From positions 62,001 to 121,204 of the IMG/VR virus record IMGVR_UViG_3300042987_002221: 59,204 bases of DNA. One strand, written 5' to 3'. Origin of the DNA: an uncultured virus (IMG/VR IMGVR_UViG_3300042987_002221) (taxonomy: Duplodnaviria > Heunggongvirae > Uroviricota > Caudoviricetes). Below are positions 1 through 59,204 of this stretch, one piece after another. The notes beneath the pieces are model-generated. The model did not search any database. It was not told where the DNA came from and was given only the letters and a program-made list of their open reading frames with translations. The translations under genes and the position numbers were made by a program. Within the stretch, counting starts at the first letter, position 1. Each line of letters begins with the position of its first letter.

Positions 1-2190
1 ATCAAATCATTATGTGAAGAATATAGCAAAATGGCAGGGTTTGTTCGTGCAGTTCGTGGAAATCAATTCAATGAATCAGCACAGAAGTTAGTAGAAGCAG
101 GATTGAACCATTATGTTTCATTAAGAGAAACATTAGGTAAGATGCGTGGTAATCGTGGATACAATAGTTATTTTGAAAGTTGGACTCCTACATTAATGGA
201 GACTGATGGTGATGAAACTTCCATCAATGAATTGTTTGTTCAAGAGACATTAGATCCAAGAATTGAAAGTGTAATGCCTATTCTTTCTAAATTGAGTAAA
301 AATTTAAGTGAAGTAAAAGAAGTTAAAGAACTAGAAGAATGGGCTAATGGTTTACTTGAAGCACCAGGTGCAGAAACATTAGCACATAACCAATCTACAG
401 CAAAGTCTAATTTAAAGTCATTTGATTTAGAAGAAGACAGTGTAAATGAAGGTTGGTTTGCTGACACATTAAAAAGTGTGGGGAAGGCTGTATTAGACAA
501 GCTGGCCCCAAATGATAAACAATTATTACTAAAACTACAGAGAGATATGGGAGTTCCTACAACCGCTCAACATGGTAAACCATCAATGGCAAGAATGATG
601 AGTGATGAAGAAGTTCAAAAATTAATTGCTGCGGCTAGAAAAGTCAATGCTGGCAGAAATTCTAGTTTATCTGAAGAAGAAGTTGAAGAAAGTGGACTGC
701 AGGCGTATTTAGGAAACAAGAAATACGGCAAAGACGGCATGGATTCATTACGCAAAGCAGGTCGTGAAGGTGCGAGCAAAGAAAAGATGGCAAAGATTCG
801 CGCCAAATATGATAAGTTAGATGAAGAAGGTTTGGGACCAGAACAAAAACGTGTTGGTCAACTTGGACCAACTGAAAAGGTTAAGAAAAATAGTGGTGCC
901 AGAGGTAAACTAGTTGGTGCCAATGAAAGTGTAGAGCAAGGTGTGGCGGAAGGCTCGACTAATAAAACACTGTTTGTTATTTACTATAAAACAGGTAAGG
1001 GATTTGACGCTGGTACTGGAGATGTAGGAATACTTGCATCCAATGAACAAAAAGCAAAAGAAAAATTTGCAAAAAAATATCCTCACTTTATTGTGACTAA
1101 AATAGTAGAAGGTATGAAATATGTTCTTGTTGATTACCGTGGAAATTATTATAAAGGCATGGATAAGTTTGGTAGAAATCTTTCTACTAGAAATCCAGAA
1201 GAAGCCGAAATATTTAATTTAGAGCGTGACGCTAAAGATATAGCATTATGGACTAGAAATAGATTTAAGGCAATACCTTGGTCAGGTCAGCGAGGTGTGG
1301 CGGAAGGCTTGCCTGGTAGTCTAAGTGCTAGTGATTATATGCCGGGAGCAACTTTACCACACACTAACTGGAATTGTATTAAGTGTAGTGGTCATAAGTT
1401 TATGTACAGTTTAGATGGAAAATTAACTAAAGATAATAAAAAAGGTGCAATAAGAGTTAAATGCCCTGATTGTGGCGGTTCTGGGTTAAAGAAACCTGAC
1501 CCCGGTCACGATTATTTTGGTCGAAAGAAAGAGGAAGGTGTGGCGGAAGGCTCTGAGCAAGACCTAGTATATATTTCAAAAGACCGTGCCGAGGCTTTTG
1601 AAGAATGGATGAACAGTGAAGGTCTTGAAACTAATGTTCCTAAAAATGATTATGGAACATATATTGTTTATAATTATTCTAACGAAGATCCTACTTCAAA
1701 ATTATATGCCAGTGAATGGAATGAAAGAAGAGAAGGTGTGGCGGAAGGCACCGATGATCCTAACCCCTCAGCCGGTCCAGGATCTATATCACATTCAACA
1801 CCGGTAAGACGTAATGGCAAAGATGTTGGTGAATTATTTCAAACTAAATCAGGTAGTTGGGGATTCTTTATCAATACGTCAGCCAAAACTAAAGAAGGCT
1901 TTGAGAGCAAAGAAAAAGCACTGGAAGCGATGAAACAACATTTGGGGCAAGGTATGGCGGAAGGCATGGAACAAGAATGGGAAGTAAGTTTTGAACATGG
2001 TCCACATCAATCAGACAGTGTTAAAGTAAAGGCATCTTCTAAAGAGGAAGCTATCTCTAAAGCAAAAGAACAGGCCAAGAAAACATTTAGGACTCAAAGC
2101 CTATCACTAAATTGGGCAAGACCTGTAAAAAAAGGTGTGGCGGAAGGGCAAGAAGACCTTGATGCACTCAAAAAATTAATGGGTAAATAA
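1..2190 (+). CDS. Putative head-internal/prohead-core polyprotein with six GVAEG-delimited boundaries (5' partial)
   Basis: Frame open from base 1; acidic/charged protein with many hydrophobic-x-E-(G/S/A) sites; five modules between repeats, one with CxxC...CxxCxGxG. Confidence 0.6.
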   Translation: MKSLCEEYSKMAGFVRAVRGNQFNESAQKLVEAGLNHYVSLRETLGKMRGNRGYNSYFESWTPTLMETDGDETSINELFVQETLDPRIESVMPILSKLSKNLSEVKEVKELEEWANGLLEAPGAETLAHNQSTAKSNLKSFDLEEDSVNEGWFADTLKSVGKAVLDKLAPNDKQLLLKLQRDMGVPTTAQHGKPSMARMMSDEEVQKLIAAARKVNAGRNSSLSEEEVEESGLQAYLGNKKYGKDGMDSLRKAGREGASKEKMAKIRAKYDKLDEEGLGPEQKRVGQLGPTEKVKKNSGARGKLVGANESVEQGVAEGSTNKTLFVIYYKTGKGFDAGTGDVGILASNEQKAKEKFAKKYPHFIVTKIVEGMKYVLVDYRGNYYKGMDKFGRNLSTRNPEEAEIFNLERDAKDIALWTRNRFKAIPWSGQRGVAEGLPGSLSASDYMPGATLPHTNWNCIKCSGHKFMYSLDGKLTKDNKKGAIRVKCPDCGGSGLKKPDPGHDYFGRKKEEGVAEGSEQDLVYISKDRAEAFEEWMNSEGLETNVPKNDYGTYIVYNYSNEDPTSKLYASEWNERREGVAEGTDDPNPSAGPGSISHSTPVRRNGKDVGELFQTKSGSWGFFINTSAKTKEGFESKEKALEAMKQHLGQGMAEGMEQEWEVSFEHGPHQSDSVKVKASSKEEAISKAKEQAKKTFRTQSLSLNWARPVKKGVAEGQEDLDALKKLMGK
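939..2148 (+). repeat. Six in-frame copies of AGGTGTGGCGGAAGG (G-V-A-E-G)
   Basis: GGT codon at 940, 1294, 1537, 1735, 1951 (GGTATGGCGGAAGG variant) and 2134; spacings 354, 243, 198, 216, 183 nt. Confidence 0.95.
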
Positions 2191-2199
2191 ACTCATAAA

Positions 2200-2223
2200 A
2201 AACCGCACAAAAATGTGCGGTTT
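2200..2223 (+). terminator. Intrinsic terminator-like hairpin
   Basis: AAACCGCACA-aaaa-TGTGCGGTTT just after the stop at 2190. Confidence 0.7.
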
Positions 2224-2352
2224 ACCATATCCATGATAAATACATTGATTTCTCGCTGTGAGTATGTAATACTTACGAGAAGTTAGTCACAGTGGCTTGT
2301 GACGACTATATTCAACAGAGACCATCTCATTTTTTTTAAGGAGTAAAACAAG

Positions 2353-3336
2353 ATGCCAAGCTTAGCCGAACTACGAGCAAGAATCGCTCAACAAGAAAAC
2401 AAATCACAACAAAATTCCAATCGTGAGTCAGATAATGCAATTTATCTACATTGGAATATCCCCGAAGGTACAACTGCCTCACTAAGATTCCTACAAGACG
2501 GAAACGAAAAGAATGAATTTTTCTGGGTAGAACGTGCGCTAATCAAACTTCCATTCAACGGAGTCAAGGGTCAACCCGAAATGAAGCGTGTTGAAGTTAC
2601 AGTTCCATGTATGGAGATGTACGGAGAATCATGCCCAATTCTAGCTGAAGTTCGTCCTTGGTACAAAGATGAATCACTTAAGGAAATGGCAAACAAGTAT
2701 TGGAAAAAGCGTAGTTATCTCTTTCAGGGATTTGTACATCAAAATCCTCTACAAGATGATAAGAGTCCTGCAAACACGATTCGTAAGTTTATCATCAGCC
2801 CTCAACTTATCACTATCATTAAGTCAGGTCTAGTAGATCCAGAAATTCTAGAACTGCCAACTCACTATGAACGTGGTCTTGATTTTCATATCAAGAAGAC
2901 TTCAAAGGGCGGCTATGCTGATTATGGTACTAGCAGTTGGGCAAGGCGTGAATCTGCTCTTACAGATGCAGAACGTCAGGCTATTGAAACACAAGGACTT
3001 TACAATCTAACCGATCTTCTTCCTAAGAAGCCAACTCAATCAGAACTTGCAATCATCAAGGAAATGTTTGATGCATCGGTAAACGGTGAACAATATGACC
3101 CAAATCGTTGGGGTAATTACTATCGTCCATTTGGAGTTAATAGCCCAAGTGCTTCTAATTCATCAACATCAAATGTTCCTCAGAACAAACAAGTAGCAGA
3201 TGAAGACGAAGACACTTCTGTACAGGAACCAGTTGTTTCTAAACAACCAGTGAAGGTTCCAAGTGCAACTGTTTCTAGTGATAAGGCCAGTGACATATTG
3301 GCCATGATCAAGGCAAGACAAACAAAAGTTGCTTAA
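2353..3336 (+). CDS. gp32: Single-stranded DNA-binding protein, T4 gp32-like
   Basis: LRFL, C-x6-CPI zinc site, YWKKRSY, GGYADY, acidic C-terminal tail; strong SD AAGGAG; upstream of uvsX. Confidence 0.85.
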   Translation: MPSLAELRARIAQQENKSQQNSNRESDNAIYLHWNIPEGTTASLRFLQDGNEKNEFFWVERALIKLPFNGVKGQPEMKRVEVTVPCMEMYGESCPILAEVRPWYKDESLKEMANKYWKKRSYLFQGFVHQNPLQDDKSPANTIRKFIISPQLITIIKSGLVDPEILELPTHYERGLDFHIKKTSKGGYADYGTSSWARRESALTDAERQAIETQGLYNLTDLLPKKPTQSELAIIKEMFDASVNGEQYDPNRWGNYYRPFGVNSPSASNSSTSNVPQNKQVADEDEDTSVQEPVVSKQPVKVPSATVSSDKASDILAMIKARQTKVA

Positions 3337-3341
3337 ATGAT

Positions 3342-3365
3342 TAAAGGGAGATTAATCTCCCTTTA
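3342..3365 (+). terminator. Hairpin/terminator after gp32
   Basis: TAAAGGGAGATTAATCTCCCTTTA palindrome. Confidence 0.6.
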
Positions 3366-3387
3366 CTTAATATTTAAGGAGTAAATT

Positions 3388-3615
3388 ATGACATTACCAA
3401 ATGAAAGGTTTCGTTCCTTAAAACAGGGACGAAAACTATTAGAAGAATTATGCGATCCAGGTAAAACACCTAGGGTCCCTAGTATTGTACGTGAAAGGGC
3501 TCGTGGTGCATTACGTCATTATCCAAGTGAACATGAACTTGAACGTATTGCAGATACCTGTCCAGAATATCTTGATAAACAAGTTTTAAACTTTTATCAT
3601 ACAGGAATTAAATGA
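3388..3615 (+). CDS. Small conserved phage protein (BPSL0761-like)
   Basis: MTLP.ER.R...L..L....TPRVP..VR..AR..LRHYP pattern; SD AAGGAG. Confidence 0.6.
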   Translation: MTLPNERFRSLKQGRKLLEELCDPGKTPRVPSIVRERARGALRHYPSEHELERIADTCPEYLDKQVLNFYHTGIK

Positions 3616-3626
3616 ATGGAGAATAA

Positions 3627-4685
3627 ATGACAAAGCCCTTTGACCTATCAAAATTTCGTAAATCAATAACTAAATCTATCGATGGCATTAGCCTTGGATT
3701 CAACGATCCAACCGATTGGATTTCAACTGGTAATCATGCATTGAATTATCTAATCTCAGGTGATTACAATAAGGGCATTCCTCTTGGCAAGGTTACTGTC
3801 TTTGCAGGTGAATCAGGATCAGGAAAAAGTTTCATCTGTTCTGGCAATCTAATTAGAAACGCACAAGAACAAGGAATCTATGTAATTCTTATTGACAGTG
3901 AAAACGCACTTGATGAACAGTGGCTACGCAATCTTGATGTTGATACATCAGAAAATAAATTGCTGAAGATTAATATGGCAATGATTGATGACGTGGCTAA
4001 ACTTATCAGTGAATTCGTCAAAGAATATAAGGTAATCCCAGAAGCCGAACGTCCAAAGGTATTGTTTGTGTTGGACAGTCTAGGTATGCTGTTGACACCT
4101 ACTGATGTAAATCAGTTTGAAAGTGGTGATCTGAAGGGTGATATGGGTAGAAAGCCTAAGGCACTAACTGCATTGGTTCGCAATTGCGTCAACATGTTCG
4201 GTGATCTAAATATTGGTTTGGTTGCTACTAATCACACATATGCAAGTCAAGACATGTTTGACCCTGATGATAAGATCAGCGGAGGTCAAGGTTTTATTTA
4301 CGCAAGTTCTATTGTGGTAGCAATGCGTAAGTTGAAGCTAAAGGAAGATGAAGAAGGCAATAAGATTACAGAAGTACGTGGTATTCGTAGTGCATGTAAG
4401 ATCATGAAAACACGATACGCAAAGCCATTTGAAAGTGTACAAATCAAAATTCCATATGAAACTGGTATGAATCCTCATAGCGGACTTGTTGATATGTTTG
4501 AAGGAAAAAGTATCCTGCAAAAGGATGGCAATAGTCTTAAGGCTGTGTTTCCAGATGGTACAAGTATCAAAAAGTTTCGCAAGGCATGGGAAAAGAACGA
4601 AGATGGTTGTCTAGACAAAGTAATGTTAGCATTTAAAAAATTGGATGCAAATGTAAATACTACATTTGAGGAGGCACCAGAATGA
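3627..4685 (+). CDS. uvsX: RecA-like recombinase UvsX
   Basis: ISTG, Walker A GESGSGKS, IDSENA, VLDSLG, NHTY, SGG motifs. Confidence 0.93.
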   Translation: MTKPFDLSKFRKSITKSIDGISLGFNDPTDWISTGNHALNYLISGDYNKGIPLGKVTVFAGESGSGKSFICSGNLIRNAQEQGIYVILIDSENALDEQWLRNLDVDTSENKLLKINMAMIDDVAKLISEFVKEYKVIPEAERPKVLFVLDSLGMLLTPTDVNQFESGDLKGDMGRKPKALTALVRNCVNMFGDLNIGLVATNHTYASQDMFDPDDKISGGQGFIYASSIVVAMRKLKLKEDEEGNKITEVRGIRSACKIMKTRYAKPFESVQIKIPYETGMNPHSGLVDMFEGKSILQKDGNSLKAVFPDGTSIKKFRKAWEKNEDGCLDKVMLAFKKLDANVNTTFEEAPE

Positions 4686-4927
4686 GTTTGATGATTGCTA
4701 ACGAACTTTGGGATTTAGTAAAGTCTCATCTTAACCAAAACGATACAAAAGAAGTAGCAGAAAATATGGTAAGTCTTTTTATTGATTATGGTTATGATGC
4801 CGATGATATCAAAGAATCTTTTAAGGACAAAGTAGTACTAACTGCATTGAAAGACTATTTGCAAGATGAAGATTTTAATGATATTGAAAATGATGAATCA
4901 GATGATGAAGAAGACGAAGAATGGTGA
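4682..4927 (+). CDS. Small acidic hypothetical protein
   Basis: ATGA overlap with uvsX stop; SD GAGGAGG. Confidence 0.7.
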   Translation: MSLMIANELWDLVKSHLNQNDTKEVAENMVSLFIDYGYDADDIKESFKDKVVLTALKDYLQDEDFNDIENDESDDEEDEEW

Positions 4928-4930
4928 TGC

Positions 4931-5386
4931 ATGAATTGGCATACGAAAGTTTCGGAAAATCTATCCGTTATCCCAGACTTTATATCGCATTATGAAAAAG
5001 AACTAGAACAAGCTAGAAAAGAGGTAGGTATATATGGCAAGATTGAAAAAAATATTGCCAATCTACCCGGTATCACTGAAGAACGTTTTAACCAGCTTCA
5101 AGAAATTGAAGCTGTTTTAAATTACCTCAATATTCAACTTAAAAAGATTCGCCGAAAACATTTTCAAAAATTCCTTGAGGCGTATAATCGTGAATTATCG
5201 AGCCGTGATGCAGAAAAATATGCGGATGGTGAAGATGAAGTTATCGATTTTGAAATCTTGATAAATGAAGTGGCACTAATACGTAATAAGTATTTGGGTT
5301 TACTTAAAGGATTAGAAAGCAAAAATTTTATGTTAGGGCATATCACAAGACTACGAACTGCTGGTCTTGAAGATATAACTATATGA
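4931..5386 (+). CDS. uvsY: Recombination mediator UvsY-like
   Basis: Helical 151-aa protein with KY.DGE and C-terminal R.AG; position after uvsX. Confidence 0.75.
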   Translation: MNWHTKVSENLSVIPDFISHYEKELEQARKEVGIYGKIEKNIANLPGITEERFNQLQEIEAVLNYLNIQLKKIRRKHFQKFLEAYNRELSSRDAEKYADGEDEVIDFEILINEVALIRNKYLGLLKGLESKNFMLGHITRLRTAGLEDITI

Positions 5387-5395
5387 GGCAATGTA

Positions 5396-6058
5396 ATGAA
5401 TCTAACAACAGTAGATATTTTTAATGAAGATTATCAACCGAAACGTCAGCCGGTTACTTTCTTTGAAAGTAAAGTAGATACATTGGTTTTATCTTGTGCT
5501 GTGTATCGCCATAACAATACATTTGGTATCATGGATTCTATCGTAGACTCTGCGTTGACCCATGCCGATTATGTTTTAGCATCAGCAATTGAACAGTTTT
5601 ACAAAAATAAATTAGTCATTGCTAAACTTAAGGGCAAACATCTAAGTAAATTCAAAGAAGATTTGCTGACATTTTTAACCTCGGATAGAAAAAAGGTATT
5701 AGTTGATGACATTCCAATGATCACAAGTTTGCCTAAACTGTACAATGAAGATTTGGAAGTACTTAAGGTAACCGAGTCTTTGAACAAAACGTGTGAAGAT
5801 AAAACAAATCTTAAGTTTAAAGGTACTTTTACCTATGTCGGTAAAGTTGATAAAAAACACAAAAATAGATTTTCTTGTGAGTATTGGTTTAAAGATGCAA
5901 ATAACAATGCCTATATGACTGAGATTGGTAAGAAAAATCCTTTGTTATCAATTTGGGAAAAATCTATTTCTACGTCAGAAATAACAGTAGAAGGCAAATT
6001 TAAATATCACGATAGCGATTTTCAGTTCCATAAATTTTCTCATTTTAAGGTCCTATAA
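5396..6058 (+). CDS. Hypothetical protein
   Basis: 220-aa ORF continuing the operon. Confidence 0.75.
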   Translation: MNLTTVDIFNEDYQPKRQPVTFFESKVDTLVLSCAVYRHNNTFGIMDSIVDSALTHADYVLASAIEQFYKNKLVIAKLKGKHLSKFKEDLLTFLTSDRKKVLVDDIPMITSLPKLYNEDLEVLKVTESLNKTCEDKTNLKFKGTFTYVGKVDKKHKNRFSCEYWFKDANNNAYMTEIGKKNPLLSIWEKSISTSEITVEGKFKYHDSDFQFHKFSHFKVL

Positions 6059-6059
6059 T

Positions 6060-6088
6060 TTGACAATAAATCCTCTGTGCTATATACT
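6060..6088 (+). promoter_or_regulatory. Early sigma70-type promoter
   Basis: TTGACA-17 nt-TATACT. Confidence 0.85.
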
Positions 6089-6112
6089 GTGAACACAGTA
6101 AGGAGCACAGAC

Positions 6113-6280
6113 ATGAAGACTGGTCTTTTCAATGCAAAGCATCACGCCCATGTGGGTCCCGGTGGCTGGCGCTGCACTTGCTGCGGCCCCGCCCCCAAGC
6201 ATCGTGGTGTTGTTGCAAAGCAACACCAGCGCAAGATCGCCCGCATGTTGTCCAAGCTTGAACGTGATGTTCAGGCTTGA
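6113..6280 (+). CDS. Small basic Cys/His-containing early protein
   Basis: SD AAGGAG then ATG 6113; stop TGA overlaps next TTGACA. Confidence 0.7.
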   Translation: MKTGLFNAKHHAHVGPGGWRCTCCGPAPKHRGVVAKQHQRKIARMLSKLERDVQA

Positions 6281-6333
6281 CAATAAATCCTCAATCTAAT
6301 ATAATGTCTTTCTAGACAGTTGAAACACGGAGC
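6277..6333 (+). promoter_or_regulatory. Repeated early promoter/RBS cassette
   Basis: TTGACAATAAATCC...TATAATGTCTTTCTAGACAGTT...ACGGAGC, near-identical to copies at 10444, 10705, 11918. Confidence 0.9.
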
Positions 6334-6337
6334 ACAC

Positions 6338-7369
6338 ATGTCTACTATTCGCATTCTCAATGGTTCTTATCGCAACCAACCCGTCAAGAATCAAGTCTTT
6401 ACCCTCGTCAAGGGCTTTCAGACTGGCAAGCTTGGCAACTACGTGACCGTCAAGAATGATGGTCAATTCAATATTGACATTGAGTCTGTCAAGGTCAAGG
6501 TTGAGGCTATCACTGACATTGAATATGTCAACGGTATGCCCGAGCAGGTTTCGGTTCACCCTGTTGCTCAGGCTGTTGCCGAAGTTGTGTCTGAGACTGA
6601 TGAGCAGGCTATGGATCGTATCAAGGAGCGTTTTGGCATCCTTGATGAAATGAGCGGTGCTTGCATTGCGGGTGATATCCGTGCAATGATCGTCACTGGC
6701 CCTCCCGGTGTCGGTAAGTCGCATGGTGTTCATACCCAACTGCAAAAGGCTAGCCTTTTTGATAAGCTGGCTGGTAAGAAGCCCCGTTTCGAGATTGTCA
6801 AGGGCACTATGTCTGCGATTGGTCTGTTCGCACTGCTGTATAAGTATAGTGATTCCAAGAATGTCCTGGTTTTTGACGATTGCGATATCTGGGAAGATCA
6901 GGATGCTATCAACATTCTGAAGGGTGCATTGGATTCGGGCAAGACCCGTCGTATTTCTTATAACAAGGACTCTCGTCTTCTGCGTGAGGAAGGTGTTCCT
7001 AACACTTTCAATTTCAACGGTTCTATCATCTTCATCACCAACAATAGCTTTGATAACAAGCGGGCTAGTAAGATTCAGCCGCACATGGAGGCTCTGCAAT
7101 CTCGCAGTCACTTCCTGGATCTGACTATCAACACCGATCGTGATAAGATGCTCCGCATCCGTCAGGTCTATCGTGATGCTGATCCGGGTCTGTTCGTTGA
7201 TTACGATTTCTCTAAGGAACAAGAGGTTGAAATTCTTGATTTCATGTGGGAAAATCGTAGTAAGATTCGTGAGATGAGCCTGCGTATGTGCCTCAAGCTG
7301 GCTGATCTGGTGAAGATTAGTGCTTCCAACTGGAAGAGTCTTGCACGGGCTACTTGCGTTCGCCCTTGA
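6338..7369 (+). CDS. AAA+ ATPase domain protein
   Basis: Walker A GPPGVGKS, Walker B LVFDDCD, IFITN sensor, ALQSR arginine finger; start set at ATG 6338 after GGAG. Confidence 0.85.
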   Translation: MSTIRILNGSYRNQPVKNQVFTLVKGFQTGKLGNYVTVKNDGQFNIDIESVKVKVEAITDIEYVNGMPEQVSVHPVAQAVAEVVSETDEQAMDRIKERFGILDEMSGACIAGDIRAMIVTGPPGVGKSHGVHTQLQKASLFDKLAGKKPRFEIVKGTMSAIGLFALLYKYSDSKNVLVFDDCDIWEDQDAINILKGALDSGKTRRISYNKDSRLLREEGVPNTFNFNGSIIFITNNSFDNKRASKIQPHMEALQSRSHFLDLTINTDRDKMLRIRQVYRDADPGLFVDYDFSKEQEVEILDFMWENRSKIREMSLRMCLKLADLVKISASNWKSLARATCVRP

Positions 7370-7426
7370 TAAATACGTGTGGCAATGTCAATAAGTCCAC
7401 ACACTAATCACACTGTGAGGTAAAAC

Positions 7427-7618
7427 ATGCGTAAGTTTAAGGTTCAAATTATTCAAAATCCTACAACCAATCGTACCGTTATCCGCGAACATTTTTTTGA
7501 CAGTAGAATTGAAGCTTTGAAGTTTTCTGTAGATTTCAACCGTCATGACAATGATCCAGCAGTGTCCAAATACCTACCTAAGGCTGAATTTGTTGGTCCG
7601 GTAAATGTAAATCCTTAA
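7427..7618 (+). CDS. Hypothetical protein
   Basis: SD GAGGT; GATAAATA upstream at 7368. Confidence 0.65.
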   Translation: MRKFKVQIIQNPTTNRTVIREHFFDSRIEALKFSVDFNRHDNDPAVSKYLPKAEFVGPVNVNP

Positions 7619-7636
7619 ATTTTTTTGTAAAAAAGT

Positions 7637-7665
7637 TTGACAAATATTCCCAAAATTGTTATACT
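7637..7665 (+). promoter_or_regulatory. Early sigma70-type promoter
   Basis: TTGACA-17 nt-TATACT. Confidence 0.85.
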
Positions 7666-7696
7666 GTGAAAACAGTAAGCAAACGGAGTGTCTGAA

Positions 7697-8401
7697 ATGA
7701 CTTTTCAATTCGCTAGCCAACAAGACGCTGACACGTTCAAGACTCTCAGCGGTCTGGTCAAGTTCAACAACGGTCAGTTCAAGAGCATCAAGCAGGCGGA
7801 TTTTCTGTTCAAGGTTTTCAGCCGTGAAAATCTGTGGGACACCGCTTCCGCTAAGAACCTGTTCAATGTGGATCTGACTGAAGGTCAGGTCATGGTCGCC
7901 GTCAATGCCTACGTTCGTTGGGCTGGTTATGGTACTAGGAGTGTCCGTCCGGTGACCTGGAAGTTTGTGGTTGACCGTGAGGGTGTGGTTGCTCAATACA
8001 AGCTGGGCTACGTGGGCGATATGCGTAGCGGCACTAGTCCTGATCCCGGCAAGACTGAATTGCTTTGGAGCCGTCAGGGTGAAATTACTCCGCTGGAGCG
8101 TCCTGTTGTTGTCGCCGAAGCTAACACTAGCCAGCATATCGGCGAAGTGGGCAAGCGTATGACCTTCAAGGGTGTGGTTAAGTTTGTCAAGACCTTTGAT
8201 CGTCCCAAGTTTCATTACTACGATAGCGGTGTTGGTTACATCACCCACGTGGATGTGGATGGTTCTACCGTCGTGTATTTTGGTTCGTTCGGCAGCGAAT
8301 ATGAAAAGGGTTCTGCTGTTGAGTTTGTGGCTACCGTCAAGGAGCACGGCGAATATCAGGGCCTGAAGCAAACTGTTGTCAATCGTCCCCGGGTTGCTTG
8401 A
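7697..8401 (+). CDS. Hypothetical early protein, possible C-terminal OB fold
   Basis: GGAG 8 nt before ATG 7697; C-terminal HIGEVGKR...VKEH.EY.G.KQT...RP. Confidence 0.7.
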   Translation: MTFQFASQQDADTFKTLSGLVKFNNGQFKSIKQADFLFKVFSRENLWDTASAKNLFNVDLTEGQVMVAVNAYVRWAGYGTRSVRPVTWKFVVDREGVVAQYKLGYVGDMRSGTSPDPGKTELLWSRQGEITPLERPVVVAEANTSQHIGEVGKRMTFKGVVKFVKTFDRPKFHYYDSGVGYITHVDVDGSTVVYFGSFGSEYEKGSAVEFVATVKEHGEYQGLKQTVVNRPRVA

Positions 8402-8426
8402 CAATAAATCAGTAATTAAATACATT
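8398..8426 (+). promoter_or_regulatory. Early promoter overlapping upstream stop codon
   Basis: TTGACAATAAATC with TACATT at 17-nt spacing. Confidence 0.65.
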
Positions 8427-8455
8427 TCTAAAATTGAAATTTAATGGAGTTTAAA

Positions 8456-9490
8456 ATGTCCGAACGTAAAATGACTACGATCCGCAAGATTGATGAAATT
8501 CGTCCGATTGAAGGTGCGGATGCTATTGAAGCCGCTGTGGTTGGCGGCTGGGTAGTTGTCATCAAGAAGGGTGAATTCAAGGCAGGTGACCTTGCCGTCT
8601 ACCTGGAAATTGATTCTTGGGTTCCTCATGCTGTTGCCCCATTTCTCAGTAAGGGTCAAGAACCCCGTGAGTTTAATGGTGTCAAGGGTGAACGTCTTCG
8701 CACTGTAAAGCTGCGTGGCCAGGTCAGTCAAGGGCTGTTGCTGCCTATTGAAACGGCATTTCCTGGATCTGACCGCCGTTTCTGGTGGAGTCAGGTGAAT
8801 GTTGATATTAGTGAGCGGCTTGGCATTCAAAAGTGGGAGGCTCCTATTCCTGCTCAACTGGCTGGTGATGTTGAAGGAAATTTTCCTTCTGTGATCCCCA
8901 AGACTGATCAAGAGCGTATCCAGAATCTCACTGAAGAACTCAAAACTTGGCAAGGCAACAGTGCCTTTACTTGGGAGGTTACTGAAAAGCTCGATGGCAG
9001 TTCTATGACTGTTTTCGTTCATGGTGATCGTGAAGGTGTTTGCAGCCGTAATTGGGCACTCAAGGAAACTGCTGGCAATACCCTGTGGGCTGTGGCTCGT
9101 CGTGAACAGTTGATTGAAAAGGTTCGTCAAACTGGTCGCAATCTTGCCCTGCAAGGTGAATTGATCGGTGAAGGTATTCAAGGTAATGCCTACAACGTTA
9201 AGGGTCAAGATTTCCGCTTGTTTGATATCTACGATATTGATCGCGGAGAATACCTTGGTCCCCTTGAGCGTCGTGTGTTTGCTGACACTCACGGTATCAA
9301 GCATGTTCCTGTGCTTGCTACTGAAATGGTGATTGAAGAATGGGTTACTGGACTGTTGACTATGGCTGATGGTGTTAGCGCACTGAATTCTAAGACCAAT
9401 CGTGAAGGGCTGGTGTTCAAGTGCAATACGTTTGGTGGTCCTAGTTTCAAGGCAATTTCCAACCGGTGGCTCATTAAGAACGATGGTTGA
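8456..9490 (+). CDS. ATP-dependent RNA ligase, DRB0094 family
   Basis: N-terminal IRPIEGAD/VKLRGQVSQGL, motif I EKLDGSS, LQGELIG, FDIY, REGLVFK, FKAIS. Confidence 0.9.
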   Translation: MSERKMTTIRKIDEIRPIEGADAIEAAVVGGWVVVIKKGEFKAGDLAVYLEIDSWVPHAVAPFLSKGQEPREFNGVKGERLRTVKLRGQVSQGLLLPIETAFPGSDRRFWWSQVNVDISERLGIQKWEAPIPAQLAGDVEGNFPSVIPKTDQERIQNLTEELKTWQGNSAFTWEVTEKLDGSSMTVFVHGDREGVCSRNWALKETAGNTLWAVARREQLIEKVRQTGRNLALQGELIGEGIQGNAYNVKGQDFRLFDIYDIDRGEYLGPLERRVFADTHGIKHVPVLATEMVIEEWVTGLLTMADGVSALNSKTNREGLVFKCNTFGGPSFKAISNRWLIKNDG

Positions 9491-9492
9491 TG

Positions 9493-9522
9493 AATAACCC
9501 TACCTTGAGTGGGGTTATTTTT
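9493..9522 (+). terminator. Intrinsic terminator
   Basis: AATAACCC...GGGTTATT followed by T-run. Confidence 0.7.
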
Positions 9523-9555
9523 GCCATATCTCAACAAACAGGAGTAAAAAACATA

Positions 9556-9738
9556 ATGAATAAAGAACTCGGTTTTGCTATCTTTTATTGTATCGCTACT
9601 ATAGCGACAGCAATTTGCATCCATGGATTTGGTAGGGCAGGCGCCTTCCATTCGGTTGTAGAAGATTGCCAAAAGTTAGGTGCATTCTATATAGGTGGTA
9701 CAGTCTATGAATGTAAGGAAAAGAAAATTGACAAATAA
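9556..9738 (+). CDS. Small membrane-anchored protein
   Basis: GGAG SD; N-terminal hydrophobic segment; C..G.F....VY.C. Confidence 0.6.
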   Translation: MNKELGFAIFYCIATIATAICIHGFGRAGAFHSVVEDCQKLGAFYIGGTVYECKEKKIDK

Positions 9739-9756
9739 TATGGTATTTGATATACT
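9728..9756 (+). promoter_or_regulatory. Early sigma70-type promoter
   Basis: TTGACA-17 nt-TATACT. Confidence 0.85.
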
Positions 9757-9786
9757 GTATTCATGTTGAACGCAACGGAGAGCAAG

Positions 9787-9954
9787 ATGTTTGATATCTA
9801 TGTCTATAACGCGGACAATGGTGAACTGGTCGGTGTTGATCCTGCTTATGCCGCAGACTCCTATAAGGCCGCTGCACAACGTTGGATCGACCGTGGTTGC
9901 ACTGTAAAGGTCGTTGACACTTATGATGGTGTCGTGGTCTACACGCTGGGGTGA
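9787..9954 (+). CDS. Small hypothetical early protein
   Basis: ACGGAG SD before ATG 9787. Confidence 0.65.
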   Translation: MFDIYVYNADNGELVGVDPAYAADSYKAAAQRWIDRGCTVKVVDTYDGVVVYTLG

Positions 9955-10077
9955 CAATTTTTTTGTCTTGAGAATACTCTACCAATTGAATTGGTATGTG
10001 ATGATTTATTTTGTCGTCAAATTCAAGTTGTTCTGGTTTAAGATAAATATCTGACTATCCTCAGAAGGAAATAGTCT

Positions 10078-10434
10078 ATGCGAATTAACGAAATCAACAA
10101 TACCCCGAAGATTTCTCCTAAAAAAGAACGGGCGCTCAAGAAAAGTATTACTGCAATTACTAAAGAGTTTCCCAGGACTTTCAAATCCAAACAATATAGA
10201 ATTACCACAAACTGGATCAACGAATTCAAAGCACATTTGGAAATTCATATTGACAGTCCTGCATTACAAAGAGACAAAAAGTCCTATAATTTTTTGGTTA
10301 GCGATGTAGAAAGTATTTTGAGACAAAACGAAAATATCTCCAAATACACTTATTTGGGTGGCGCTGATCCCATGGGTCCTGAGCCCTTGTTTCACTATGC
10401 TGTTTGGGAGTTGGTATTCCCGTACAATCTGTAA
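10078..10434 (+). CDS. Late-promoter gene with MRINE N-terminus (possible capsid-targeted protein)
   Basis: GATAAATA at 10042; AT-rich codon usage unlike neighbours. Confidence 0.65.
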   Translation: MRINEINNTPKISPKKERALKKSITAITKEFPRTFKSKQYRITTNWINEFKAHLEIHIDSPALQRDKKSYNFLVSDVESILRQNENISKYTYLGGADPMGPEPLFHYAVWELVFPYNL

Positions 10435-10443
10435 TATTTCTTC

Positions 10444-10500
10444 TTGACAATAAATCCCAAAACTCATATAATGTCTTTCTAGACAGTTGAGACACGGAGC
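10444..10500 (+). promoter_or_regulatory. Repeated early promoter/RBS cassette
   Basis: TTGACAATAAATCCCAAAACTCATATAATGTCTTTCTAGACAGTTGAGA, identical to the 10705 copy over ~49 nt. Confidence 0.9.
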
Positions 10501-10507
10501 AAACGAA

Positions 10508-10708
10508 ATGATCAACGAAGCAAAAGTCCTGAAAGTTGTCAAGTCTGTGACCGATACCAACGCTTACTTTTACAACGGTACCTTGTTTTTGGAAACTGTT
10601 GACAGCGACATTGCTGTTCGTGTTTTCAATGCAATTTGGGAAAACATCACGGCCGCGGTTGCGTTTGGTAAGGTCGGTAACGAGACCTCTTACGATTTTC
10701 TCGGTTGA
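10508..10708 (+). CDS. Small hypothetical early protein
   Basis: Flanked by two identical promoter repeats; stop inside next TTGACA. Confidence 0.75.
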   Translation: MINEAKVLKVVKSVTDTNAYFYNGTLFLETVDSDIAVRVFNAIWENITAAVAFGKVGNETSYDFLG

Positions 10709-10763
10709 CAATAAATCCCAAAACTCATATAATGTCTTTCTAGACAGTTGAGAAACACGGAGC
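10705..10763 (+). promoter_or_regulatory. Repeated early promoter/RBS cassette
   Basis: Direct repeat of 10444 element. Confidence 0.9.
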
Positions 10764-10769
10764 AAATTC

Positions 10770-11258
10770 ATGAAGATCGTCATCAGCACTCAAATCCGCG
10801 AAAACTACGGCGCCCACGATTGGGATGGCGAGGGTGCTTGCCCGCAGTACTGGAAGTGCAAGGGTGGCGACACCTACGTTATCCCGAACCTGACGGTTGC
10901 TCAGGTCCTCAAGGTCAAGGATCAGGGCATCCCGACCCTGAAGGCTCTGATCGAATCCCGCAATGAGGGTTTCGAGGAGTACGTTGTTGATTGGTCTATC
11001 CTCGATGATGACGCCAAGGTCTGTGATGAGTGGGAAACCCCGTTCGAACTGTTCTGGGAACAGGGTCGCTGGATCGCTCGGCGCACCGTCGAGAACGGTG
11101 AGTACGGCTGCATGCGCCGTGAGGTTGCTAGCAAGTCCGAGCAGTATGACATGCTGATGGCTGGCGGTCGTGAGAACTACCGTGTGGTCTATACGATGCG
11201 TAACGGTGATTCGGTCACCGGTGAGCAGGTCTCGGAATATCTTTCGAAGGCTGCTTGA
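10770..11258 (+). CDS. Conserved hypothetical phage protein
   Basis: TQ.RENYGAHDWDG.G.CPQYWK.KGG motif; follows promoter cassette. Confidence 0.8.
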   Translation: MKIVISTQIRENYGAHDWDGEGACPQYWKCKGGDTYVIPNLTVAQVLKVKDQGIPTLKALIESRNEGFEEYVVDWSILDDDAKVCDEWETPFELFWEQGRWIARRTVENGEYGCMRREVASKSEQYDMLMAGGRENYRVVYTMRNGDSVTGEQVSEYLSKAA

Positions 11259-11271
11259 TTCAGGAGTAAAA

Positions 11272-11547
11272 ATGAATATTCGCGAGTGGTTTAACCGACA
11301 TTTTGACCGTAAGGAGCACACGGTGGGTTATATTGTTCGGGACGAAAACGGCATCATGCTGATGGAGATCAGCAATGACGCGGCGCAGTATATTATCCGA
11401 GGTTCAAAAGGTCGTTTTCGTCCATACAAGGTAGACAACGCCGCTGAGACAGTGGTCTTTGAGATTCTTGAAGACGCAGCGTGGTCCATTCCGGTGGGTA
11501 AAATTTTTCTATGGCGTGGGACCCTGTTGATCCCAAAGGTTGATTGA
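11272..11547 (+). CDS. Hypothetical protein
   Basis: SD AGGAG; stop inside TTGACA at 11544. Confidence 0.7.
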   Translation: MNIREWFNRHFDRKEHTVGYIVRDENGIMLMEISNDAAQYIIRGSKGRFRPYKVDNAAETVVFEILEDAAWSIPVGKIFLWRGTLLIPKVD

Positions 11548-11572
11548 CAGGGTCTTTGATCGGTGCTATAGT
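11544..11572 (+). promoter_or_regulatory. Early sigma70-type promoter
   Basis: TTGACA-17 nt-TATAGT. Confidence 0.8.
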
Positions 11573-11600
11573 ACACACACTGAAACACAAGGAGTACCTG

Positions 11601-11921
11601 ATGACCTATCGGATGTTCATTGATGACGAGCGATTCCCACCCAACGATGGTAAGGAATGGGTCATTGTTCGTAGTTCTGCTGAAGCCATGAAGATGGTGC
11701 TTGATCGTGGTGTGCCCAACTTTATCTCATATGATCATGATCTGGGAGGCGAAGACACCAGCATGGTCTTCATCTACTGTATGATTAATCTCTATCTGGA
11801 TGGTGATATCAAGGTGTTCCCTACTGAGTTCGTGGTTCATAGCCAGAACCCTGTCGGTTCCCGCAACATCAACAAACTGCTGCTCAGTTTTATTGAAGCT
11901 GTTGATCCTGTGTCGGCTTGA
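11601..11921 (+). CDS. Cyclic-phosphate-processing receiver-like domain protein
   Basis: FIDDER, W.IVRS..EA, ISYDHDLG, HSQNPVG motifs. Confidence 0.75.
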   Translation: MTYRMFIDDERFPPNDGKEWVIVRSSAEAMKMVLDRGVPNFISYDHDLGGEDTSMVFIYCMINLYLDGDIKVFPTEFVVHSQNPVGSRNINKLLLSFIEAVDPVSA

Positions 11922-11973
11922 CAATAAATCCCAAATCGCATATAATGTCTTTCTAGACAGTTAGATAACGGAG
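11918..11973 (+). promoter_or_regulatory. Repeated early promoter/RBS cassette
   Basis: TTGACAATAAATCCCAAA...TATAATGTCTTTCTAGACAGTT...ACGGAGC. Confidence 0.9.
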
Positions 11974-11979
11974 CAAGAA

Positions 11980-12213
11980 ATGCAAGTTGGTGACATCGTT
12001 AAGAGCCTGGATTTCAACGGTATTGACAACTGCTACATGGTTGGCAAGGTCGTCGGTATTCATCATGACGGCACGTTCCGTGCGAAGTTCATCAAGCGTG
12101 TTTGGGAAGGCGTTGAAGATCGCAAGTTCAAGACTGATTTCTTCACGGCTCCGCAGCAAGGTCAACATATGTTTGATCGCGCTCAATCTCCTCGTGTCAT
12201 TGTTGTTGGTTAA
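11980..12213 (+). CDS. Small hypothetical protein (SH3-like start)
   Basis: MQVGDIVKSLDF; follows promoter cassette. Confidence 0.75.
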   Translation: MQVGDIVKSLDFNGIDNCYMVGKVVGIHHDGTFRAKFIKRVWEGVEDRKFKTDFFTAPQQGQHMFDRAQSPRVIVVG

Positions 12214-12236
12214 TCTTTAACTCAAAGGAAATAGAA

Positions 12237-12521
12237 ATGCATTCTCATCAACATGGTGTTTGCCCCGTGTGCAACGGCACTGGCCGTGTCCCGGCTGGTA
12301 ACTATCGTCGTACTGCTGGCTACGACAAGGAAACTGATACTATCGCTTGCCGTAATTGCGGTGGTCAGACCATGAGCATGAAGGCAACGGGCAAAGTTCG
12401 TCTGCGTCCTGATGGTACGCCGTGCGAACACAAGTATGTGGCTCATGTTGCAGGTCGCTGCTACGTGGTCTACACCTGTGAACACTGTGGCGATAGCTAC
12501 GGTATCGATTCTAGTGATTAA
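12237..12521 (+). CDS. Small zinc-finger protein
   Basis: CPVCNGTG, CRNCGG, CEH, CEHCG motifs; SD AAGGA. Confidence 0.75.
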   Translation: MHSHQHGVCPVCNGTGRVPAGNYRRTAGYDKETDTIACRNCGGQTMSMKATGKVRLRPDGTPCEHKYVAHVAGRCYVVYTCEHCGDSYGIDSSD

Positions 12522-12567
12522 TCAGAAATTTGTCAGTGTGTTTTTTCAATCTAAAGGAGTAAGTAAA

Positions 12568-12831
12568 ATGTCTAAGGTTTATTTCATGCACGTTCGTAAC
12601 GTTGACACCTCTGATCGTATCAGCAACTTTGGCGGTGCCACTATCGCATATCGTGAAGTGCCCGGCGGAGTAGAATTCGCTGAATCATGGTGCAGTGATC
12701 GTGATAATTTCAATAAGGCCTACGGTCGTGCTAAGGCGCAGGGTCGGCTGAATAGTTCTAACTATCGTCGTACTTTCGCTGGGTCATTCGTTGAATTCCG
12801 TCAGGCGATTTCTGAAAATCGAGTGTTGTAA
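12568..12831 (+). CDS. Conserved small phage protein
   Basis: SD AAGGAG; GGATIAY...CS..DNFNK..GR..A.GR pattern. Confidence 0.7.
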   Translation: MSKVYFMHVRNVDTSDRISNFGGATIAYREVPGGVEFAESWCSDRDNFNKAYGRAKAQGRLNSSNYRRTFAGSFVEFRQAISENRVL

Positions 12832-12834
12832 CCC

Positions 12835-13011
12835 ATGTTGAAAGGTATTCTTTCATTCTTGATTCTGTTCGGACTATTTTTCTTTAGTATCACGGCATTT
12901 CGTCTTACTACTGAAAAAGAAAAATGGCAGTTGACAAAATTGATTGCCTTTAGTACACTATGTGCTTCGCTGACAATGGTAGCTCTAGTGTCTATTGTGC
13001 TAATCTTTTAA
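12835..13011 (+). CDS. 58-aa two-helix membrane protein (not in ORF track)
   Basis: MLKGILSFLILFGLFFFSITAF...LCASLTMVALVSIVLIF; upstream of SPFH gene. Confidence 0.65.
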   Translation: MLKGILSFLILFGLFFFSITAFRLTTEKEKWQLTKLIAFSTLCASLTMVALVSIVLIF

Positions 13012-13043
13012 AAAATTAACTTGTTCCTAAGAAAGGAAATTGT

Positions 13044-13139
13044 ATGAAGTTGTCTGTTATGGATATTGTTGGCCGTGTTGCCTACTTTGCTCTTGGCGTA
13101 GCTGCTGCTACTGCTTTTATCTTCGCTGTTGTTCTCTGA
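13044..13139 (+). CDS. 31-aa single-helix membrane peptide (not in ORF track)
   Basis: SD AAGGA; MKLSVMDIVGRVAYFALGVAAATAFIFAVVL. Confidence 0.6.
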   Translation: MKLSVMDIVGRVAYFALGVAAATAFIFAVVL

Positions 13140-13152
13140 AAGGAAATATAAA

Positions 13153-13950
13153 ATGAAGCGTATTTTTAGTGTTGGTATTCTTGCCGCTGCTGTTCTTGCT
13201 ACGGGTTGCACTCGTATCGAAACCGGTGAAGTAGGCGTTCGTGTGGGCTTTGACAAGCAAGTCAAGCCCGGTGAACTTCAACCTGGTAGTTTTAATCAAA
13301 CCCTTGTCGGTGATGTATTGACGTTCCCGGTAAAGGATGTCAATGTGGCAATTGAGAACATGACTCCTGTTGCTAAGGACAACAGTACCATGAAGGATTT
13401 TGATGTTGTGGTAGTTTATAACATCAATCCAAATCAGGTAAGTGAAATTTATTCTACTAAGAACAAGGCGTTTCACGCTATCACCAAGGATGATGTTTAT
13501 CTGATGTACAATTATGTAGTGCAAAATGCACGAAATGCAGTTTACAAGGCTGCACGAAAGTACGATGCGCTAGATATGGGTGACAATCGTAGTGAAATGG
13601 AGAACTTCATCAAGGAAGAAATTGTTCGTAATTTGACCGAAGAAAAGCTTGATGGTAGTATTGCTATCAGTCAGGTTCTGATTCGTAACGTTGTTCCTGC
13701 TGATTCGGTTGTAGCAAGTGCTAATGATCTGGTTCGTGCTAAGAATGAACTTAAGCAAAAGGAAGTTGAAGTCAAGACCGCCGAAGCTGAGGCTCGCCGT
13801 ATGGCAGCACTGGCTAATAACAGTCAGAGTTCTATTGCTTTCATGCAAGCCCAGGCCACTTTGAATATTAGTGAAGCAGTAAAAGCGGGAAAAGTTCAGA
13901 CCATTATCATCCCAAGTAATCTGACTATGCTAGGGAATATTTCTAAGTAA
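13153..13950 (+). CDS. SPFH/Band 7/prohibitin family lipoprotein
   Basis: Lipobox LATGC, I..GEVGVRV.F, coiled-coil AEAEA tail. Confidence 0.85.
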
Positions 13951-14655
13951 TTTTCTGCGTCTAGCTTCTTTGCTAGCCGCAGTAACATAAGTCCATTCGG
14001 ACATAGGTTTTCCTGTAGACTTACATTCATCTAGAATTTCTACAGGCAATCTATGTCCTTTTCCGTCTTTATCTATTAGAGTTATTATATTTTTACCAAG
14101 AAAATTATGATTTCCTTGCTCAACACGAATTTGATTATTTTTTCTAGCTGTTTCTTTATTTAAAAAATTGTGTGTTCCATTTTCAACTCGTTGTTGATTT
14201 ATTTTTTTAGAAAGTTCAGATAATTCATCTTTATTCATAGTTTGAAAATTTAATTTTTTCTGTTCTGCCATTTTTTTAGCTACATTCATGTTATCTCTTG
14301 TTAAGAATGGATGAGAGCCATTCTCTGTTTTTTTGAGATTATTTGCAGTTGCGGCAATTGATAGTTTTTTTATTGTTTTCTCTTCAAAAATTCTACCAGA
14401 CGTTCCCTCACCACCGTCTGTTTTATTTCGTAATATCCCTGTATTTAAATCTTTTCTGCCGTACCATTTAATATATCTACGTTCAAGGGCTATTGCACCT
14501 ATTTCAGTTAGGTTTTTTTCTAGAAAAACTATTTTGGTTAAATCTTTTGGTATTTTAACTGAGTGTTTAGCAAGATAACGTTTTTCTTTACCTTTGCCAA
14601 TATAATACGGAGTCCCATCTTTTCTTAAATAGGCGTAAACATAATAAATATTCAT
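13930..14655 (-). CDS. Free-standing GIY-YIG homing endonuclease
   Basis: [17 protein letters not shown]...ERR.I..YGRKD...G.LRN.TDGGEG; C-terminal NG.H(N/P)FL repeats. Confidence 0.85.
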
Positions 14656-14726
14656 GCTGATAGTTCCTTTTCAACTGTTAGAGCGGGTGGATGTTGGTAG
14701 CATCGCGACCTGCACTTTTATTTATC
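14656..14726 (-). promoter_or_regulatory. Late promoter plus conserved structured leader of homing endonuclease
   Basis: GATAAATA then hairpins; alignable to 26670-26738. Confidence 0.75.
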
Positions 14727-14743
14727 AAAAATATTATTTTTAG

Positions 14744-14797
14744 ATTCAGACAATCATTATTCCCAGCAACCTAACTATGCTAGGTAGTGTAAAGTAA
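14744..14797 (+). repeat. Second, synonymously divergent copy of the SPFH gene 3' end
   Basis: Encodes [17 protein letters not shown] versus [18 protein letters not shown] at 13894-13950. Confidence 0.9.
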
Positions 14798-14817
14798 TAA
14801 CTAACAAAACATTTACA

Positions 14818-14840
14818 GAAAGGTCCTTTAGGGACCTTTC
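14818..14840 (+). terminator. Hairpin, probable original terminator of SPFH operon
   Basis: GAAAGGTCC-tttag-GGACCTTTC. Confidence 0.6.
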
Positions 14841-14861
14841 GCCATTTAGATAAATATCTAA

Positions 14862-16292
14862 ATGCACCTTATAGATATATTTGAAGCCAGAAAAAACCCT
14901 GATCTTAATCCTAAAGTATCAGTAAATCAGTACATTGATCAGGCAATGGCCTCAGCAGGTAAATTGCCAGGTTCAGATATTACTAATCTATTCATTAGTT
15001 TTACTCAATTACCTAAGTTAGGTATTAATCCTAGATCACATTACAATACACCATTAGGAATCTATTCATATCCAGCAGATTATGTGATAGAATCTACTCA
15101 TGGAAGATATTCTATGGCTACTTTACCTTTTGCTGGTAAACAACCCTATGCTAATATTTTTCAAGGTCGTGGTAATATTGTTCATTTGAATACAATGAGT
15201 TTGCAAGATGAATATCGCTACAATGATAAACTTCGTGCTTATGCAAAACGATTGCCAGCTGTAGATTTTACTAAGCATTATGCTCCTCCCGGCAAAGATT
15301 GGCCTGACATAGTAGACAACACAATCAATGCCGCAGTTGACTATGCAAGAGAGCGTATGTTACCCGGTGGCAGATTATGGTACACAACTTGGAAATTAAG
15401 TGGCTATATAGAGACATATCTAAAAAAACCTGCATCACTAGCATGGAATGAATTATTCAGACAGGCATTAGGTATTGACGGTTGTGTTGATACGGGTAAA
15501 GGAATTATACATCCTAGTGAACCCACACAGGCTGTATTTTTTAGTTTGGGTGCGACTAAACTCATTTCTACTGTTCAAAACAAATATAGTCCTGAGCAAA
15601 TGTCAGCCGGCGAAGACCGTGGTGTAAAGATGAAGGAGCAATTAGAAAGATTGCGAGATGCACTAGAAGAGAAAGATTATGGAACAATAGTGTGGCAAAT
15701 ACTTCAACGTAGTGTCATTGATGGTGAAAATTTTGATAGTAAGTATTTACTGAAGTATATACCCAAAGATGTTAGATATTTGCTGTATAAAGATTATAAA
15801 TCAGGGCTAGCACTTGATTTGGGTGAAAAATTAAAAGCAGATGAATTTTTATATGCTGTATCTGAAGACCCCAAAATTTTATACTACGGGGCACTTCAAC
15901 AACATGAAAAACTTATATTTGATAATCTAGATGCAATAATGAAGATATTACAGGACTTCAAGAGTAATGTCGGTAAAGGTAAGTTAGAAACAGCATTAAA
16001 AAGAATCTATATAAGTGATATTAGAGATATAGCTAAAATGCTATTCAGAAAATTTCCAAAAGACGATCCTGAATTTTTAAAGGGATTGATTGATTTATAT
16101 CCAGGTGTATACGAATCTTTCTATAATAATTGGGGTCTTGAAGGTGGAAGAAAATACATTTATCAATATGCTTTGAAGAAAATGAAGGAAGATCCAACGA
16201 ATTTTGATCAAGATGACATTGATAACTTACTAGGTATTATTGAATCTTTAAATTATCAAGAATATTTGGATAAGGAACGCAAGGCCAAATAA
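14862..16292 (+). CDS. Late protein, paralog 1 (possible ADP-ribosyltransferase-like domain)
   Basis: GATAAATA at 14849; N-terminal ~250 aa clearly homologous to the next ORF. Confidence 0.7.
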   Translation: MHLIDIFEARKNPDLNPKVSVNQYIDQAMASAGKLPGSDITNLFISFTQLPKLGINPRSHYNTPLGIYSYPADYVIESTHGRYSMATLPFAGKQPYANIFQGRGNIVHLNTMSLQDEYRYNDKLRAYAKRLPAVDFTKHYAPPGKDWPDIVDNTINAAVDYARERMLPGGRLWYTTWKLSGYIETYLKKPASLAWNELFRQALGIDGCVDTGKGIIHPSEPTQAVFFSLGATKLISTVQNKYSPEQMSAGEDRGVKMKEQLERLRDALEEKDYGTIVWQILQRSVIDGENFDSKYLLKYIPKDVRYLLYKDYKSGLALDLGEKLKADEFLYAVSEDPKILYYGALQQHEKLIFDNLDAIMKILQDFKSNVGKGKLETALKRIYISDIRDIAKMLFRKFPKDDPEFLKGLIDLYPGVYESFYNNWGLEGGRKYIYQYALKKMKEDPTNFDQDDIDNLLGIIESLNYQEYLDKERKAK

Positions 16293-16293
16293 T

Positions 16294-17628
16294 ATGAAAA
16301 CAATAGAAATAATTGAAGCCCGTAAGTATCCTGAACTTAATCCTAAAGTTTCAATAAATCAATACATACGTCAAGCATATGATGCCGCCGCACAATTGCC
16401 TAATACTAATTTGAAAAATCTTTTCGTAAGTTTTGTAGCAGTGCCCAAATTAGGAATAAATCCACGATCAAAGTTTAATACACCATTAGGAATTTATGCC
16501 TATCCAGCAGGTTATGTTATGGTAAGGGCCGGCGATGATAAAGTAATGCGATATTCGTTACCTTATGCCGGCGAACAACCATATGCTGCTGTTTTCAGTG
16601 CTGGTGGTAATATTATTGATATTAGACGAATGACTACTAATGATGAAGAACTTTATTATGATAAACTAAGAGAGGTAGCAAAACGATTACCAAAAATAAA
16701 TTCTGATATATACATACCGAACGGAATAGCAAAAGATTGGCTTAGTATACTTGAGCTATGTATAAAATTAGCACCAGAAAGAGCCAAATTTAAAAATCTT
16801 CCAGGTGGAAGATTATGGTATGTAACCTATAGATTTAGTAATTATTATGGTCCAAATTATGGACAAAATCCTATAGTTTCCTGGAACAAATTGTTTAGAT
16901 CAATAGGTATAGATGGTGTAGTAGATGAAGGTGCTGGCATAATACATGAAGCAGAACCAGTACAGGCTGTATTTTTTAGTTTGGCACCATTACGTGTATT
17001 AGGTATTGTAGATAACAAATACAGTCCAGAAACAATTAAAACGCAACAACAAAGAGGGGTAGATACTCAACAAATATTAGCCTCACTTAAACGTGATATA
17101 GCAATTGCGTTAAAAAATGATGATGTTGAAATATTAAAACCATATTTGATGCGTGACACATTAAACCTTAATGGTTGGGATTGGGAAATACTTTTTAGGT
17201 ATATTCCACAAAAATTGCGTTACAAGTTATATGCTGATCCTAGTAAACGTTATAATAAAATGTTTTGGGCTAGTGGGAAAAATTTAGACCCAGATGAGTT
17301 TGAGGCTGCAATGAAAAATAATTTATCAACACTAATACATATAAAGACTAGGGAACCCAAGAATATAGAGTTTATTAGACAAAATAAAGATAAGGTTCTT
17401 GATGCACTAAAATCAGCAACTACAGCAGAGTTAAAGGATGTGCCAGGATATTTTTCTGATTCTATGCTTAGTATATTACCTTGGGATAATCCAGAATATC
17501 TGAAATATTTGGTTTATCTTGATAAGAATTTACCTAAGGAAGATGACTTCATAAATCTTGTTAAGAATTCACCAAACAAAAAGAAAATTTTTGCGGCATA
17601 TAAAAGCTTATCTGATTGGCTGAATTAA
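16294..17628 (+). CDS. Late protein, paralog 2 (possible ADP-ribosyltransferase-like domain)
   Basis: Shares EARK.P.LNPKVS, PKLGINPRS, NTPLGIY.YPA, GIDG.VD, QAVFFSL with upstream ORF. Confidence 0.7.
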   Translation: MKTIEIIEARKYPELNPKVSINQYIRQAYDAAAQLPNTNLKNLFVSFVAVPKLGINPRSKFNTPLGIYAYPAGYVMVRAGDDKVMRYSLPYAGEQPYAAVFSAGGNIIDIRRMTTNDEELYYDKLREVAKRLPKINSDIYIPNGIAKDWLSILELCIKLAPERAKFKNLPGGRLWYVTYRFSNYYGPNYGQNPIVSWNKLFRSIGIDGVVDEGAGIIHEAEPVQAVFFSLAPLRVLGIVDNKYSPETIKTQQQRGVDTQQILASLKRDIAIALKNDDVEILKPYLMRDTLNLNGWDWEILFRYIPQKLRYKLYADPSKRYNKMFWASGKNLDPDEFEAAMKNNLSTLIHIKTREPKNIEFIRQNKDKVLDALKSATTAELKDVPGYFSDSMLSILPWDNPEYLKYLVYLDKNLPKEDDFINLVKNSPNKKKIFAAYKSLSDWLN

Positions 17629-17680
17629 ATTCGGTAAACAAAATCTTTATTTCTCCTTCATAGTTTTGTATAATTACTGA

Positions 17681-19162
17681 ATGAAAAAATGCACTATTGT
17701 TATCCTTGATGAAGTAAACTGCAAGATCACTGACCTAGAACTAAGAGAAAGAAAAGCACTGGTTAAAATGTTTGAATACGAGAAGCCAGGTGCTAGGTAT
17801 TTGCCGAGTGTCCGATTAGGTAGATGGAACGGCAAAACCAGCTACTTTAGTTTAGGTGGTCAAACATACGTCAATTTACTTACCGAAATCATCCCACTAC
17901 TAGATCAAGCTGGATATGAAATTGAACTTGATGATCGTAGAAAACACGATACAAGTTTCAACTTTGATTTGGTAAATATAGATAGCTTTAAAGATAAAGT
18001 CTGGCCCAAAAAACATCCACAAGAAGGTCAATCCATACAACTTAGAGACTATCAAGTTGATATCATCAACACACTATTAGTAAATACACAATCAATGACC
18101 GTTGCTGCAACTGGTTCAGGTAAAACAATCGTTACAGCAGCACTAAGCTATAGTGTAGAAAAGTATGGTAGAACAATTGTTATTGTTCCTAACCAAAGCC
18201 TAGTAACACAAACAGAACAAGACTATATAAATTTGGGTTTAGATGTTGGTGTATTTTTTGGCAATAGAAAAGAATACAACAAACAACATACTATTTGTAC
18301 TTGGCAAAGCTTAAACTCACTTAAGAAAATAGGCAAAGAAAAAGAACTGGAAATCTCAATCTATGACTTTATCCAAGATGTGGTATGCGTTATAGTTGAT
18401 GAAGCACATGGTATCAAAGCTGAAGCACTTAAGACATTGTTGATCAATGAAATGGCTAATATTCCAATTCGTTGGGCAATAACAGGTACATTACCAAAAG
18501 ATGAATTCAGCAAAAAAGCATTAGAAATAAGTATTGGACCTTCTATTGGTAAAATAGATGCTAAAGATTTGCAGGATAAAGGTGTACTTAGTAATTGCAA
18601 TATCAATGTCTTTCAGTTGCAAGATAAAGTTGAATATAAGGACTATCAAAGTGAATTGAAATTTTTGACAACCAACCTTGATAGACTTAAATACATTAGT
18701 AAGCTTGTAATAGATTTTCCAAACAACACATTGATTTTGATTGACCGGTTAGAAGCCGGAACGATATTGGAAGAATTATTATCTGATTTGGCAAACACTA
18801 AACAGCCCAAACCAGAAATAGTATTCCTTTCAGGTAGCACTAAACTTAATGAACGAAAAGAAGAATATGAAAGTGTTACCAGTACCAGTAATAAAATTAT
18901 CATTGCTACCTATGGCATTGCTGCTGTAGGCATTAATATAGTAAACTTACACAATGTAGTATTGATTGAACCAGGTAAATCGTTCATCAGAACTATTCAA
19001 AGCATAGGGAGAGGCTTACGTAAAGGTAACGATAAAGATCACGTAGAAATTTACGACATCACAAGTTCTTGTAAGTTTTCAAAGCGGCATCTTTCTGCTA
19101 GAAAACAATACTATAACGAAGCTAGATATCCACACACAACCAAAAAACTAGAGTACAAATAA
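17681..19162 (+). CDS. uvsW: SF2 DNA helicase UvsW
   Basis: LRDYQ, ATGSGKT, DEAH, TGT, IQSIGRGLR. Confidence 0.92.
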   Translation: MKKCTIVILDEVNCKITDLELRERKALVKMFEYEKPGARYLPSVRLGRWNGKTSYFSLGGQTYVNLLTEIIPLLDQAGYEIELDDRRKHDTSFNFDLVNIDSFKDKVWPKKHPQEGQSIQLRDYQVDIINTLLVNTQSMTVAATGSGKTIVTAALSYSVEKYGRTIVIVPNQSLVTQTEQDYINLGLDVGVFFGNRKEYNKQHTICTWQSLNSLKKIGKEKELEISIYDFIQDVVCVIVDEAHGIKAEALKTLLINEMANIPIRWAITGTLPKDEFSKKALEISIGPSIGKIDAKDLQDKGVLSNCNINVFQLQDKVEYKDYQSELKFLTTNLDRLKYISKLVIDFPNNTLILIDRLEAGTILEELLSDLANTKQPKPEIVFLSGSTKLNERKEEYESVTSTSNKIIIATYGIAAVGINIVNLHNVVLIEPGKSFIRTIQSIGRGLRKGNDKDHVEIYDITSSCKFSKRHLSARKQYYNEARYPHTTKKLEYK

Positions 19163-19164
19163 TT

Positions 19165-19665
19165 ATGAACATATTACTGCTTTCAAATGAAAAATACAAC
19201 CTAGAAAATCTACCCGACGAAGTAGATGACATTAGGTTCGCTATATTAGACAACAGCAACCAACAGAATGTAGACTACTTTTTTATCCCACTTATATTCT
19301 TAGAAAGTTTTAGTTCTCCTGCATTGGTGTTAAAGATAGGAGATGCTACAATTAAAATGCCAGTAGATTGGCAAATTGTAATTGGTGAAAAAGATCACGG
19401 TGACTTAGAAGCACTTCCATTAACTAGTTTAAATGATCGCGGATTCAGTGCCTTTTCCTTTAATCCATTATCATCATTTCTCCCAGAATTCTTGCCCATT
19501 GAAATCGTAGACATTTATCATGATGTAACATGGTACAGCCCTAGATTGAAAAATGGGCAATATCTTTGTGTACCAATTGATGAAGGTGAAAAGCCAAGAT
19601 GCGTTTATTTTATTAAAGAAGTAAGCCGCAGTTGTGAAGTAATTGATTACAGTAAAGCTTTTTGA
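19165..19665 (+). CDS. Conserved hypothetical protein
   Basis: 166-aa ORF directly after uvsW. Confidence 0.75.
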   Translation: MNILLLSNEKYNLENLPDEVDDIRFAILDNSNQQNVDYFFIPLIFLESFSSPALVLKIGDATIKMPVDWQIVIGEKDHGDLEALPLTSLNDRGFSAFSFNPLSSFLPEFLPIEIVDIYHDVTWYSPRLKNGQYLCVPIDEGEKPRCVYFIKEVSRSCEVIDYSKAF

Positions 19666-19667
19666 AT

Positions 19668-20222
19668 ATGAACACAGACTTTGATTTGTTTGATGCACTT
19701 ACTGCATTGGATAAAAAAGATTATGGTTATTACAGTAGACTTTCAGAAGAACAAAAACGAAAATTTGTACCCTTCATGTTGGTGCAATGGTTCAGTGCAG
19801 TAAAAGGCAATAGTGACCTACAAAGGTATTATTTGTCTAGTACTGATTACCATGCTAACAAACATATGTTCAATGAAACGGTACAAAAACATCCTGAACT
19901 AGTATGGTTGATGTTATGTGCCGCTAGTCCAAATATGGGAAAACAATTTCATCAGTATATTCCCAACATCAGTGCAAGTGTAGCAAAACTCAAGACTTCA
20001 CCTAAACACAAAGATATTGTTGAATACTATAGTAAAATCTATAAAAATGCTGACAAAGAAACAATCAAGGCAGTAGCCACAGCGTTTGTAGAAGAACACA
20101 AAACAAAAAAATACTTAGCCGATGTTTATCCTAACTTAAAACTTGAAGACATCGAAACCTTATCTAAACTTATCACACAAGAAGATATAGATGATTATGA
20201 AAGACAAAGAGGAAACGGTTAA
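19668..20222 (+). CDS. Possible clamp-loader small subunit (gp62-like)
   Basis: F.PFML..W.S...N pattern and size resemble T4 gp62; weak. Confidence 0.45.
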   Translation: MNTDFDLFDALTALDKKDYGYYSRLSEEQKRKFVPFMLVQWFSAVKGNSDLQRYYLSSTDYHANKHMFNETVQKHPELVWLMLCAASPNMGKQFHQYIPNISASVAKLKTSPKHKDIVEYYSKIYKNADKETIKAVATAFVEEHKTKKYLADVYPNLKLEDIETLSKLITQEDIDDYERQRGNG

Positions 20223-20898
20223 TGAAGAATCCACTTGTGAGTTCTGTAATAAAACCTTCAAGCGTTTCTCCTCTATAGTAAAACATTCATGTGAACAAAA
20301 AAGAAGATGGCTAGATAAAGACAAGCAACCAAATCGTATTGGGTTTCAAACTTGGCTAGTGTTTTACAAGAAAAATTCAGCCGCAAAGAAAACAAAAACA
20401 TATCAAGACTTTATACAAAGCGCATATTATTCAGCGTTTGTTAAGTTTGGACATTATTGTGTTGAAGCCAATGTAATCAATGTTGTAAAGTATGCTGAAT
20501 GGTTGGTAAACAACAACATTAGATTAGATATTTGGAATACAGATACAAATTACAATAAGTTTTTGATTGAATTTCTTCGTAACGAAGATCCATTTGATGC
20601 CTTATATCGTAGTGTAGAGACAACTATGGATATTGCTAAAAATGAAAATATCAAGCACAATGATATTTTTAGATATAGCAACAAAAACAGATTATGTCAT
20701 AAAATAACCACAGGTAAGATCAGTCCATGGATGTTGTATCATAGTGAAAGTGGTACAAAATTTCTTGAGTCATTAGATGAAACACAAGTAAGAATGGTTC
20801 TTGATTATATTAATCCAGAATTATGGGCGATCAAGTTCATCAAGAATTCCGACTTTGTAAAATCTATTAAAGATATACTGAAGCAAGGTGGATATTGA
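20191..20898 (+). CDS. Hypothetical protein with N-terminal zinc finger
   Basis: CEFCNKTF...H.C; exact start uncertain. Confidence 0.7.
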   Translation: MIMKDKEETVNEESTCEFCNKTFKRFSSIVKHSCEQKRRWLDKDKQPNRIGFQTWLVFYKKNSAAKKTKTYQDFIQSAYYSAFVKFGHYCVEANVINVVKYAEWLVNNNIRLDIWNTDTNYNKFLIEFLRNEDPFDALYRSVETTMDIAKNENIKHNDIFRYSNKNRLCHKITTGKISPWMLYHSESGTKFLESLDETQVRMVLDYINPELWAIKFIKNSDFVKSIKDILKQGGY

Positions 20899-21141
20899 AT
20901 GGCATTGCAGGAACAATGGTATTTTGAAAATGAAAAGTTGGGTTGGTATAAATTTATCAAACCTGTTACTTTTCCTCTGTATGATGAAATGCTAGAATTT
21001 ATAGAACAGAATGTTGAAAACCCGTATCGTCATTGTAGATGGAATATTAGGTTAAATGATGAAAAACTTATAACATTTGTGTCGGCTTTCAAGTTTAGAT
21101 ATGAACGAGATTATATAAATTTTGTATTGAGGTTTTCGTAA
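20899..21141 (+). CDS. Small F-x-L-R-(W/F) family protein
   Basis: Ends FRYERDYINFVLRFS. Confidence 0.7.
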   Translation: MALQEQWYFENEKLGWYKFIKPVTFPLYDEMLEFIEQNVENPYRHCRWNIRLNDEKLITFVSAFKFRYERDYINFVLRFS

Positions 21142-21142
21142 C

Positions 21143-21493
21143 ATGGAGAATAAATTTTATCTAAAATTAGATGGTAGGCATACTGGTTATAACCACTTCA
21201 AATATTTGGTTAACGCAAGAACCTGTTATCTAGATAAATTCACAAACAAATATCAACGTACACAGTTGTTTTATGAATTTAAAAGTTTTTGCACCGATAC
21301 ATTCGGTCATAGCAAAGATTTAGTTGATTGGTTGGCTGATATTGATTTTGATTTTTCAACCGATTCATGGTTTGTAAAAGAAAATGCTTATGTTCATAAT
21401 GAGCATTGGTCTTATTTACAAGATGGAAACCGAGAGGCAATCTATTTGCGTACTGACGAAGATTTATCAACTTTTTTGTTGAGATTTAAGTAG
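21143..21493 (+). CDS. Small F-x-L-R-(W/F) family protein
   Basis: Ends LRTDEDLSTFLLRFK. Confidence 0.7.
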   Translation: MENKFYLKLDGRHTGYNHFKYLVNARTCYLDKFTNKYQRTQLFYEFKSFCTDTFGHSKDLVDWLADIDFDFSTDSWFVKENAYVHNEHWSYLQDGNREAIYLRTDEDLSTFLLRFK

Positions 21494-22259
21494 TTTGATA
21501 TTGTGTTGGATTCAATGTATCTTCGGAACTGATAGGATCACTGAGTACTACTTGAGGCGTTGTTCCCATACGAACCATAATATTATTTGCATGTACATCA
21601 CTTTCTGTATGCGGTACACGAATTATTAGACGTTTTATAAGTGCAATTAGTTGTAGTAGATTTGGATCAAAATTCTTAAAACTTAAATTAGAAAATGAAT
21701 TGGCAGGATAGGTTTCTATGGACATATCTATGACTTTGGCTAACTTTTTCCACAAATCAGTGCTGTCCAAATCTTCATACTTCATGCTTGTAGCCATCAT
21801 GACAGGATCTACAAATCCCGCCATCATTTTATCATGTATGTCAAACCAATTTTCAGAACCAAACATTCTTACGCCCATACCATATATTAATTTTTTTGGT
21901 AATGTTTGACCTTTTACTAGTTTTTCCATAGTGTAATCTGGTTTAATGTAACCTTGTTGATCACGATACAATTTCACAACATATACTCTGGGAACATATG
22001 GATTGCTGTCCATTAATGGTTTGATTGCGTTAACGTACTGATAGTATGGATCATCATTTAGATTAGTAGGTACATGTGCTTTTTTACCATACAAAAATGG
22101 ATCCTGTGTTTGATAGCCTTGGCTATAATATCCTGTTTCTGGTTTTGGTGGCCAAATGTTTATAGCATCTGACCTTTGTGATCGCATTGCATTCAAATCC
22201 CAAGATTGCGGTACTTGTTTGGTTTTTTCTACTGGAGTGATGATTTCATCTATACGCAT
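21486..22259 (-). CDS. Protein kinase-like fold protein with MRIDE N-terminus
   Basis: VPRVY, YTMEKL, DVHANNIM (D-x-H-x-x-N catalytic loop), VLSDP; CTAAATA upstream. Confidence 0.7.
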   Translation of the reverse strand: MRIDEIITPVEKTKQVPQSWDLNAMRSQRSDAINIWPPKPETGYYSQGYQTQDPFLYGKKAHVPTNLNDDPYYQYVNAIKPLMDSNPYVPRVYVVKLYRDQQGYIKPDYTMEKLVKGQTLPKKLIYGMGVRMFGSENWFDIHDKMMAGFVDPVMMATSMKYEDLDSTDLWKKLAKVIDMSIETYPANSFSNLSFKNFDPNLLQLIALIKRLIIRVPHTESDVHANNIMVRMGTTPQVVLSDPISSEDTLNPTQYQTT

Positions 22260-22327
22260 CTACATATTTAGTTGACAGAAAATATTTTCTAATGTTAAAA
22301 TGTCTAATAAATTCAATGTAATTTCAT

Positions 22328-22549
22328 ATGTCAAATATAGTAAAATTAAAACATGACCTTACGTATGAGCAAGAATGTTGGCTGACGGAAAATATCGGCC
22401 CTAAACTTTATCATCTTCATTATAAATTCGGCGGAAAAGGCTGGCATGTAGTTCGCGGTTTTGACTCAAAGTATTCAAAAAGGTTTAATTACTATATTAG
22501 TTTTCAAGACGAACGTATGGCAACACTGTTTTTGTTGAGGTGGGTATGA
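22328..22549 (+). CDS. Small F-x-L-R-W family protein
   Basis: Ends FQDERMATLFLLRWV; TTGACA promoter at 22272. Confidence 0.75.
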   Translation: MSNIVKLKHDLTYEQECWLTENIGPKLYHLHYKFGGKGWHVVRGFDSKYSKRFNYYISFQDERMATLFLLRWV

Positions 22550-22821
22550 TCGTAAAAACAATAGAAGTGGAAAAAATTTACTCGTCCCTACACACTAAAA
22601 TACTAAATTTTATTAGTGGAACAAATCATCGTTATACCGGCAGTTTTGAGGCCTCAGATTATATTAAAAAGAATTTCCCAAGTGTTTCATGTCCTGTGTT
22701 GAATACTGAAATATCATTATGGTGTGAAGAAAACTTTGGAAATGACTGGATTTGGAATTGGACTACTATCTATTTCAAACATGAAAGAGATAAAATGTTA
22801 TTTTTGTTGAGGTGGTCATGA
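22546..22821 (+). CDS. Small F-x-L-R-W family protein
   Basis: ATGA overlap; WCEENFG...FKHERDKMLFLLRWS. Confidence 0.75.
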   Translation: MIVKTIEVEKIYSSLHTKILNFISGTNHRYTGSFEASDYIKKNFPSVSCPVLNTEISLWCEENFGNDWIWNWTTIYFKHERDKMLFLLRWS

Positions 22822-23072
22822 TATACCTAGATACTAATCCATTACATTACACTACCAGACGTTACTTCAAAGAAAATATCATGCCTAACTTGCCACACGA
22901 TGAAACTGCGTGGTACAATGGTTATCGTTCATGGCTAACGGAACAAGGATGCGAAATTGATAAACCCTACTCCGATTTACTATGTGATGCGCTAGGAGTC
23001 TCACCTGGATATGATCGTTTTGGATTTGCTAATGAACAAGATGCTGTAATATTTTTGCTGAGATGGTCATGA
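22818..23072 (+). CDS. Small F-x-L-R-W family protein
   Basis: ATGA overlap; ends FANEQDAVIFLLRWS. Confidence 0.75.
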   Translation: MIYLDTNPLHYTTRRYFKENIMPNLPHDETAWYNGYRSWLTEQGCEIDKPYSDLLCDALGVSPGYDRFGFANEQDAVIFLLRWS

Positions 23073-23377
23073 ACATAATAAAAAATCAAATTAATGTTAA
23101 ACCCCGCATGATTTCGGATAAATGGACTTTGGACTATGGTATTAATATAGATAAAGAAGTTACTAAAATTTTACAGGAACAAATAGACTGGGACATACTT
23201 GTTAAAAGTCTAATTCTTCACGGAGGATGGCACAAAGTCATATTATCTAAATTTGATAGATTAGAGGTTGACGCATGGTGCAAGGAACATATTTGTGGAA
23301 AGTATGAATCACGTGGTTCTACTTGGGTCTTTAAAGAAGAAAAAGATTACATATTGTTTTTGTTGAGATGGAGTTAA
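23069..23377 (+). CDS. Small F-x-L-R-W family protein
   Basis: ATGA overlap; WCKEH...FKEEKDYILFLLRWS. Confidence 0.75.
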   Translation: MNIIKNQINVKPRMISDKWTLDYGINIDKEVTKILQEQIDWDILVKSLILHGGWHKVILSKFDRLEVDAWCKEHICGKYESRGSTWVFKEEKDYILFLLRWS

Positions 23378-23384
23378 AATAATT

Positions 23385-23612
23385 ATGCCAATAGTAAAAT
23401 GTTCTCCTTCTGATTTAAATCATCAAGTTCATATCTCAGATAAATCTAATATTGCCGGTGACACAGTTGCTTGGTTATACAAAAATATGCCAGAAAATAT
23501 AGCTTGGACATATTTTGGATTAGTAGACTTTAAATATCATGTATATTATTTTGGTAACAAATATCACGCTGAAAAATTCAGTCAACAGTTTAATGGTATA
23601 ATTCAATCATAA
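23385..23612 (+). CDS. Small hypothetical protein, distant member of the same family
   Basis: WL..N...F.NK.HA.KF. Confidence 0.6.
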   Translation: MPIVKCSPSDLNHQVHISDKSNIAGDTVAWLYKNMPENIAWTYFGLVDFKYHVYYFGNKYHAEKFSQQFNGIIQS

Positions 23613-23625
23613 ACATACTACACAA

Positions 23626-24030
23626 ATGAACAATTTAGAAGTTAAAACCAATTTGCAATTACAGCAATTTAAAAGTAAGTATACTGCTCAAATTAGAGTA
23701 AGCAGTTATAAAGTAGAAAAATATGATCCGTATCAATATGATAAACCATATCGTTACGATGACCTTCGGTCAGCAAAACGTTCATATTATGAACCTGCAA
23801 TAGATATTACTTTATCTGAGAGTAGTTTTAATTCATTGTTAGAACATACACATTATGGCTATCAATTAGAAAAAATGTATGGATTAGATCCTAAATATGT
23901 ATACGAAGAATTAAATGCTGCTTATAAAACAAATAAGGAACAACTACAAGAAGCGTTAATTCGTAAAAATAATCCATCAGTACAACAAGCCTACGAAGCC
24001 TATCAATTATTACTTAAACTAGCAAAATAA
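23626..24030 (+). CDS. Hypothetical protein
   Basis: C-terminal R..NP.VQ.AYE.YQLLL.L. Confidence 0.7.
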   Translation: MNNLEVKTNLQLQQFKSKYTAQIRVSSYKVEKYDPYQYDKPYRYDDLRSAKRSYYEPAIDITLSESSFNSLLEHTHYGYQLEKMYGLDPKYVYEELNAAYKTNKEQLQEALIRKNNPSVQQAYEAYQLLLKLAK

Positions 24031-24046
24031 CCTTTGTGCTTGTATT

Positions 24047-24256
24047 ATGGACATTCACCTAGTAAAATTACAAGATATAACAATTAACGATGCAAATGAT
24101 TGCAAAACCGAGTTGATTGAATCTGGATTAGTAGAATATGTAGATTTTGCTTGGATTTGGCGCAGCACTATTCGTGATGCTCCATCAACAGTAAAAGTTA
24201 ACATCATTTTCAACAACACTAAAACAGCCTTATATTATAAACTTAAATGGGAATAA
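24047..24256 (+). CDS. Small protein ending LKWE (same family)
   Basis: Ends FNNTKTALYYKLKWE. Confidence 0.6.
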   Translation: MDIHLVKLQDITINDANDCKTELIESGLVEYVDFAWIWRSTIRDAPSTVKVNIIFNNTKTALYYKLKWE

Positions 24257-24257
24257 C

Positions 24258-24800
24258 ATGGATGTAATGATAGATATTGAATCACTAGGTACAAGCCCTG
24301 ATTGCACAATATTGTCAATTGGGGTAGTTTTGTTTGATCCAAAAGGTATAGGAATCACTTCAAAACTTGAACTTAAGCCTAGTGTAGAAGAGCAAACCGA
24401 AATATACAAACGATCTATAGACGAAGGTACATTATTGTGGTGGAGCAAACAAAGCCCCGAAGCGTTAAATGAAGCATTGAGCGACGAAGGTAGAATTCCA
24501 TTTAAAGAATGCATGGAAAAAGTTTACAAGTTTTGTTGGAATCATCGTGCAGTATGGAGTAATGGTGCAGGTTTTGATGTAGTAGTAATGGAGAGTGCAT
24601 TTCGTAATTTAGAGATGCAAATCCCCTGGCCCTATCATAGTGTTCGTGATACTAGAACATTGTTTGATATTTGTAATGTCAAACTAAGCGACAAAAAATA
24701 TCAAACCAAAACTACTCATAAGGCAGTTGAAGATGCTGAACACCAAGCCATAGTAGTGCAGGATGCATATAAAAAGTTGATAAAATCAGGTTTGTTGTGA
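24258..24800 (+). CDS. DEDDh 3'-5' exonuclease (DexA/Rv2179c-like)
   Basis: MIDIESLG, WSNGAGFD, RDTRT, HKAVEDA. Confidence 0.88.
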   Translation: MDVMIDIESLGTSPDCTILSIGVVLFDPKGIGITSKLELKPSVEEQTEIYKRSIDEGTLLWWSKQSPEALNEALSDEGRIPFKECMEKVYKFCWNHRAVWSNGAGFDVVVMESAFRNLEMQIPWPYHSVRDTRTLFDICNVKLSDKKYQTKTTHKAVEDAEHQAIVVQDAYKKLIKSGLL

Positions 24801-24988
24801 TTAAAATTACCAGAGATCCCTTTGTAAAAAGAGATTATTTCTTTAACCTTGAATTTAGTACTGCTGCCGAAGTATCTGAGTTGATTGAATGGTTAGACGA
24901 GAATGCTGAGGGCTGGAGTGCTACTGCAGGAGTTCTGCATATGCCTGATTACGAAAAAGATTTAATTTTTCAATTGCGATGGCTATGA
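24797..24988 (+). CDS. Small F-x-L-R-W family protein
   Basis: GTGA overlap; WL.EN...IFQLRWL. Confidence 0.65.
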   Translation: MIKITRDPFVKRDYFFNLEFSTAAEVSELIEWLDENAEGWSATAGVLHMPDYEKDLIFQLRWL

Positions 24989-25569
24989 AGTTTAACAGTG
25001 ACATTGATATAGATTTCGGAGACCGAAGTAAGATACTTGATCTTATTGAGCATATCCCAGCAGCAATGACAAATGTCAAATCTGTAAGAAAACATTTGTC
25101 TGGCGTTCATGTTACTGAAATACCATATGATCCAATACATGATATGGCAACAATTGATTATACTGTTGCTGAAAAAAGAGGATATCTAAAATTAGATTTT
25201 CTTAATGTACACATATATAATGAAGTAAGGGATGAAATTCACTTGATCGAACTAATGCGTGATCCAAATTGGAATTTATTAAAAGACAAACAGTTTGTTG
25301 AAAAATTGATTCATTTAAACAATCAGTTTGATAACATTCAAAGAATGCCAGAACCTATTGATTCTATTCCAAAACTAGCAATGTTTCTTGCTATTATCAG
25401 ACCTGGTAAAAAACATTTGATTGGTAAATCTTGGGAAGAGGTTAGTAAAACTGTTTGGGAAAAAGATTCTACTGGCTATCAGTTCAAAAAGTCACATTCG
25501 TATGGATATGCACATCTTGTTATTGTTAATATGAATTTAGTAGAAGAGCAAAATCCGTTCTCAGTATAA
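24985..25569 (+). CDS. Miniature DNA polymerase III alpha (DnaE)-like protein
   Basis: SDIDIDF, H.SGV, KLDFL, LAIIRPG, FKKSHSYGYA in 194 aa. Confidence 0.8.
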   Translation: MKFNSDIDIDFGDRSKILDLIEHIPAAMTNVKSVRKHLSGVHVTEIPYDPIHDMATIDYTVAEKRGYLKLDFLNVHIYNEVRDEIHLIELMRDPNWNLLKDKQFVEKLIHLNNQFDNIQRMPEPIDSIPKLAMFLAIIRPGKKHLIGKSWEEVSKTVWEKDSTGYQFKKSHSYGYAHLVIVNMNLVEEQNPFSV

Positions 25570-25941
25570 CTTTTTGATCAATGTAATACTTCTACGTTTA
25601 CTTCTGCGTTTATGAAGTTCATTCATACTGGTGATTGGCCCATGTAATATAATCAAACTTTTATTGTTAAACGTTTTTAAGTAGGGCCTAAACATGGCCC
25701 ATTCTTCCTTTAAAAACAAATTTATTGAAGTCAATCTATTGCTTTCCCACCACCAAACTTCACCTAACTCTAAAAATTTGTTTTTTAAATCTGCATCTAC
25801 GATTGAGCCATAATCATAAAGTGTAGTGACAGTATCGTCACGATTTTGTACTATTCCCACATAATCCGTACCTGCATACGAACAAACAGTTATGAACGGA
25901 TGTGTTTGATTTAATTTTTTGAAAAATTCTTGATCTGCCAT
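25561..25941 (-). CDS. Conserved hypothetical protein
   Basis: YVGIVQN, WWWESNR..I..FL. Confidence 0.75.
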   Translation of the reverse strand: MADQEFFKKLNQTHPFITVCSYAGTDYVGIVQNRDDTVTTLYDYGSIVDADLKNKFLELGEVWWWESNRLTSINLFLKEEWAMFRPYLKTFNNKSLIILHGPITSMNELHKRRSKRRSITLIKKLY

Positions 25942-26012
25942 TATCTTTTCATGTAACTTATTATTTACACAAAAAATAACAAATTAATTATTTTGGGACA
26001 GATAAAATAGTA

Positions 26013-26669
26013 TTAAGTTTTCAACGTTTTACATTTTTGAAAATGAAACCGCATCATAACAGGTCCGTTTCCGATTTTGTGACAGTGGGGGCAAACATAT
26101 TCTTTTTTTGGTACGCCTTTTAACATTTTGCTTTTTGCTTGTATAATTTCTAACGATTGCTTTTTTCCTTTATTTGGAGAAGGTTTTCCTTTATGTGCAT
26201 TAGACAAAGCAATACAATGTTCTTCTGAAAATTTTTTACCTTTTTTACTAGTACTGATGTTTAATTTATGTTCTTCTGAAAATGTTCTTCCCCTCAAAGC
26301 CAAACTGGTTTTGGGATTTTTAATTCCCCTGCGCATTCTTCCTCGTTTTGTAGATGCCTCTTTTGAAAATCTATAACCTGTAGCTCCTTCTCCGCCGTCA
26401 GTTTTATTTCTTAGTATTCCAGTATTTAAATCTTTCCGTCCATACCATTTAATCATTCTTCTTTCTATTGCAAATGCCCCTATCTCGCTAAGGTTAGATT
26501 CAAGTATGATAATTCTTGTTTTGTTTTTGGGTGGTTTTATACCCTTATCGTGAGTATTCCATGCTCGGATATTGTATCCCTTTCCAATATAGTATGGGGT
26601 GTTATCTTGTCTTAAATATGCATACACATAAAACCCTGTGGGAGGGTTTTTTCTTGAATAAATAGTCAT
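26013..26669 (-). CDS. Free-standing GIY-YIG homing endonuclease with NUMOD3-like repeats
   Basis: YVYAYLR...PYYIGKG; SEEH...S...KGK repeats; CPHC...HF..C tail. Confidence 0.88.
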
Positions 26670-26738
26670 GCTGATTGCTCCTTGTAAGCGTTAGAGTAGT
26701 TGGGAACGCCAATTCCGCGAACTACACTTTTATTTATT
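26670..26738 (-). promoter_or_regulatory. Late promoter plus conserved structured leader of homing endonuclease
   Basis: AATAAATA then hairpins; alignable to 14656-14726. Confidence 0.75.
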
Positions 26739-26782
26739 CCATTTGATAAATATTATTATGATGATAGGAGACGAAACTTTGT

Positions 26783-27556
26783 ATGAGCTATTCAACCGCG
26801 GTTTTTTTATATACCCAGAGACAAATCGTTGTCCTACTGTCTGGAAATTCAGCGAGACGATATATGCCGGTCTACAGTAAACCATTAACACTACACAAAG
26901 GTGTGGACAATAGGATAGATTTTCAGTTCTTGAACCAGGAACAAAAACCGGTTGACATCACAGGCAAAGACATAACCTGTAGAATCATTAGCTATGATGG
27001 GTCCGAAGTATTATTGTCAAAGGCACTTACCTTACAACTCCCAGCAAATGGCATCGCAGCATTGATATTAAACGCGGCTGATATAGAGAATTTTCCTGCA
27101 CAAAAAGCATATTATTCACTAGAGATTCCAGTAAGTTCATTTAACTATCCAGTATTCGTAGATCAAAATGCAGGAGCAAGAGGCGATATGTTTATCGTTA
27201 ATTCAGTATTGCCAGCATTTATTCCTTCAATGCCGATCACAATTCCAACTGGACAACCTTTCCCTAATCTTAATCCCAATGCAAATGCAAATACAACTGC
27301 AAATACTTATTTCAGCAGTGTAATCAACACCGAAAACAATCCTATACTTACATTGCAAACTCATTATGATGGGTATTATGGTAATGTAACCATAGAAGGT
27401 TCAACAATTGTTGATAATGATTGGTATCCAATAACCAACGAATCGTACAGTAACCTAACCGAGACAAAAGGTTACACAATTGTAGGTTATCATCCTTATG
27501 TAAGAATGAACTTTACAAGCAATGTCGGCGTGGTAACTAATATCCTAGCACGATAA
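26783..27556 (+). CDS. Putative virion structural protein
   Basis: GATAAATA at 26745; beta-rich composition; KG.DN.I.F...NQ..KPVDITG. Confidence 0.6.
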   Translation: MSYSTAVFLYTQRQIVVLLSGNSARRYMPVYSKPLTLHKGVDNRIDFQFLNQEQKPVDITGKDITCRIISYDGSEVLLSKALTLQLPANGIAALILNAADIENFPAQKAYYSLEIPVSSFNYPVFVDQNAGARGDMFIVNSVLPAFIPSMPITIPTGQPFPNLNPNANANTTANTYFSSVINTENNPILTLQTHYDGYYGNVTIEGSTIVDNDWYPITNESYSNLTETKGYTIVGYHPYVRMNFTSNVGVVTNILAR

Positions 27557-27598
27557 TCCTTTATAATTGTTTTTACACCTAATTACAGTTATACTGTA

Positions 27599-28567
27599 AT
27601 GATGTTAGATATATTGTCCATTATTCCAGGCAACAAGAAAAAGACCCAAAGTGGCTGGTATAGCTTCAATGGGGTATGTTGTCATCATCGTGGACATAAT
27701 CCAGACAAGCGTGGACGGTCTGGATTAAAGTTTGACAATAATAATTGGTCAATACATTGCTTTAACTGCAATTTCAAATGTGGATTTACATTAGGCAAAT
27801 CTATCAGTAAGAATTGCAGAAGTTTTCTAGCTTGGTGTGGTATCGATCAAGACCAAATCAATAAATGGAATCTGCAAAGTTTACAAAACAAAGATGCATT
27901 AGATTTAATCACACAAAAGCCAAAAAAGATCAAAATCAAGTTTGACGAATACAAAGTTAAAGAAGGTATAGCAATAGATGTTAATAATAGTGACCATGAA
28001 ATCTATGTTAAATATCTAGCAAGCAGGCATATTGATGCTACACGCTATCCTTTCTTGATTACTCCTGATGTTGCGGGTAGAAATCGCAACAGAATCATCA
28101 TACCTTATTTTTACAAGAACAAAATTGTAGGACAAACAAGTAGGTATATTGATAACAAAATTCCAAAATACATTAATGAGCAACCAGAAGGTTATGTATT
28201 TGGCATAGATTTTCAGAAACCAAATTGGCAATATTGTGTTGTCACCGAGGGAATTTTTGATGCACTATCTATAGATGGATGTGCAATAATGCACAGTGAT
28301 ATTAATGATTTACAAGCAAGATTGTTAAGCACTTTACAGCGTCAAATAATCTATGTTCCAGATAGAGATAAAGCAGGGCTTCAAGTGTGCGAACGAGCAT
28401 TAGATTTGGGGTACAAGATTAGTTTACCTGAATGGGATAAAAACATAAAAGATGTAAATGATGCAGTAGTGAAGTACGGTAAATTCAACACCATTCAAAG
28501 CATATTACAAAATACAACCACAAGTCTTATTAAATTAGAAATGTATAGGAGAAAATTTACGAAATGA
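27599..28567 (+). CDS. gp61: DNA primase, T4 gp61-like
   Basis: N-terminal zinc-binding region (HCFNC), TOPRIM EGIFDA, PDRD.AG, KDVND. Confidence 0.88.
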   Translation: MMLDILSIIPGNKKKTQSGWYSFNGVCCHHRGHNPDKRGRSGLKFDNNNWSIHCFNCNFKCGFTLGKSISKNCRSFLAWCGIDQDQINKWNLQSLQNKDALDLITQKPKKIKIKFDEYKVKEGIAIDVNNSDHEIYVKYLASRHIDATRYPFLITPDVAGRNRNRIIIPYFYKNKIVGQTSRYIDNKIPKYINEQPEGYVFGIDFQKPNWQYCVVTEGIFDALSIDGCAIMHSDINDLQARLLSTLQRQIIYVPDRDKAGLQVCERALDLGYKISLPEWDKNIKDVNDAVVKYGKFNTIQSILQNTTTSLIKLEMYRRKFTK

Positions 28568-29997
28568 CGAATGATTATAGTTATGAAGTTCAACTTTTGT
28601 TTTTGAGGATGATGATAACTAATGCTGAGTTATATACCAGAGTTACCAATATCATGAATCCACAAAACTTTGATAAGAAGTTGAGACCAGTATGTGAATT
28701 TATAGTTGACTATTCTAAGAACTACAATATATTACCAGACCCTATTCAGTTAAAGGCAGTAACCGAAACTGAAGTAGAAATCATTCCTGAATTAAATGAT
28801 GATCATACCAATTGGTTTTTGAAGGAGTTTGAAGCCTTCACCAAGCGTCAAGAATTAGAACGTGCGATATTGAAGAGCGCGGAGTTGTTAGAAAAGAATG
28901 AATATGGGCCAGTTGAGAAACTAATCAAAGATGCGGTTCAAATTAGTTTGCAAAAAGATATGGGTACAGATTACTTCTATGACCCTAAATCTAGACTTAT
29001 GGCATTAAAGTCTAACAATGGTCAAGTATCGACTGGTTGGCCAAGTATGGACAAGAAACTGTATGGTGGATTTAACAGAGGTGAATTGCAGATTTTTGCA
29101 GGGTCATCTGGTTCAGGTAAAAGTCTATTCATGCAAAACTTAGCAGTTAATTGGGCTCAAGCAGGACTTAATGGTGTATATCTTACACTTGAATTAAGTG
29201 AGGGCCTCTGTAGTATGCGACTTGATAGTATGATGACTGATGTTTCAACCAAAGATATTTTTAAAAATATAGATGATGTTGAACTTAAAATCAAAATGAT
29301 GGCAAAACGATCAGGTCAGTTACGTGTTAAGTACATGCCAGCACAGAGTAATGTAAATGATATACGTGCTTATTGCAAGGAACTACAGGTTCAAACTGGT
29401 GTAAAAATTGATTTTTTATGTGTTGATTATTTGGACTTACTGATGCCAGTTGGTGCTAAGGTAAGCCCCAGTGATTTGTTCGTAAAAGACAAGTATGTAA
29501 GTGAAGAACTTAGAAATCTTGCAAAAGAGTTGAATGTATTGTTTGTAACAGCTAGTCAGTTGAATCGTACTGCGGTTGAAGAGATTGAATTTGACCACAG
29601 TCATATCAGTGGTGGTATTTCAAAGATCAATACTGCTGATAATGTTTTTGGTATTTTCACAAGTAGAAGTATGCGTGAGCGCGGTCAATATCAATTACAG
29701 TTAATGAAAACACGATCAAGTTCTGGGGTAGGTCAAAAAATTGAATTAGATTTCAATGTCGAGACATTAAGAATCACAGACCCAGACAAGGGTGAAGACA
29801 GTAATGTAGGTTACAACAAACCTAATCCTAGTCCTAACAACATTATAGGTACGTTGCAACAAAACAAAGTAAAAATTGATAGTGAAACTGGAGAAATTCT
29901 AAATACAGAAAATGAAGGTAAGAAAGTTGTTGCAAATACACAAGGAAACAAATTGAAGGCCTTGTTGAATGATCTAAAGACTAAGAAATATACTTAA
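28564..29997 (+). CDS. gp41: Replicative DnaB-like helicase, T4 gp41-like
   Basis: STGW, GSSGSGKS, TLELSE, VDYLDL, TASQLNR. Confidence 0.92.
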   Translation: MTNDYSYEVQLLFLRMMITNAELYTRVTNIMNPQNFDKKLRPVCEFIVDYSKNYNILPDPIQLKAVTETEVEIIPELNDDHTNWFLKEFEAFTKRQELERAILKSAELLEKNEYGPVEKLIKDAVQISLQKDMGTDYFYDPKSRLMALKSNNGQVSTGWPSMDKKLYGGFNRGELQIFAGSSGSGKSLFMQNLAVNWAQAGLNGVYLTLELSEGLCSMRLDSMMTDVSTKDIFKNIDDVELKIKMMAKRSGQLRVKYMPAQSNVNDIRAYCKELQVQTGVKIDFLCVDYLDLLMPVGAKVSPSDLFVKDKYVSEELRNLAKELNVLFVTASQLNRTAVEEIEFDHSHISGGISKINTADNVFGIFTSRSMRERGQYQLQLMKTRSSSGVGQKIELDFNVETLRITDPDKGEDSNVGYNKPNPSPNNIIGTLQQNKVKIDSETGEILNTENEGKKVVANTQGNKLKALLNDLKTKKYT

Positions 29998-30017
29998 TTC
30001 AGATAAATACTGGTATC

Positions 30018-30263
30018 ATGCAAAAGAAAACTAGAAGCTTGTTAGAAGAATTAGAATCGATAGGCAAGAATCGGGACATTAATTATGTTGTGGAAAACCG
30101 AGCCCACAACATAATTACAAGTGCCATTAATCTACTTGAAATGATCAACAAGCATTATGACAAAGAAACTGCTGAATTGCTTGAAAGAAAACTTTTAAAT
30201 GCAATACGAGTAAAAGATCAATCTAAGTTTTCAAAATCTATAAGGAAAAACCATGAAGTTTAA
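30018..30263 (+). CDS. Small late protein
   Basis: GATAAATA at 30002. Confidence 0.7.
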   Translation: MQKKTRSLLEELESIGKNRDINYVVENRAHNIITSAINLLEMINKHYDKETAELLERKLLNAIRVKDQSKFSKSIRKNHEV

Positions 30264-31158
30264 TGACTTTAAAAATAAAAACTTAGAAGAAGGTTTTTGG
30301 GGTAATATGTTAGATAAATTTCAAGGTGATACTGCTACTATTGCAAGAAATGAATTCGTCAAAAAATTCTTTCAAAAGGTATACACTGATTTAGATAGTG
30401 CTATTACAGGTGGGATGGTAGATCCAGATTCAACTGTATTTTTAGGACAACAAGCAAAACCGCAAACACCAACACAACCTCAGGCACAAACTGCTTCACC
30501 GCAACAAGGACAGGCACTTGATTTAGATGCATATAAACAACGTAGAGATCAAGAACGTGCTGCAGGAACACAAGCACAAAAAGATGCTATGGCTCAAATG
30601 CAACAAACAGCAGCAACAAATAAAGCAACATCAGCCGCAGATAACGAATTAGTTGCGAGAGTTAAAGCCGAAAAACTAAAACCTGGATTTCAGCAGAACA
30701 AAGGTTTACTTAGACAAGCTGCTGCAAGAGGAATACATGAATCCAAATATGATATTTTAAACAATATTTTTGAAAGTATTCTTAATGAACAAAATGAAGA
30801 TGGGACTATGAGTATAAGTCAATATCTTTATTCATGGGTTGACAAATATTCAGGTTTAGATTTTAACGCAAATCCAGAAACAGGAAAACGCTTAATAGCA
30901 TTGATAAATGATGTTCAAAAATCATATAAGCAAGACAAAGCAAGAGATGCAATGAATAAATTAGCAAATGCAGTATATGCATTAAGTTTTCAAGGTAAAG
31001 CTACAGCACCAAGTTATAACAGTGCAGCTACTGCACCGCAAGGTAAAAATTATTCAGCAGAAGATTTTTCTACTCAACTTGTTAACTTAATGCAAGCTTT
31101 TGCTCAAAAGTATCCTAGAGAATTCGCTATGTTCAAACAACAAATGAACAAGCCATAA
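30253..31158 (+). CDS. Late protein with MKFNDF...LEEG N-terminus
   Basis: SD AAGGA; Q/P/A-rich linker. Confidence 0.7.
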   Translation: MKFNDFKNKNLEEGFWGNMLDKFQGDTATIARNEFVKKFFQKVYTDLDSAITGGMVDPDSTVFLGQQAKPQTPTQPQAQTASPQQGQALDLDAYKQRRDQERAAGTQAQKDAMAQMQQTAATNKATSAADNELVARVKAEKLKPGFQQNKGLLRQAAARGIHESKYDILNNIFESILNEQNEDGTMSISQYLYSWVDKYSGLDFNANPETGKRLIALINDVQKSYKQDKARDAMNKLANAVYALSFQGKATAPSYNSAATAPQGKNYSAEDFSTQLVNLMQAFAQKYPREFAMFKQQMNKP

Positions 31159-31238
31159 TTATATCCTCAAACCGAATTTTTTAGTATTTGGAATAAATAT
31201 GTGTAGAGCAATTGCTCACAACATAAAGGAAAAATAAA

Positions 31239-31628
31239 ATGGCACAATTTACAAGAACACATGGTGACTTTCAACCAGTAATGAACTATGATGCACCAGA
31301 CTATACCGTCGGTGCAGTTAATGCGATCACTTCAGCCGCAACAGTACAACCTCAAGGTCCAAAGCTTGACTTTGCAACAGTTACTTTCACTGGTACTGGT
31401 ACAACTGGCGCTCAAATTCTAGCAACTATCAATGCTATTCAGCAACTTGCTGTTATCTACATGTATGAATTCACAACTGATACCAATGACACATTGGCAG
31501 TTGCATTCTACCCAATCAATGCATGGGGCGATGTTACAGCAACAGGCGCTGGTACACTAGATGCTGCTATTACTGCTGCTGCAGGCGAAGCTGTAAGTAT
31601 TGCTGCTACAGCAACATTCACTGGTTAA
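31239..31628 (+). CDS. Putative virion structural (decoration-like) protein
   Basis: AATAAATA at 31192, strong SD, Ala/Thr-rich, own terminator. Confidence 0.6.
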   Translation: MAQFTRTHGDFQPVMNYDAPDYTVGAVNAITSAATVQPQGPKLDFATVTFTGTGTTGAQILATINAIQQLAVIYMYEFTTDTNDTLAVAFYPINAWGDVTATGAGTLDAAITAAAGEAVSIAATATFTG

Positions 31629-31645
31629 TAAAACCAATCTCTAGC

Positions 31646-31677
31646 AAAAACCTGAGAAATATTTCTCAGGTTTTTTT
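31646..31677 (+). terminator. Intrinsic terminator
   Basis: Perfect palindrome AAAAACCTGAGAAATATTTCTCAGGTTTTT plus T-run. Confidence 0.85.
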
Positions 31678-31693
31678 ACCATTAAATATTTTA

Positions 31694-32125
31694 ATGAGTT
31701 TTAGGATATTATGTTATACGCTATTTGATGTTACTTTTTCGGAAATGAACATAAGAGCCAAACCAGATCCAAACAACACGCAAGAGTGGATTAAAAAGAG
31801 AAATAGTAAATGCAATTTTGACACGATTCAACAGTTGATTTCACTTAGATCACAACCAGAAATAGTTGTATTTCCTAAAATGATAAGTTTCGCTGATAAT
31901 ACATTTTTTGGTACACGATACAAAAACCAAAACTTAAAAGGTTGGAAATTTGTTTTTGAAGTACAACATGCTAAAGTCTTTGATCTTGAAGAAGAAAAAT
32001 TGAAATTACTGTATACTGATTGTCATAACGTTCCTATGTTATTGACCGGAGAAGAAATAAATAGTTTGAGTCCTATTTTAGAGACAACATTAAATAATAA
32101 AAATATACATTTTGAGTATGAATAA
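31694..32125 (+). CDS. Hypothetical protein
   Basis: ATG 31694 5 nt after TTAAATA; TLFD.T, N.DT..Q.I.LRSQP. Confidence 0.7.
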   Translation: MSFRILCYTLFDVTFSEMNIRAKPDPNNTQEWIKKRNSKCNFDTIQQLISLRSQPEIVVFPKMISFADNTFFGTRYKNQNLKGWKFVFEVQHAKVFDLEEEKLKLLYTDCHNVPMLLTGEEINSLSPILETTLNNKNIHFEYE

Positions 32126-32588
32126 AAACCTAAATAAAATTGAAAAGTTTTTCAACACATCGTTATCAGAAGAAGTAAAAAACTTCTGTATGTTTAAAAC
32201 CGATAATGGTTACGAACTATTTTGTAGGTATGAAGTTTTCAAACAAAATGGTCTTTTTCATGTCAAACAAAAATATAACTACACGGAGAAAACATTTTCT
32301 TCATTAATCAATGCTTTTTCTTGGTGTGTGTTTGATCATAGGAACAAAATATTGAAAGCCAATGCATTAGAAAAACTAGATAACTATCTAAATAGTGCTA
32401 ATTTTGATATAACTCTTTACTCTAAACTTTTGACAACAAAAAATTTGTCCATCGAAAGTGAATCATTGTATTTGAACAAACTAAACGAAGGTGAATTGAA
32501 AAAGAAAAAGATAGAAAAGGAAATTAATTTCTACAATAAAGAAGCGATTTTGTGGCAAGAGAAACAACTCTATGCACAAAAAAATTAA
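32118..32588 (+). CDS. Hypothetical protein
   Basis: ORF overlapping upstream stop. Confidence 0.7.
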   Translation: MNKNLNKIEKFFNTSLSEEVKNFCMFKTDNGYELFCRYEVFKQNGLFHVKQKYNYTEKTFSSLINAFSWCVFDHRNKILKANALEKLDNYLNSANFDITLYSKLLTTKNLSIESESLYLNKLNEGELKKKKIEKEINFYNKEAILWQEKQLYAQKN

Positions 32589-32631
32589 AAGGTATGATAA
32601 ATACTTTATAACTATTTCAGAAAGTAACACT

Positions 32632-33330
32632 ATGAGATTACAATCATTTGACTCTAAAAAAACCGCTGCTAAGGCTCTTAAAGAAAATTACAATGTTAAA
32701 TTTGATACCAGCAGGCTAAACAAACATGAAACAAAACTCATGTTGAACAAAGTCAGAAAACTTGCTATGGAGGCAAGGAAAGAAAGTAATTTTTATGACA
32801 TAAAAACAAATCCATCCTATATGAAATTAGTTTTTATGGAACAAGCATTGGTTGAGCATTACAATATTTTATTACGCAATCCTTCTGCTAAAATAATTGT
32901 TGAAGCTAGCAAAGTAGAAGAATCACAAGTTTATTTGGCTGCACAAGAAATAGTTGATAGTGTTCAGAAAATGATTGTTGATGTCAGCGATACTTTAGTC
33001 AAAGAGTTACCTGCATTAGTTCAAAGTATCACCTCTGATATTGGGGTAAATCAAGGTCAGCAATATGAACAAAAAGTAACTGAAACATTGAAGAACCTTT
33101 CTGCTCAACTTGATCAATCCAAAAAAGAATTAGAACAGGCGTTAATGATTATTGAAGGACAAGACGTTGGATTCCAAGACGAAACTGAACCAGATATGGG
33201 AATGGATGCATCTGAACCTGACATGGATATACCACCAGCACCTGAAATGGCTGGTGATGAAGAATTAGACGATTTTGAAGAGCCACCTGAGACAATGGAA
33301 ATTCCTGGTGCAGGAAGATCAAAAAGATAA
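32632..33330 (+). CDS. Acidic-tailed late protein, possible prohead core component
   Basis: GATAAATA at 32596; coiled coil; D/E/P-rich tail ending GRSKR. Confidence 0.6.
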   Translation: MRLQSFDSKKTAAKALKENYNVKFDTSRLNKHETKLMLNKVRKLAMEARKESNFYDIKTNPSYMKLVFMEQALVEHYNILLRNPSAKIIVEASKVEESQVYLAAQEIVDSVQKMIVDVSDTLVKELPALVQSITSDIGVNQGQQYEQKVTETLKNLSAQLDQSKKELEQALMIIEGQDVGFQDETEPDMGMDASEPDMDIPPAPEMAGDEELDDFEEPPETMEIPGAGRSKR

Positions 33331-33332
33331 TT

Positions 33333-33653
33333 ATGTTTCTTTTTGAATTCAGTGATGATCCAATGGTGACTAGGTTGATTGCCGTCACCGATCAATTAAA
33401 AACGGATTTAGAAAAAGATAAAAAAAAGAAGCCAGAAACATTAGATGAATTTCTGGCTTATTTGCGTAAGTATGATATTACATTAGATCAGAATGATCTT
33501 TTTAAAATGATCAAAAAACCTCCTCTGAAAAACATCATAAGTGATATAAAAAATAAACAAATTATTTTCAGGGGATATGAAGAGCCAAAAGAACCAAAAG
33601 AAAAAACTGATAGTATTGTCAAGCAGATGGCTAAAAAAGCTTCAAATCTATAA
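33333..33653 (+). CDS. Late protein with MFLFEF N-terminus
   Basis: 106-aa ORF; ends V.QMAKKA. Confidence 0.7.
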   Translation: MFLFEFSDDPMVTRLIAVTDQLKTDLEKDKKKKPETLDEFLAYLRKYDITLDQNDLFKMIKKPPLKNIISDIKNKQIIFRGYEEPKEPKEKTDSIVKQMAKKASNL

Positions 33654-33718
33654 ATTTTACCTATATGCTTGAAGTTAGGTAATTAATAAGTTAATATAGT
33701 TATTAACTTGTATTTTAC

Positions 33719-34408
33719 ATGACTAAACTTATACAAAAATTTGACTATCATAAGCTTAATAGGTTAGACACAGGAAATGGACGAAGATATTTAAGTCCAG
33801 ATGGTGAAAAACTTCCCTCTGTTACAACTGTGCTTGAAGCTACTAAAAGTGAAGAAAGTAAAAAAGCTTTACTTAATTGGCGAAAAAGAGTAGGGGAACA
33901 AAAAGCAAAAGAAATTACTACGGAAGCCGCAGGCCGCGGAACACGTATGCATAAATTTCTTGAAGACTATATTAAAACAGGATCACTGAGCGAGCCTGGA
34001 TCCAATCCATACAGCAAACAAAGCCACTTAATGGCTCAAACTATTATTGCTAATGGTTTAGTAAATTGTGATGAATTTTGGGGAATGGAAATATCACTTT
34101 ATTTTCCTAAAATCTATGCAGGTACAACCGATTTAGTTGGGATGCATAATGGCAGTCCTGCTATTATGGATCATAAACAAACCAATAAGCTAAAGAAAAA
34201 AGAATGGATTGAAGATTATTTTTTGCAATTGGCAGCTTACGCTAATGCACATAATGAAGTATATAATACCGATATTCGTAAAGGTGTGATTTTTATGTGT
34301 TCAGCAGATAACATATATCAAGAGTTCATAATTGAAGGTAATGAATTTGATCATTGGTCTAATCAATGGTTTAAGCGTTTAGAGGAGTACTACACTAAGT
34401 TCCTTTGA
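33719..34408 (+). CDS. PD-(D/E)xK exonuclease (RecB/Cas4-like fold)
   Basis: LPSVTTVL, RGT.MH, AGTTD, IMDHK, QLAAY. Confidence 0.85.
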   Translation: MTKLIQKFDYHKLNRLDTGNGRRYLSPDGEKLPSVTTVLEATKSEESKKALLNWRKRVGEQKAKEITTEAAGRGTRMHKFLEDYIKTGSLSEPGSNPYSKQSHLMAQTIIANGLVNCDEFWGMEISLYFPKIYAGTTDLVGMHNGSPAIMDHKQTNKLKKKEWIEDYFLQLAAYANAHNEVYNTDIRKGVIFMCSADNIYQEFIIEGNEFDHWSNQWFKRLEEYYTKFL

Positions 34409-34447
34409 AAGTGTGTGATAAATACACTAAAGTAGAAGGAATTAAGA

Positions 34448-36268
34448 ATGGCAATAGTCCAAATTTCAAAATTACAACAAAGATCAGGCAACTTAGTAGA
34501 TTTACCTCAACTAGACGAAGCTGAATTTGGTTGGGCGTCTGATGTAAAAAAACTTTACATAGGTAAAGAAACTCCAGTAGAAAACATTGAAGTTTTAACT
34601 TCATATTCAACTATTAGTTTCAGTCAGATTGATGGCTCTGTTGGAAATTTAAACATCGTGCAAGGTAATCTTGCTAATGGACAAGTTTTAACATACACCG
34701 GTACAGAATGGACTAATCGAGGAGCCACTTCAGGCGGATTAATAAATTTAGGTAATGTATCAAATGTAAAAATTACAGGCGGAGCAGCAAGTTATGTTCT
34801 AACTACTGACGGTACTGGAAACTTGTCATTTAGTCCCCAAGGTGTTTTATACACAAATATATTAGCGGTTTCTAGTGCTGCAACGGGTATAATGACCGTA
34901 GCAAATACTACTCCTTATACAAATGGACAATCTATTACCGTTTCGGGAGTATTAGGAACTAACGCAAACACCGTCATAAATGGTCAAACACTATATGTAC
35001 AGCTAGCAGTTGATTTTGCTACAACCGGAAATGTAAGTTTATACACTGATTCAGGATTAACAACAGGTTTAAATACTACCACCTTAACAGCGACTCCAAA
35101 TACAGGTATTGCAACTGCCGTATTAAGTACAGGTGGAGGCGTAATAGGTGCAGGTGGTTCAAATACACAGGTGCAATTTAATGATGGTAGCTTCCTTGCA
35201 GGAAACAGTAACTTTACATTTAACAAAACTACTTCAGTATTGACAGTGGTAGGAAATATCAGTGTAGGTAATTTAACTGCAACAAGTTCAATAAGTGGAT
35301 CAACACTTACATCAACAGTAAGTACTGGTACAGCGCCACTTACTGTGACCAGTACTACTAGAGTTACAAACTTAAATGTTGCAAGAGCAGGAAATGCAGA
35401 TAGTTTACAGACCAATACACAAACTACAGGTACATTTTTTCCTGTATTTGTAAGTGCAAGTTCAAATGCAAACTATGCATTGAATAGTAATACAAATTTA
35501 GTGTTTAATGCAGCAACAGGAAATTTATCTACTACAATTTTAAATGCTACCGGTAATGTATCTGGCGGTAATATTACCACTGCTGGTGTTGTTTCAGCTA
35601 CTGGTAATGTATCTGGTGGCAATATTACCACTGCTGGTGTTGTTTCAGCTACTGGTAATGTATCTGGTGGAAATATAACCACAGCAAATACTGTTTCAGG
35701 TTCTTTGTTGACAGGAACACTAACAACTGCATCACAGCCAAATGTAACAAGCGTCAGCACTTCTTTTACTAATCTTACATTTGCCAATGCTCAATCTATT
35801 ACAGGAAACAATTTGTCATTGACAACAGGTGCAAATACCAACCCCGGTACTATAACAGGGAATTGGACTTTAACAACAGGTAGTAGACTGCAAGCTACAT
35901 ATGCGGACTTAGCAGAATATTATTCGGCAGATGATTATTATCAGCCAGGTACTGTATTAGAATTTGGTGGAATGTTTGATGTTACTTTAGCAAGTGACGG
36001 GACAAACAAAGTAGCTGGAGTAGTTTCAACTGAACCAGCCTATGCAATGAATGCAAAATGTCCTGGATTAGCAGTTGCAATAGCGTTACAAGGAAGAGTT
36101 CCATGCAAAGTAAGAGGTAACATAGAAAAAGGCGATATGTTAATTAGTGCGGGGAATGGATTCGCTAGAGCTTCAATGAATCCTACAATAGGTTCTGTAA
36201 TAGGGAAAGCATTAGAAAACTTTAACGGAACAGAAGGTACTATAGAAGTAGCTGTAGGAAGACTGTAA
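34448..36268 (+). CDS. Tail fibre/appendage protein with C-terminal peptidase G2-like autocleavage domain
   Basis: GATAAATA at 34417; N-terminal LPQL..AEFGW..D...LYIG; G/N/T-rich repeats; ADLAEYY...GVVST.PA...GRVPCKV...IGKALE. Confidence 0.75.
   Translation: MAIVQISKLQQRSGNLVDLPQLDEAEFGWASDVKKLYIGKETPVENIEVLTSYSTISFSQIDGSVGNLNIVQGNLANGQVLTYTGTEWTNRGATSGGLINLGNVSNVKITGGAASYVLTTDGTGNLSFSPQGVLYTNILAVSSAATGIMTVANTTPYTNGQSITVSGVLGTNANTVINGQTLYVQLAVDFATTGNVSLYTDSGLTTGLNTTTLTATPNTGIATAVLSTGGGVIGAGGSNTQVQFNDGSFLAGNSNFTFNKTTSVLTVVGNISVGNLTATSSISGSTLTSTVSTGTAPLTVTSTTRVTNLNVARAGNADSLQTNTQTTGTFFPVFVSASSNANYALNSNTNLVFNAATGNLSTTILNATGNVSGGNITTAGVVSATGNVSGGNITTAGVVSATGNVSGGNITTANTVSGSLLTGTLTTASQPNVTSVSTSFTNLTFANAQSITGNNLSLTTGANTNPGTITGNWTLTTGSRLQATYADLAEYYSADDYYQPGTVLEFGGMFDVTLASDGTNKVAGVVSTEPAYAMNAKCPGLAVAIALQGRVPCKVRGNIEKGDMLISAGNGFARASMNPTIGSVIGKALENFNGTEGTIEVAVGRL
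35546..35686 (+). repeat. Tandem 51-nt (17-aa) repeat ATGNVSGGNITTAGVVS, ~2.8 copies
   Basis: Units start at 35546, 35597, 35648. Confidence 0.9.
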
Positions 36269-36282
36269 ATTTTATCCCATTT

Positions 36283-36352
36283 GATAAATACTGCATATAT
36301 TCACATAGGGTGAATTTATGCAGTACCCACTGCGTAGCGACTAGAACTCGCA
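36283..36352 (+). promoter_or_regulatory. Late promoter and structured 5' leader
   Basis: GATAAATA followed by three hairpins with an alternative pairing. Confidence 0.6.
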
Positions 36353-36373
36353 TATTTAATAAAGGAAAAACAA

Positions 36374-37615
36374 ATGGGACGTCCTCTTAAAATCGCAAAA
36401 GCACAAGCAGTTGTAACACTTACCGCAACTAATGGTACTACAGAAGTAGTTACAACAAGTGCAAATTTCACAAATTTAGGTATTATTGCTGGCATGACTT
36501 TTATTCCTGCTAGTAACGTAGGAAATTTAGTAGCTGGCACAACATATTGGATTCTTGAAGTTATAAATTCAGGTAATAACAGTACATTTACAGTTTCAGC
36601 AACTGATTTGTCCGCTAATCCAACTTTTACTAAATTTGACTTAGGTACTACTGCTGCACAATCAGTCGCGCTGACAGTAAATGTAGTTGATGCATATTTC
36701 AATAATCCAGTAAGTGGTGATGGATATCCAGCGACAAACACCAGTACTTATTCTGTAGTAGGCGGCAACACCAGTATTTACGGTAAACAAGTATTAGTAA
36801 GCGTTGCAATTGGTAGAACCGGAAATGGAACAATTTACGGAGACACTGGTAACACAAACATATACGGGCAAGATACAGATTTAGCTAACACATTATCTGT
36901 AGGATCAGCAGTTCAAGTCGCTGTAGCAAATGTTAACGGTTCTACTGACTACGTTGATATTGGTTTTGTCAGTTCTGTAACTGGTTATATCACTGTTGCG
37001 GTAGCTAATACAACTGCTACTGGTAATATCATCGGTACTTCAGGAAATGCTGAAACATTATTTGTTGGTGCTCCTGTAACATTTGATGCAAATACAGGTG
37101 GATTGACAACTGGTACTGTATATTTCGTTGATACTATTGCCAACGCAGCAGCATTTACTGTAGCTTCATCACAATATGGACCACAAGTTCAGTTGACAAC
37201 TGGTACTGATGTTTCTAATGCAACTATTGATGTTGCTGTATTAACGGCTAACGCTACTGCAAACTTCACCAATGCAGATTATGCATATGCAAACGATGAA
37301 GCAGGTTATATCGTTCGTCAAAAAGGTAAACAGAAGTATTTGGTAACAGGTACAACAACTGGTTTAACAGCTCCTTGCTTTACTGCAAACGTTGCTAATA
37401 CTGCATTGACTCCTAATACCATGAGCATTATTGCAACATATGCTAATTCTTCAACAACAAGAGTACAAAGTCTCAGTGATCATACTCTTGAAATATTTGG
37501 AACAGGTAACGTATTGCCAAATAGTACTCCAGCGTTTGCAACATTCAATACTGCATATGCTGCTGATACATATGGCGGACAACCTTACCCAATAGTAACA
37601 ATCAACAACGCCTAA
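36374..37615 (+). CDS. Virion structural protein
   Basis: MGRPLK start, T/A/N/V-rich, GYIVRQKG..KYLV; late promoter and strong SD. Confidence 0.7.
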   Translation: MGRPLKIAKAQAVVTLTATNGTTEVVTTSANFTNLGIIAGMTFIPASNVGNLVAGTTYWILEVINSGNNSTFTVSATDLSANPTFTKFDLGTTAAQSVALTVNVVDAYFNNPVSGDGYPATNTSTYSVVGGNTSIYGKQVLVSVAIGRTGNGTIYGDTGNTNIYGQDTDLANTLSVGSAVQVAVANVNGSTDYVDIGFVSSVTGYITVAVANTTATGNIIGTSGNAETLFVGAPVTFDANTGGLTTGTVYFVDTIANAAAFTVASSQYGPQVQLTTGTDVSNATIDVAVLTANATANFTNADYAYANDEAGYIVRQKGKQKYLVTGTTTGLTAPCFTANVANTALTPNTMSIIATYANSSTTRVQSLSDHTLEIFGTGNVLPNSTPAFATFNTAYAADTYGGQPYPIVTINNA

Positions 37616-37617
37616 GC

Positions 37618-38319
37618 ATGAATAAAACCATTGCTATTGCTGTAATTGAAACCAGAGACCATACTGCTGCGGAACTTGCTGTTCTTAGTACACTTAAAAG
37701 TACTCCTGCTAGTAAGGTCTATTGGGTAAGCAATCAAAAACCACGTGATGTATTTGGTTGTGAAACTCATTGGATACGTATTCGTCATTTTGATCCTACT
37801 GAAGAAGTTTTTAACAACTGGTACAGTAGGATTACACTTAGATTACTTCCTAGTGTAGTAGATGCAGATTTCAATATTATAGTACAAAGCGATGGTTATG
37901 CATTCAATGAGAAGGCTTGGACTGAAGAATTTTTACAATATGATTACATAGGTGCTCCTTGGCTTTGGTGGGGTACATTAGAAGAACAGATTGGAAATGG
38001 TGGATTCAGTCTTAGAAGTCGTAAACTGTATGATGCTTTAATTGATTGGGAACCTGGTTATTTAATTGAAGATTGGCCTTATTTGCCACTTCGTTATTAT
38101 AATCCAGGAAATAAAGAAGGGTTAAGTGAAGATAATCTTATTGCAGGGCCATATAGACCCATATTAGAAAAAAGATATGGGTGTAAATGGCCCTCAATTG
38201 ATTTAGCCCATCGCTGGAGTATAGAAGGGTCAGAAAGTTACAATAGTAACTGGTTTAAGAACAGTTTAGGCTTTCATGGCCGAGAAACAGCTTTACACTA
38301 TGGAATAAAGATATCATGA
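37618..38319 (+). CDS. DUF5672-like putative glycosyltransferase
   Basis: Q.DG, YDYIGAPW, GNGGFSLRS, ED, GFHG. Confidence 0.75.
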   Translation: MNKTIAIAVIETRDHTAAELAVLSTLKSTPASKVYWVSNQKPRDVFGCETHWIRIRHFDPTEEVFNNWYSRITLRLLPSVVDADFNIIVQSDGYAFNEKAWTEEFLQYDYIGAPWLWWGTLEEQIGNGGFSLRSRKLYDALIDWEPGYLIEDWPYLPLRYYNPGNKEGLSEDNLIAGPYRPILEKRYGCKWPSIDLAHRWSIEGSESYNSNWFKNSLGFHGRETALHYGIKIS

Positions 38320-38627
38320 GTACAATAGGCGCCGCTAAGATTCAAAATCCTGAAACAGAGATTGCAATTCTTCATGTGCAAGTTAAAAACATTGAAGAAA
38401 AAATTTCTGATGTAAAAGATGATATCAAAGAAATAAAAGCTTCAATTCAGGAAAATTCTGAAAGACAAATGAAACTACTTGAAGCTACTAGAGACGCTAG
38501 TGAAGAAGCACATTCATCATTATCTAAAAAAATATCAGCACTTGAAAAGTGGAGATGGATGATGATGGGAGCAGGTATTGTAATTGGTTCTTTGGGTTTC
38601 GACACTCTATCAAAACTGTTAAAGTAA
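38316..38627 (+). CDS. Coiled-coil protein with C-terminal membrane helix (XhlA/holin-like)
   Basis: Heptad coiled coil then LEKWRWMMMGAGIVIG. Confidence 0.55.
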   Translation: MSTIGAAKIQNPETEIAILHVQVKNIEEKISDVKDDIKEIKASIQENSERQMKLLEATRDASEEAHSSLSKKISALEKWRWMMMGAGIVIGSLGFDTLSKLLK

Positions 38628-38629
38628 AC

Positions 38630-38656
38630 AACAAGGGGAATCATTCCCCTTGTTTT
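38630..38656. terminator. Bidirectional terminator between convergent genes
   Basis: AACAAGGGGA-atcat-TCCCCTTGTTTT. Confidence 0.7.
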
Positions 38657-39060
38657 ACTAAGTAATTTACCTTTTTTTGCACCACATCAAAATTTATCAT
38701 ATTAAATAACCCAGGATGTAATGGTTTAGGAAAATTGCCTAAATTTACCCATGCATATCCCAAATGTTCTTCATTTAACTTAGGGATAAATTCGTCTTGA
38801 ATCTCACAAAAAAAGGTATGATAGATAAAATTATGATTTTCAAACTTTTGTAACGGCACTAATTTTGCATTAGCAGGCCAATACTCTAATTCTTCAATAC
38901 ATTCTCTTTCTAGTCCATCAAATAAAGTTTCGGTGTCTTCAATTTTACCTCCCGGTATCCCCCAACAGTAATTTTTACTATCGTTCCGTAAAAGGTATAA
39001 GAATCTATTTGTGTTTTTACTGTAGAAAAAAACACCTGCTGACACATTGAAACAAGACAT
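38641..39060 (-). CDS. NUDIX hydrolase
   Basis: WGIPGGK.E..E......REC.EE Nudix box; LNEEH..Y.W. Confidence 0.88.
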   Translation of the reverse strand: MSCFNVSAGVFFYSKNTNRFLYLLRNDSKNYCWGIPGGKIEDTETLFDGLERECIEELEYWPANAKLVPLQKFENHNFIYHTFFCEIQDEFIPKLNEEHLGYAWVNLGNFPKPLHPGLFNMINFDVVQKKVNYLVKQGE

Positions 39061-40428
39061 TTAAATCACTATACTAAAGTCACCTGCTTCATAATAACCG
39101 TCATATGATTTAACCCATTCTTGATCTACAAATCTATATTGCACGTTAGTAGTAAGATTGGTTACATATTCAATTGTAGTTGTTGCTTGAGAATCAAAAG
39201 AAACTTCCCATTCTCCTAATCCGCCATTGTACTCAATGATATCATTTGCGTTTGCAACTATATCACCCCAAGCTGTAGTTGGCTCAGAACCACCCATATT
39301 CTCAACAATCAAATATCGTTTTCCGTTAACAGGCGCCGGTAATCCAGCCCCTGGACCAGTTACCTGTGGATTTATTATACTATCTACTGGATCTAATGTG
39401 TTTGATGGTAATGTGTCAGGGTCAATATTGTAGATTAGTAATCTATCATCATCTGGATCATAATCAATGGTACCCACGATATCATATTCCATATATGGAT
39501 TCTGTAACCATATTTGAGATATACCCGGTCTTACTGTACCATACAAGTTTAAATTTGAATGCCAATACAATGATGTATCAGGTGGTGTTGGCAAATCAAA
39601 TGTGCTATTAGGAGGAACAAAGGGTTCGTTCTCTGGTAATAATTGTAATCTATCACCTAACAACAATACTTTATATCCATAAGGAGTAATTTTTTGTCTG
39701 GTACCTAACAATAGATCATCATCTTTCATATCCAATAATGCAGAACCTTTGTAAATTGATGCGATAATTTTTTGAATTACTCCCATCTTCTTAAGTTTAG
39801 CAGGTGTGCTTATCCATATTGGCATATAGAATTTCCAACTCAATACATCAATTGGATTGGCAGTGCCTTGTGGAATCGATCTTGATGAAAAGGTTAATCC
39901 GTCTTGGAAAACAACAGACAATGAAGTCCAATCTAAGAAATTTTCAGTACTTTGAATTTCAAGAGCAGGATTAAACAATGCACCTAATTGTTCTATCAAC
40001 TCTAATTTTTGATTGTAGTTTGTAGTCCAAAAATCTACAGTTATTCTCAATGTGTAGGGTACTGGCATTAATCTTTCAACACTAAATGCTTGACCTTGTG
40101 TTGTTTCATAAGATTGTGTAGTGCTATTGTATGTACGTTGTCTTACTACTGTTTTATCTACGAAAGTGGGATCTTGGGTACGGCGTTGATCGTATTCTAA
40201 ACCAGTTATGTAATAGGTAATCATAGGTGCGCTTGGAAGATTACTTGCACTGTTATTTGCAATAATGGTTGCTGCTTGTCTACTGCTATCACCGTACATA
40301 ATAGGCACACGAACTAAGATTTCATTGCCGTCTGGATCTTTTCCCTTGGTTACATACCAATTTGAAAAAATTTTCGCAAACTGTATCAAAAATCTGCGAA
40401 TTTGGGAATCATAAAAGAAATCTGCCAA
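39061..40428 (-). CDS. gp15: Tail terminator/sheath stabiliser, T4 gp15-like with C-terminal extension
   Basis: FFYD.QIRR, VPI.YG, PVPY.L, EQ....FNP. Confidence 0.75.
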   Translation of the reverse strand: MADFFYDSQIRRFLIQFAKIFSNWYVTKGKDPDGNEILVRVPIMYGDSSRQAATIIANNSASNLPSAPMITYYITGLEYDQRRTQDPTFVDKTVVRQRTYNSTTQSYETTQGQAFSVERLMPVPYTLRITVDFWTTNYNQKLELIEQLGALFNPALEIQSTENFLDWTSLSVVFQDGLTFSSRSIPQGTANPIDVLSWKFYMPIWISTPAKLKKMGVIQKIIASIYKGSALLDMKDDDLLLGTRQKITPYGYKVLLLGDRLQLLPENEPFVPPNSTFDLPTPPDTSLYWHSNLNLYGTVRPGISQIWLQNPYMEYDIVGTIDYDPDDDRLLIYNIDPDTLPSNTLDPVDSIINPQVTGPGAGLPAPVNGKRYLIVENMGGSEPTTAWGDIVANANDIIEYNGGLGEWEVSFDSQATTTIEYVTNLTTNVQYRFVDQEWVKSYDGYYEAGDFSIVI

Positions 40429-40478
40429 TTTGTCACCTCAATAATAAAGTATTTATAGTTATCAGTGTTATGAAATTA

Positions 40479-42179
40479 TTAAGTAACCGGTGGTATAGGA
40501 TCAAATGGTTGTGTTAATATCGTAGACAATGCTTGTCTGCTTGGTATAGTAGATCCATCGGTCAATGTAACCTGATCTCTATTATTGATAAAGGTAGATA
40601 GTAAGTTTTTACTGTCATAACTATATCCAGTTGGAGTTCTTACATTTTCAGAGATTTTTACCCATAACCTACCACTCCAACGATACAATATATTAGGTTT
40701 GTAATCAATTCTAAGGAAATAATCACCTACTTCTGGGTTTTGCGGGAAAGATAATCCTGTACCTACAGGGAATCCGTTAGGAGCATTTCCATCTCCTGTT
40801 AAATAACCTTGTGTATAATTAAAGTTTAATGGACTATATCTACTTATAAATTGGAATGCAGGATCAGCATCTGCTCTAAAGTCCATCTGTGGAGTTATTG
40901 TTCCAGTAAACCCAGGAGCAGTAGGATCTTGATCAGCAGTTGCAAATGTGTTATCTGCTGTACCATATGGTCCTGTTATTGCGCCTAAGGATCTTACACT
41001 AATCATATAAGTGCCTTCAACCGCACCTGAATTTGAGCCTATTCTTTCAGGTGGTTGAACTGCGATTTTTAAAGCCGCATGTACAAACTTATCTAATTTA
41101 TCCGATATGTCCATATCAACCGTCATATCATAGATGTTTTTAAAAGTTTGTTTTGGAACTTTAATTGCAGGACTAGGTTTTTTATATTTAGGATTGTGCA
41201 TCATCATCACAACCCCAGGTGGTCCATCACTTGAAATTGTCAAGTTTATAGGAGGAGCCGGTTGTCCAATCTTTCCAGACAATTGTGTATTTGTTTCCCA
41301 CTCACCGTAAATAGGCACAACATACAAGTTTGTATTGTTATACCCAGACAACGGTACAATTCTATTTGCTTCTTCTAGTTGAGCATTGTTAATTGAGATA
41401 TTTGTGTTGTAAGTTGAAAGTATATCACTAAGTGTTTCACCTGTATCAAGGGCCCAATATGTGGCATTAGGAGGACTTTCTCCTGCTGGAACTTCCGCAA
41501 TAGAAATATAATTCTTATCTCCAAACGTTACTGTATAACCAGCAGGATATGTTTTTGTTGAATCCCATGTTCCTAAGAAGTTATCGGTTTCAACTGGCTG
41601 CTGAAGTATCTGACTAAACTCTTGGCTATTAACCAATTTCTCACATTTTATACGCCACAAGTGCGGGAACCAAGTTTGACTAAAACCCTCACTTGCAAAA
41701 TTTGCATCTGTTATTTGATAGAAACGTTTTAGTGCAACAGGTATGGTTTCTTTTAATGGGTTGTAATCTAATAAATGCGGTAATTCAATAACATCACCGA
41801 CCATCAACTTTCTACCTATGATATCAATCATGTCGTTGTAATGAACTGTGATAAAAAGGATGTCGTTGTTCAAAAACAAACCAAACTGACTTAAATCAAA
41901 ATCTAAATTCTGTACGTTATAATGCCCTCTTAATCTATAAATGTTGTCATCATAAGTTCTATCACGGTTTTCCAAAAACAATAGGTCTTGAATGTTAGTA
42001 GGACTAAGATTAGCGTAGTCAGGTTGTGTATAATCTATCGATGGACCTTGATTAGTAGGACCCAAATATTTGTGTATATACAGATCGGTTCCACCAACGG
42101 TCAATTGTTCACTAATGGTTCTATCAAAAAAACGATAATCGTTTTGCTTATTTTGTCTATACAGGCTAAGTTTTGGCAT
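40479..42179 (-). CDS. gp14: Neck protein, T4 gp14-like with insertions
   Basis: LSQFGLF, GDVIELPH; adjacent to gp15-like; GATAAATA 4 nt before ATG 42179. Confidence 0.65.
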   Translation of the reverse strand: MPKLSLYRQNKQNDYRFFDRTISEQLTVGGTDLYIHKYLGPTNQGPSIDYTQPDYANLSPTNIQDLLFLENRDRTYDDNIYRLRGHYNVQNLDFDLSQFGLFLNNDILFITVHYNDMIDIIGRKLMVGDVIELPHLLDYNPLKETIPVALKRFYQITDANFASEGFSQTWFPHLWRIKCEKLVNSQEFSQILQQPVETDNFLGTWDSTKTYPAGYTVTFGDKNYISIAEVPAGESPPNATYWALDTGETLSDILSTYNTNISINNAQLEEANRIVPLSGYNNTNLYVVPIYGEWETNTQLSGKIGQPAPPINLTISSDGPPGVVMMMHNPKYKKPSPAIKVPKQTFKNIYDMTVDMDISDKLDKFVHAALKIAVQPPERIGSNSGAVEGTYMISVRSLGAITGPYGTADNTFATADQDPTAPGFTGTITPQMDFRADADPAFQFISRYSPLNFNYTQGYLTGDGNAPNGFPVGTGLSFPQNPEVGDYFLRIDYKPNILYRWSGRLWVKISENVRTPTGYSYDSKNLLSTFINNRDQVTLTDGSTIPSRQALSTILTQPFDPIPPVT

Positions 42180-42199
42180 AATGTATTTATCTGAGACTC

Positions 42200-42228
42200 T
42201 TGACAATAAATACCAGGTGTTATACAAT
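42200..42228 (+). promoter_or_regulatory. Early sigma70-type promoter
   Basis: TTGACAATAAAT...TACAAT with 17-nt spacer, same 5' end as early cassettes. Confidence 0.8.
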
Positions 42229-42258
42229 CAAGCTTAAACGTTAGAAAACGGAGTAAAA

Positions 42259-43446
42259 ATGCCTCGTAAAGCAGCAAAACAAGTCGATACCTCAGTTGTC
42301 AAGGCTCTTGATCCCAGAGATCCTGATACCAAGTACATGGGTGAAGAACCACTGTTTACTGTTCAGCCTAACGAAGCCACGCGAAAGATTAGCCTGGTCA
42401 AAGGCTTCAATTGGTATGGAAGGTTCTACGGGCGTAAAGACGCTAAAGAACTGATTTGCCAATATCTTGACCTTACTGACAAAATTGACAAGGCAAAGTT
42501 GTTTCGCAAGGTTGATGAACGTGATATTACTATCACTACAGCGTGGCTTGCTCGCATGAGCCTGCGCGGTCTGGTTCTGTCAAAAGAAGAATCGGACATG
42601 ATTGAAAAAGAAATTGATGCATTGATCACACCCGTCAAGAAAGAAGCAAAAGTTTCTAAGACGGGGGGCACAAAGCCCGAAGTCAAAGAAGCTCCCAAGC
42701 ATAACGTGCAAGAAGTTATGCGTGAACGTGCCCGTGAGGCTGCTGGAGAACTTGAAGGTGTTCTGGACGACTATATTCTTTCTGGTGCAAAGGCAACGCA
42801 TACTCTGCGCCCGATTGACACCGTAGCAAAATTTAATGTTCTTCCTCAACACATTTCCATTATCAGTGATGTTTGGAAGAAAAAGCAAACTGAGTTTGAA
42901 GAAGTTCTGAAGGGAACCGATGCACAATTGGTTCAGGGTTATAATCATTTTACTCGTACCCAACTCAAAAACATTTCCAAGTTTATTGATCAAGTTTTGG
43001 GTGATTTGAATAGCTACATTAGCGTCAAGAAGGCATCAAAGGCACCGCGTAAGCGTAAGGCAGTTCCTATCGAGAAGCAGGTTGCTAAGATGAAGTTTTT
43101 GAAGGAATTCAAGGACACTGCAACAAAACTGGATTTGGTAAGTTTGCACCCTGTCAAACTTCATGGAGCCAGTGAATGCTATCTCTACGATACAGCCAAG
43201 CGTAAATTGATTTACATGGTTGCCGATGAGTACAGCAAGACCTTCTCAGTGAAGGGCACTACGTTGCTTGGGTTCGACAATATCAAGAGTCAGACCAAAA
43301 CACTGCGTAAGCCGGCTGAACAGATTGCACAAATTCTGAAGTTGGGTAAGCCTGCAGGACGTAAGTACTTCAGTGATATTCGTGCTGTAGCAACTACACC
43401 GAATGGACGTACTAACGAAAACATGATTATCCTTAAAGCTTGGTAA
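42259..43446 (+). CDS. Conserved basic early protein of T4-like phages, function unknown
   Basis: Early-type codon usage; C-terminal VKGTTL.GFD...S..KTLRKP...NGR.NE..IILK. Confidence 0.75.
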   Translation: MPRKAAKQVDTSVVKALDPRDPDTKYMGEEPLFTVQPNEATRKISLVKGFNWYGRFYGRKDAKELICQYLDLTDKIDKAKLFRKVDERDITITTAWLARMSLRGLVLSKEESDMIEKEIDALITPVKKEAKVSKTGGTKPEVKEAPKHNVQEVMRERAREAAGELEGVLDDYILSGAKATHTLRPIDTVAKFNVLPQHISIISDVWKKKQTEFEEVLKGTDAQLVQGYNHFTRTQLKNISKFIDQVLGDLNSYISVKKASKAPRKRKAVPIEKQVAKMKFLKEFKDTATKLDLVSLHPVKLHGASECYLYDTAKRKLIYMVADEYSKTFSVKGTTLLGFDNIKSQTKTLRKPAEQIAQILKLGKPAGRKYFSDIRAVATTPNGRTNENMIILKAW

Positions 43447-43452
43447 TCAACG

Positions 43453-43484
43453 ACCTCTACAGTAAAATGTAGAGGTTATTTTTT
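43453..43484 (+). terminator. Intrinsic terminator
   Basis: ACCTCTACA-gtaaaa-TGTAGAGGT then T-run. Confidence 0.75.
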
Positions 43485-43495
43485 GTGGAGAAATT

Positions 43496-43903
43496 ATGCA
43501 AATTGACTTAAATAAATATCAGCACTTCGTAGAAGCTGTTACCAGTAAGCCTAGCAAGGATGTTGCCGTACTGATTCAGCGTCTACACGATCTATCTCAG
43601 GAGCCCGATCTTAATATCAGTCTATTGATGACCGCTAGCATTGGTCTAGCAAGTGAGGGTGGAGAGTTCAGTGAGATTGTAAAGAAGATGGTTTTTCAGG
43701 GTAAACCCTTTAATGAAGAAAATCGTTTTCATATGAAGCGTGAATTAGGCGACATTATTTGGTATTGGGTCAATGCTTGTAGGGCACTCGGATATGACCC
43801 TAATGATGTTGTTGCAGAAAATGTGAAGAAGTTGGAATCAAGGTATCCGGGAGGACACTTTGATCCTTACTATTCAGAGAATCGTAAAGAAAACGACCTT
43901 TGA
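43496..43903 (+). CDS. mazG: MazG-like nucleotide pyrophosphohydrolase
   Basis: GLASEGGEF.E.VKK..FQG, ELGDI.WY, N..KL..RYP. Confidence 0.88.
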   Translation: MQIDLNKYQHFVEAVTSKPSKDVAVLIQRLHDLSQEPDLNISLLMTASIGLASEGGEFSEIVKKMVFQGKPFNEENRFHMKRELGDIIWYWVNACRALGYDPNDVVAENVKKLESRYPGGHFDPYYSENRKENDL

Positions 43904-43919
43904 ATAAGTAAAATCTTCT

Positions 43920-44300
43920 TCAGTATGTAGGTGACCCACAGCCTGTAAATGTGGCTATAATCCGTCCTCAATTGTGGTGTGACGGTAGATGATGAATACT
44001 GACATCAATTTACAGGACTACCCTACGGGATGCCATAAATGTCTGTCCAATGCACAGAAACATTTCCTGTATCTTAATGGTTGATGCTGCCGGATCATAG
44101 TAATAGCGATAGAGGGTCCGGACTGTTCAAGACTATCCGATGAATAATGTCTTGATATAACAGTGAATATGACAGTTTCCTAGAAATAGGTTGATGAGAC
44201 ATAGGCAATCCTCCATTTTAATAACTGAATTCATCGTCGTAAACGTACCTCAAGAATATTTTTTTAGGTTGAGTAGGTCTATCTACTCGCCTTGACCTAA
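43920..44300 (+). ncRNA. Putative large structured non-coding RNA of unknown class
   Basis: No ORF; about 12 nested helices, cUACGg and GAAA tetraloops, 9-bp alternative pairing; strand inferred from tetraloops. Confidence 0.65.
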
Positions 44301-44369
44301 GAATAACAAATAAGAAATACCGATAATACCGATATCATTTGAATAAATACATGATATAGGTGAAAACAC

Positions 44370-45167
44370 ATGACAATAAGTTCTATTGCTAGTCCGTTAA
44401 ATACTCCATCTGGTCTTACCATCGATGAATTAAAACAAGCATTGTTCAATAACATAAGTTATAGATTAGGTCAGGATATAATTGATCTTGAACTAGATCC
44501 ACAACATTATGAAGCAGCATTAAATTATGCCATAAAGATTTATCGTCAAAGAGCGCAAAATGCCACAGTTGAAACATATACTTTGATGACGGTAATTAAG
44601 AACGTTGATACTTATACCCTACCGGAAGAATTTATTAATGTAAGATCCTTGTTTAGAAGAACAGTGGGTTTAGAAACTGGCCCAAGTTCAACTAGTTTTG
44701 ACCCGTTTAGTAGTGCAATATTGAACACCTATTTGTTAAACTACAACTATACAGGTGGTATGGCAACTTATGATTTTTATGCTGGATACGTTGAATTGGC
44801 TGCACGTATGTTTGGTGGTTATGTAAACTACACGTTTAATCCAGTTACCAAAGTATTAAGAGTTGTACGAGATTTCAAAGGTACTGGTGAGCGAATTTTG
44901 ATTTGGGCTGATATTCAACGTCCAGTAATAGAGTTGTTGCAAGATCCTTATGCAGGTGTTTGGATAGGTGATTATACTTTTGCTGTATTAAAAGGAATCA
45001 TAGGTGAAGCCCGTGAAAAGTTTGGGTCTATCGCTGGTCCTGGTGGCGGAACAACCTTAAATGGTGCTGCTATGAAATCTGAAAGCAAAGCGGATCAAGA
45101 ACGTTTAATTGATGAATTGAAACGTTATGTTGATGGGTCACAACCACTTGCATGGATTCAAGGTTAA
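44370..45167 (+). CDS. gp13: Neck protein, T4 gp13-like
   Basis: YRLG...I..EL, GEAREKF..I.GP.GG.TLNG; late promoter at 44342. Confidence 0.85.
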   Translation: MTISSIASPLNTPSGLTIDELKQALFNNISYRLGQDIIDLELDPQHYEAALNYAIKIYRQRAQNATVETYTLMTVIKNVDTYTLPEEFINVRSLFRRTVGLETGPSSTSFDPFSSAILNTYLLNYNYTGGMATYDFYAGYVELAARMFGGYVNYTFNPVTKVLRVVRDFKGTGERILIWADIQRPVIELLQDPYAGVWIGDYTFAVLKGIIGEAREKFGSIAGPGGGTTLNGAAMKSESKADQERLIDELKRYVDGSQPLAWIQG

Positions 45168-45181
45168 TATAAGAGGTTTAA

Positions 45182-45793
45182 TTGATAATAGGTTTATCTG
45201 GAAGAATAGGTTCCGGCAAAGATACTGTTGCTGATTATTTGGTAAAACAACATGACTTTAAAAGATACAGTTATGCAGGAGTAGTCAAAGATTGTCTGTC
45301 ACTAATATTTGGTTGGGATCGTGAATTACTTAATGGCTATACTGTAGAGAGTAGAAATTTTAGAGAACAACCTGATGTTTGGTGGTCTAAAAGATTATGT
45401 ATAGAAAATTTTTCTCCTAGATTTGCAATGCAACATATCGCAACTGATGTGTTGAGAAAACACTTTCGTGATGAGATTTGGGTTGCAAGTTTAGAATACA
45501 AACTCAAGAACGAAACACAAAACTGTGTTGTTACTGATTGTAGATTTCCAAATGAGTTTTATAGTTTAAAAAATCTAGATGGGATCACAGTTAGAATTGA
45601 ACGTGGTGTAGAACCAAATTGGTATCAATATGCAAAAGATTTGACTAATCAAGATAACTTACAAAAGTTGTCTGAGCTAAATATCCATACCAGTGAATTT
45701 AGTAGTGTTTATTTACCTTATGATTATGTCATCAATAATGATGGCACGATTACTGACCTTTATTCTAAGATAGAATCATTGGTCAACTACTAA
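45182..45793 (+). CDS. gp1: Deoxynucleoside monophosphate kinase, T4 gp1-like
   Basis: IIGLSG..GSGKDT, PR..MQ, DCRFPNE, H.SE, I.NDG. Confidence 0.9.
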   Translation: MIIGLSGRIGSGKDTVADYLVKQHDFKRYSYAGVVKDCLSLIFGWDRELLNGYTVESRNFREQPDVWWSKRLCIENFSPRFAMQHIATDVLRKHFRDEIWVASLEYKLKNETQNCVVTDCRFPNEFYSLKNLDGITVRIERGVEPNWYQYAKDLTNQDNLQKLSELNIHTSEFSSVYLPYDYVINNDGTITDLYSKIESLVNY

Positions 45794-46126
45794 GTCTCCT
45801 CGTTTCCAATTTACTTCTTTTCGTTTTATAACTTCAATGCAGTTCAAACATACTGATCTAAGATTAGTGTGGTTGATGTTTTCTAAATTACCATCAACAT
45901 GAAAGACTGTAATCTGTGATGTAAATAATGAATTAAACCCACATAGATCACATTTTGATTTTTTCTTGTACCCACTTTTTGTCCAAGTGGGTTTTCTTGC
46001 CTTTAATTTTTTTGAAATTCTACCGCAACCATCACAAGTTTTTCTGTAATATGTTTTATCATTTTTATGATAATTTACAGCACAGTGATTTTTATTACAG
46101 ATTGTGCAAATAGGCCTAAGATTCAT
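45776..46126 (-). CDS. HNH-like zinc-binding protein
   Basis: Four CxxC pairs, H.DGN..N...NL..VCLNC. Confidence 0.7.
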   Translation of the reverse strand: MNLRPICTICNKNHCAVNYHKNDKTYYRKTCDGCGRISKKLKARKPTWTKSGYKKKSKCDLCGFNSLFTSQITVFHVDGNLENINHTNLRSVCLNCIEVIKRKEVNWKRGDLVVDQ

Positions 46127-46242
46127 TCTATATTTATGTAAAACCTTTAAAAGGCACGGTAATACCGACTTTTTGTAATAAACAAATAAATATCATTACA
46201 AACAGGTAGTAAACCTCAAAATTTTACATAAAGGAAATAATT

Positions 46243-49200
46243 ATGGCCCTTACATCACCAGGCGTAGAAGTTAGTGTAATTGACCAAAGTCAATATTTAC
46301 CAGCTCCAACAAATTCAGTACCATTCGTATTAGTTGCTACTGCACAAGATAAAGCAGACCCCAATGGTGTGGGTGTTGCTGCTGCTACAACCGCAGCAAA
46401 TGCAGGAAGAGTTTTTGAAGTAACTAGTCAACGTGATCTAGTAACACTATATGGTACACCATTTTTCTATCAGACATCAAATGGTACACCTATTCAAGGT
46501 TATGAACTCAATGAGTATGGTCTATTGGCAGCATATTCATTGTTAGGCGTAACAAATCGTTGCTTTGTTTTGAGAGCAGATATTGATTTGGCAAGTTTAG
46601 TAGGTCAAACAAGCAGACCATCAGGTCTTCCTGATGCAGGTAGTTATTGGTTAAATGCTACTACATCAACATGGGGAATATATCAGTGGAACAAAACTAC
46701 TGGTAAATTTACACTACAAAGCCCAATAGTAATTACTGATAGCGGTTCATTATCAGGCAGTGTACCTATAGCAAGCATCGGCAATATCGGTGATTATGCG
46801 GTAAATGCGTTAGACATAAATGAATATGCTCCAGCTTCAGCACAAGCAGGACAATATTTTTACAAGACTACAGACAATGTTTGGGTAGTTTTAGGATCTG
46901 ATGATTGGGCTGTAGATGTTCCAACTGTTCAAGGAACTGAAGCTCCAACTGGAACAATAACAGGTACTTTCACTATCAGTTTATCAGGTGATGTTTCATT
47001 ATCAGTTGCAGTTTCAGGAAATATCGAATCCGTTGCTACAGCCATTAACAACCTCGCTGTGACATATCTAACAGCAGAAGTTCGTGATGGTAAGTTATGT
47101 GTATTCTTGACTTACCCAGAAGTTAATACCCCAACATCAGGATCTCCTGTAAGCACCCCAAGATATTTAAGTTTTGCAAACACTTCAGGTACACCACTAG
47201 CTACTTTGGGTATTACTGCTGCAACTAACTATTATCGTCCAATTGTTCAATGGGGAACAAGTGCTCAACAACCATTATGGCAAACAGGTCAAACATATTC
47301 TAGACCAAACGGCTCAGTTTGGTTAAAAGCAGGTGGATCTGGTTTAGCTCCAGTTGTGGCTGAATGGGATAGTACTTTAGTTTCTTGGCAAAACAAAACA
47401 GTATCTTTAGCAGTAAGCGATGCTGCTGCTACTGCTGCGCTAGATTCGACCGGTGGACAGGCTATACCAGCAGGTACAGTTTACGGTCAATACAATTTCA
47501 ACAACAATTTATTCCCAACTGCTCCTGTTTATCTATGGGAAAGATTTGCATCTGGTGACACAGTAATTACTGGTTCAGTAGAAAATCCAGATTTCTTAGC
47601 TACAGTTGCTCCTGCTGATTTGGAAATCGGAAGAACATACAAAATTACTACAGTAGGTTCTACAACATGGACAGCATGCGGTGCGGCTGATAACAACCTA
47701 AACACAGTTTTCGTTGCTACTGCTACTGGTTCAGGAACTGGTGTTGCACAACCTGTATATCAATTGACCGCTCAAGTTTCAACTCCAGGTTCTTCTTCAT
47801 TATCTACAACATATACTGTTCCTGGTCTTGCTGGAATAAGTGACGCAACTGATTTTGTAACACAATGGTTGGCTGCAGGTATTCCTTATACAGACGCAAA
47901 TGTAACTACTGATGGTGCAATACAGTTGATACATACTGCAGGTGGTTCTATTATCCTCAGTGATAAGATTACTAGTGGTGCTGGAATAGGTAGATCAAGT
48001 GCATTATTAGAATTAGCCGGTTTCGTAGCTGGTACTACTGATGGTGTCAAAAACTATAATGCTTTTAATACAACATATGCTGCGGTAGCTACAACAGGTG
48101 GATCTGGTAGTAGCTTAACAATTACTGCGATTGCATCAGGATATGGTTATTACACTGTTAACGCAAATACTTTCGGATCTGCTGGTTCAGGTTATGTAGT
48201 TGGTGATAGTGTTACTGTAGATGGATCTCTTTTGGGAGGTGAAACTACTACTAATGATTTAGTAGCTACAGTATTACAAGTAGGTGGATCTGGAAACGTA
48301 CAACGTATCGCATTTGAAAGTGGTACTCCAGATAATCTTTATGCAGTAGAACTAAGCAACTGGAGAGAATTTGCTTATACTGCAAATGAAGGTGCACCAG
48401 TCAATACACCATCAAATGGTACAAATTGGTTCTACAGCGAAGTAGATCAAGTTGACATCATGATAAATTTTGATGGCGCTTGGAGAGGTTATAGAAATCA
48501 AGATTATGACCTTAATGGATTCCCATTAACAGGAAGCAACAGCACAGATCCTAACGGTCCAATTGTCACTGCAAGTGCACCAACAACACAGAGCGATGGC
48601 ACTGATTTGGTATATGGTGATATTTGGATTGATACAAGTGATCTAGATAACTATCCAATCATTTATCGTTGGCAACAAGCTGATGGTGTAGATCAATGGG
48701 TTTTAATTGATAATACCGACCAAACTAATCCAAGTGGAATAGTATTTGCTGATGCACGTTGGTCATCATCTGGTGCAATAAATCCAGTAGATGATCCTAT
48801 CCCAACAATAAAAAGCTTGCTAACAAGTGATTATGTTGATTTAGATGTTCTAGATGTAAGTTTGTATCCAACTGGAATGTTGTTATTCAACACACGTAGA
48901 TCAGGTTATAATGTGAAAGAATTTAACTCAAATTATTTCAACAATGCAAACTTCCCTGACGCAGGTGCATTTGATGCAGGTGATCCAACTAATACTGCTA
49001 ACTTACCTGAGTTCCCATACACATGGGTAAGCGTAAGTGGATTACAATCTAATGGTGCTCCTTATATGGGTCGTAAGGCTCAAAGAGCAATGGTTGTTGA
49101 AGCAATGAGAGCAACAATTGATACTAACGTTACTATTAGAGATGAAGATGTATTCTTCAACTTACTAGCAGCACCTAACTATCCAGAACTTCAACCTAAC

Positions 49201-50010
49201 ATGGTTGTATTGAATGCTGACAGAGGTGAAACAGGTTATATTATCGGCGATACCCCAATGGGATTAGCTGATAACGCAACTGCAATTTCTGCTTGGGCTA
49301 ATAACACTGCTGGTGCAACAAGTACAGGTGAAGATGGATTAGTAACAAGAAATACATATTTAGGTCTCTTCTATCCAAGTGGAATAGCAAGTGATTTAAG
49401 TGGTAATTTAGTTGCTGTTCCTGCATCACATATGATGTTAAGAACATTCATCAGAAATGACAGTATTGCTTATCCTTGGTTTGCAGCAGCAGGTACACGT
49501 AGAGGTTTAATTGACAATGCTACAAATATTGGATATGTCAATCGTCAAACTGGTGAATTCCAGGTAGTAAGAACTAGTTTGGGAATCAGAGATGTATTGT
49601 ATACAAACTTTATCAACCCATTAGTATTCTTTACTGGTCAAGGTTTGTTGAATTTTGGCAACAAGACCAGTTTCAACTCACAGAGTGCATTGGATAGAAC
49701 AAACGTTGCAAGATTGATTGCTTACTTAAGAAGACAATTGACTATTGCTGCAAGACCGTTTATCTTCGAACCAAATGATTCATTAACTCGTGGACAAATT
49801 TCAGGAGTTATATCAACTCTAATGTTAGATACACAATCAAAACGTGGTATCTATGATTATTTGGTGATATGCGATGAATCAAACAATACGCCTGCAAGAA
49901 TTGATAGAAATGAATTGTGGGTAGATGTTGCAATTGAACCGGTTAAAGCTGTTGAATTTATTTACATACCAGTAAGAATTCTCAACACAGGAGAAATAGC
50001 AGCATTATAA
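46243..50010 (+). CDS. gp18: Tail sheath protein (expanded, 1255 aa)
   Basis: SPGVEV...D.S start; PWFA.AG..RG, FEPND..TR, CDESNN...IDRNEL, EFIYIP. Confidence 0.93.
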   Translation: MALTSPGVEVSVIDQSQYLPAPTNSVPFVLVATAQDKADPNGVGVAAATTAANAGRVFEVTSQRDLVTLYGTPFFYQTSNGTPIQGYELNEYGLLAAYSLLGVTNRCFVLRADIDLASLVGQTSRPSGLPDAGSYWLNATTSTWGIYQWNKTTGKFTLQSPIVITDSGSLSGSVPIASIGNIGDYAVNALDINEYAPASAQAGQYFYKTTDNVWVVLGSDDWAVDVPTVQGTEAPTGTITGTFTISLSGDVSLSVAVSGNIESVATAINNLAVTYLTAEVRDGKLCVFLTYPEVNTPTSGSPVSTPRYLSFANTSGTPLATLGITAATNYYRPIVQWGTSAQQPLWQTGQTYSRPNGSVWLKAGGSGLAPVVAEWDSTLVSWQNKTVSLAVSDAAATAALDSTGGQAIPAGTVYGQYNFNNNLFPTAPVYLWERFASGDTVITGSVENPDFLATVAPADLEIGRTYKITTVGSTTWTACGAADNNLNTVFVATATGSGTGVAQPVYQLTAQVSTPGSSSLSTTYTVPGLAGISDATDFVTQWLAAGIPYTDANVTTDGAIQLIHTAGGSIILSDKITSGAGIGRSSALLELAGFVAGTTDGVKNYNAFNTTYAAVATTGGSGSSLTITAIASGYGYYTVNANTFGSAGSGYVVGDSVTVDGSLLGGETTTNDLVATVLQVGGSGNVQRIAFESGTPDNLYAVELSNWREFAYTANEGAPVNTPSNGTNWFYSEVDQVDIMINFDGAWRGYRNQDYDLNGFPLTGSNSTDPNGPIVTASAPTTQSDGTDLVYGDIWIDTSDLDNYPIIYRWQQADGVDQWVLIDNTDQTNPSGIVFADARWSSSGAINPVDDPIPTIKSLLTSDYVDLDVLDVSLYPTGMLLFNTRRSGYNVKEFNSNYFNNANFPDAGAFDAGDPTNTANLPEFPYTWVSVSGLQSNGAPYMGRKAQRAMVVEAMRATIDTNVTIRDEDVFFNLLAAPNYPELQPNMVVLNADRGETGYIIGDTPMGLADNATAISAWANNTAGATSTGEDGLVTRNTYLGLFYPSGIASDLSGNLVAVPASHMMLRTFIRNDSIAYPWFAAAGTRRGLIDNATNIGYVNRQTGEFQVVRTSLGIRDVLYTNFINPLVFFTGQGLLNFGNKTSFNSQSALDRTNVARLIAYLRRQLTIAARPFIFEPNDSLTRGQISGVISTLMLDTQSKRGIYDYLVICDESNNTPARIDRNELWVDVAIEPVKAVEFIYIPVRILNTGEIAAL

Positions 50011-50037
50011 TAGAATGGGCGTAACAGCCCATTCTAT
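50010..50037 (+). terminator. Hairpin between sheath and tube genes
   Basis: ATAGAATGGGC-gtaaca-GCCCATTCTAT; no U-tract. Confidence 0.5.
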
Positions 50038-50068
50038 ATGTGATAAATAAAATTAGGAGATAACTAAT

Positions 50069-50677
50069 ATGGCAAATTTAAAGAATTTATCAGTTGGCAG
50101 TGACGGCAATCAAACTCTTTTGATGCCTAAATTACAATATAGGTTTAGGCTTGTTTTTGAAAATTTTGGTGGCGGAGAAACAGCAGTATTGACAAGGCAA
50201 GTAGTTGATTGTTCTAGACCCAGTTTAACTTTTCAGACAATTAATTTACCAGTTTATAACTCTACAGTTTATATAGCAGGTAAACATACATGGGCTACCA
50301 TGTCAATAAACTTACGTGATGATATTGAAGGTGGAGTTACTAAACAAGTAGGTGCACAGGTTCAAGCACAGTTAGATATGTTAGAGCAATCAGGTGCAAG
50401 AGCAGGGGCGGATTATAAATTTAGACTCAAGTTACAAATGCTAGATGGTGCAAATGGTGCATTTAATCCAGGCGTACTTGAAGAATGGGATCTTGAAGGT
50501 TGTTTTTTGACTGCCGTTAACTACAACACAGTAAATTATGGTACAAGTGAAGCTGTACTTATTGCACTTACTGTTCAATATGATAATGCAATACAAACAG
50601 TAGGCGGCGGAATAAGTGAAGAATTTCAACCGGCTAGAGGTTCTGATTTAGGTACTGCTACAGGTGACGGGGCTTAA
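50069..50677 (+). CDS. gp19: Tail tube protein
   Basis: Follows sheath; YRFR.., AGK.TW, W.L.GCF, T..YD; GATAAATA at 50042. Confidence 0.85.
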   Translation: MANLKNLSVGSDGNQTLLMPKLQYRFRLVFENFGGGETAVLTRQVVDCSRPSLTFQTINLPVYNSTVYIAGKHTWATMSINLRDDIEGGVTKQVGAQVQAQLDMLEQSGARAGADYKFRLKLQMLDGANGAFNPGVLEEWDLEGCFLTAVNYNTVNYGTSEAVLIALTVQYDNAIQTVGGGISEEFQPARGSDLGTATGDGA

Positions 50678-50692
50678 TACCACTACAAAATA

Positions 50693-51565
50693 ATGACAAT
50701 TACATTACGTGATTTTACACACGCCTCTAAAATATTTAGGGGCGGTAATTATGCTAAGGCACCCAAACTTAAATTTTTATTTCATGTATATTTTGCATTA
50801 AATGAAAATTCGTACAACAACGGTACACTGGGGCCTTTAGCGTCTGACCAGCCATTTGGTGTTTTAGTAAAAACAGTTAAATTGCCTAGTTTTCAAGTAA
50901 CTACACAAGAATTAAATCAATATAACCGCAAAAGAATAGTACAAACTAAAATAAAATACGAAAATATTGATATTATATTCCATGACGACAGTAGTAATTT
51001 AATAACAGGATTATGGAATCAGTATTACACATACTATTACAAAGATAGTTTGAATTATAAAAATATGCAATTCATTGGTAGTAGAGGATATACTCCACCT
51101 GAAAGTGCAACTACAACTCCTGAAAGTAGAAAAAACATTTATTCACCTGATATAAATGACAGTACAAGTTGGGGTTATATCGGTGAAACAACAACGCAAT
51201 CGGCCTTTAAAAAAGCGTTTTTCAAATATATTACAATTTTTGGATTCAATCAACACAAATTTACCTCATATACATTAGTAAATCCTATAATCAATAGATT
51301 AAATCATGATACATATAATTATAGTGAAGGTGGGGGAACAATGGAAATTGGTATGAACATAGGTTATGAAACTGTAATATATAATCAAGGTGCAATGGAT
51401 GGTCAAGATCCACAAAACATAGTAACAGGATTTGGATTAGAAGCTAATTACGACAAAACTTTAAGTCCCATAACTAAACCAGGTGAAAATAGATTAGTTC
51501 AAATGAATGACGGAACTGTACCTGCTAATGGTGGATTTATAATAGACAGTATTACACAAAGATAA
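50693..51565 (+). CDS. Tail tube-like/baseplate tube initiator protein
   Basis: VK...LP, NQYNRKR, I.FHDD, L.NP.I pattern. Confidence 0.65.
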   Translation: MTITLRDFTHASKIFRGGNYAKAPKLKFLFHVYFALNENSYNNGTLGPLASDQPFGVLVKTVKLPSFQVTTQELNQYNRKRIVQTKIKYENIDIIFHDDSSNLITGLWNQYYTYYYKDSLNYKNMQFIGSRGYTPPESATTTPESRKNIYSPDINDSTSWGYIGETTTQSAFKKAFFKYITIFGFNQHKFTSYTLVNPIINRLNHDTYNYSEGGGTMEIGMNIGYETVIYNQGAMDGQDPQNIVTGFGLEANYDKTLSPITKPGENRLVQMNDGTVPANGGFIIDSITQR

Positions 51566-51566
51566 A

Positions 51567-51824
51567 ATGAACAACAATCAAGCAAATGTAGCATACAATT
51601 ATCAAAAAAATCCTTATTTGATTAAAACAAATAAGGAGCAGTCTATTTTAGGGTTTACATTAACACAGCGTGATAATACTCAACTTAACAGAAATGTAAA
51701 CTCACTTTTCCCTATAAATTTTTCTACTCCCAATCCTGCAGCAGGATCTCCTACAGCAGGAACTGTGATTGGACCTAGACCTGTGACTTTTGAACCAGTC
51801 GCTGGCTTTCAAAATATAACTTAA
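51567..51824 (+). CDS. Hypothetical protein
   Basis: Short ORF in tail operon. Confidence 0.55.
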   Translation: MNNNQANVAYNYQKNPYLIKTNKEQSILGFTLTQRDNTQLNRNVNSLFPINFSTPNPAAGSPTAGTVIGPRPVTFEPVAGFQNIT

Positions 51825-51826
51825 TT

Positions 51827-52189
51827 ATGGCAACTATAACCGAAGATAGAAATTCTTTAGACAGAACTATAAAAATATTTGATAGTTTTTACAATTCAAA
51901 TATTTCTGTTTCAGCGAATCAATATGATGTTGTGCGTAGTTATTTTGTTGGCGTTTGTCCTTCAGAAACTATAGCTAATAATTTCACTGCGATATTGTGT
52001 AGAATTGCAAGTGTTACCGGTGTTAACGTTTTAGATTTATTAGGAGAAATCAAAGGTACTAATAATCAATTGCAGATGAACGCAAAAATTTGTTACTATT
52101 TAAATGGTATAAAGTCTAAAACTTCTTTATACGGTATAAACGTTATTCCTAAACCAGTTCAACCTGTAGCAAGAAATGTAGTCTTATGA
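51827..52189 (+). CDS. Hypothetical protein
   Basis: ORF in tail operon overlapping next start. Confidence 0.7.
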   Translation: MATITEDRNSLDRTIKIFDSFYNSNISVSANQYDVVRSYFVGVCPSETIANNFTAILCRIASVTGVNVLDLLGEIKGTNNQLQMNAKICYYLNGIKSKTSLYGINVIPKPVQPVARNVVL

Positions 52190-52620
52190 CTAGATGGGCA
52201 CAAGGTATATTCACTCCTAAAAACCCACAGAAATATGTAGGGAATCACAAACCTCGTTATCGTTCTGGTTGGGAAATGGCATTCATGAATTTTTTAGATT
52301 CTAACAATAACATATTGTATTGGGCAAGTGAAAGCATAACTATACCTTATAAACATCCTTTGACAGGTAAACCAGCTAATTATATACCTGATTTTTTCGT
52401 AGTCTATGAAAACAAATACGGAAAAAGATTAGCTGAGATAGTTGAAATAAAACCAAAAAAACAAAGTTTGATGGAAAATAAAGCAATGAGTGTAAAAGAC
52501 AGAGCCGTAATTGCAATTAATCATGCAAAATGGCAGTCAGCAGCAGCATATTGTAAAAGTCAAGGCTATGGATTTAGAGTTTTGAATGAAGATCAATTGT
52601 TTCATAACGGTAGAAAATAA
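52186..52620 (+). CDS. gp4: Head completion nuclease, T4 gp4-like
   Basis: P.NP.KY.G, YRS.WE, WASE.I.IPY, YIPDF, EIKP, N.AKW. Confidence 0.9.
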   Translation: MTRWAQGIFTPKNPQKYVGNHKPRYRSGWEMAFMNFLDSNNNILYWASESITIPYKHPLTGKPANYIPDFFVVYENKYGKRLAEIVEIKPKKQSLMENKAMSVKDRAVIAINHAKWQSAAAYCKSQGYGFRVLNEDQLFHNGRK

Positions 52621-52654
52621 TTTACCCAAACTTTAAATTGTTAATAAATAGTAG

Positions 52655-53128
52655 ATGTCTAAAAAATTAGCTGAATTATTTGAATTACCAACCGATGAAG
52701 AAAATTCATTATTGACTCCTATTGTTGAAGAACAACGAGAGAATGTAGCAGAAACGTTGTCTAATATTGAAAAAATAGAAAATGCATTGCCGCAAGTTAG
52801 AGGTCTTGAAGCTAGTGATACTGAATTTGACAACTTAGCTAATTTAGCTATAGAGAGTTATAAAAACTTGCATGAGTTAGGTATGCAAGTTGATAGTAGA
52901 TTTAGTGCTGAGATATTTGGTGTAGCTAGCAATATGTTAGGTCATGCGATAACTGCTAAAACAGCAAAAGTAAACAAAAAATTAAAAACAATTGAGTTGC
53001 AGTTAAAAAAAGCTATGCTAGATGCAAAGCTTGCAACTAAAGCAGAAGAAGTTGAATCTACTCCAGTTGGTGAAGGTAAAGCATTAGATCGCAATGAGTT
53101 ACTTAAGATGTTAGCCTCAAAATCTTAG
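52655..53128 (+). CDS. Possible small terminase subunit (gp16-like)
   Basis: Size, helical core and C-terminal R.ELLK; weak motif resemblance only. Confidence 0.45.
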   Translation: MSKKLAELFELPTDEENSLLTPIVEEQRENVAETLSNIEKIENALPQVRGLEASDTEFDNLANLAIESYKNLHELGMQVDSRFSAEIFGVASNMLGHAITAKTAKVNKKLKTIELQLKKAMLDAKLATKAEEVESTPVGEGKALDRNELLKMLASKS

Positions 53129-53168
53129 TAAGAGTGATAAATACTATTATATTAATGTAAGGATTCTT

Positions 53169-53783
53169 ATGCGTGGTTTAAAACAGTTTATAACCGAAAG
53201 TGTTAAAACATACAATTACACGATTAAAATTGCCGGTGATGTGGATAAAAACTTTTTGGATTTGTTTAAATACAATCTAAACAAGTTCGATCCTATTGAA
53301 ATAAGTAGCCCGTCTAGTACTCCTATTCAAAAATCACCTTATGGTTTTCCTGGATTAGAAAATCAAAGTGTAACTATAATCAAAGCTAATTTTAGATATC
53401 CAGCAACTGAACCTATGATACAACAAATCGCACAGTTATGTGGTTATAATGTAAACATGGTACGTGCTATATCTACAGATTTTGATGATAGTATCAATCT
53501 TGAAGCTGATAAATTTGCAAATCAAATGAAAGAAAGTCCAGTTCTTACTCATGAAGAAATGGCTGATAATGGCAAAGAAGCTAGTAAAGCTTATAGTCAA
53601 AGTTATTTGAATTCAATTAAAGATCAAGGTAAGAACAGTAAGATTGATATTCCATATGAAGGTAAAAAGACACCTGATAGTTTTGACCCATTTAAAGCTA
53701 TACCACAAGATGTTAAAGGTGCAAAGAGTCCAATGAGCACAATTACAAGACCGCCTAAGCCAAAGACAGGCGCTATGGCATGA
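53169..53783 (+). CDS. Late protein with T4 CTS-like N-terminus (MRGLKQFITE)
   Basis: GATAAATA at 53136; N-terminus resembles T4 internal-protein targeting peptide MKTYQEFIAE. Confidence 0.7.
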   Translation: MRGLKQFITESVKTYNYTIKIAGDVDKNFLDLFKYNLNKFDPIEISSPSSTPIQKSPYGFPGLENQSVTIIKANFRYPATEPMIQQIAQLCGYNVNMVRAISTDFDDSINLEADKFANQMKESPVLTHEEMADNGKEASKAYSQSYLNSIKDQGKNSKIDIPYEGKKTPDSFDPFKAIPQDVKGAKSPMSTITRPPKPKTGAMA

Positions 53784-53801
53784 TAATTAAAGGAAAATAA
53801 A

Positions 53802-56207
53802 ATGGATTTTAAATCATTATTAGACCAATTAAACCAATTGTCTGAGGCTAAAGAAGAAACAAAGACAGGTGTAAAACACAAAGCCAAACCAGGACGTTAT
53901 GGCGGCTATGATCCAGAAACTAACCCTGACAAAGATGACGATGAAAAGAAAGCTGAACCAGCCGCAAAACGTGGTCGTGGTCGTCCTAAGAAAGGTGCTG
54001 ATAGCGAAACTGGTGAGGTAAAGAAGTGGGATACTGATACACTACAGAGTTGGATTGTTGGTAATAAACCAAAGAAATTACCTGGTAAAGCCAGTGTAAA
54101 ACATACTATGAAAGAAGAAAGTGTAGCAGAAGGTACTGATAAAAAATCTTCATTGAAAGATTGGATGAAAGTTGTTTCAGAAAATGTACCTCCAGGGATG
54201 AAACCTCTAGCTATGATGAATCCACAAAACAAACAAGTTGGAGCAGGTGTTTTAACTAGCAAAAATCCAGCAGTTCAAAAAATGTTAGGTGGCATAGATC
54301 CAAAAGATGTACAAATTGTACAAACTACTGCACAAACTTCAACTCAACCAGCTGCAGGTGCAACAGGTCAAGCACCAACTGGAACACAACCAATGAAGGA
54401 AAAAGAAGGTGATTATTCTGCTAAAAAAGCAAGAGCAGGAAAAGATATCGGTAAGCCAGGTAAGCAATTCAGTAAGATCGCTACAAGTGCAGGCAAACGT
54501 TATGGTTCAAAGGCAGCAGGCGAACGTGTTGCAGGTGCGGTTCTTAAAAATCTAAGAAAAGCCAATGAAGGTGTGGCGGAAGGCTATTCACTAAAGAAAA
54601 CTAATGTTGAAAAAACATTTCATCCAGGTGATCCAGAGGATTTCGGCAGTGTTGATATGACACGAAAAGATACAGATTACGAAATTATTAATAACAAAAC
54701 AGGTCAAGTAGTAGGTACTGCAAGTTGGACTACTAATGATTATTTTGGACCAGGGGCAATAAAAATTACCATGAAGAATGGTGCTACACGTTATCTCGAT
54801 ATTAAGAATAGTGACAAGGGTAATCCACAAAGTGCCTTCAATCGTTTTGTAAAAGATCCAAGTACTTCTAAAAAATATAAAGAGCAAGGTGTGGCGGAAG
54901 CAGACATTCCATCTGATCAAATGGACATGGGTGCAGGTTTAGGTGCCGGTAGAAGCGATAAAACGTTTGAAGGCAAAAAAGCTAAGCCTGATTTCTTAGA
55001 TATTGATAAAGATAAAAACAAAAAAGAATCTATGAAAAAAGCAGCAAGTGACAAGAAAAAGAAAAAAGTTACTGAAAGTTCACATAGACATTCTGCTGCT
55101 AGACTAATGGGTAAATCACACGCACTAGCAAAAGAAGGATACAATTGCCGTTATGAAGATATGGATGAAGCAAGAGAATATCATGAAGGCTTCAAAGAAG
55201 GTTTAGATGAATGCTATGGTCAGGGTGTATACGAAACTGCACCAGCAATGCCACCAGCAACAGTTTCTGGAATGGCAAGTGCAGCAATGCCTACACTAGA
55301 AGACGAAATGGACATGTATGAAATGGATAGAACAGAATACATGAGACATAAGGCAAGCACCACACCAGGTGATACATTCAAGGCATTTGGACAAACATTC
55401 AAAGACACAGAAGTATTAGAAACTGATAGTTTCTTTGAAAGTTTAGATAATCAACTACAGGCACTTTTAGAAAGTGAACAAGTTGATGAAGGTATGACTG
55501 TTTCTATAAGCAAAGGTCAACAAGGAATGCCTGACTCAGTAAGCGTTACTGCTCAAGATGCGGAAGCTGAACAACTTTTAGGCTTGATTAAAACTGCTGG
55601 TTTAGGCTTGTTCGGCGATCAACAGTCTAGTGATTATGGTGCAAGTGATCAAGGTAAAGAATCACATGGGGATATTGAAGTGGTAGGTGATCATGATGGA
55701 ATGATGTCAATCATGAAAAAACTAACAGGTCAATCTGACAGTCAAGATTACGCTGATGAAGAAGGTGAAGAGGAAGAAACTTGTGATTCATGCGGTGAAT
55801 ATGAAAGTGATTGTGGATGTGATCACGAGGAACAAGTTGATGAAGTTGAAAATGACGAACAACGTGAATTTCAAGTAAGTGAAGACAATCCTCCTGATAC
55901 AGATGCAGCCGAAACTACTGCTGATGAAGAAGCCGAAGCAGCCGAAGATCAAGCATTAGCAACTCAAAATGTAGAGGAAGAGTTGAATGAATGGGCAAAT
56001 GATGCAGGGCAAAGTCTTGAAGAGTTCAAAGAAGAAACATTCACAACTGATGATGAGTTCATGATCCAAACAATTGCAGGTGGTTTGAATAAACCTAAAT
56101 CAACAGGACAAACTACTATCCCTGTAATTGCAGGACAAAACGATAGAATGGGATATTCTACTAATGAATCTATTGGTGATTGGAAAAAATTAGCAGGACT
56201 CAGATAA
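53802..56207 (+). CDS. Large acidic putative prohead-core/internal protein carrying one GVAE-delimited module
   Basis: Very E/D-rich, many hydrophobic-x-E sites, AT-hook-like RGRGRPKK, ends KKLAGLR. Confidence 0.7.
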   Translation: MDFKSLLDQLNQLSEAKEETKTGVKHKAKPGRYGGYDPETNPDKDDDEKKAEPAAKRGRGRPKKGADSETGEVKKWDTDTLQSWIVGNKPKKLPGKASVKHTMKEESVAEGTDKKSSLKDWMKVVSENVPPGMKPLAMMNPQNKQVGAGVLTSKNPAVQKMLGGIDPKDVQIVQTTAQTSTQPAAGATGQAPTGTQPMKEKEGDYSAKKARAGKDIGKPGKQFSKIATSAGKRYGSKAAGERVAGAVLKNLRKANEGVAEGYSLKKTNVEKTFHPGDPEDFGSVDMTRKDTDYEIINNKTGQVVGTASWTTNDYFGPGAIKITMKNGATRYLDIKNSDKGNPQSAFNRFVKDPSTSKKYKEQGVAEADIPSDQMDMGAGLGAGRSDKTFEGKKAKPDFLDIDKDKNKKESMKKAASDKKKKKVTESSHRHSAARLMGKSHALAKEGYNCRYEDMDEAREYHEGFKEGLDECYGQGVYETAPAMPPATVSGMASAAMPTLEDEMDMYEMDRTEYMRHKASTTPGDTFKAFGQTFKDTEVLETDSFFESLDNQLQALLESEQVDEGMTVSISKGQQGMPDSVSVTAQDAEAEQLLGLIKTAGLGLFGDQQSSDYGASDQGKESHGDIEVVGDHDGMMSIMKKLTGQSDSQDYADEEGEEEETCDSCGEYESDCGCDHEEQVDEVENDEQREFQVSEDNPPDTDAAETTADEEAEAAEDQALATQNVEEELNEWANDAGQSLEEFKEETFTTDDEFMIQTIAGGLNKPKSTGQTTIPVIAGQNDRMGYSTNESIGDWKKLAGLR
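54569..54900 (+). repeat. Two further copies of AGGTGTGGCGGAAG flanking a 318-nt in-frame module
   Basis: GGT codons at 54570 and 54888. Confidence 0.95.
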
Positions 56208-56228
56208 TTCTATTTAAATTTAGAAACT

Positions 56229-56251
56229 AACCCAGCAACATTGCTGGGTTT
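56229..56251 (+). terminator. Terminator-like hairpin
   Basis: AACCCAGCAA-ca-TTGCTGGGTTT. Confidence 0.65.
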
Positions 56252-56290
56252 ACCATAAGATAATTTTATTTACAAAAGATAAATATAAGC

Positions 56291-59204
56291 ATGGCTAAAC
56301 AAAATATTGATTTTGGTTCATTTCCAAACGACATCAACGCTGATGCTATACGCACAGCTTTCCAAAAAACCCAACAAAATTTTGATGAGTTGTATTTAAG
56401 AGCATCAGGTGCGAGTGGTACAAGTGGTGCATCAGGTACCAGTGGTATTAGTGGTTTTTGCGGTATAAGTGGCTTCAGTGGTACAAGTGGATTAAATGGA
56501 ACCTCAGTAACACTTGCAGGTACAGTACCAGATTACACTTTTTTACCAAATGGTGCTCCGGCAGGAACACTTTATATTGTTATTAATTCAGGTGGCGGAT
56601 ACAATGCAGGTGATGGAGCAGTAAGTAACGGGGACGACACTTGGGGTAATATTGGGCCGATACAAGGTCCATCCGGAGTTAGTGGAGCATCAGGTATAAG
56701 CGGATTTAGTGGTAGAAGTGGATTCAGTGGCAGATCTGGTACCAGTGGTTTTAGTGGTTCAGGTATAAGTGGTTTCAGTGGATTCAGTGGAACAAGTGGA
56801 TTCAGTGGTATAAGTGGATTAAATGGTACTTCTGTTACTCTAGCAGGTTCAGTAGTAGATTACACTTATTTACCAAATGGCACTCCAGCAGGAACTCTTT
56901 ACATTATACTTAATTCAGGTGGCGGATACAATGCAGGTGATGGAGCAGTAAGTAACGGAGACAATACTTGGAGTAATGTTGGACCAATACAAGGACCATC
57001 TGGCGTCAGCGGTACAAGCGGATTTTCGGGTGCATTAGGTATAAGTGGATTCAGTGGCGTAAGTGGTGAAAGTGGCGCAAGTACTAGTGGATTCAGTGGT
57101 CTAAGCGGGTTAAGTGGCTTTTCAGGGATATCTGGTGAAAGTGGATTCAGTGGTGTAAGTGGCTTCAGTGGTAGAAGTGGATTTAGTGGCACAAGTGGCT
57201 TCAGCGGCACAAGTGGATTTAGTGGCACAAGTGGATTTAGTGGCACAAGTGGATTCAGTGGCTTTTCAGGGGCATCTGGTGAAAGTGGTTTTAGTGGTTT
57301 TAGTGGTGTAAGTGGATTCAGCGGAACAAGTGGATTCAGTGGTACCAGTGGTTTTAGTGGTAGAAGTGGATTCAGTGGCACATCTGGATTTAGTGGCACA
57401 TCTGGATTCAGTGGAGTAGGTACAAGTGGATTCAGTGGCGTAAGTGGATTCAGCGGTACAGGTACAAGTGGATTCAGTGGTTTTTCTGGAACATCTGGTG
57501 AAAGTGGATTCAGTGGTGTAAGTGGCTTTAGCGGTGTAAGTGGTTTTAGTGGTAGAAGTGGATTCAGCGGTGTAAGTGGCTTCAGTGGAGTTAGTGGATT
57601 CAGTGGTGTAGGTACAAGTGGATTCAGTGGCGTAAGTGGATTTTCAGGGACATCTGGTGAAAGTGGATTCAGTGGAAGAAGTGGATTCAGTGGTTTAGGT
57701 GGATCTAGCGGTTTTTCTGGAATAAGTGGCTTTTCGGGGACAGCTGGTGAAAGTGGATTTAGCGGTGTAAGTGGATTCAGTGGCAGAAGTGGATTCAGTG
57801 GGGTATCTGGAACAAGTGGATTCAGTGGTATAAGTGGATTCAGTGGCAGAAGTGGATTCAGTGGGACTTCAGTTACAATAGCTGGATCAGTAATAGATTA
57901 TACTTATTTACCAAACGGTACCCCGGCAGGAACACTTTACATTATACTTAATTCAGGTGGCGGATACAATGCAGGTGATGGAGCAGTAAGTAACGGAGAC
58001 AATACTTGGAGTAATATAGGACAATTACAAGGTCCATCCGGCTTTAGTGGTTTTAGCGGTAGATCTGGTTTTAGCGGTACATCTGGCTTCAGTGGATCGA
58101 TTGGTGTAAGTGGATTCAGTGGTGTAAGTGGATTCAGTGGTGTAAGTGGATTTAGTGGTGTAAGTGGATCAACTGGATCAGGTATAAGTGGTTTTAGTGG
58201 CGTAAGTGGATTCAGTGGTGTAAGTGGATTCAGTGGCTTCAGCGGCTTCAGCGGCTCAGGGGTAAGTGGATTCAGTGGTGTTAGTGGTTTTAGTGGTAGA
58301 AGCGGTTTTAGTGGTGTAAGTGGATTCAGTGGTGTAAGTGGATTCAGTGGTGTAAGTGGATTTAGTGGTAATTCTGTTACTCTTGCTGGATCAGTAATAG
58401 ATTATACTTATTTACCAAATGGTACTCCGATAGGAACTCTTTATGTCATTCTTAATTCAGGTGGCGGATACAATGCAGGTGATGGAGCAGTAAGTAACGG
58501 AGACAATACTTGGAGTAATGTTGGACCAATACAAGGTCCATCTGGCTTTAGTGGTTTCAGCGGTACATCTGGTTTCAGCGGTACATCTGGTTTCAGTGGT
58601 ACAAGTGGATTCAGTGGAACAAGTGGATTCAGTGGAACAAGTGGATTCAGTGGAACAAGTGGATTCAGCGGTATATCTGGCTTCAGCGGTAGAAGTGGTT
58701 TCAGTGGCGTAAGTGGTTTCAGCGGTGTTAGTGGATTCAGTGGTTTCAGTGGATCAGGTGTAAGTGGCTTCAGTGGTTTCAGTGGATCAGGTGTAAGTGG
58801 CTTCAGCGGCACAAGTGGCTTCAGCGGTATATCTGGCTTCAGCGGTGTAAGTGGATTCAGCGGTGTAAGTGGATTCAGCGGTATATCTGGCTTCAGCGGT
58901 GTAAGTGGCTTCAGTGGTTTCAGTGGATCAGGTGTAAGTGGCTTCAGTGGTTTCAGTGGATCAGGTGTAAGTGGCTTCAGCGGCACAAGTGGCTTCAGCG
59001 GCACAAGTGGATTCAGCGGCACAAGTGGCTTCAGCGGTGTAAGTGGATTCAGCGGTGTAAGTGGATTCAGCGGTATATCTGGCTTCAGCGGTGTAAGTGG
59101 CTTCAGTGGTTTCAGTGGATCAGGTGTAAGTGGCTTCAGCGGCACAAGTGGCTTCAGCGGTACAAGTGGATTCAGTGGTACAAGTGGATTCAGCGGTATA
59201 TCTG
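56291..59204 (+). CDS. Giant (Ser-Gly-X)n collagen-like fibre protein with gp9/gp10-like N-terminal anchor (3' partial, absent from ORF track)
   Basis: GATAAATA at 56278; MAKQNIDFG..PND...D.IR.AF.K...NF.ELY; AGT-GGA-TTC-type triplets in one frame to window end. Confidence 0.85.
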   Translation, partial: MAKQNIDFGSFPNDINADAIRTAFQKTQQNFDELYLRASGASGTSGASGTSGISGFCGISGFSGTSGLNGTSVTLAGTVPDYTFLPNGAPAGTLYIVINSGGGYNAGDGAVSNGDDTWGNIGPIQGPSGVSGASGISGFSGRSGFSGRSGTSGFSGSGISGFSGFSGTSGFSGISGLNGTSVTLAGSVVDYTYLPNGTPAGTLYIILNSGGGYNAGDGAVSNGDNTWSNVGPIQGPSGVSGTSGFSGALGISGFSGVSGESGASTSGFSGLSGLSGFSGISGESGFSGVSGFSGRSGFSGTSGFSGTSGFSGTSGFSGTSGFSGFSGASGESGFSGFSGVSGFSGTSGFSGTSGFSGRSGFSGTSGFSGTSGFSGVGTSGFSGVSGFSGTGTSGFSGFSGTSGESGFSGVSGFSGVSGFSGRSGFSGVSGFSGVSGFSGVGTSGFSGVSGFSGTSGESGFSGRSGFSGLGGSSGFSGISGFSGTAGESGFSGVSGFSGRSGFSGVSGTSGFSGISGFSGRSGFSGTSVTIAGSVIDYTYLPNGTPAGTLYIILNSGGGYNAGDGAVSNGDNTWSNIGQLQGPSGFSGFSGRSGFSGTSGFSGSIGVSGFSGVSGFSGVSGFSGVSGSTGSGISGFSGVSGFSGVSGFSGFSGFSGSGVSGFSGVSGFSGRSGFSGVSGFSGVSGFSGVSGFSGNSVTLAGSVIDYTYLPNGTPIGTLYVILNSGGGYNAGDGAVSNGDNTWSNVGPIQGPSGFSGFSGTSGFSGTSGFSGTSGFSGTSGFSGTSGFSGTSGFSGISGFSGRSGFSGVSGFSGVSGFSGFSGSGVSGFSGFSGSGVSGFSGTSGFSGISGFSGVSGFSGVSGFSGISGFSGVSGFSGFSGSGVSGFSGFSGSGVSGFSGTSGFSGTSGFSGTSGFSGVSGFSGVSGFSGISGFSGVSGFSGFSGSGVSGFSGTSGFSGTSGFSGTSGFSGIS
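56501..58540 (+). repeat. Four copies of a 57-aa globular unit interrupting the SGX repeats
   Basis: Units at 56501, 56828, 57866, 58370: SVT(L/I)AG(T/S)V.DYT.LPNG.P.GTLY...NSGGGYNAGDGAVSNGD.TW.N.G..QGP. Confidence 0.9.

Follow-up and report, generated by a model that had tools for sequence, protein, structure and literature searches.

How can a single phage reading frame carry a row of small unrelated domains separated by one short sequence that appears fixed as DNA as well as peptide? The question is raised by a 59,204-nucleotide stretch (the window; positions 62,001 to 121,204 of IMG/VR record IMGVR_UViG_3300042987_002221, the contig) from an uncultured freshwater giant phage, in which two structural-region genes hold small unrelated modules strung on one short linker. 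A preliminary description of the window had proposed that this linker serves both as a recombination or integration site and as a protease site.

Carrier genes and linker copies

Carrier gene 1, assigned by reading frame and homology, occupies 1..2190 of the window on the + strand (C-terminal 729 of 959 codons); the full gene spans contig positions 61311-64190 (959 aa), begins 690 bases before the window does, and is directly preceded by the large terminase gene. Its body (aa 86-330) is ~27% identical to PA5oct gp278, which lies at a syntenic position and is annotated from ESI-MS/MS as a virion structural protein, a label that is silent on location in the head. Carrier gene 2 (53802..56207, + strand, 801 aa, ending ...GDWKKLAGLR) lies downstream of homologues of the PA5oct head-closure gene, gp283 and gp282.

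The carrier body (39-sequence alignment, model pLDDT 66.8) had no sequence match in the PDB and no PDB fold match at E<=0.001, and a BFVD structure search with it returned uncharacterized phage proteins only; one BFVD structural neighbour bears the name large polyvalent protein-associated domain protein. Pfam and PHROGs gave no domain above cut-off in either carrier, both carriers are devoid of the HExxH motif, and tblastn against GenBank phages with the window part alone gave no match. A terminator-like hairpin with a short T run, read from the sequence, follows carrier gene 1 (2203..2223, + strand), and the T4 late-promoter consensus octamer occurs five times on the + strand and twice on the - strand of the contig, before neither carrier. 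A tRNA scan returned none, and ~0.05 of words were present in RNA runs.

In carrier gene 1 the exact 15-mer AGGTGTGGCGGAAGG (GVAEG) forms linkers 1 (939..953, in the context Q-GVAEG), 2 (1293..1307), 3 (1536..1550), 4 (1734..1748) and 6 (2133..2147), and linker 5 (1950..1964) differs by one mismatch (GGT ATG GCG GAA GGC, giving GMAEG), all on the + strand. The six GGT codons of the preliminary description (940, 1294, 1537, 1735, 1951 and 2134) and its spacings of 118, 81, 66, 72 and 61 codons were reproduced. Two further + strand copies that it had missed lie in carrier gene 2, one exact (54569..54583, E-GVAEG) and one with a single mismatch (54887..54901, Q-GVAEA), and the degenerate SVAEG of that gene (54119..54133, + strand) is spelled AGT GTA GCA GAA GGT, with the GTA-GCA already recorded for it. 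With up to 3 mismatches, 11 matches were found in the window against 0.56 expected (100 shuffles, largest count 3). A search of all 121,204 bases of the contig with the relaxed DNA motif gave eight occurrences, and the frame and strand check that had been proposed placed 8/8 on the + strand, in frame, and within the two carrier ORFs.

Modules and their recurrence

The array of carrier gene 1 comprises five modules on the + strand. Module 1 (955..1293, 113 aa, net charge +8) consists of two units divided by a degenerate K-I-V-E-G junction at window 1102-1113, and its second half is flanked on both sides by GVAEG in protein P0002. Module 2 (1309..1536, 76 aa) is of the CxxC...CxxCxGxG zinc-ribbon type, with profile matches to Anti-TRAP (2e-4) and DnaJ_CXXCXGXG (0.019) that are both below curated cut-offs, and shares 45% identity with a stretch of L051. 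Module 3 (1552..1734, 61 aa) is acidic (net charge -8), and module 4 (1750..1950, 67 aa) is ~36% identical to linker-flanked modules of L119, L127 and L053. Module 5 (1966..2133, 56 aa), with weak matches to phrog_2919 and DUF4288, is predicted as strand-strand-helix-strand (pLDDT 77-88), the sole confident fold in an AlphaFold2 model of the array (no alignment; mean pLDDT 40.6). Carrier gene 2 holds module B1 (54585..54887, + strand, 101 aa).

As had been suggested, the modules are mutually unrelated: all-against-all blastp of the window's own modules gave no pair at E<1e-5. Pfam and PHROGs searches with the modules found nothing above cut-off, and the ESM Atlas gave no usable lead for module 1 and modules 3-5. 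A match of P0003 (2,368 aa, 16 short stretches) to module 1 was rejected as false and repeat-driven.

When 134 internal modules taken from 145 carriers were compared (all-against-all blastp, E<1e-5), 115 separate families emerged; 16 of them are present in at least two loci, 13 of these with non-homologous neighbours. Modules do reappear in other carrier genes beside other neighbours, the outcome of a check that the preliminary description had called for: P0002 joins a relative of module 1b (72% identity) to a relative of the second module of L129 (E 9e-32), and module B1 recurs in L108 at 75% identity in an unrelated context. Some carriers hold ParB_N, GH19, GNAT or deaminase domains. The 18-base form of the linker (the joint, see below) was found in no cultured phage in GenBank, and literature searches found no published description of a GVAEG joint; a GenBank record of a faecal 'Bacteriophage sp.' matches over 24 bases at 92%, which looks like chance.

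Exchange between relatives

The L129 sequence is 97.4% identical to the window up to 835, 95.6% over 822-956, and 98.8% from 2132 on, and homology ends at 956 and resumes at 2132, at the first and last linkers, which mark the left and right crossover points. The interval from linker 1 to linker 6 measures 734 bases in L129 and encodes two unrelated modules; in the window it measures 1,175 bases and encodes five. At carrier gene 2, L335 is collinear at 96.4-96.7% identity up to 54574 and from 54883, with the linkers at 54569 and 54887 as left and right crossovers and the SVAEG site kept in the same spelling; the crossover falls inside the joint, identity continuing through AGGTGT. The number of modules at this site is 0 (L336, L337), 1 (window), 2 (L335) or 3 (L338), and B1 is present in L338 and absent from L335, L336 and L337. 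Near-identical relatives swap whole modules by cassette exchange at the linker, and the alignments bear out the expectation of module gain, loss and replacement, the breakpoints falling at the repeat. The coherent end predicted for an array emptied of modules also exists in nature, in ortholog L154 (...GANENFIGMAPQ-AVAEG-QEELDAMLRLLGK, no module).

Contigs from three independent metagenome runs terminate at linkers (18 of the 23 piece ends listed inside 900-2200 lie within 15 bases of one), and some continue into other open sequence after 953, 1549 and 1553; metagenome contigs may be chimeric at repeats, and bridging in an independent sample (run X3) is confined to junctions 1, 3, 5 and 6. Joins in the contig lay-out (e.g. 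960 to 2128) were not counted as deletion variants, because the 20-28 letters on one side are the linker itself.

The joint is the site of in-frame cassette exchange between co-infecting relatives, and the homology comes from the identical spelling of its DNA. The pool of cassettes is common to many freshwater phages.

Spelling of the joint

The preliminary description had noted that GTG and GCG are unusual in this gene, and codon counts agree (10.0% of Val and 7.4% of Ala codons). Given the peptide GVAE, the probability of GGT GTG GCG GAA is 0.0029 per site and 2e-18 for seven independent sites. Among the matches listed, more than 100 further viral contigs, with GC contents of 31-49%, have the same spelling; sampling by the exact 15-mer introduces ascertainment bias, and counts from both collection scans are lower bounds, totals of different spellings not being comparable. 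A control spelling, AGGTGTAGCAGAAGG, likewise has lower-bound counts, and its comparison with the linker spelling is limited to sample make-up.

Orthologs chosen by body homology only still spell 24 of 29 distinct GVAE sites as GGTGTGGCGGAA. Native hydrophobic-x-E-G junctions before the same tail vary freely in residues and codons (VKEG, VNEG, MSEG and AVAEG, the last spelled GCT GTA GCA GAA GGT). The conserved core is 18-19 bases long, with background level reached ~3 bases beyond its edges, and the joint of ~18 bases reads (C/G/A)AA GGT GTG GCG GAA GG(C). Rare codons, the shared ortholog spelling and drifting native junctions together uphold the view that conservation acts on the DNA.

A function in cis at the level of RNA or translation, in which rare GTG-GCG or Shine-Dalgarno-like AGGTG and GGAAGG would slow ribosomes between modules for co-translational folding and thereby preserve the spelling, draws on the same codon data: whatever their GC class, carriers use GTG and GCG sparingly (GCG makes up 6-10% of Ala codons), the codon before the linker ends in A at 97% of 221 sites, and the final Gly of the linker favours GGC over the commoner GGT. 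It leaves the breakpoints at the joint unexplained, however, and unconstrained codons serve at the native junctions of these genes, no start codon lies at a fixed distance downstream, and pausing needs rare codons, not a single exact 18-mer; we regard this reading as improbable.

The sharp drop in information content at the core edges, and one exact core common to phages of 31-49% GC, would also suit a dedicated integron-like system in which the joint is an att site for an unknown recombinase acting through circular cassette intermediates. No integrase was found among 47 proteins scanned against PHROGs, however, the core has no inverted-repeat structure, and crossovers fall inside the joint, as homology predicts. 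This possibility is accordingly rated as very remote, and the earlier notion of an integration site like that of integron cassettes does not hold in its strict sense; homologous or microhomology exchange fits better than site-specific integration.

Candidate processing, head genes and targeting

Both genes may encode virion-associated carrier polyproteins in which a conserved body is followed by a cassette array and a short conserved tail at the C-terminus, with the joint at every junction. A prohead protease of the T4 type (Peptidase_S77) would cut V-A-E↓G after Glu, freeing the array inside the head as separate proteins of 5-13 kDa, and the 13-residue tail would be removed like a capsid-targeting propeptide. 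We lean towards such linker cleavage, module release and tail removal, by a narrow balance of probability.

In the cited parts of the literature, T4 gp21 cleaves after L/I-X-E (PMC9026906) and giant-phage prohead proteases cleave after A/S-X-E (PMC5694885), and a cut after Glu in hydrophobic-x-E is a hallmark of the T4, phiKZ and SPN3US enzymes (PMC9026906, PMC5694885). The V-A-E↓G site matches the gp21 rule loosely: Glu is present, and P3 is Val as against the Leu/Ile of the published rule. In orthologs hydrophobic-x-E-G precedes the conserved C-terminal tail, with V, M, I or L as P3 of the native junctions. The tail of carrier gene 1, QEDLDALKKLMGK (2149..2187, + strand, 13 residues), is conserved in orthologs, is helical in the model, and is a candidate capsid-targeting propeptide. 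Scaffolds of relatives end ...(L/F/I)KRLAGL, and similar ends occur in 2 of 134 contig ORFs, both of them the carriers. A complex prediction between the capsid protein of a relative and the tail of its carrier scored 0.01, which is evidence neither way.

No prohead protease or major capsid gene was found in the contig, which is rated 35% complete by CheckV. Among five large contigs of the lineage (TerL 58-80% identical), Peptidase_S77 adjoins scaffold and Gp23 capsid genes in three, two of which also carry canonical linkers. No S77, Gp23 or HK97 capsid gene was found in the other two (G001 and G003, one rated 99% complete), which encode ClpP; since no tailed phage can do without a capsid gene, in these linear records the head module is probably missing or too diverged.

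Were the linker a recombination joint and flexible spacer only, the polyprotein would stay uncut as one multidomain protein. Exchange at the joint is observed and cleavage inferred, the linkers lie in coil between secondary-structure units predicted in the model, and S77 went undetected in 2/5 large relatives, all of which speak for this reading. The conserved peptide nevertheless ends in x-E-G, and native junctions keep hydrophobic-x-E-G while the rest varies, a pattern indicating that a Glu-containing site, as opposed to a simple spacer, is under selection; moreover, unrelated modules with charges from +8 to -8 have no common function that needs a covalent link. We consider an uncut protein unlikely.

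Cleavage could alternatively fall to another protease: ClpP, a host enzyme, or a zincin-type peptidase embedded in the carrier, of the kind assigned to polyvalent proteins. According to the cited part of the source, embedded MPTase domains are believed to process polyvalent proteins (PMC5512222), an HExxH-type motif is present in 3 of 145 carriers, G001 and G003 have ClpP, and the polyvalent-type name of the BFVD neighbour points the same way. Against this, HExxH is missing from the window's carriers and from 142/145 carriers overall, and a Glu cut in hydrophobic-x-E typifies the prohead proteases named above, as described in the cited parts of PMC9026906 and PMC5694885. We give a different enzyme a slim chance and retain the S77 prohead protease as the putative one. 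The freed pieces would then be carried by the capsid and reach the host cell together with the DNA, as T4 internal proteins do, and cassette swaps would re-arm the phage quickly; capsid transport and host entry are plausible, at somewhat less than an even chance.

Comparison with known systems

The T4 proteins IPI, IPII, IPIII and Alt carry a capsid targeting sequence (CTS) and are processed by gp21, are small and poorly conserved, and are injected with the DNA; the CTS may let T4-like phages bring various proteins into the capsid, and Alt is also processed C-terminally (cited parts of PMC9026906). The likeness lies in a short removable peptide that loads the prohead and in a protease cut after hydrophobic-x-Glu, both putative here. 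T4 internal proteins each have their own gene and an N-terminal CTS of 10 residues, whereas here a large body is followed by many modules within a single ORF, the candidate targeting element sits at the C-terminus, and the junction is fixed in its DNA sequence.

In phiKZ, 201phi2-1 and SPN3US, head and ejection proteins are processed at S/A-X-E or A-X-E, with cleavage after Glu in many of the internal head proteins, often at several sites each (PMC5694885, PMC9026906). What the cited parts describe for these giant phages is propeptide removal from single proteins, with neither a repeated array of cassettes nor a junction locked as DNA.

In phages and conjugative elements, polyvalent proteins combine many unrelated domains in one virion-delivered polypeptide and have been likened to viral polyproteins; the cited part of the source assigns their processing to an embedded metallopeptidase, describes no common junction or exchange at a fixed DNA joint, and does not contain the word 'linker' (Iyer et al. 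2017, PMC5512222). With a body and 5-6 modules beside the terminase, and a second carrier behind neck genes, the present genes share the general definition (a single phage protein with 2-15 unrelated domains, encoded in a late or structural setting). The window's carriers differ in that no HExxH motif marks an embedded zincin-like MPTase and no known LPD or enzymatic domain scored above cut-off in Pfam or PHROGs.

The hyperplastic internal-protein loci of T-even phages, attributed to Repoila et al. in 1994, reportedly hold variable small basic proteins with CTS-like leaders in close relatives, and the leader DNA they have in common is said to have been proposed to aid shuffling. Those loci consist of separate genes, not in-frame arrays, and are not known to have an identical 18-mer across the lineage. 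In polymorphic toxins (CdiA VENN, Rhs DPxGL) a short conserved junction marks the swap point, which in Rhs is also a self-cleavage site, and one C-terminal domain is swapped together with an immunity gene. Integrons hold arrays of promoterless cassettes and rely on an integrase and structured attC sites around whole ORFs. Here, in contrast, several sub-gene modules are joined in frame, with no immunity gene and no integrase among the 47 proteins scanned, and in place of structured attC sites flanking complete ORFs there is a direct 18-mer that lacks palindromic symmetry and lies within an ORF.

Implications

The best explanation overall is a swap joint in a cleaved, packaged carrier polyprotein, which we judge slightly favoured. 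A broader and tentative reading, to which we give appreciably less credence, is that the 18-base joint is a community currency: an integrase-free market of in-frame cassettes among unrelated freshwater phages, in which the same sequence would double as a V-A-E↓G protease mark. Phages of 31-49% GC with different carrier genes would then exchange effector modules smaller than a gene, through homology at a single frozen sequence, and one element would be selected for DNA exchange and protein processing at once, like an integron inside an ORF.

If true, giant phages would renew their injected protein arsenal while flanking genes diverge by 1-3%, and the joint would provide a case, seldom demonstrated, of selection on silent sites for exchangeability. 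The arrangement of body, joint, cassette, joint and tail would amount to a natural design rule for loading chosen proteins into capsids, and the ~115 module families, nearly all without a known domain, would form a catalogue of candidate host-takeover and anti-defence proteins.

Contig and carrier genes

The linear 121,204-base contig (36% GC, completeness rating 35%), of which the window is the right half, encodes a large terminase with ~50% identity to that of the Pseudomonas jumbo phage PA5oct, and 42–46% to the terminases of further jumbo phages, among them Rak2-like ones. Carrier 1, an ORF of 959 aa, starts to the left of the window, at contig position 61311 and 27 bases downstream of the terminase gene. 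Six in-frame copies of the GVAEG linker, AGGTGTGGCGGAAGG (five exact, one with ATG replacing GTG), divide its C-terminal 416 residues. Carrier 2 (window 53802–56207, 801 aa) holds one exact linker, one GVAEA copy, and a degenerate SVAEG, and lies downstream of homologues of the PA5oct head-closure gene, gp283 and gp282. Over the whole contig, every copy of the linker motif falls in one or other of these ORFs, in frame on the + strand. In the window, 11 matches at ≤3 mismatches were observed versus 0.56 expected. The array described in carrier 1 from the sequence alone was thus confirmed, and extended by the copies in carrier 2.

Cassette exchange at the linker

For carrier 1, a related locus (L129) was 97.4% identical to the contig up to window 835, 95.6% over 822–956, and 98.8% over 2132–5397. 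From first to last linker, the contig encodes five modules in 1,175 bases, against two in 734 unrelated bases of L129, with both proteins ending in GVAEG-QEDLDALKKLMGK. Two further orthologs carry one different module (L132) and zero modules (L154), and linker counts across 58 distinct complete orthologs (397–974 aa) were zero in 37, one in 10, two in 9, and three in 2. For carrier 2, a locus 96.4–96.7% identical (L335) was collinear to window 54574, within the linker, and again from 54883. The contig has a single module here, B1, and L335 has two others; L338 has three, B1 among them, and the site is empty in L336 and L337 (...TNEG-DIPSD... or ...VNEA-ERPSD...).

Pooling of carriers (n = 145) gave 134 internal modules with a median length of 71 aa, which fall into 115 families. 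Of these families, 16 occurred in at least two loci, and 13 of the 16 included one or more pairs whose neighbours were non-homologous, a count that may be inflated since many pooled loci have only 300 bases of flank. A relative of B1 (75% identity) sits between other modules in L108. Search of module 1 against 1.84 billion representative proteins returned two real relatives, each embedded in a longer protein; one of them (P0002) has GVAEG on either side of its counterpart to the second half of module 1, and also contains a relative of the second L129 module (51% identity, E = 9e-32). Cassettes are therefore exchanged at the joint, and the preliminary description was borne out in its proposal that modules are gained and lost with breakpoints at the repeat; modules also recur in other carriers.

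Linker spelling at the DNA level

In the contig, 10% of Val codons are GTG and 7.4% of Ala codons are GCG, giving the observed spelling a chance of 0.0029 per GVAE site. Search of the viral collection with the exact linker 15-mer returned at least 127 loci, with a GC content of 31–49% save for a handful of chance matches (high GC, short ORFs); 153 of 166 distinct sites were in the GVAEG frame and free of stop codons in it for 150 bases to either side, and 36 of the 127 loci listed had two or more copies spaced by at least 90 bases. A control 15-mer using the commonest codons (GTA, GCA) returned at least 119 loci, none of those listed having spaced copies, with 56 of 111 sites in the GVAEG frame. 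Since the exact-match sample was biased by the way it was drawn, a second sample was selected through homology with the carrier body alone (333 relatives, 80 kept), in which 24 of 29 distinct GVAE sites were spelled GGTGTGGCGGAA. The junction ahead of the conserved tail in these orthologs is hydrophobic-x-E-G, with residues and codons varying freely (VKEG, VNEG, MSEG, MNEG, INEG, LSEG, VTEG, and AVAEG as GCT GTA GCA GAA GGT), and the peptide function therefore does not depend on a fixed spelling. These comparisons indicate that the fixed spelling belongs to the cassette joint, not to the peptide function, in line with the earlier proposal of conservation on the DNA beyond the peptide. Across 221 distinct sites, the conserved core was (C/G/A)AA GGT GTG GCG GAA GG(C), with information content dropping to background immediately outside it; the codon ahead of GGT ended in A in 97% (CAA 140, GAA 42, AAA 21), and GGC (140) exceeded GGT (31) after Glu.

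Natural populations

Part of window 600–2500 was found in 20 public runs, 11 of which hold at least half of its words (two of the 11 flagged as a possible source of the contig DNA). Contig layout over this stretch was compared in four runs from four studies, and modules were found at 95–100% identity. In three runs (X5, X6, X10), listed contig pieces end at linkers: among the 32 of 286 pieces listed, 18 of 23 ends inside 900–2200 fell within 15 bases of a linker, an indicative count, with such zones occupying about a fifth of that stretch. One further listed end falls at K-I-V-E-G (window 1102–1113), a degenerate junction inside module 1. Some contigs match to 953, 1549, or 1553, followed by 208–255 letters of other sequence, judged by eye to be open in the linker's frame. 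In run X3, taken from a separate sample, junctions 1, 3, 5, and 6 are bridged with precisely the arrangement of the window, so the array is no assembly chimera at those four joints, to which independent bridging is limited (junctions 2 and 4 being without it).

Module content

No Pfam domain was found at E ≤ 1e-5 in 51 of 66 carriers scanned, the remaining 15 having DUF6321 (7), GP88 (5), GNAT plus cytidine deaminase (the linker-bearing L035:506–4690), GH19 lysozyme-like plus ParB_N (the linker-bearing L038:2391–4919), or LysM. The window's own modules are 56–113 aa with net charges of +8 to −8; module 2 may be a CxxC...CxxCxGxG zinc ribbon (profile match under cut-off), and module 5 is predicted by a structure model to fold as strand-strand-helix-strand.

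Protease, capsid genes, and carrier tail

T4 gp21 cleaves after L/I-X-E (PMC9026906), and the phiKZ and SPN3US proteases after S/A-X-E or A-X-E (PMC5694885, PMC9026906), rules that the linker V-A-E-G matches loosely. Neither a protease nor a capsid gene was found in the contig (35% complete). Among five large contigs of the same lineage (TerL 58–80% identical), Peptidase_S77 was present in three (G002, G004, G005), in the order acidic protein, protease, scaffold, Gp23 capsid protein; canonical linkers are also present in G002 and G004. In the other two, G001 (rated 99% complete) and G003, no S77 protease or capsid gene was detected, and the only protease detected was a strong ClpP-family match (E = 2e-81 and 9e-77). 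The three capsid proteins have L-(K/S/A)-E, a putative maturation site by comparison with the T4 gp23 cut position, immediately ahead of the conserved core. An HExxH motif was absent from both contig carriers, and present in 3 of 145 pooled carriers.

Scaffolds of the same three contigs end in ...(L/F/I)KRLAGL, carrier 2 in ...GDWKKLAGLR, carrier 1 in ...DLDALKKLMGK, and other carrier orthologs in ...IRKLSGL or ...ARIIEMARFKR; among the contig's 134 ORFs, a scaffold-like ending is limited to the two carriers. The tail is thus a candidate targeting peptide that would be freed at the last linker. The carrier body (aa 86–330) is ~27% identical to PA5oct gp278, annotated as a virion structural protein (ESI-MS/MS) and located, as in the contig, between terminase on one side and gp32-like and UvsX genes on the other. 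Judged from sequence, it is plausible that the linker is cut as a protease site, and that carriers are packaged as head cargo and injected.

Other features of the window

An Rfam freshwater-2 RNA motif (36299–36376, +; 68.8 bits, gathering score 49.9) meets at its 3′ end the start of a 413-aa ORF (36374–37612) without PHROG match. The ORF at 56291–59203 (+), open at the contig end (at least 971 aa), has SGFSG-type Gly-Ser-Phe triplet-like repeats broken five times by a conserved ~60-aa block (...VTLAGSV.DYTYLPNGTPAGTLYI.LNSGGGYNAGDGAVSNGD.TW...), and its product is probably a fibre. In the tail sheath (46243–50010, +, 1,255 aa), PHROG sheath profiles cover only residues 700–1250, leaving the N-terminal ~700 aa unexplained by them. 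Tandem paralogues at 14862–16289 and 16294–17625 (+; 476 and 444 aa) have near-identical N-termini and no PHROG family. ORFs at 13933–14655 (−) and 26016–26669 (−) have a common N-terminal motif, presumably GIY-YIG homing-endonuclease-like. Because the stretch 9600–12900 holds only short ORFs on both strands (GTG or TTG starts), with no tRNA by tRNA scan and no Rfam family, it may be non-coding or contain very small genes.

Relation to known systems

No phage paper containing the linker peptide was found in the full-text literature, and passages of the SPN3US, T4, and polyvalent-protein papers that deal with prohead proteases, polyproteins, cleavage motifs, or cassettes do not describe a repeated, DNA-fixed junction. 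Among known systems, those nearest are the T4 CTS/internal-protein system, giant-phage head processing, and polyvalent proteins, with polymorphic-toxin junctions and integrons as parallels by analogy only. The carrier arrays are distinguished from all of these in that several sub-gene cassettes share one reading frame and are connected by a single sequence whose silent sites are frozen across many phages.

Follow-up and report, generated by a model that had tools for sequence, protein, structure and literature searches.

A portable two-hairpin cassette at the 5' end of free-standing homing endonuclease genes in T4-like phages, and its predicted cis-antisense RNA

What is the role of the conserved leader that precedes two homing endonuclease genes of an uncultured T4-like phage, and on which strand does it act? 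The two genes lie on the minus strand of the stretch of DNA analyzed here (59,204 nucleotides, hereafter the window), which makes up the latter half of a virus record of 121 kb with an estimated completeness of 35%. The T4-like phage genes identified in the window encode gp32-like, RecA, UvsW-like, UvsY-like, primase, DnaB-like helicase, tail sheath, tail tube and gp15-like proteins. The known late box of T4-like phages is TATAAATA/NATAAATA (PMC2984593, PMC2988020), and the relevant section of PMC2988020 places the T4-type box about one helical turn ahead of the start site. TAAATA was found within 90 nt upstream of five of the eight window genes with virion-family matches and of none of the five replication genes checked, as expected of a T4-type late box. 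No gp55-like sigma factor was detected among 87 proteins scanned against PHROGs, a set that includes proteins from other loci and draws on a record 35% complete. Long ORFs overlap on both strands at window 6296-12831, around an RNA ligase gene (for example 6296-7222 with 6320-7369 and 8441-9304 with 8444-9490), and the end of the record (window ~58400-59204) is a short-period tandem repeat coding for Ser/Gly.

Both leader copies are present on the minus strand, each directly ahead of an ORF, with stems as described in the first-pass annotation and with TATTTATT in codons 2-5 of both ORFs. The parts of each copy are listed in Table 1. A pattern and model search of the 121-kb record found no cassettes beyond these two, and a profile search gave two matches to phrog_314, namely the two cassette nucleases. 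By profile, and as insertions absent from relatives, both window ORFs are assigned as GIY-YIG-type homing endonucleases; we take the YVYAY..YYIGKG stretch to be the GIY-YIG motif. Nuclease 1 has no Pfam match. Nuclease 2 matches phrog_314 with an E-value of 4.8e-14 and has NUMOD3 (E 2.2e-6) as its sole Pfam domain, the Pfam GIY-YIG family giving no match; a sequence search of the PDB with this protein returned nothing useful. The two nucleases are 66% identical over 91 N-terminal residues and share nothing thereafter, so that the two window copies alone could reflect plain shared descent. The case for portability is made by the wider set of cassettes.

Table 1. Coordinates in the window of the two cassettes, their nuclease genes and the inserted DNA
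Feature	Position	Strand	Basis or remark
Copy 1 predicted sense late-promoter box, TAAATA	14719..14724	-	sequence; 5 nt ahead of first base of hairpin B's complement; mRNA start predicted at 14713
Copy 1 structured core, predicted antisense RNA	14656..14713	+	fold, model R1, family covariation
Copy 1 hairpin A	14657-14681	+	anti-SD UCCUU 14665-14669 in/at loop
Copy 1 linker, single A	14682	+	
Copy 1 hairpin B	14683-14713	+	G·U 14685-14711; bulged G 14705 and 14707
Copy 1 predicted antisense late-promoter box, TAAATA	14645..14650	+	inside codons 2-4; 5 nt ahead of core's first G; ATG within that spacer
Free-standing GIY-YIG-type homing endonuclease 1, 241 aa	13930..14655	-	phrog_314, E 8e-4
Copy 2 predicted sense late-promoter box, TAAATA	26731..26736	-	sequence; mRNA start predicted at 26725
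Copy 2 structured core, predicted antisense RNA	26670..26725	+	model R1, E 2.4e-18
Copy 2 hairpin A	26671-26694	+	anti-SD loop CCUUGUA
Copy 2 linker, A	26695	+	
Copy 2 hairpin B	26696-26725	+	
Copy 2 predicted antisense late-promoter box, TAAATA	26659..26664	+	inside codons 2-4
Free-standing GIY-YIG-type homing endonuclease 2, 218 aa, with NUMOD3 repeat	26013..26669	-	
Inserted DNA, locus 1 (nuclease and cassette)	13935..14744		empty alleles L706, L707
Inserted DNA, locus 2	26013..26788		empty allele L368

Three pattern scans of IMG/VR, each with different fixed blocks, matched at least 123, at least 125 and at least 124 stretches, the looser two including chance matches. The matches listed in the three scans, together with loci L403 and L429 and the window copies, were passed through a strand-neutral filter that accepted Watson-Crick, G·U and A·C alike as pairs, asked for at least seven such pairs out of eight, and required hexamers resembling the box on both sides. 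This left 203 distinct cassettes, which are related sequences rather than independent events. The columns left free by the first pattern covary, and with at least 123 IMG/VR loci the motif lies far beyond chance. Loci were also picked by protein to avoid sequence bias: model R1 matched 69 of 80 loci chosen by protein relation to nuclease 1 and 21 of 45 chosen by relation to an HNH gene. The core is 53-68 nt long and the whole cassette ~80 bases. Of the blocks that had been called invariant from the two window copies, AAAGTG (promoter spacer) and AAGGA (SD) vary across the family.

Among five cultured phages examined, the cassette precedes related nucleases in two, Rhizobium phage RHph_I1_18 (MN988519.1, 80299-80359; E 1e-7) and Variovorax phage V45v66 (PV558790.1, 86002-86058; E 1e-12), with the inner of its two promoter boxes altered or displaced in both; S-SRM01, RSP15 and B23 have related nucleases and no cassette. 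A loose-pattern search of GTDB, which is not a survey of cellular genomes, gave no full R1 match in the 80 loci listed, the best of them (E 0.017) having no core. In one marine metatranscriptome 7% of the words were present, and its contigs, which carry no strand information, show a 348-nt piece of a related cassette. Several variants were observed. In L139, L156, L164 and L353 the fold and inner box are intact and there is no TAAATA at the usual outer position. In L290, L294, L310, L346 and L619 hairpin A is longer and an ATG lies inside the core, before CAGC, so that an antisense RNA would cover the start codon.

The strand on which the fold is selected was determined from the non-Watson-Crick pairs. 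When the ten pair columns of hairpin B are read on the mRNA strand of the 203 listed cassettes, 1959 of 2030 pairs are Watson-Crick, 68 are A·C, one is G·U and two are other combinations; A·C is held by 62 cassettes and G·U by one. Since every A·C read from the mRNA strand corresponds to a G·U in its complement, this bias shows that the fold has been selected on the opposite strand. Hairpin A shows the same pattern, its third pair being A·C on the mRNA strand in 200 of the 203 (one side was limited to purines by the search expression) and its fourth pair A·C in 43 with no G·U. The single mismatch noted earlier in the GCAGGT/ACCCGC stem is indeed present, but as an A·C it is a G·U on the other strand and follows the family rule. 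On this evidence the conserved fold is placed on the antisense strand with high confidence, and the proposal that the selected fold is a structured leader of the nuclease mRNA is not supported.

Seventy of 145 non-redundant references and the window copies (cut 2 nt short) were aligned as 72 antisense sequences. All 1004 pair cells are paired, a figure inflated by the filter, which enriches for paired copies and could not have created the strand bias. Double changes occur at 11 of the 14 pairs; none of 500 shuffles reached this level, and slid partners paired at 32-50%. The covariation that had been proposed from two copies thus extends to the larger alignment. RNAalifold recovered hairpin B unaided; the inner part of hairpin A is too gapped to score. 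The mean z-score is -2.0 for the antisense strand and -1.1 for the sense strand, with the antisense value lower in 167 of the 203 listed cassettes. Folded alone on the mRNA strand, the window leaders are no better than shuffles (z -1.4 and -1.6). The copy 1 core (model R1, E 1.2e-14) folds at -20.6 kcal/mol as antisense and at -9.7 kcal/mol as mRNA strand. Copy 2 alone slightly favors the mRNA strand (-12.4 antisense versus -13.4 kcal/mol), and its antisense assignment comes from the family rather than from its own fold.

The antisense consensus consists of a G, hairpin A with a CUG/UAG base, one A and hairpin B. Anti-SD-like letters occupy the first loop in 182 of the 203 listed cassettes. 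Hairpin B contains two single bulged G residues, invariant in 72 of 72 copies, on either side of a pair that occurs as G-C, G·U or A-U, and the pairs next to the invariant bulges vary freely. The first pattern fixed part of the loop, and a scan without that fixed part gave the same bulges. The near-invariant antisense letters are GCUG, UAG-A-G and the two bulged G residues. DNA folds of the core were weak and not significant. Rfam 15 gave no match at gathering score on either copy, only chance matches at E-values up to 10 (the best 0.29, at copy 1), and none in 20 related loci. A self-cleaving ribozyme of the HDV-like, pistol, twister or hammerhead type was rejected; the topology, compared by eye, does not fit, and there is no Rfam match. 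An Rfam freshwater-2 RNA is present elsewhere in the window (36299-36376, plus strand, 68.8 bits), directly after an GATAAATA box and before an unannotated 413-aa gene. It is unrelated to the cassette, model R1 giving no match there.

Two facing late-promoter-like boxes bracket the core, each about as far from it as a promoter box stands from its start site, and the ATG falls within the spacer of the inner one. The sense box stands 5 nt from the core in 137 and 3 nt in 48 of the 203 listed cassettes, and a late box lies directly upstream of the nuclease in 48 of 50 protein-selected cassette genes. On the other side, a TATTTA-like hexamer occurs 4-6 nt past the core in 109 of the 113 distinct leaders listed by the first scan, whose pattern did not ask for it; among the same 113 the spacing is 5 nt in 84 and the hexamer exact in 91. 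Relative to the start codon's A its offset is 3, 4 or 5, and the box is therefore kept in three frames. When isoleucine is codon 3, ATT is used in 61 of 64 first-scan leaders. Among distinct protein-selected loci the exact inner box is found in 43 of the 50 genes that have a cassette, against 4 of the 21 homologues without one (Fisher p 1e-7, with rows that are not independent and one homologue dropped because it had no start); in the other seven cassette genes no exact box stands at a spacing of 4-6 nt. We read the TATTTA of codons 2-5 as a predicted promoter, a late box that faces the outer one and is selected at the DNA level. Pairing of TATTTATT with the upstream promoter had been suggested, yet beyond the shared A the three flanking positions match in only 74, 60 and 68 of 183 cases. 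Complementarity that does not run past the shared box argues against a promoter-to-codon helix, and an inverted second promoter box explains TATTTATT. A good terminator is absent: a run of four U within 3 nt of hairpin B is seen in just 59 of the 203 listed cassettes, none was called at copy 1, and terminators are no stronger where read-through would oppose the neighbor (p 0.65). The upstream neighbor is divergent at both window copies; across 128 loci it is divergent in 73, co-directional in 36 and uncalled in 19.

The wider set shows that the cassette moves between nuclease genes. An ORF of at least 60 aa follows 190 of the 203 listed cassettes; 130 of these ORFs group as GIY-YIG-like and 44 as HNH, and the other 16 are spread over 12 small clusters. 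Representatives of the small clusters were scanned and include TnsA-like nucleases, an endonuclease-VII-like zinc protein and NUMOD3 proteins, several having no match. Core identity within and between the two big clusters is 0.66, 0.67 and 0.66. The 55-nt core of an HNH leader (L055) is the same, letter for letter, as that of a GIY-YIG leader (L119), and two HNH leaders show 96% identity to window copy 2. In the pair L294/L295, as in six pairs of near-identical cassettes from different clusters, identity stops at the two boxes. L294 and L295 precede diverged GIY-YIG genes ~2.5 kb apart on one contig and share a near-identical stretch of ~95 nt from outer to inner box, which suggests recent copying of the cassette. 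As judged from its sequence, the cassette is real, widespread and portable in T4-like phages. Five cassettes (L002, L137, L138, L193 and L237) precede short proteins without a recognized nuclease domain, three of which show NUMOD3-like repeats; these are perhaps decayed nucleases or DNA-binding proteins.

Both window cassettes lie within inserted DNA that relatives lack. Two close relatives are empty at locus 1, where the insert is flanked by a ~40-bp duplication of the 3' end of an SPFH gene (repeat score 40). The two copies of this end, at window 13897-13950 and 14747-14796, differ at nine third positions over 13 codons and at no residue, and a new stop comes with the insert. Repeats of this kind flank 8 of 119 cassette loci against 1.1 expected, the repeat at L321 being 77 bp. 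Locus 2 is empty in 50 distinct relatives and carries nuclease and cassette in three cases (the window, L403 and L429), with 25 duplicates and three uncallable rows set aside. Here the insert replaces 24 nt of the empty allele and brings a new late box and SD for gene 26783-27556, whose own promoter and SD are replaced by those of the insert (window 26737-26788); the old late box persists, altered, just past the nuclease stop. The first-pass annotation was right that a conserved element travels with the nucleases, as the antisense covariation, empty alleles and protein-selected loci attest. Its alternative of an element-end motif is weak, since the cassette sits within the inserted DNA, 20-50 bp short of its end, and 122 complete genes show no conserved far end. 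A two-ended transposon was rejected likewise, there being no shared motif after the 122 stop codons. Nor did co-resident cassettes behave as incompatibility groups driven apart, 11 pairs averaging 0.74 identity against 0.66 for random pairs. At L706:2889-3278, downstream, the beginning of gene 14862-16292 is present a second time with 68% identity; this gene has no Pfam or PHROG match.

The explanation we favor, as probable though well short of secure, is that the cassette encodes a predicted cis-antisense RNA of ~60 nt that covers the ribosome-binding site and works like RNA-OUT of IS10. The cassette would be a self-contained expression-and-restraint unit at the 5' end of free-standing homing endonuclease genes. 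The outer box would drive the nuclease mRNA late in infection, and the inner box, in codons 2-4, a short opposite-strand RNA that starts from the GCUG beside the start codon and folds into two hairpins. The loop of hairpin A would display anti-Shine-Dalgarno letters and initiate pairing with the mRNA at its ribosome-binding site; pairing would then spread over the whole 5' UTR, blocking translation and inviting decay, and the facing promoters may add transcriptional interference. Hairpin B, with its two fixed bulged G residues, is probably an RNA stabilizer or is read by a protein. The predicted cognate duplexes have net energies of -89 and -86 kcal/mol, compared with -13 and -17 kcal/mol for cross pairs between the window copies. 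With promoter, SD, start codon and repressor in one unit, recombination could place the cassette before any nuclease domain. We infer the firing of both boxes, the RNA ends and the repression from sequence.

Several features fit this antisense reading poorly. Base-pairing repression by itself needs neither an invariant bulged G nor an invariant G·U, the G·U bias would also suit single-stranded DNA, the terminator is poor, both cultured phages have an inner box that is shifted or altered, and the fold of copy 2, taken singly, is slightly better as mRNA strand. In addition, both boxes belong to one promoter class and would fire together, which leaves the timing of control unexplained. The poor terminator, the shared promoter class and the invariant bulges keep in play a protein-binding RNA, an outward promoter and a single-stranded DNA signal.

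An improbable view is that a small protein-binding RNA, or a single-stranded DNA signal, presents a fixed three-dimensional motif to one shared factor that controls or mobilizes all the free-standing nucleases of a large phage clade. In the RNA version, which we rate a shade lower, the opposite-strand RNA would be chiefly a scaffold; a shared protein, from phage or host, would read its bulged G residues, G·U and helix junction and silence or license all the unrelated nucleases together, pairing with the mRNA being secondary. The invariance of the two bulged G residues beside freely varying pairs speaks for such a scaffold, as does the finding that one core heads unrelated nuclease folds; the weak cross-pairing of the window copies means that this sharing of sequence is not explained by cross-repression. 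Against it, no candidate protein is at hand, the first pattern itself fixed part of the loop, although the unfixed scan gave the same bulges, and bulges in antisense RNAs such as plasmid CopA can serve pairing kinetics.

Somewhat less plausible again is that the inner box drives transcription outward into the neighboring host gene, with the hairpins as a 5' stabilizer of that mRNA, an arrangement that would tie the nuclease into the genome. The divergent upstream neighbor in 73 of 128 loci and the weak terminator suit such a promoter, and promoters embedded in T4 nuclease genes are described as favoring retention in the part of PMC2988022 that deals with them. However, read-through would oppose the neighbor in the 36 co-directional loci, both window neighbors have a TAAATA of their own, and the empty alleles run without any cassette.

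Our expectation is low that the element acts as a structured leader of the nuclease mRNA, closed by a TAAATA/TATTTA helix on read-through transcripts, in the manner of the early/late control of T4 I-TevI and mobE. Minimum free energy folds of the mRNA strand do close that helix, the complement of hairpin A brackets the SD, copy 2 leans to the mRNA strand, and the mechanism is established for T4-type nucleases (PMC2988022, PMC3014915). Nevertheless, the 68 A·C pairs against a single G·U are on the wrong strand for it, the complementarity ends at the box, the window leaders folded alone are not significant, and most copies have a divergent neighbor and so would receive no sense read-through. Equally unlikely is a fold in single-stranded DNA that serves as a strand-specific subterminal signal moving the nuclease or the cassette: the one-strand fold with extrahelical bases 20-50 bp from the insert end, the excess of flanking duplications and the identity that stops at the two boxes would agree with it, but its models, the ends of IS200/IS605 elements and integron attC sites, need a cognate recombinase and a second end or R/L boxes, the element has no mobilizer and, in 122 complete genes, no conserved second end, folding of the DNA is weak and not significant, and each end of the core lies at transcription-start distance from a promoter box.

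If the antisense reading is correct, a cassette common to GIY-YIG, HNH and TnsA-like nucleases would make regulation a swappable module of homing endonucleases, beside their catalytic and DNA-binding domains, and would help to explain how some large aquatic phages tolerate many nuclease genes. The odd M-x-I-Y, M-Y-L and M-I-F N termini of these proteins would be a by-product of a promoter box inside the codons. Varied loops on a fixed ~60-nt scaffold could also give near-orthogonal antisense switches. If instead a shared factor reads the RNA, it would offer a common handle on the taming of unrelated homing endonucleases and on their spread to new sites, often with duplicated flanks.

A full-text literature search found no description of the cassette, the listings of Fremin 2023 and Weinberg 2017 not having been compared by sequence. 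Candidates DNAVirus_8282/8283, 8080, 1290 and 8377 of Fremin 2023 (PMC10690425) are 58-105 nt long, come from freshwater phage and lie no more than 25 bp from GIY-YIG and/or HNH genes; two of them, 8282 and 8283, overlap on opposite strands. Compared by table description only, they could be the cassette; those entries carry no argument about function or strand. Dassa 2009 (PMC2677866) describes conserved 5' UTR motifs before GIY-YIG and Vsr-like nucleases of aquatic T4-like phages, with TATAAATA; the hairpins there belong to "fractured genes", and motifs 1 and 2 (of the TTACACTTCC / GGAAGTGTAA type) form one SD-masking stem. The rows of its Fig. S4 compared by eye, those of motif 2 in part, are without the CGCG, CTCTA and CAGC blocks of the cassette. 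In cyanophage S-PM2, the CfrI RNA is likewise antisense to a homing endonuclease gene of a T4-like phage, but as described in PMC2984593 it is ~225 nt long and links psbA with the nuclease gene, and is not a portable two-hairpin cassette.

Phage homing endonucleases are known to be controlled gene by gene, through mRNA hairpins and, for I-TevI, also through autorepression, as set out in the relevant sections of PMC2988022. The 5' regions of T4 I-TevI/II/III, segB and Aeh1 mobE resemble the cassette in having a late box and structure at the SD that limit nuclease synthesis (PMC2988022, PMC3014915). Those hairpins are on the mRNA, specific to one gene and served by one promoter, whereas the cassette is portable and has its fold between two boxes, on the strand opposite the gene. 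A T4-type hairpin masking the ribosome-binding site was rejected because the helix is not conserved on the mRNA strand, and a T4-type early or middle upstream transcript because the upstream gene is divergent at both window copies and in 73 of 109 called loci. An IS200/IS605 end or attC site was set aside for want of a second end. IS10 itself was also dismissed: the ORFs belong to homing nuclease families and there is no conserved far end, whereas IS10 needs a DDE transposase and two terminal inverted repeats. No sequence relation to RNA-OUT was found, Rfam giving no match.

In design, the likeness is to the RNA-OUT/RNA-IN pair of IS10/Tn10, a selfish element with facing promoters (PMC5006887). 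RNA-OUT is described there as an opposite-strand RNA of ~69 nt, complementary to the translation initiation region, that blocks ribosome binding. Predicted counterparts of its hallmarks are present in the cassette, namely an opposite-strand promoter box in the 5' end of the gene and a covarying structure complementary to the ribosome-binding site. IS10, as presented in that account, uses sigma-70 promoters and serves one transposase family; the cassette, in contrast, uses phage late boxes, has two hairpins with fixed bulges, overlaps the whole 5' UTR and heads several unrelated nuclease folds.

What the first reader, a model, noticed from the sequence alone, without database searches (positions are those of the whole stretch)
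43920..44300. About 380-nt densely structured intergenic RNA between mazG and the neck gene
Seen: the longest ORF-free gap in a tightly packed window, more GC-rich than its flanks, with nested helices: TCAGTAT/ATACTGA (43920/43996) enclosing CCACA/TGTGG and CCGTC/GACGG; CATCAA/TTGATG (44003/44081) enclosing TACAGGA/TCCTGTA, a cUACGg loop and AAATGT/ACATTT; CCGGATC/GGTCCGG (44090/44115); ACTGT/ACAGT with TCAAGAC/GTCTTGA; CAGTT/AACTG enclosing CCTA-GAAA-TAGG; TTAGGT/ACCTAA with GAGTAG/CTACTC. Loop-region CCTGTAAAT (43942) is also complementary to ATTTACAGG (44008), giving a pseudoknot or switch. I do not recognise tRNA, tmRNA, RNase P or intron signatures. Inference: a possibly undescribed large phage ncRNA.
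Basis: partly seen in the sequence, partly recalled or inferred. Interest (0 to 1): 0.8.

Follow-up and report, generated by a model that had tools for sequence, protein, structure and literature searches.

The report
New large pseudoknotted jumbo-phage RNA
The gap between the mazG and neck genes encodes a roughly 390-base RNA with a conserved, knotted fold that recurs in many uncultured freshwater giant phages and matches no described RNA family, so it looks like a new class of large structured RNA whose job is still unknown.

Summary
The finding holds. Window 43918-44306 (+) is a conserved, non-coding structured RNA.

**How common it is.** Homologues lie in 81 viral contigs and 52 metagenome contigs. 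None was found in 185,579 prokaryote genomes or 50,697 phage records.

**Evidence for the fold.** On 56 sequences under 97% alike, an 82-pair model is 93.3% paired against 78.4% in shuffles. 67 of 82 pairs change on both sides. The covariation score is 0.434, against 0.169 shuffled (0 of 500 as high) and 0.058-0.090 with partners slid. The model has four pseudoknot-type pairings and one lone tertiary pair.

Single-sequence folding is no better than shuffles (z -0.71).

**Comparison with known families.** No Rfam 15 family matches, and five literature searches found no description.

**Host and context.** The host is a giant phage: a 121-kb record rated 35% complete, whose neck protein is 38-40% identical to those of Atu_ph07 and PA5oct. 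The RNA usually sits just upstream of the neck gene and its late-promoter-like motif. It looks ancestral with several losses.

**Function.** Unknown. My best guess is a stable, trans-acting folded RNA. A leader for the neck gene and a ribozyme are the main rivals.

The parts
43918..44306 (+). Whole conserved RNA element, about 389 nt here and 381-504 nt in relatives
   Evidence: Sharp onset and end of conservation in alignments A2 and A3. nhmmer profile hits span model positions 2-388.
43920..44002 (+). PK1: 5' end 43920-43925 pairs with 43997-44002, which is the loop of hairpin H5
   Evidence: 6 of 6 pairs change on both sides; 88.1% of cells paired (helix 1).
43929..43954 (+). H-type pseudoknot. 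S1 is 43929-43932 with 43941-43944; S2 is 43936-43940 with 43950-43954
   Evidence: S1: 3 of 4 pairs change on both sides. S2: 5 of 5. Paired cells 86.2% and 78.7% (helices 2 and 3).
43962..43985 (+). H4: 43962-43967 with 43979-43985, plus 43969 with 43976
   Evidence: 5 of 7 pairs change on both sides; 97.9% paired (helix 4).
43990..44007 (+). H5: 43990-43994 with 44003-44007. Its loop supplies the 3' strand of PK1
   Evidence: In A2: pair 85/98 GC 22 and AU 11; pair 86/97 UA 20 and CG 13; pair 87/96 GC 32 and AU 1. Left out of the A3 count because MAFFT put the 5' strand out of register.
44011..44071 (+). H6 (44011-17 with 44065-71) enclosing H7 (44038-41 with 44061-64) and H8 (44043-46 with 44054-57)
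   Evidence: H6: 7 of 7 pairs change on both sides, 100% paired. H7: 100% and 96.4% paired (the tool splits it into two helices). H8: 3 of 4 pairs, 72.5% paired (helices 5-8).
44087..44205 (+). Lone long-range pair: 44087 with 44205, the variable base of the conserved H14 loop
   Evidence: UA 36, AU 8, CG 3, other 9 of 56 (helix 9). Found by mutual information.
44090..44121 (+). H9 (44090-96 with 44115-21) with a conserved 18-nt loop, 44097-44114
   Evidence: 6 of 7 pairs change on both sides; 100% paired (helix 10). The loop is nearly invariant.
44105..44292 (+). PK4: H9 loop 44105-44108 pairs with 44288-44290 and 44292, beside hairpin H15
   Evidence: Pair 305/555 AU 28 and UA 26; 307/551 CG 50 and UA 6; 308/550 GC 55 and AU 1; 99.6% paired (helix 11). 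The same 3' strand can also pair locally with the 5' flank of H15, so the two pairings may alternate.
44122..44164 (+). H10 (44122-25 with 44161-64) enclosing H11 (44127-33 with 44149-55)
   Evidence: H10: 2 of 4 pairs change on both sides, 100% paired. H11: 7 of 7, about 89% paired (helices 12-14).
44138..44236 (+). PK3: H11 loop 44138-44145 pairs with 44229-44236
   Evidence: 6 of 8 pairs change on both sides; 97.1% paired. The end pair is UA 29, CG 24, UG 3 (helix 15).
44173..44227 (+). H12 (44173-77 with 44223-27) enclosing H13 (44179-82 with 44187-90, GAAA loop here) and H14 (44193-96 and 44198-99 with 44212-17). H14 carries a conserved 12-nt loop, 44200-44211
   Evidence: H12: 5 of 5 pairs change on both sides. 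H13: 3 of 3. H14: 3 of 6, 100% paired (helices 16-18).
44248..44257 (+). R1: single-stranded motif CCTCAAGAAT
   Evidence: Changes in step with R2 across subfamilies, keeping the same letters rather than complementary ones (columns 481/566 AA 43, GG 7).
44271..44288 (+). H15 hairpin: 44271-76 with 44283-88. The 3' strand is nearly invariant
   Evidence: Present in the minimum-energy fold of 50 of 51 distinct 3' domains. One compensated change is seen in L174 and L159.
44296..44304 (+). R2: second copy of the motif, CCTAAGAAT
   Evidence: As for R1. It pairs back to the U-rich tract after R1 in only 5 of 51 minimum-energy folds, this window's clade among them. No complement was found within +/-5 kb in 76 loci.
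44342..44349 (+). AATAAATA motif between the RNA and the neck start codon. It resembles the T4-type late promoter (consensus recalled, not tested)
   Evidence: ATAAATA is invariant in A1. It is present in both RNA-bearing and RNA-free relatives.
43496..43903 (+). Upstream gene: MazG-like pyrophosphatase
   Evidence: PF03819 E 8e-10; phrog_229 E 5.4e-48.
44370..45167 (+). Downstream gene: neck / head-tail adaptor Ad2
   Evidence: phrog_211 E 1.8e-24. It is the first ORF downstream of the RNA in 65 of 78 loci that have downstream sequence.

Best explanation
Window 43918-44306 (+) encodes a member of a previously undescribed family of large RNAs, about 380-500 nt long with several pseudoknots. 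The family is carried by uncultured freshwater jumbo myophages whose nearest isolates by neck protein are PA5oct and Atu_ph07.

**Shown**
- It is non-coding and works as a folded single strand of the + sense.
- Fifteen helices in the window, four pseudoknot-type long-range pairings (PK1, the S1/S2 knot, PK3, PK4) and one lone tertiary pair are kept by compensatory change. Only the pairings alignable in A3 entered the 82-pair count, which the tool reports as 18 helices.
- Several loops and junctions are nearly invariant: the 18-nt H9 loop, the 12-nt H14 loop, and two identical single-stranded motifs R1 and R2 that flank a conserved hairpin.
- Many relatives add small peripheral hairpins with GNRA-type loops.

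**Inferred**
- The RNA has no conserved promoter or terminator of its own. It begins right after whichever gene lies upstream. In this window nothing terminator-like separates it from mazG. It is therefore most likely made as part of a read-through transcript of the upstream unit, and it ends just before the late-promoter-like motif of the neck gene.
- Most likely mechanism, about 0.45: it is a stable, trans-acting RNA. A rigid, knotted scaffold displays the invariant loops and the two identical tails to a partner. That partner could be a dimeric or repeated protein site, a repeated RNA target, or further copies of the RNA itself, in the manner of other large ornate bacterial and phage RNAs.

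The confidence given below is for the core claim, a real and new structured-RNA family acting as RNA. It is not for the trans-acting mechanism.
For: **Conserved fold**
- Covariation on 56 sequences: 93.3% of 4558 cells paired against 78.4% in shuffles. 67 of 82 pairs change on both sides. The score is 0.434, against 0.169 in shuffles (0 of 500 as high) and 0.058-0.090 with partners slid 1-3 columns.
- An independent RNAalifold run on 34 sequences gave 66 pairs, 30 of them with compensatory change.
- Mutual information recovered the helices and found PK4 and the lone pair without prior input.

**Strand and coding**
- Strand: 165 G-U/U-G cells against 58 A-C/C-A cells in the model.
- Not coding: the substitution pattern preserves pairs, and the start codon of the only 31-aa ORF (43989-44084) is not conserved.

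**Distribution**
- 81 viral contigs and 52 metagenome contigs hold it.
- 0 hits in genome contigs and none in isolate phage records for three members.
- One copy in the 121-kb record that holds the window.

**Not a known family**
- Rfam searches found nothing. ARAGORN found nothing.

**Inheritance**
- On a neck-protein tree of 88 distinct proteins (38 with the RNA, 50 without), at least 5 changes of state are needed (at least 2 forced by well-supported branches). Shuffled labels need 28.7, and 0 of 500 shuffles are as low. The basal clades carry the RNA.

**Context**
- The upstream gene varies (mazG, small ORFs, homing endonucleases). The neck gene is the first downstream ORF in 65 of 78 loci.
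- No terminator-like site lies between mazG and the RNA, or after the RNA.

**Weak hint of transcription**
- In two RNA libraries from different studies, the only contigs on a 1.8-kb stretch lie inside the element. X16 covers 43928-44153 with no differences; X20 covers 44058-44198. None lies on mazG.
Against: - The minimum-free-energy fold is no more stable than shuffles: z -0.71 on +, -1.33 on -.
- The RNA-library contigs cannot show strand, ends or true transcription, and DNA carry-over is possible. Two other RNA libraries covered only the neck gene.
- No conserved promoter or terminator was found, so a separate stable transcript is inferred, not shown.
- In many relatives a terminator-like hairpin sits directly upstream of the element. 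That would reduce read-through.
- The element has been lost in several lineages whose neck proteins are 80-88% identical to this one, so it is dispensable there.
- Its near-constant position in front of the neck gene fits a cis role as well as a trans role.
- No partner was identified. The two downstream neighbours tested occur equally with and without the RNA, and no complement of R2 lies within +/-5 kb.
- H5, H15 and S2 are less well supported in A3 because of alignment register.
Confidence: 0.9

Rival explanations
1. It is a cis-acting leader or insulator at the boundary between the early/middle and late units. The RNA would be part of read-through transcripts that run into the neck gene. 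It would control them, by blocking translation or read-through or by sensing a signal, until the late promoter downstream of it fires.
For: - It lies immediately upstream of the neck gene in 65 of 78 loci, whatever lies upstream.
- It is on the same strand as both neighbours and has no promoter or terminator of its own.
- RNA-free relatives have a 28-55 nt gap (51 of 72 loci). In that gap the late-promoter-like motif sits inside an inverted repeat whose 3' arm covers the ribosome-binding site. So early read-through transcripts of this gene appear to be regulated by RNA structure anyway.
- One 3' strand has two alternative partners, PK4 and the local H15 flank. That would suit a switch.
Against: - The late-promoter-like motif lies between the RNA and the gene, so late transcripts would lack the RNA.
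- A 390-nt fold with five long-range contacts is far more than the small hairpin that does this job in relatives.
- In the more divergent subfamilies the downstream genes are different and unrelated to the neck protein. Among the ORFs of these loci, hmmsearch with a neck-protein profile finds only the neck-protein cluster c0.
- No covariation links the RNA to the neck leader.
Confidence: 0.25
2. It is a new ribozyme. It could cleave itself or process the polycistronic transcript, or it could catalyse some other reaction.
For: - The size, the multiple pseudoknots, the GNRA-capped peripheral hairpins and the invariant unpaired nucleotides in junctions and loops are the features typical of large ribozymes.
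- Two identical single-stranded motifs could be two substrate sites for one active site.
Against: - No match to any ribozyme family in Rfam.
- No internal guide sequence complementary to R1/R2 was found.
- There is no biochemical evidence of any kind.
Confidence: 0.15
3. It is a selfish mobile insert, intron-like or carried along by homing endonucleases, in an insertion hot spot.
For: - It is present or absent among close relatives.
- The mazG-neck interval also holds homing-endonuclease genes (phrog_314, phrog_3339) and various small ORFs in other relatives.
Against: - Its presence is strongly clustered on the neck-protein tree: 5 changes against 28.7 in shuffles, with basal clades carrying it. 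That points to vertical descent with losses.
- There is a single copy per record.
- Both flanking ORFs are intact, and empty sites show no target duplication or exon continuity.
- No match to group I or group II intron models.
Confidence: 0.05
4. It is not a functional RNA. It would be chance complementarity, a decayed gene, or a DNA-level signal such as an operator, an origin or a packaging site.
For: - Thermodynamic stability is no better than shuffles.
- Hairpin H15 is a near-perfect palindrome that could also be a DNA site.
Against: - 67 of 82 pairs have compensatory changes, with 0 of 500 shuffles as high and slid controls five-fold lower.
- G-U exceeds A-C by 165 to 58, which points to a single strand of + sense.
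- Conservation extends over 130 or more contigs.
- No conserved reading frame exists.
Confidence: 0.03

Closest known systems
ROOL and GOLLD RNAs (large ornate bacterial and phage-associated RNAs; Rfam families)
   Same: - Both are several hundred nucleotides long, with many helices, several pseudoknots and conserved loops.
- Both are found in phage or prophage DNA and have no known function.
- In ROOL and GOLLD, some covarying 'tertiary' pairings proved to be bridges between copies in RNA-only cages (bioRxiv 10.1101/2024.12.08.627333: abstract and passages read; ROOL described in PMC5737381: passages read).
   Different: - No sequence or model similarity: Rfam 15 found nothing.
- This RNA is smaller, about 390 nt against the 581-nt ROOL average.
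- It is not next to tRNA genes; ARAGORN finds none in the window. It sits at a fixed place before a neck gene.
- It is restricted to freshwater jumbo-phage contigs.
- Multimer formation is untested here.
phi29 packaging RNA (pRNA)
   Same: Both are phage-encoded structured RNAs. From recall, pRNA binds the head-tail connector and forms rings through loop-loop pairing between copies. Here the gene lies next to a neck/connector-module gene and has loop-mediated long-range pairings.
   Different: - pRNA is much smaller, and no Rfam match to it was found.
- The relatives here are T4-like in gene order and would package DNA with a terminase.
- The resemblance comes from recall and is only a lead. 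Nothing was tested.
Group I self-splicing introns of T4-like phages
   Same: Similar size, a pseudoknotted core, GNRA-capped peripheral hairpins, and a patchy presence among related phages.
   Different: - It interrupts no gene: both neighbours are complete, and empty sites are simple intergenic gaps.
- No match to the Rfam intron models.
- The order of helices does not fit the group I core. This last point is my own inspection against a recalled scheme.
RNA hairpins that hide the ribosome-binding site of T4 late genes in early transcripts (T4 lysozyme-type control, recalled)
   Same: It sits at the same kind of place: just upstream of a late-promoter-like motif and a late structural gene. RNA-free relatives have such a hairpin there.
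   Different: Those are 20-40 nt hairpins. This is a 390-nt knotted RNA that ends upstream of the promoter-like motif.

Membership tests
Any Rfam 15 family (4227 covariance models) | Score at or above the family's gathering threshold | tested here: not met
   - Whole window: the only hit is freshwater-2 at 36299-36376.
- Region at E up to 10: four hits of 10.6-18.8 bits against cut-offs of 42-290.
- 20 diverse members at E up to 1: one chance miRNA hit.
Group I intron | Interrupts a gene, so that flanking exons are rejoined into a continuous functional RNA | tested here: not met
   The mazG and neck ORFs are both complete. Relatives without the element have a plain 28-55 nt intergenic gap.
Group I intron | Conserved catalytic core detectable by the Rfam intron model | tested here: not met
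   No hit at E up to 10 on the region or E up to 1 on 20 members.
tmRNA | tRNA-like domain plus a tag reading frame | tested here: not met
   ARAGORN finds 0 tRNA or tmRNA genes in the window. No Rfam tmRNA hit.
RNase P RNA | Conserved catalytic-domain regions and the P4 helix, detectable by the Rfam RNase P models | tested here: not met
   No hit. A short local likeness I noticed from recall was not pursued.
ROOL / GOLLD | Match to the family model | tested here: not met
   No hit.
ROOL / GOLLD-like ornate RNAs (a kind, not a family) | Forms homo-oligomers without protein | not testable with these tools
   This needs native gels, SEC-MALS or cryo-EM of an in-vitro transcript.
Riboswitch or cis-regulatory leader | Lies in the 5' UTR of the regulated gene, with an expression platform that overlaps a terminator or the ribosome-binding site | tested here: inconclusive
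   - It is upstream of the neck gene in 65 of 78 loci.
- A late-promoter-like motif lies between them.
- No terminator follows the RNA.
- R2 can pair with the ribosome-binding region only through 4-5 bp of invariant letters (my inspection), so covariation cannot test it.
Protein-coding gene or pseudogene | A conserved reading frame | tested here: not met
   The longest stop-free stretch in any of six frames has a median of 59 aa across 56 members. The start of the window's 31-aa ORF is not conserved. Substitutions preserve base pairs.

The most novel reading that the evidence does not exclude
The RNA is a new self-organising or catalytic RNA of giant phages. Under this reading, some of the covarying 'pseudoknots' (PK1, PK3, PK4) and the duplicated tails R1/R2 are contacts between copies, which would build a multimeric RNA assembly as in ROOL and GOLLD. 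Alternatively, the strand with two covarying partners (the H9 loop and the H15 flank) is a genuine two-state switch driving a ribozyme-like or ligand-responsive function during infection.
Probability: 0.2. Interest if true: 0.92.

Novelty: categorically new. Interest (0 to 1): 0.8.

Why it matters
Large RNAs with intricate conserved folds are rare. The known ones (ribosomal RNAs, RNase P, self-splicing introns, and lately OLE, ROOL and GOLLD) have each revealed new biochemistry or new RNA architecture.

This one stands out on four counts:
- It is compact, about 390 nt.
- Its covariation support is unusually rich, with four pseudoknot-type pairings and an isolated tertiary pair.
- It is abundant in public freshwater data, in 130 or more contigs.
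- It is confined to uncultured jumbo phages, a group whose non-coding repertoire is almost unexplored.

It offers a ready target for cryo-EM and for ribozyme or partner screens. It also raises a specific puzzle: two identical single-stranded motifs that change together across the family.

Tried and rejected
**Structure and folding**
- Single-sequence folding as evidence: z -0.71 and -1.33. Not informative, in part because the fold is pseudoknotted.
- Pairing of GGC (43953-55) with GCC near the 3' end, suggested by RNAalifold: invariant, and broken in the two sequences that vary. Dropped.
- Covariance model: not built. The full model of about 390 positions would probably exceed the time limit, and nhmmer recovered the family well. 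H5 and H15 were therefore not counted on a structure-aware alignment.

**The R1/R2 motifs**
- Internal partner: exact 6-mer complements, best duplex sites and mutual information gave no consistent covarying partner. CCUC of R1 can pair with an invariant GAGG at the end of the H9 loop in 39 of 56 sequences, but nothing varies there, so it cannot be tested.
- R2 pairing to the U-rich tract after R1: good in this window's clade and a few others, but the minimum-energy fold in only 5 of 51. Not general.
- Target for R2 within +/-5 kb: none in 76 loci where R2 could be located; 4 further loci had no recognisable R2.

**Homologues and partners**
- BLASTN against isolate phages with three members: no match.
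- Pattern scan of prokaryote genomes: 0 hits.
- Looser single-motif scan: 119 or more stretches, many of them chance matches in coding sequence.
- Co-occurring protein partner: the HNH-like gene is present in 30 of 38 RNA-bearing and 38 of 50 RNA-free loci. dNMP kinase is present in 33 of 38 and 44 of 50. No association.
- Neighbours in divergent subfamilies: no informative Pfam or PHROG names and no relation to the neck protein.

**RNA libraries and earlier work**
- X17 and X19 had contigs only on the neck gene, and nothing was laid on mazG in any run. Contigs cannot show absence.
- Earlier findings of this scan: nothing on record.
Full report
**What is at the locus.** The window is part of a 121,204-nt virus record that CheckV rates 35% complete. 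The interval 43904-44369 lies between two + strand genes. Upstream is a MazG-like gene, 43496-43903 (PF03819, E 8e-10; phrog_229). Downstream is a neck / head-tail adaptor Ad2 gene, 44370-45167 (phrog_211, E 1.8e-24). A dNMP kinase, a small HNH-like gene on the other strand and a 1255-aa tail sheath follow. At 466 nt, this is the longest gap free of ORFs of 60 aa or more in the window; the next are 364 and 297 nt. Its GC content (0.398) is above the window mean (0.37) and the neck gene (0.366), but not above mazG (0.407).

The nearest cultured relatives by neck protein are jumbo phages. Atu_ph07 is 38% identical, the PA5oct group 40%, and XaC1 and the Rak2-like phages 33-37%; all 93 matching records are below 60%. 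PA5oct shows the same gene order (unknown protein, Ad2, dNMP kinase, sheath) without any long gap.

**First tests on the single sequence.**
- Rfam 15 gives no match in the interval at gathering score.
- At E up to 10 it gives only four hits far below their cut-offs.
- ARAGORN finds no tRNA or tmRNA in the window.
- The minimum-free-energy fold is not more stable than dinucleotide shuffles: + strand -105 against -101.6 +/- 4.8 kcal/mol, z -0.71, with 26 of 100 shuffles as good; - strand z -1.33.

**Relatives.** A search with the neck protein confirmed 274 of 275 matched stretches in viral contigs as encoding a relative; the best 80 were kept.
- In 51 of the 72 loci that hold both genes, mazG and the neck gene are 28-55 nt apart. 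21 have longer gaps.
- BLASTN found the element in 9 of the 80 loci, at 71-100% identity.
- The first alignment already showed compensatory changes in most helices.
- Motif scans then found 45 viral contigs with the 3' motif.
- A two-motif pattern found 81 viral contigs, 52 metagenome contigs and none in one genome each of 185,579 prokaryote species.
- Three family members gave no BLASTN match in 50,697 isolate phage records.
- An nhmmer profile recovered 191 full-length copies among the loci held, 67 of them distinct and 56 after merging those over 97% alike.
- Some host contigs are 267-364 kb long, which fits jumbo phages.

**Structure.** RNAalifold on 34 sequences gave 66 pairs, 30 of them with compensatory change. 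I then aligned 56 sequences (A3) and wrote a model from the window's helices plus pairings found by mutual information. I counted it with the pair-count tool.

| Measure | Observed | Shuffled | Partners slid 1-3 columns |
|---|---|---|---|
| Cells paired (of 4558) | 93.3% | 78.4% | 35-44% |
| Pairs changed on both sides (of 82) | 67 | 46.1 | 27-35 |
| Covariation score | 0.434 | 0.169 (0 of 500 as high) | 0.058-0.090 |

The model has 82 pairs in 18 helices as the tool counts them (H7 and H11 are each split in two). Helices H6, H9, H10 and H14 are 100% paired.

The topology is knotted:
- **PK1.** The 5' end (43920-25) pairs with the loop of hairpin H5.
- **S1/S2.** Positions 43929-43954 form an H-type pseudoknot.
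- **PK3.** The loop of H11 (44138-45) pairs with 44229-36. Its terminal pair alternates U-A 29, C-G 24, U-G 3.
- **PK4.** The conserved loop of H9 (44105-08) pairs with 44288-92. The pair 44105/44292 is A-U 28, U-A 26.
- **Lone pair.** 44087 with 44205 (in the H14 loop) is U-A 36, A-U 8, C-G 3.

G-U cells outnumber A-C cells 165 to 58, so the folded strand is the + strand. Many relatives carry an extra hairpin with a GUAA, GCAA or GAAA loop between H6 and H9, and small GNRA-capped hairpins elsewhere. This is the usual sign of tertiary docking.

H5 is supported in the 34-sequence alignment but is out of register in A3. H15 is in the minimum-energy fold of 50 of 51 distinct 3' domains.

CATCAA/TTGATG, the general form of TTAGGT/ACCTAA, and the proposed switch CCTGTAAAT/ATTTACAGG behave like random pairings. 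Together they are 61.6% paired against 61.5% in shuffles, with a score of 0.112 against 0.108 and 146 of 500 shuffles as high. The other eleven pairings are upheld, and the small CCC/GGG hairpin is present only in part of the family.

**Unexplained features.**
- *Two motifs that change together.* R1 (44248-57) and R2 (44296-304) flank hairpin H15 and keep the same letters as each other across subfamilies: AAGAAU, AGUAAU, AGGAAU, AAAAGAU, AGAAGAU, UGCUGAU. They belong to a longer internal repeat. Each follows the 3' strand of a helix and a CGCC-like block.
- *No partner found for them.* I found no consistent partner inside the RNA or within 5 kb. R2 pairs back to the U-rich tract after R1 in only 5 of 51 minimum-energy folds.
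- *One strand with two partners.* The strand beside H15 can pair either with the H9 loop (PK4) or with the 5' flank of H15, and all three segments change together (L140, L222, L174). The pair 44105/44292 favours PK4. The two pairings exclude each other, so there may be a switch, or a contact between copies.

**Context and descent.**
- In 80 loci with up to 5 kb on each side, the neck gene is the first ORF after the RNA in 65 of the 78 that have downstream sequence. It is among the first three ORFs in 69.
- The upstream neighbour varies: mazG, several small ORFs, and homing endonucleases.
- More divergent subfamilies sit among unrelated genes of unknown function.
- A motif that resembles the T4-type late promoter (consensus recalled) lies between the RNA and the neck start codon, at 44342-49 here.
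- In RNA-free relatives this motif sits inside an inverted repeat whose 3' arm covers the ribosome-binding site.
- No conserved promoter precedes the RNA. In this window no terminator-like site separates it from mazG or follows it. In many relatives a terminator-like hairpin lies directly upstream.
- On a neck-protein tree of 88 distinct proteins (38 with the RNA, 50 without; 10 of 131 loci could not be scored), the trait needs at least 5 changes. Shuffled labels need 28.7, and 0 of 500 shuffles are as low. The basal clades carry the RNA. This fits an old element lost several times, not an actively mobile one.
- The record that holds the window has one copy.

**Expression.** Of four RNA libraries laid on 43400-45200, two from different studies have contigs only inside the element. 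X16 covers 43928-44153 with no differences; X20 covers 44058-44198. Two have contigs only on the neck gene. These are assembled contigs. They show neither strand nor ends, and DNA carry-over is possible, so this is a weak hint only.

**Interpretation.** The core claim is a genuine, previously undescribed family of large pseudoknotted RNAs acting as RNA of + sense. I hold it at about 0.9. For the mechanism:

| Reading | Probability |
|---|---|
| Stable trans-acting scaffold RNA displaying invariant loops and two identical tails to a partner | about 0.45 |
| Cis-acting leader or insulator for the neck gene | about 0.25 |
| Ribozyme | about 0.15 |
| Mobile element | about 0.05 |
| Non-functional or DNA-level signal | about 0.03 |

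In the trans-acting reading the RNA would be made by read-through from the upstream unit. ROOL and GOLLD are the closest known kind. There, pairings first seen as tertiary covariation turned out to join copies into RNA-only cages (bioRxiv 10.1101/2024.12.08.627333, abstract and passages read). The same could hold for PK1, PK3, PK4 or R1/R2 here, but nothing tests it.

**Prior description.**
- Keyword searches returned nothing on this element.
- A search for three conserved motifs in DNA and RNA spelling found only chance primer matches.
- Term look-ups in the 224-motif paper (PMC5737381, passages) and in a 2026 preprint on prokaryotic non-coding space (10.64898/2026.10.21.760802, passages) also found nothing.
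- Supplements of these papers were not read and could list candidate motifs that I did not see.

Noticed in passing
window 36299-36376 (+): Match to the Rfam family freshwater-2 RNA (RF02980): 68.8 bits against a gathering score of 49.9, E 2e-08, full length. This is a second structured-RNA candidate in the same phage.
   Followed up: no
L007-L075, the interval between mazG and the neck gene (for example L010:2967-3000 and L020:2096-2129): In RNA-free relatives the late-promoter-like GATAAATA motif sits inside an inverted repeat, such as CCTGAT...ATCAGG. Its 3' arm overlaps the neck gene's ribosome-binding site. Read-through transcripts would hide the site, while transcripts started at the motif would not. 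This is the arrangement recalled for some T4 late genes.
   Followed up: partly
mazG-neck interval in relatives (for example L288:3104-3811 and L303:5557-6666): The interval is an insertion hot spot. Homing-endonuclease genes (phrog_314, phrog_3339) and several small ORFs of unknown function occupy it in different relatives. Gaps of 275-995 nt without the RNA also exist.
   Followed up: partly
L131, L144, L151, L162, L164, L170, L197 (about 110 nt around the matched motif): Seven viral contigs, five of them from one metagenome going by their contig names, share a near-identical stretch of about 110 nt that happens to contain the H14-loop motif. In most it lies at or within about 100 nt of a contig end. 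It is unrelated to the RNA family and may be a terminal repeat or another element.
   Followed up: no
window 31159-31522 and 12832-13128: The second and third longest ORF-free gaps in the window, 364 and 297 nt. Rfam gives no hit at gathering score. They were not examined further.
   Followed up: no
window 42200-42228 and 43452-43477 (+): A strong sigma-70-like promoter match (TTGACA, 17 nt, TACAAT; 11 of 12) lies upstream of the 395-aa gene. A terminator-like hairpin with a T-run lies between that gene and mazG. The totals found do not exceed shuffles, so these are leads only.
   Followed up: no
window 45776-46126 (-): A 116-aa Cys-rich ORF on the opposite strand carries an HNH-like motif (my reading of the translation). 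It has no Pfam or PHROG hit. It is conserved in both RNA-bearing and RNA-free relatives: 30 of 38 and 38 of 50.
   Followed up: partly

Follow-up and report, generated by a model that had tools for sequence, protein, structure and literature searches.

A short in-frame DNA joint around exchangeable modules in large proteins of a freshwater T4-like jumbo phage: a candidate protease site and recombination joint

Why should the same few codons bracket one compact domain in a low-complexity phage protein and recur in a second gene 52 kb away? The question is raised by gene B (53802..56207, + strand; ORF and translation P0001, 801 aa) in the window, the 59,204-nt stretch of DNA that we analyzed, which spans positions 62,001 to 121,204 of the uncultured Caudoviricetes record IMGVR_UViG_3300042987_002221. 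The 13-mer GGTGTGGCGGAAG, which encodes Gly-Val-Ala-Glu, occurs exactly and in frame in gene B at 54570 and 54888, where the window reads AAGGTGTGGCGGAAGG at 54568 and AAGGTGTGGCGGAAG at 54886. The left linker (GGT GTG GCG GAA, GVAE; 54570..54581, + strand, within an extended repeat at 54568-54583) and the right linker (the same four codons, then Ala; 54888..54899, +) enclose a putative cargo module of 102 aa (GYSLKKTNV...KKYKEQ; 54582..54887, +), referred to here as the YSLKK module. The 106-codon length given in the original prediction is obtained by counting one linker with the 102 codons between the copies, and removal of 54570-54887 (318 nt) keeps the reading frame, as had been proposed.

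The contrast drawn earlier between a globular segment and its low-complexity host is borne out by structure prediction. Modeled alone with AF2, the module has a mean pLDDT of 87.9 and a pTM of 0.75, with five beta strands followed by C-terminal helices, and its blocks are the best scoring in a full-length gene B model that is mostly low in confidence or disordered (mean pLDDT 41.9; 590 of 801 residues below 50). The module has no Pfam or PHROG family match. Nothing usable was returned by Foldseek against the PDB (best E 0.08), by a comparison with BFVD (best E 0.015) or by the ESM Atlas, and the best score in a wide VIA-align search (Z 6.1) lies within that tool's stated noise range. A few rows for the uracil-DNA glycosylase inhibitor Ugi, at E 0.1-0.7, were weak and unusable as well. 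Relatives of gene B are encoded by eight IMG/VR loci; against 50,697 phage records, blastn with gene B gave zero matches and tblastn one weak 42-residue match in an unannotated record. An intein begins with Cys, Ser or Thr and has, at its C-terminal junction, His-Asn and then Cys, Ser or Thr, whereas the module starts G-Y-S and ends K-E-Q before a Gly, and the modules share no common sequence; an intein was therefore rejected. We also considered an internal translation start and a frameshift site, and dismissed both from the sequence.

The second repeat-bearing gene, gene A (1..2190, +; 959 aa), starts at contig position 61311, upstream of the window, and carries six copies of the repeat, as the earlier observation of a distant second gene implied. 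Exact copies of the 13-mer lie at 940, 1294, 1537, 1735 and 2134, and a copy with one mismatch, at 1951, encodes GMAE. A conserved core (residues 1-542) is followed by an array of five unrelated modules (114, 77, 62, 68 and 57 aa; 940..2145, +) joined by these linkers, and directly after the last linker comes an amphipathic C-terminal tail (GQEDLDALKKLMGK; 2146..2187, +). BLASTP of the five modules against all fetched loci found two partial relatives only. The second module is zinc-ribbon-like (CxxC...CxxC), with all Pfam matches below the cut-off, and a Pfam search of gene A, gene B and their six modules at E<=1 returned no family that passed its cut-off. Gene A has 104 relatives in IMG/VR. 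Among 53 complete orthologs, 28 end in hydrophobic-x-E/G-QEDL... (here and below, a slash after Glu marks the putative cut) and 47 have an amphipathic tail.

Such short repeats can arise at random, and repeats can give rise to chimeras in metagenome assembly; these linkers are indeed places where contigs break. It is nevertheless hardly credible that the repeats reflect chance, an artefact of assembly or remnants of a local tandem duplication. At up to two mismatches the window holds nine matches to the 13-mer against 0.39 expected, a number reached in 0 of 100 shuffles, and only the ninth, at 43976 with two mismatches, is probably a chance match. The whole 121,204-base contig contains eight matches at up to one mismatch, all on the + strand, and a control with the reversed pattern over the same 121,204 bases gave none. 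The sites are in frame, the same architecture occurs in independent contigs from many samples, and the modules are mutually unrelated: BLASTP sorts 67 modules bounded by canonical linkers (39-366 aa) into 56 clusters.

The linker is conserved as DNA well beyond the need of the peptide. All seven GVAE tetrapeptides in the contig's six frames are spelled GGT GTG GCG GAA, in rare codons, a spelling with P=0.0027 from the contig's codon usage. Among loci fetched by protein similarity and not by the repeat, 30 of 37 GVAE sites carry the same 12-mer. Across 80 IMG/VR loci, 99 of the 103 distinct exact 14-mer sites listed lie in an open GVAE frame; the other four lie outside one, the loci reach 67% GC, and some single exact 14-mer matches are probably chance. 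The linker peptide, (K or E)-Q-G-V-A-E-G, is almost always written ..CAA GGT GTG GCG GAA GGC.., and the flanks of the IMG/VR sites show no conservation beyond -6 and +17; the joint is 13-17 bases long, or about 20 with the weaker flanks. Other lineages use other spellings and peptides, with GVTEG throughout P0017 and QDMAEG in P0005. These variants still keep hydrophobic-x-E/G, which suggests that the constraint lies on the peptide.

Comparison of close relatives shows that module differences between near-identical phages start and stop exactly at the linkers. Module-free orthologs of gene B had been named as the decisive comparison, and they exist: the YSLKK site is empty in L015 (47% identity; ..LRKGVNEA/ERPSDD.., the slash marking the junction) and L016 (56% identity; ..LRQKTNEG/DIPSDQ..), and these empty sites read like a degenerate linker. 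In L014, 98% identical to gene B, this site is occupied by two other modules, and L017 has the YSLKK module plus further modules. DNA homology at the gene B locus breaks exactly at the repeats. In L162, 96% identical to gene A, two other modules stand between the same ESVEQGVAEG junction and the same tail. In four of four independent freshwater metagenome runs, contig depth spikes in the two bins with the linkers and nowhere else, and positions 54568 and 54900 are where many contigs begin to differ. Metagenome joints that skip 290-295 bases between linkers, flagged as unreliable with 18-25 matching letters on the shorter side, were not accepted as deletions and are read instead as other modules between the same linkers.

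Modules also enter elsewhere in gene B. At SVAEG (54120..54134, +), a linker-like site in ordinary AT-rich codons (AGT GTA GCA GAA GGT), loci L019-L021 have inserted modules. The carrier's native hydrophobic-x-E/G site QVDEG (55479..55493, +) is conserved in orthologs, with E563 and G564 invariant in six of six, and L017 reads AVAEG there in non-canonical codons. The module entry points are pre-existing linker-like sites. The original proposal of a cassette integrated with direct repeats holds for the cassette; the repeats are not a target-site duplication. They are one linker, shared and in frame, whose sequence is the same in many genomes and which flanks unrelated modules in different genes. 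A transposon was rejected on the same ground: repeats copied from the local target would vary between insertion sites, whereas the 13-mer is the same at different sites and in different genomes, and the module has no transposase or integrase domain.

A DNA spelling conserved this far beyond peptide needs, in loci that span 33-67% GC, could mean that a dedicated enzyme, for instance a site-specific recombinase or homing-type endonuclease, recognizes the 13-17 bases and moves the cassettes in the manner of an integron, with the peptide secondary. The identity is also too short for efficient homologous recombination, and a NUMOD3 homing-endonuclease-like protein is encoded in the window at 26016-26669. 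However, no recombinase or integrase was found beside gene A or gene B, the repeat is non-palindromic and its sequence has no attC-like structure, and the variant linkers that depart from the spelling retain hydrophobic-x-E/G. We consider a dedicated enzyme improbable. Such an enzyme would be compatible with a role of the linker as a protease site, and would replace only the recombination step of the model given below.

A search with the YSLKK module alone, as the original prediction had advised, recovered 35 representative proteins at E<=1e-3, of 107-1601 aa, with the module at positions 10 to 1071 and GVAE-type linkers flanking most copies. Because the module recurs, mostly GVAE-flanked, in proteins this varied, a local tandem duplication can be dismissed in favor of a dispersed cassette, in agreement with what had been claimed. 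Four homologs (P0023, P0024, P0026 and P0029) end right after ..KYK[DK], on source contigs that reach 182 kb (P0023), 2,995 nt (P0029) and 1,417 nt (P0026). The module thus exists as a stand-alone gene as well as within many other proteins.

What the conserved peptide might do is suggested by the heads of related phages. Proteases of the gp21 type are reported to cleave behind a short motif, on the C-terminal side of a Glu (PMC9026906, PMC5694885). On this contig (CheckV 35% complete) no gene for a protease, scaffold or capsid protein was found, so the link to a protease rests on relatives. In three of the seven large related records searched (G001, G004 and G007), a Peptidase_S77 gene lies beside scaffold and Gp23-type capsid protein genes; G001 and G004 carry the exact repeat, and G007 is linked only via a 60%-identical gene A ortholog. 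The relatives' capsid proteins have L-A-E/S or L-K-E/N at the expected maturation-cleavage position, and the G004 scaffold contains M-L-A-E/G. The scaffolds end in ..NVIDLKRLAGL (G001), ..NIVDIRKLAGLTK (G004) and ..NVIDIKRLAGL (G007), and the C-terminal tail of gene B (SIGDWKKLAGLR; 56169..56204, +) resembles them, with 7 of 11 residues identical by BLASTP at E 0.5. A tail motif, built post hoc, has just two matches in the six frames of the contig, one at the end of gene A and one at the end of gene B.

The N terminus of gene B is a candidate capsid-targeting leader (MDFKSLLDQLNQLSE; 53802..53846, +) ending L-S-E/A, in which L13, E15 and A16 are invariant in six of six aligned orthologs (..QLSE/A) and which resembles the T4 CTS, given as MKTYQEFIAE (PMC8442874). 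A predicted complex of the relatives' capsid protein with the last 60 residues of gene B scored 0.07 against a mark of 0.32, which speaks neither for nor against an interaction. Of the T4 late-promoter motif TATAAATA the window has a single copy, where 6.9 are expected, and it lies near neither gene A nor gene B; sigma-70-type promoter and terminator scans of the sequence gave shuffle-level results only. The carriers are only weakly tied to the virion: gene A has one PHROG match, to phrog_13484 'virion structural protein' (E 4.7e-6), and gene B matches a PHROG family of unknown function only. The original prediction spoke of different head proteins. Different proteins do carry the repeat; that they are head proteins we infer from the weak PHROG match, the scaffold-like C-terminal tail and the leader-like N termini.

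The linkers might instead do no more than join domains flexibly, in multi-domain virion or 'polyvalent' proteins that are not cleaved and whose modules would stay tethered as one long protein, with hydrophobic-x-Glu a by-product of charged linker composition. Phage proteins of 2 to 15 domains, probably packaged, are described (PMC5512222), and like the present carriers they are said to combine many unrelated domains per polypeptide, to be highly mosaic and to be delivered, probably, with the DNA. Cleavage in the carriers studied here is inferred, and the carriers are Glu-rich. Composition accounts poorly for the motif, however: gene A has 13 [LIVM]xE[GA] sites against 2.63 expected from composition-preserving shuffles (z 6.6, rank 1 of 129 proteins), and gene B has 6 against 2.03 (z 2.9, rank 5). 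In 30 of 33 module homologs the first Gly of the module is immediately preceded by [LIVMF]-x-E, also when the sequence further upstream is unrelated; three lack it. In three homologs the module directly follows a leader-type N terminus (P0025, MRAKEFITE/G; P0026, MKLTEILSE/G; P0027, MRFKEFISE/G) close to the T4 CTS (PMC8442874), and the stand-alone module gene ends exactly where the next linker would begin. Polyvalent proteins are defined by several conflict-related enzyme domains (metallopeptidase, ADP-ribosyltransferase, nucleases; PMC5512222), and Pfam at E<=1 found none of these in gene A, gene B or the six modules. The portions of that paper available to us describe no uniform linker or prohead-protease sites between domains ('linker' 0 occurrences, 'prohead protease' 1). 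Uncleaved joints are in our view unlikely, though less so than a dedicated enzyme.

We favor, as the probable explanation, that genes A and B encode head-cargo polyproteins in which the linker is both a protease site and a recombination joint for cassettes. The two genes would be carriers of a T4-like freshwater jumbo phage, with small, separately folding modules spliced in frame, and V-A-E/G would be the putative cut site of the phage's T4 gp21-type prohead protease. A carrier would enter the prohead via its leader-like N terminus and/or its scaffold-like C-terminal tail; the protease would cut the string, and the freed modules would remain in the head as internal proteins. They would enter the host with the DNA and may counter host defenses, as T4 Ip1-3 do. 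Cassettes would move by the phage's own homologous recombination between short identical linkers, and the canonical spelling would persist, we propose, because a module whose linker has mutated would stop spreading. For such an exchange step, 13 to ~20 identical bases are very short; the length described for PeSLs is ~100 bp, and for T4 a need for patches of less than 50 bp is quoted (PMC2839356).

A broader form of this proposal is more tentative, and we would put it somewhat short of even. It holds that, throughout a freshwater community of T4-like jumbo phages, the 13-17-base joint serves as the protease cut site at the level of the peptide and, at the level of DNA, as the place of recombination for head-cargo modules, at least dozens of them, which would form an open library resembling an integron. 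Any head-targeted protein could receive these modules, at any of its native protease sites, and the joint would be a self-propagating linker whose exact spelling is kept since only canonical joints would be copied.

The closest known counterparts of such cargo are T4 IPI, IPII, IPIII and Alt, whose CTS is removed by gp21. Those internal proteins are described as having only the leader in common and as blocking GmrSD enzymes (PMC12373910, PMC3012670). Like the modules, they are small unrelated proteins that share a short peptide ending in hydrophobic-x-Glu, with a gp21-type protease (here in the related phages) and a set that varies between close relatives; the 67 modules in 56 clusters share only the linker peptide. 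T4 internal proteins have one gene each, whereas the modules are strung in frame inside large carriers. Unlike the T4 leader, the linker is internal, lies on both sides of the module and is conserved as DNA, and putative packaging may also use a C-terminal scaffold-like tail. A T4-type leader is present in homologs P0025-P0027 and plausible at the gene B N terminus; the module in the window sits behind an internal linker.

As for exchange, short conserved motifs are reported to mediate modular shuffling in T4-type phages (PMC2839356). PeSL cassettes in these phages have short DNA motifs flanking variable ORFs at the break points of close relatives, as is found here, and for both the phage's own homologous recombination is the proposed means of exchange (PMC2839356, PMC4122927). 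PeSLs are described as intergenic elements of ~100 bp with a promoter and stem-loop (PMC2839356, PMC4122927), whereas the present joint is in frame, 13-17 bases long and peptide-coding. The inner-body or ejection proteins of phiKZ, 201phi2-1 and SPN3US, cut at S/A/G-X-E or A-X-E (PMC5694885, PMC9026906), resemble our reading as jumbo-phage head proteins with a gp21-related protease and sometimes several sites per protein. They are not described as strings of swappable, unrelated modules, nor are their sites DNA repeats. No sequence relationship of genes A or B to phiKZ-type inner-body proteins was found, the 50,697 phage records giving only the weak tblastn match noted above.

If the proposed model is correct, these phages would load a freely reshuffled set of small proteins into the capsid, none of which would need a gene, promoter or targeting signal of its own, one linker serving as cut site and exchange point together. 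The idea of T4 internal proteins as injected anti-defense proteins would thereby be widened to a larger, community-wide pool of cargo. The conserved joint also makes it easy to search metagenomes for candidate injected proteins, by the hundreds, and suggests a natural design for packing foreign proteins into phage heads, and the module families form a candidate list for new anti-defense functions.

Exact copies of the 13-mer GGTGTGGCGGAAG lie on the plus strand at 54570 and 54888 in gene B (53802–56207, +), where they have the sequence ascribed to them in the original prediction and enclose 102 codons, and at 940, 1294, 1537, 1735 and 2134 in gene A, a 959-aa carrier whose start (contig base 61311) lies before the window. 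A further plus-strand gene A copy, at 1951, has one mismatch and reads GMAE. The copies in both genes are all in frame as Gly-Val-Ala-Glu (GVAE). With up to two mismatches allowed, the window contains nine matches compared with 0.39 expected, a number reached in none of 100 shuffles; the ninth match, at 43976 with two mismatches, is probably due to chance.

The segment between the gene B joints had been proposed to be an inserted cassette, and comparison with related loci bears this out. An IMG/VR search matched 11 stretches, of which 8 were confirmed, giving 8 loci. L014 (98% identity to gene B) has two other modules at the site (about 50 and 110 aa), and its DNA homology with the window ends and restarts at the repeats. 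In L017 (65% identity) the YSLKK module itself follows a 50-aa module and is in turn followed by others. Orthologs with the anticipated empty site also exist: L015 (47% identity) reads ..KGVNEA.. and L016 (56% identity) reads ..KTNEG... L019–L021 encode a different protein that has residues 10–130 in common with gene B, and they carry modules where the window reads SVAEG (54120). Elsewhere in gene B, an AT-hook-like basic stretch, KRGRGRPKK (53964–53990, residues 55–63), is invariant in 6/6 orthologs and, judged from its sequence, may bind DNA inside the head; its Pfam AT_hook match is below cut-off (E 0.74). A Cys cluster, CDSCGEYESDCGCDHE (55779–55826, residues about 660–675), in which C661, C664 and C671 are invariant in 6/6 orthologs, may be a metal site within an otherwise acidic, low-confidence region. 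Directly after gene B lies a collagen-like tail-fibre gene (56291–59203; 971 aa so far, running past the window end) with many PHROG tail-fibre matches.

Gene A varies in the same manner. Relatives are encoded by 104 of 106 IMG/VR stretches, from which we kept 80 loci with 62 distinct ORFs; 53 orthologs (510–969 aa) have their stop codon inside the locus. In 25 of these, ..LVGANES(V/T)E runs directly into a short amphipathic tail, and the other 28 have extra sequence followed by hydrophobic-x-E|G-QEDL.... At least one GVAE is present in 20/53 and at least two in 8/53. L162 (96% identity to gene A) matches the window at the junction, ..ESVEQGVAEG, and in the tail, GVAEGQEDLDALKKLMGK, but where gene A has five modules it has two others. 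The gene A and gene B comparisons together indicate that both arrays are placed at apparent native linker-type sites. Gene A module 2 (1306–1536) is a CxxC...CxxC zinc-ribbon-like piece with weak Pfam matches (Anti-TRAP, E 1.8e-4; DnaJ CXXCXGXG, E 0.019), none of which reaches cut-off.

Conservation of the joint extends to its DNA. Across the contig's six frames GVAE is spelled GGT GTG GCG GAA in 7/7 cases (P = 0.0027 from the contig's own codon usage, in which GTG makes up 9.7% of Val codons and GCG 6.7% of Ala codons). Loci retrieved through protein similarity, a sample unbiased towards the repeat, contain 37 distinct GVAE sites, 30 of which have the identical 12 bases. Apparently native linker-like carrier sites use ordinary codons (SVAEG at 54120, AVAEG in L017). 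An exact 14-mer scan of IMG/VR found at least 136 stretches, of which 80 loci were fetched; among the matches listed, 99 of 103 distinct sites have GVAE in an open frame, the wider consensus is (K/E)(K/E)-Q-GVAE-G, with CAA preceding the 13-mer and GGC trailing it, and conservation ends at about -6 and +17. Modules with a canonical joint at both ends (n = 67) fall into 56 clusters. Other lineages use other spellings (GVTEG throughout P0017, QDMAEG in P0005) and still keep hydrophobic-x-E|G. Contig depth in four independent freshwater runs is raised only in the two linker bins (129.7 and 217.2 in run X6, compared with 37.4 for the module). At 54568 and 54900 many contigs from these runs pass into dissimilar sequence, and one contig covers exactly 54568–54900; a repeat common to many loci has this effect on an assembly. 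The assembly graphs of independent lake metagenomes (X3–X6) break at the linkers (54570–54606 and 54866–54902), so fragmentation or chimerism at the joints may affect contigs of such phages.

A phmmer search of the 102 module residues against 1.84 billion representative proteins returned 35 homologs at E ≤ 1e-3, 29 of them at ≤ 1e-10, in proteins of 107–1601 aa with the module at positions ranging from 10 to 1071. [LIVMF]-x-E immediately precedes the module's first Gly in 30 of the 33 homologs in which the start could be placed (exceptions: P0021, P0022 and P0030), even where the upstream sequence is unrelated; GVAE-type linkers border most copies of the module, in agreement with the original prediction. 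About 13 modules make up P0003 (1334 aa), among them a 99%-identical YSLKK copy. Four homologs end right after ..KYK[DK], the exact start point of the next linker in strings, and three begin MRAKEFITE|G, MRFKEFISE|G and MKLTEILSE|G; the T4 capsid-targeting sequence (CTS) is quoted as MKTYQEFIAE in PMC8442874. The stand-alone and leader-led genes that we looked up come from contigs reaching 204 kb and, at least in these cases, are therefore not truncated pieces. As had been proposed, the module looks globular within a low-complexity host: AlphaFold2 gave it a mean pLDDT of 87.9 and pTM of 0.75 (24-sequence alignment; five strands and C-terminal helices), compared with a mean of 41.9 for whole gene B (6 sequences), where 590 of 801 residues score <50 and the module blocks score highest. 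Family, fold and atlas searches found no neighbour for the module.

The window covers bases 62001–121204 of the source record (121,204 bases, 35% complete by CheckV) and has 36% G+C. The record carries T4-type genes for a gp32-like SSB, UvsX, tail sheath, tube, head-closure, large terminase, a gp15-like gene, a DnaB-like helicase and others; neither a capsid protein nor a prohead protease was found on these 121,204 bases. Public runs containing the window stretch are freshwater or lake metagenomes (part present in 20 of 23 listed rows, 15 studies; two rows possibly represent the source sample). The T4 late-promoter motif TATAAATA occurs once in the window compared with 6.9 expected from shuffles, and the phage may thus have a different late-promoter signal. 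A NUMOD3-motif protein (26016–26669, -) is probably a homing endonuclease. Upstream of the window, contig 19172–33390 (L011, L012; minus strand) is a block of sugar/LPS-type modification genes (two sulfotransferases, DegT aminotransferase, epimerase, FkbM and other methyltransferases, GT25 glycosyltransferase, 2OG-Fe(II) oxygenase), and contig 33433–36759 and 36845–46432 (-) and 132–8255 (+) encode an RCC1-repeat protein (1108 aa, 18 repeat hits) and adjoining giant ORFs of 3195 and 2707 aa.

T4 cleavage follows the consensus (L/I)-x-E. Relative to composition-preserving shuffles, gene A is enriched in [LIVM]xE[GA] (13 versus 2.63 expected; z 6.6), ranking first of 129 proteins, as is gene B (6 versus 2.03; z 2.9), which ranks fifth. 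Among seven large related records searched for a protease, three encode a Peptidase_S77 (T4 gp21 family): G001 (300 kb) and G004, which carry the exact repeat, and G007 (259 kb), tied in only via a gene A ortholog of 60% identity. In all three the protease gene has a scaffold-like gene and one for a Gp23-type capsid protein as neighbours. At 38 residues before a conserved GVQPM, these capsid proteins have ..HLAE|S.., ..YLKE|N.. and ..LLAE|S.., and ..MLAE|G.. occurs close to the end of the G004 scaffold. HNH-like genes adjoin the capsid gene in G001 and G007. The three scaffolds end in ..(V/I)(I/V)D(L/I)(K/R)(R/K)LAGL, and gene B in ..IGDWKKLAGLR (orthologs ..KKLAG(L/I)), a pattern built post hoc after the likeness was seen; the tails alone match weakly (E 0.5). 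We infer a link of the carriers to head maturation; their virion association is suggested only tentatively. Proteases of the gp21 type, from T4, phiKZ and SPN3US, cleave on the C-terminal side of Glu at the end of a short motif (PMC9026906, PMC5694885), and gp21 breaks down the scaffold core and removes the leaders of IPI-III and Alt (PMC9958956). T4 internal proteins have only the leader in common; once injected, they block distinct GmrSD enzymes (PMC12373910, PMC3012670). A DUF2201 putative metallopeptidase with a VWA domain, beside a MoxR-like AAA ATPase (contig 48492–50968; L010:6492–8965), and a papain-family C1 peptidase (contig 16286–17131) are further proteases that could in principle cut the linkers.

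The closest known systems are T4 internal proteins with a CTS, PeSL cassettes, phiKZ-like processed inner-body proteins and polyvalent proteins. Searches of open-access papers and bioRxiv (the peptide; polyprotein, prohead protease, internal proteins, capsid targeting) found no description of such a joint. The present arrangement differs from each of these systems in that a single in-frame joint, kept as DNA, bounds every module on both sides within carrier proteins. Module polymorphism with its break points, empty sites, dispersal among proteins, conservation of the joint as DNA and stand-alone forms are direct observations. The head genes missing from the contig, the weak virion evidence and the short homology at the joint weaken a reading on the T4 model; PeSLs span about 100 bp, and the patches that T4 needs are quoted as under 50 bp (PMC2839356). 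We consider it reasonably probable as a whole that carriers A and B would be loaded into the prohead, where an S77-type protease would cut at V-A-E|G. The freed modules would stay as internal proteins and may be injected and have an anti-defence role, and cassettes would be swapped through recombination between identical joints.
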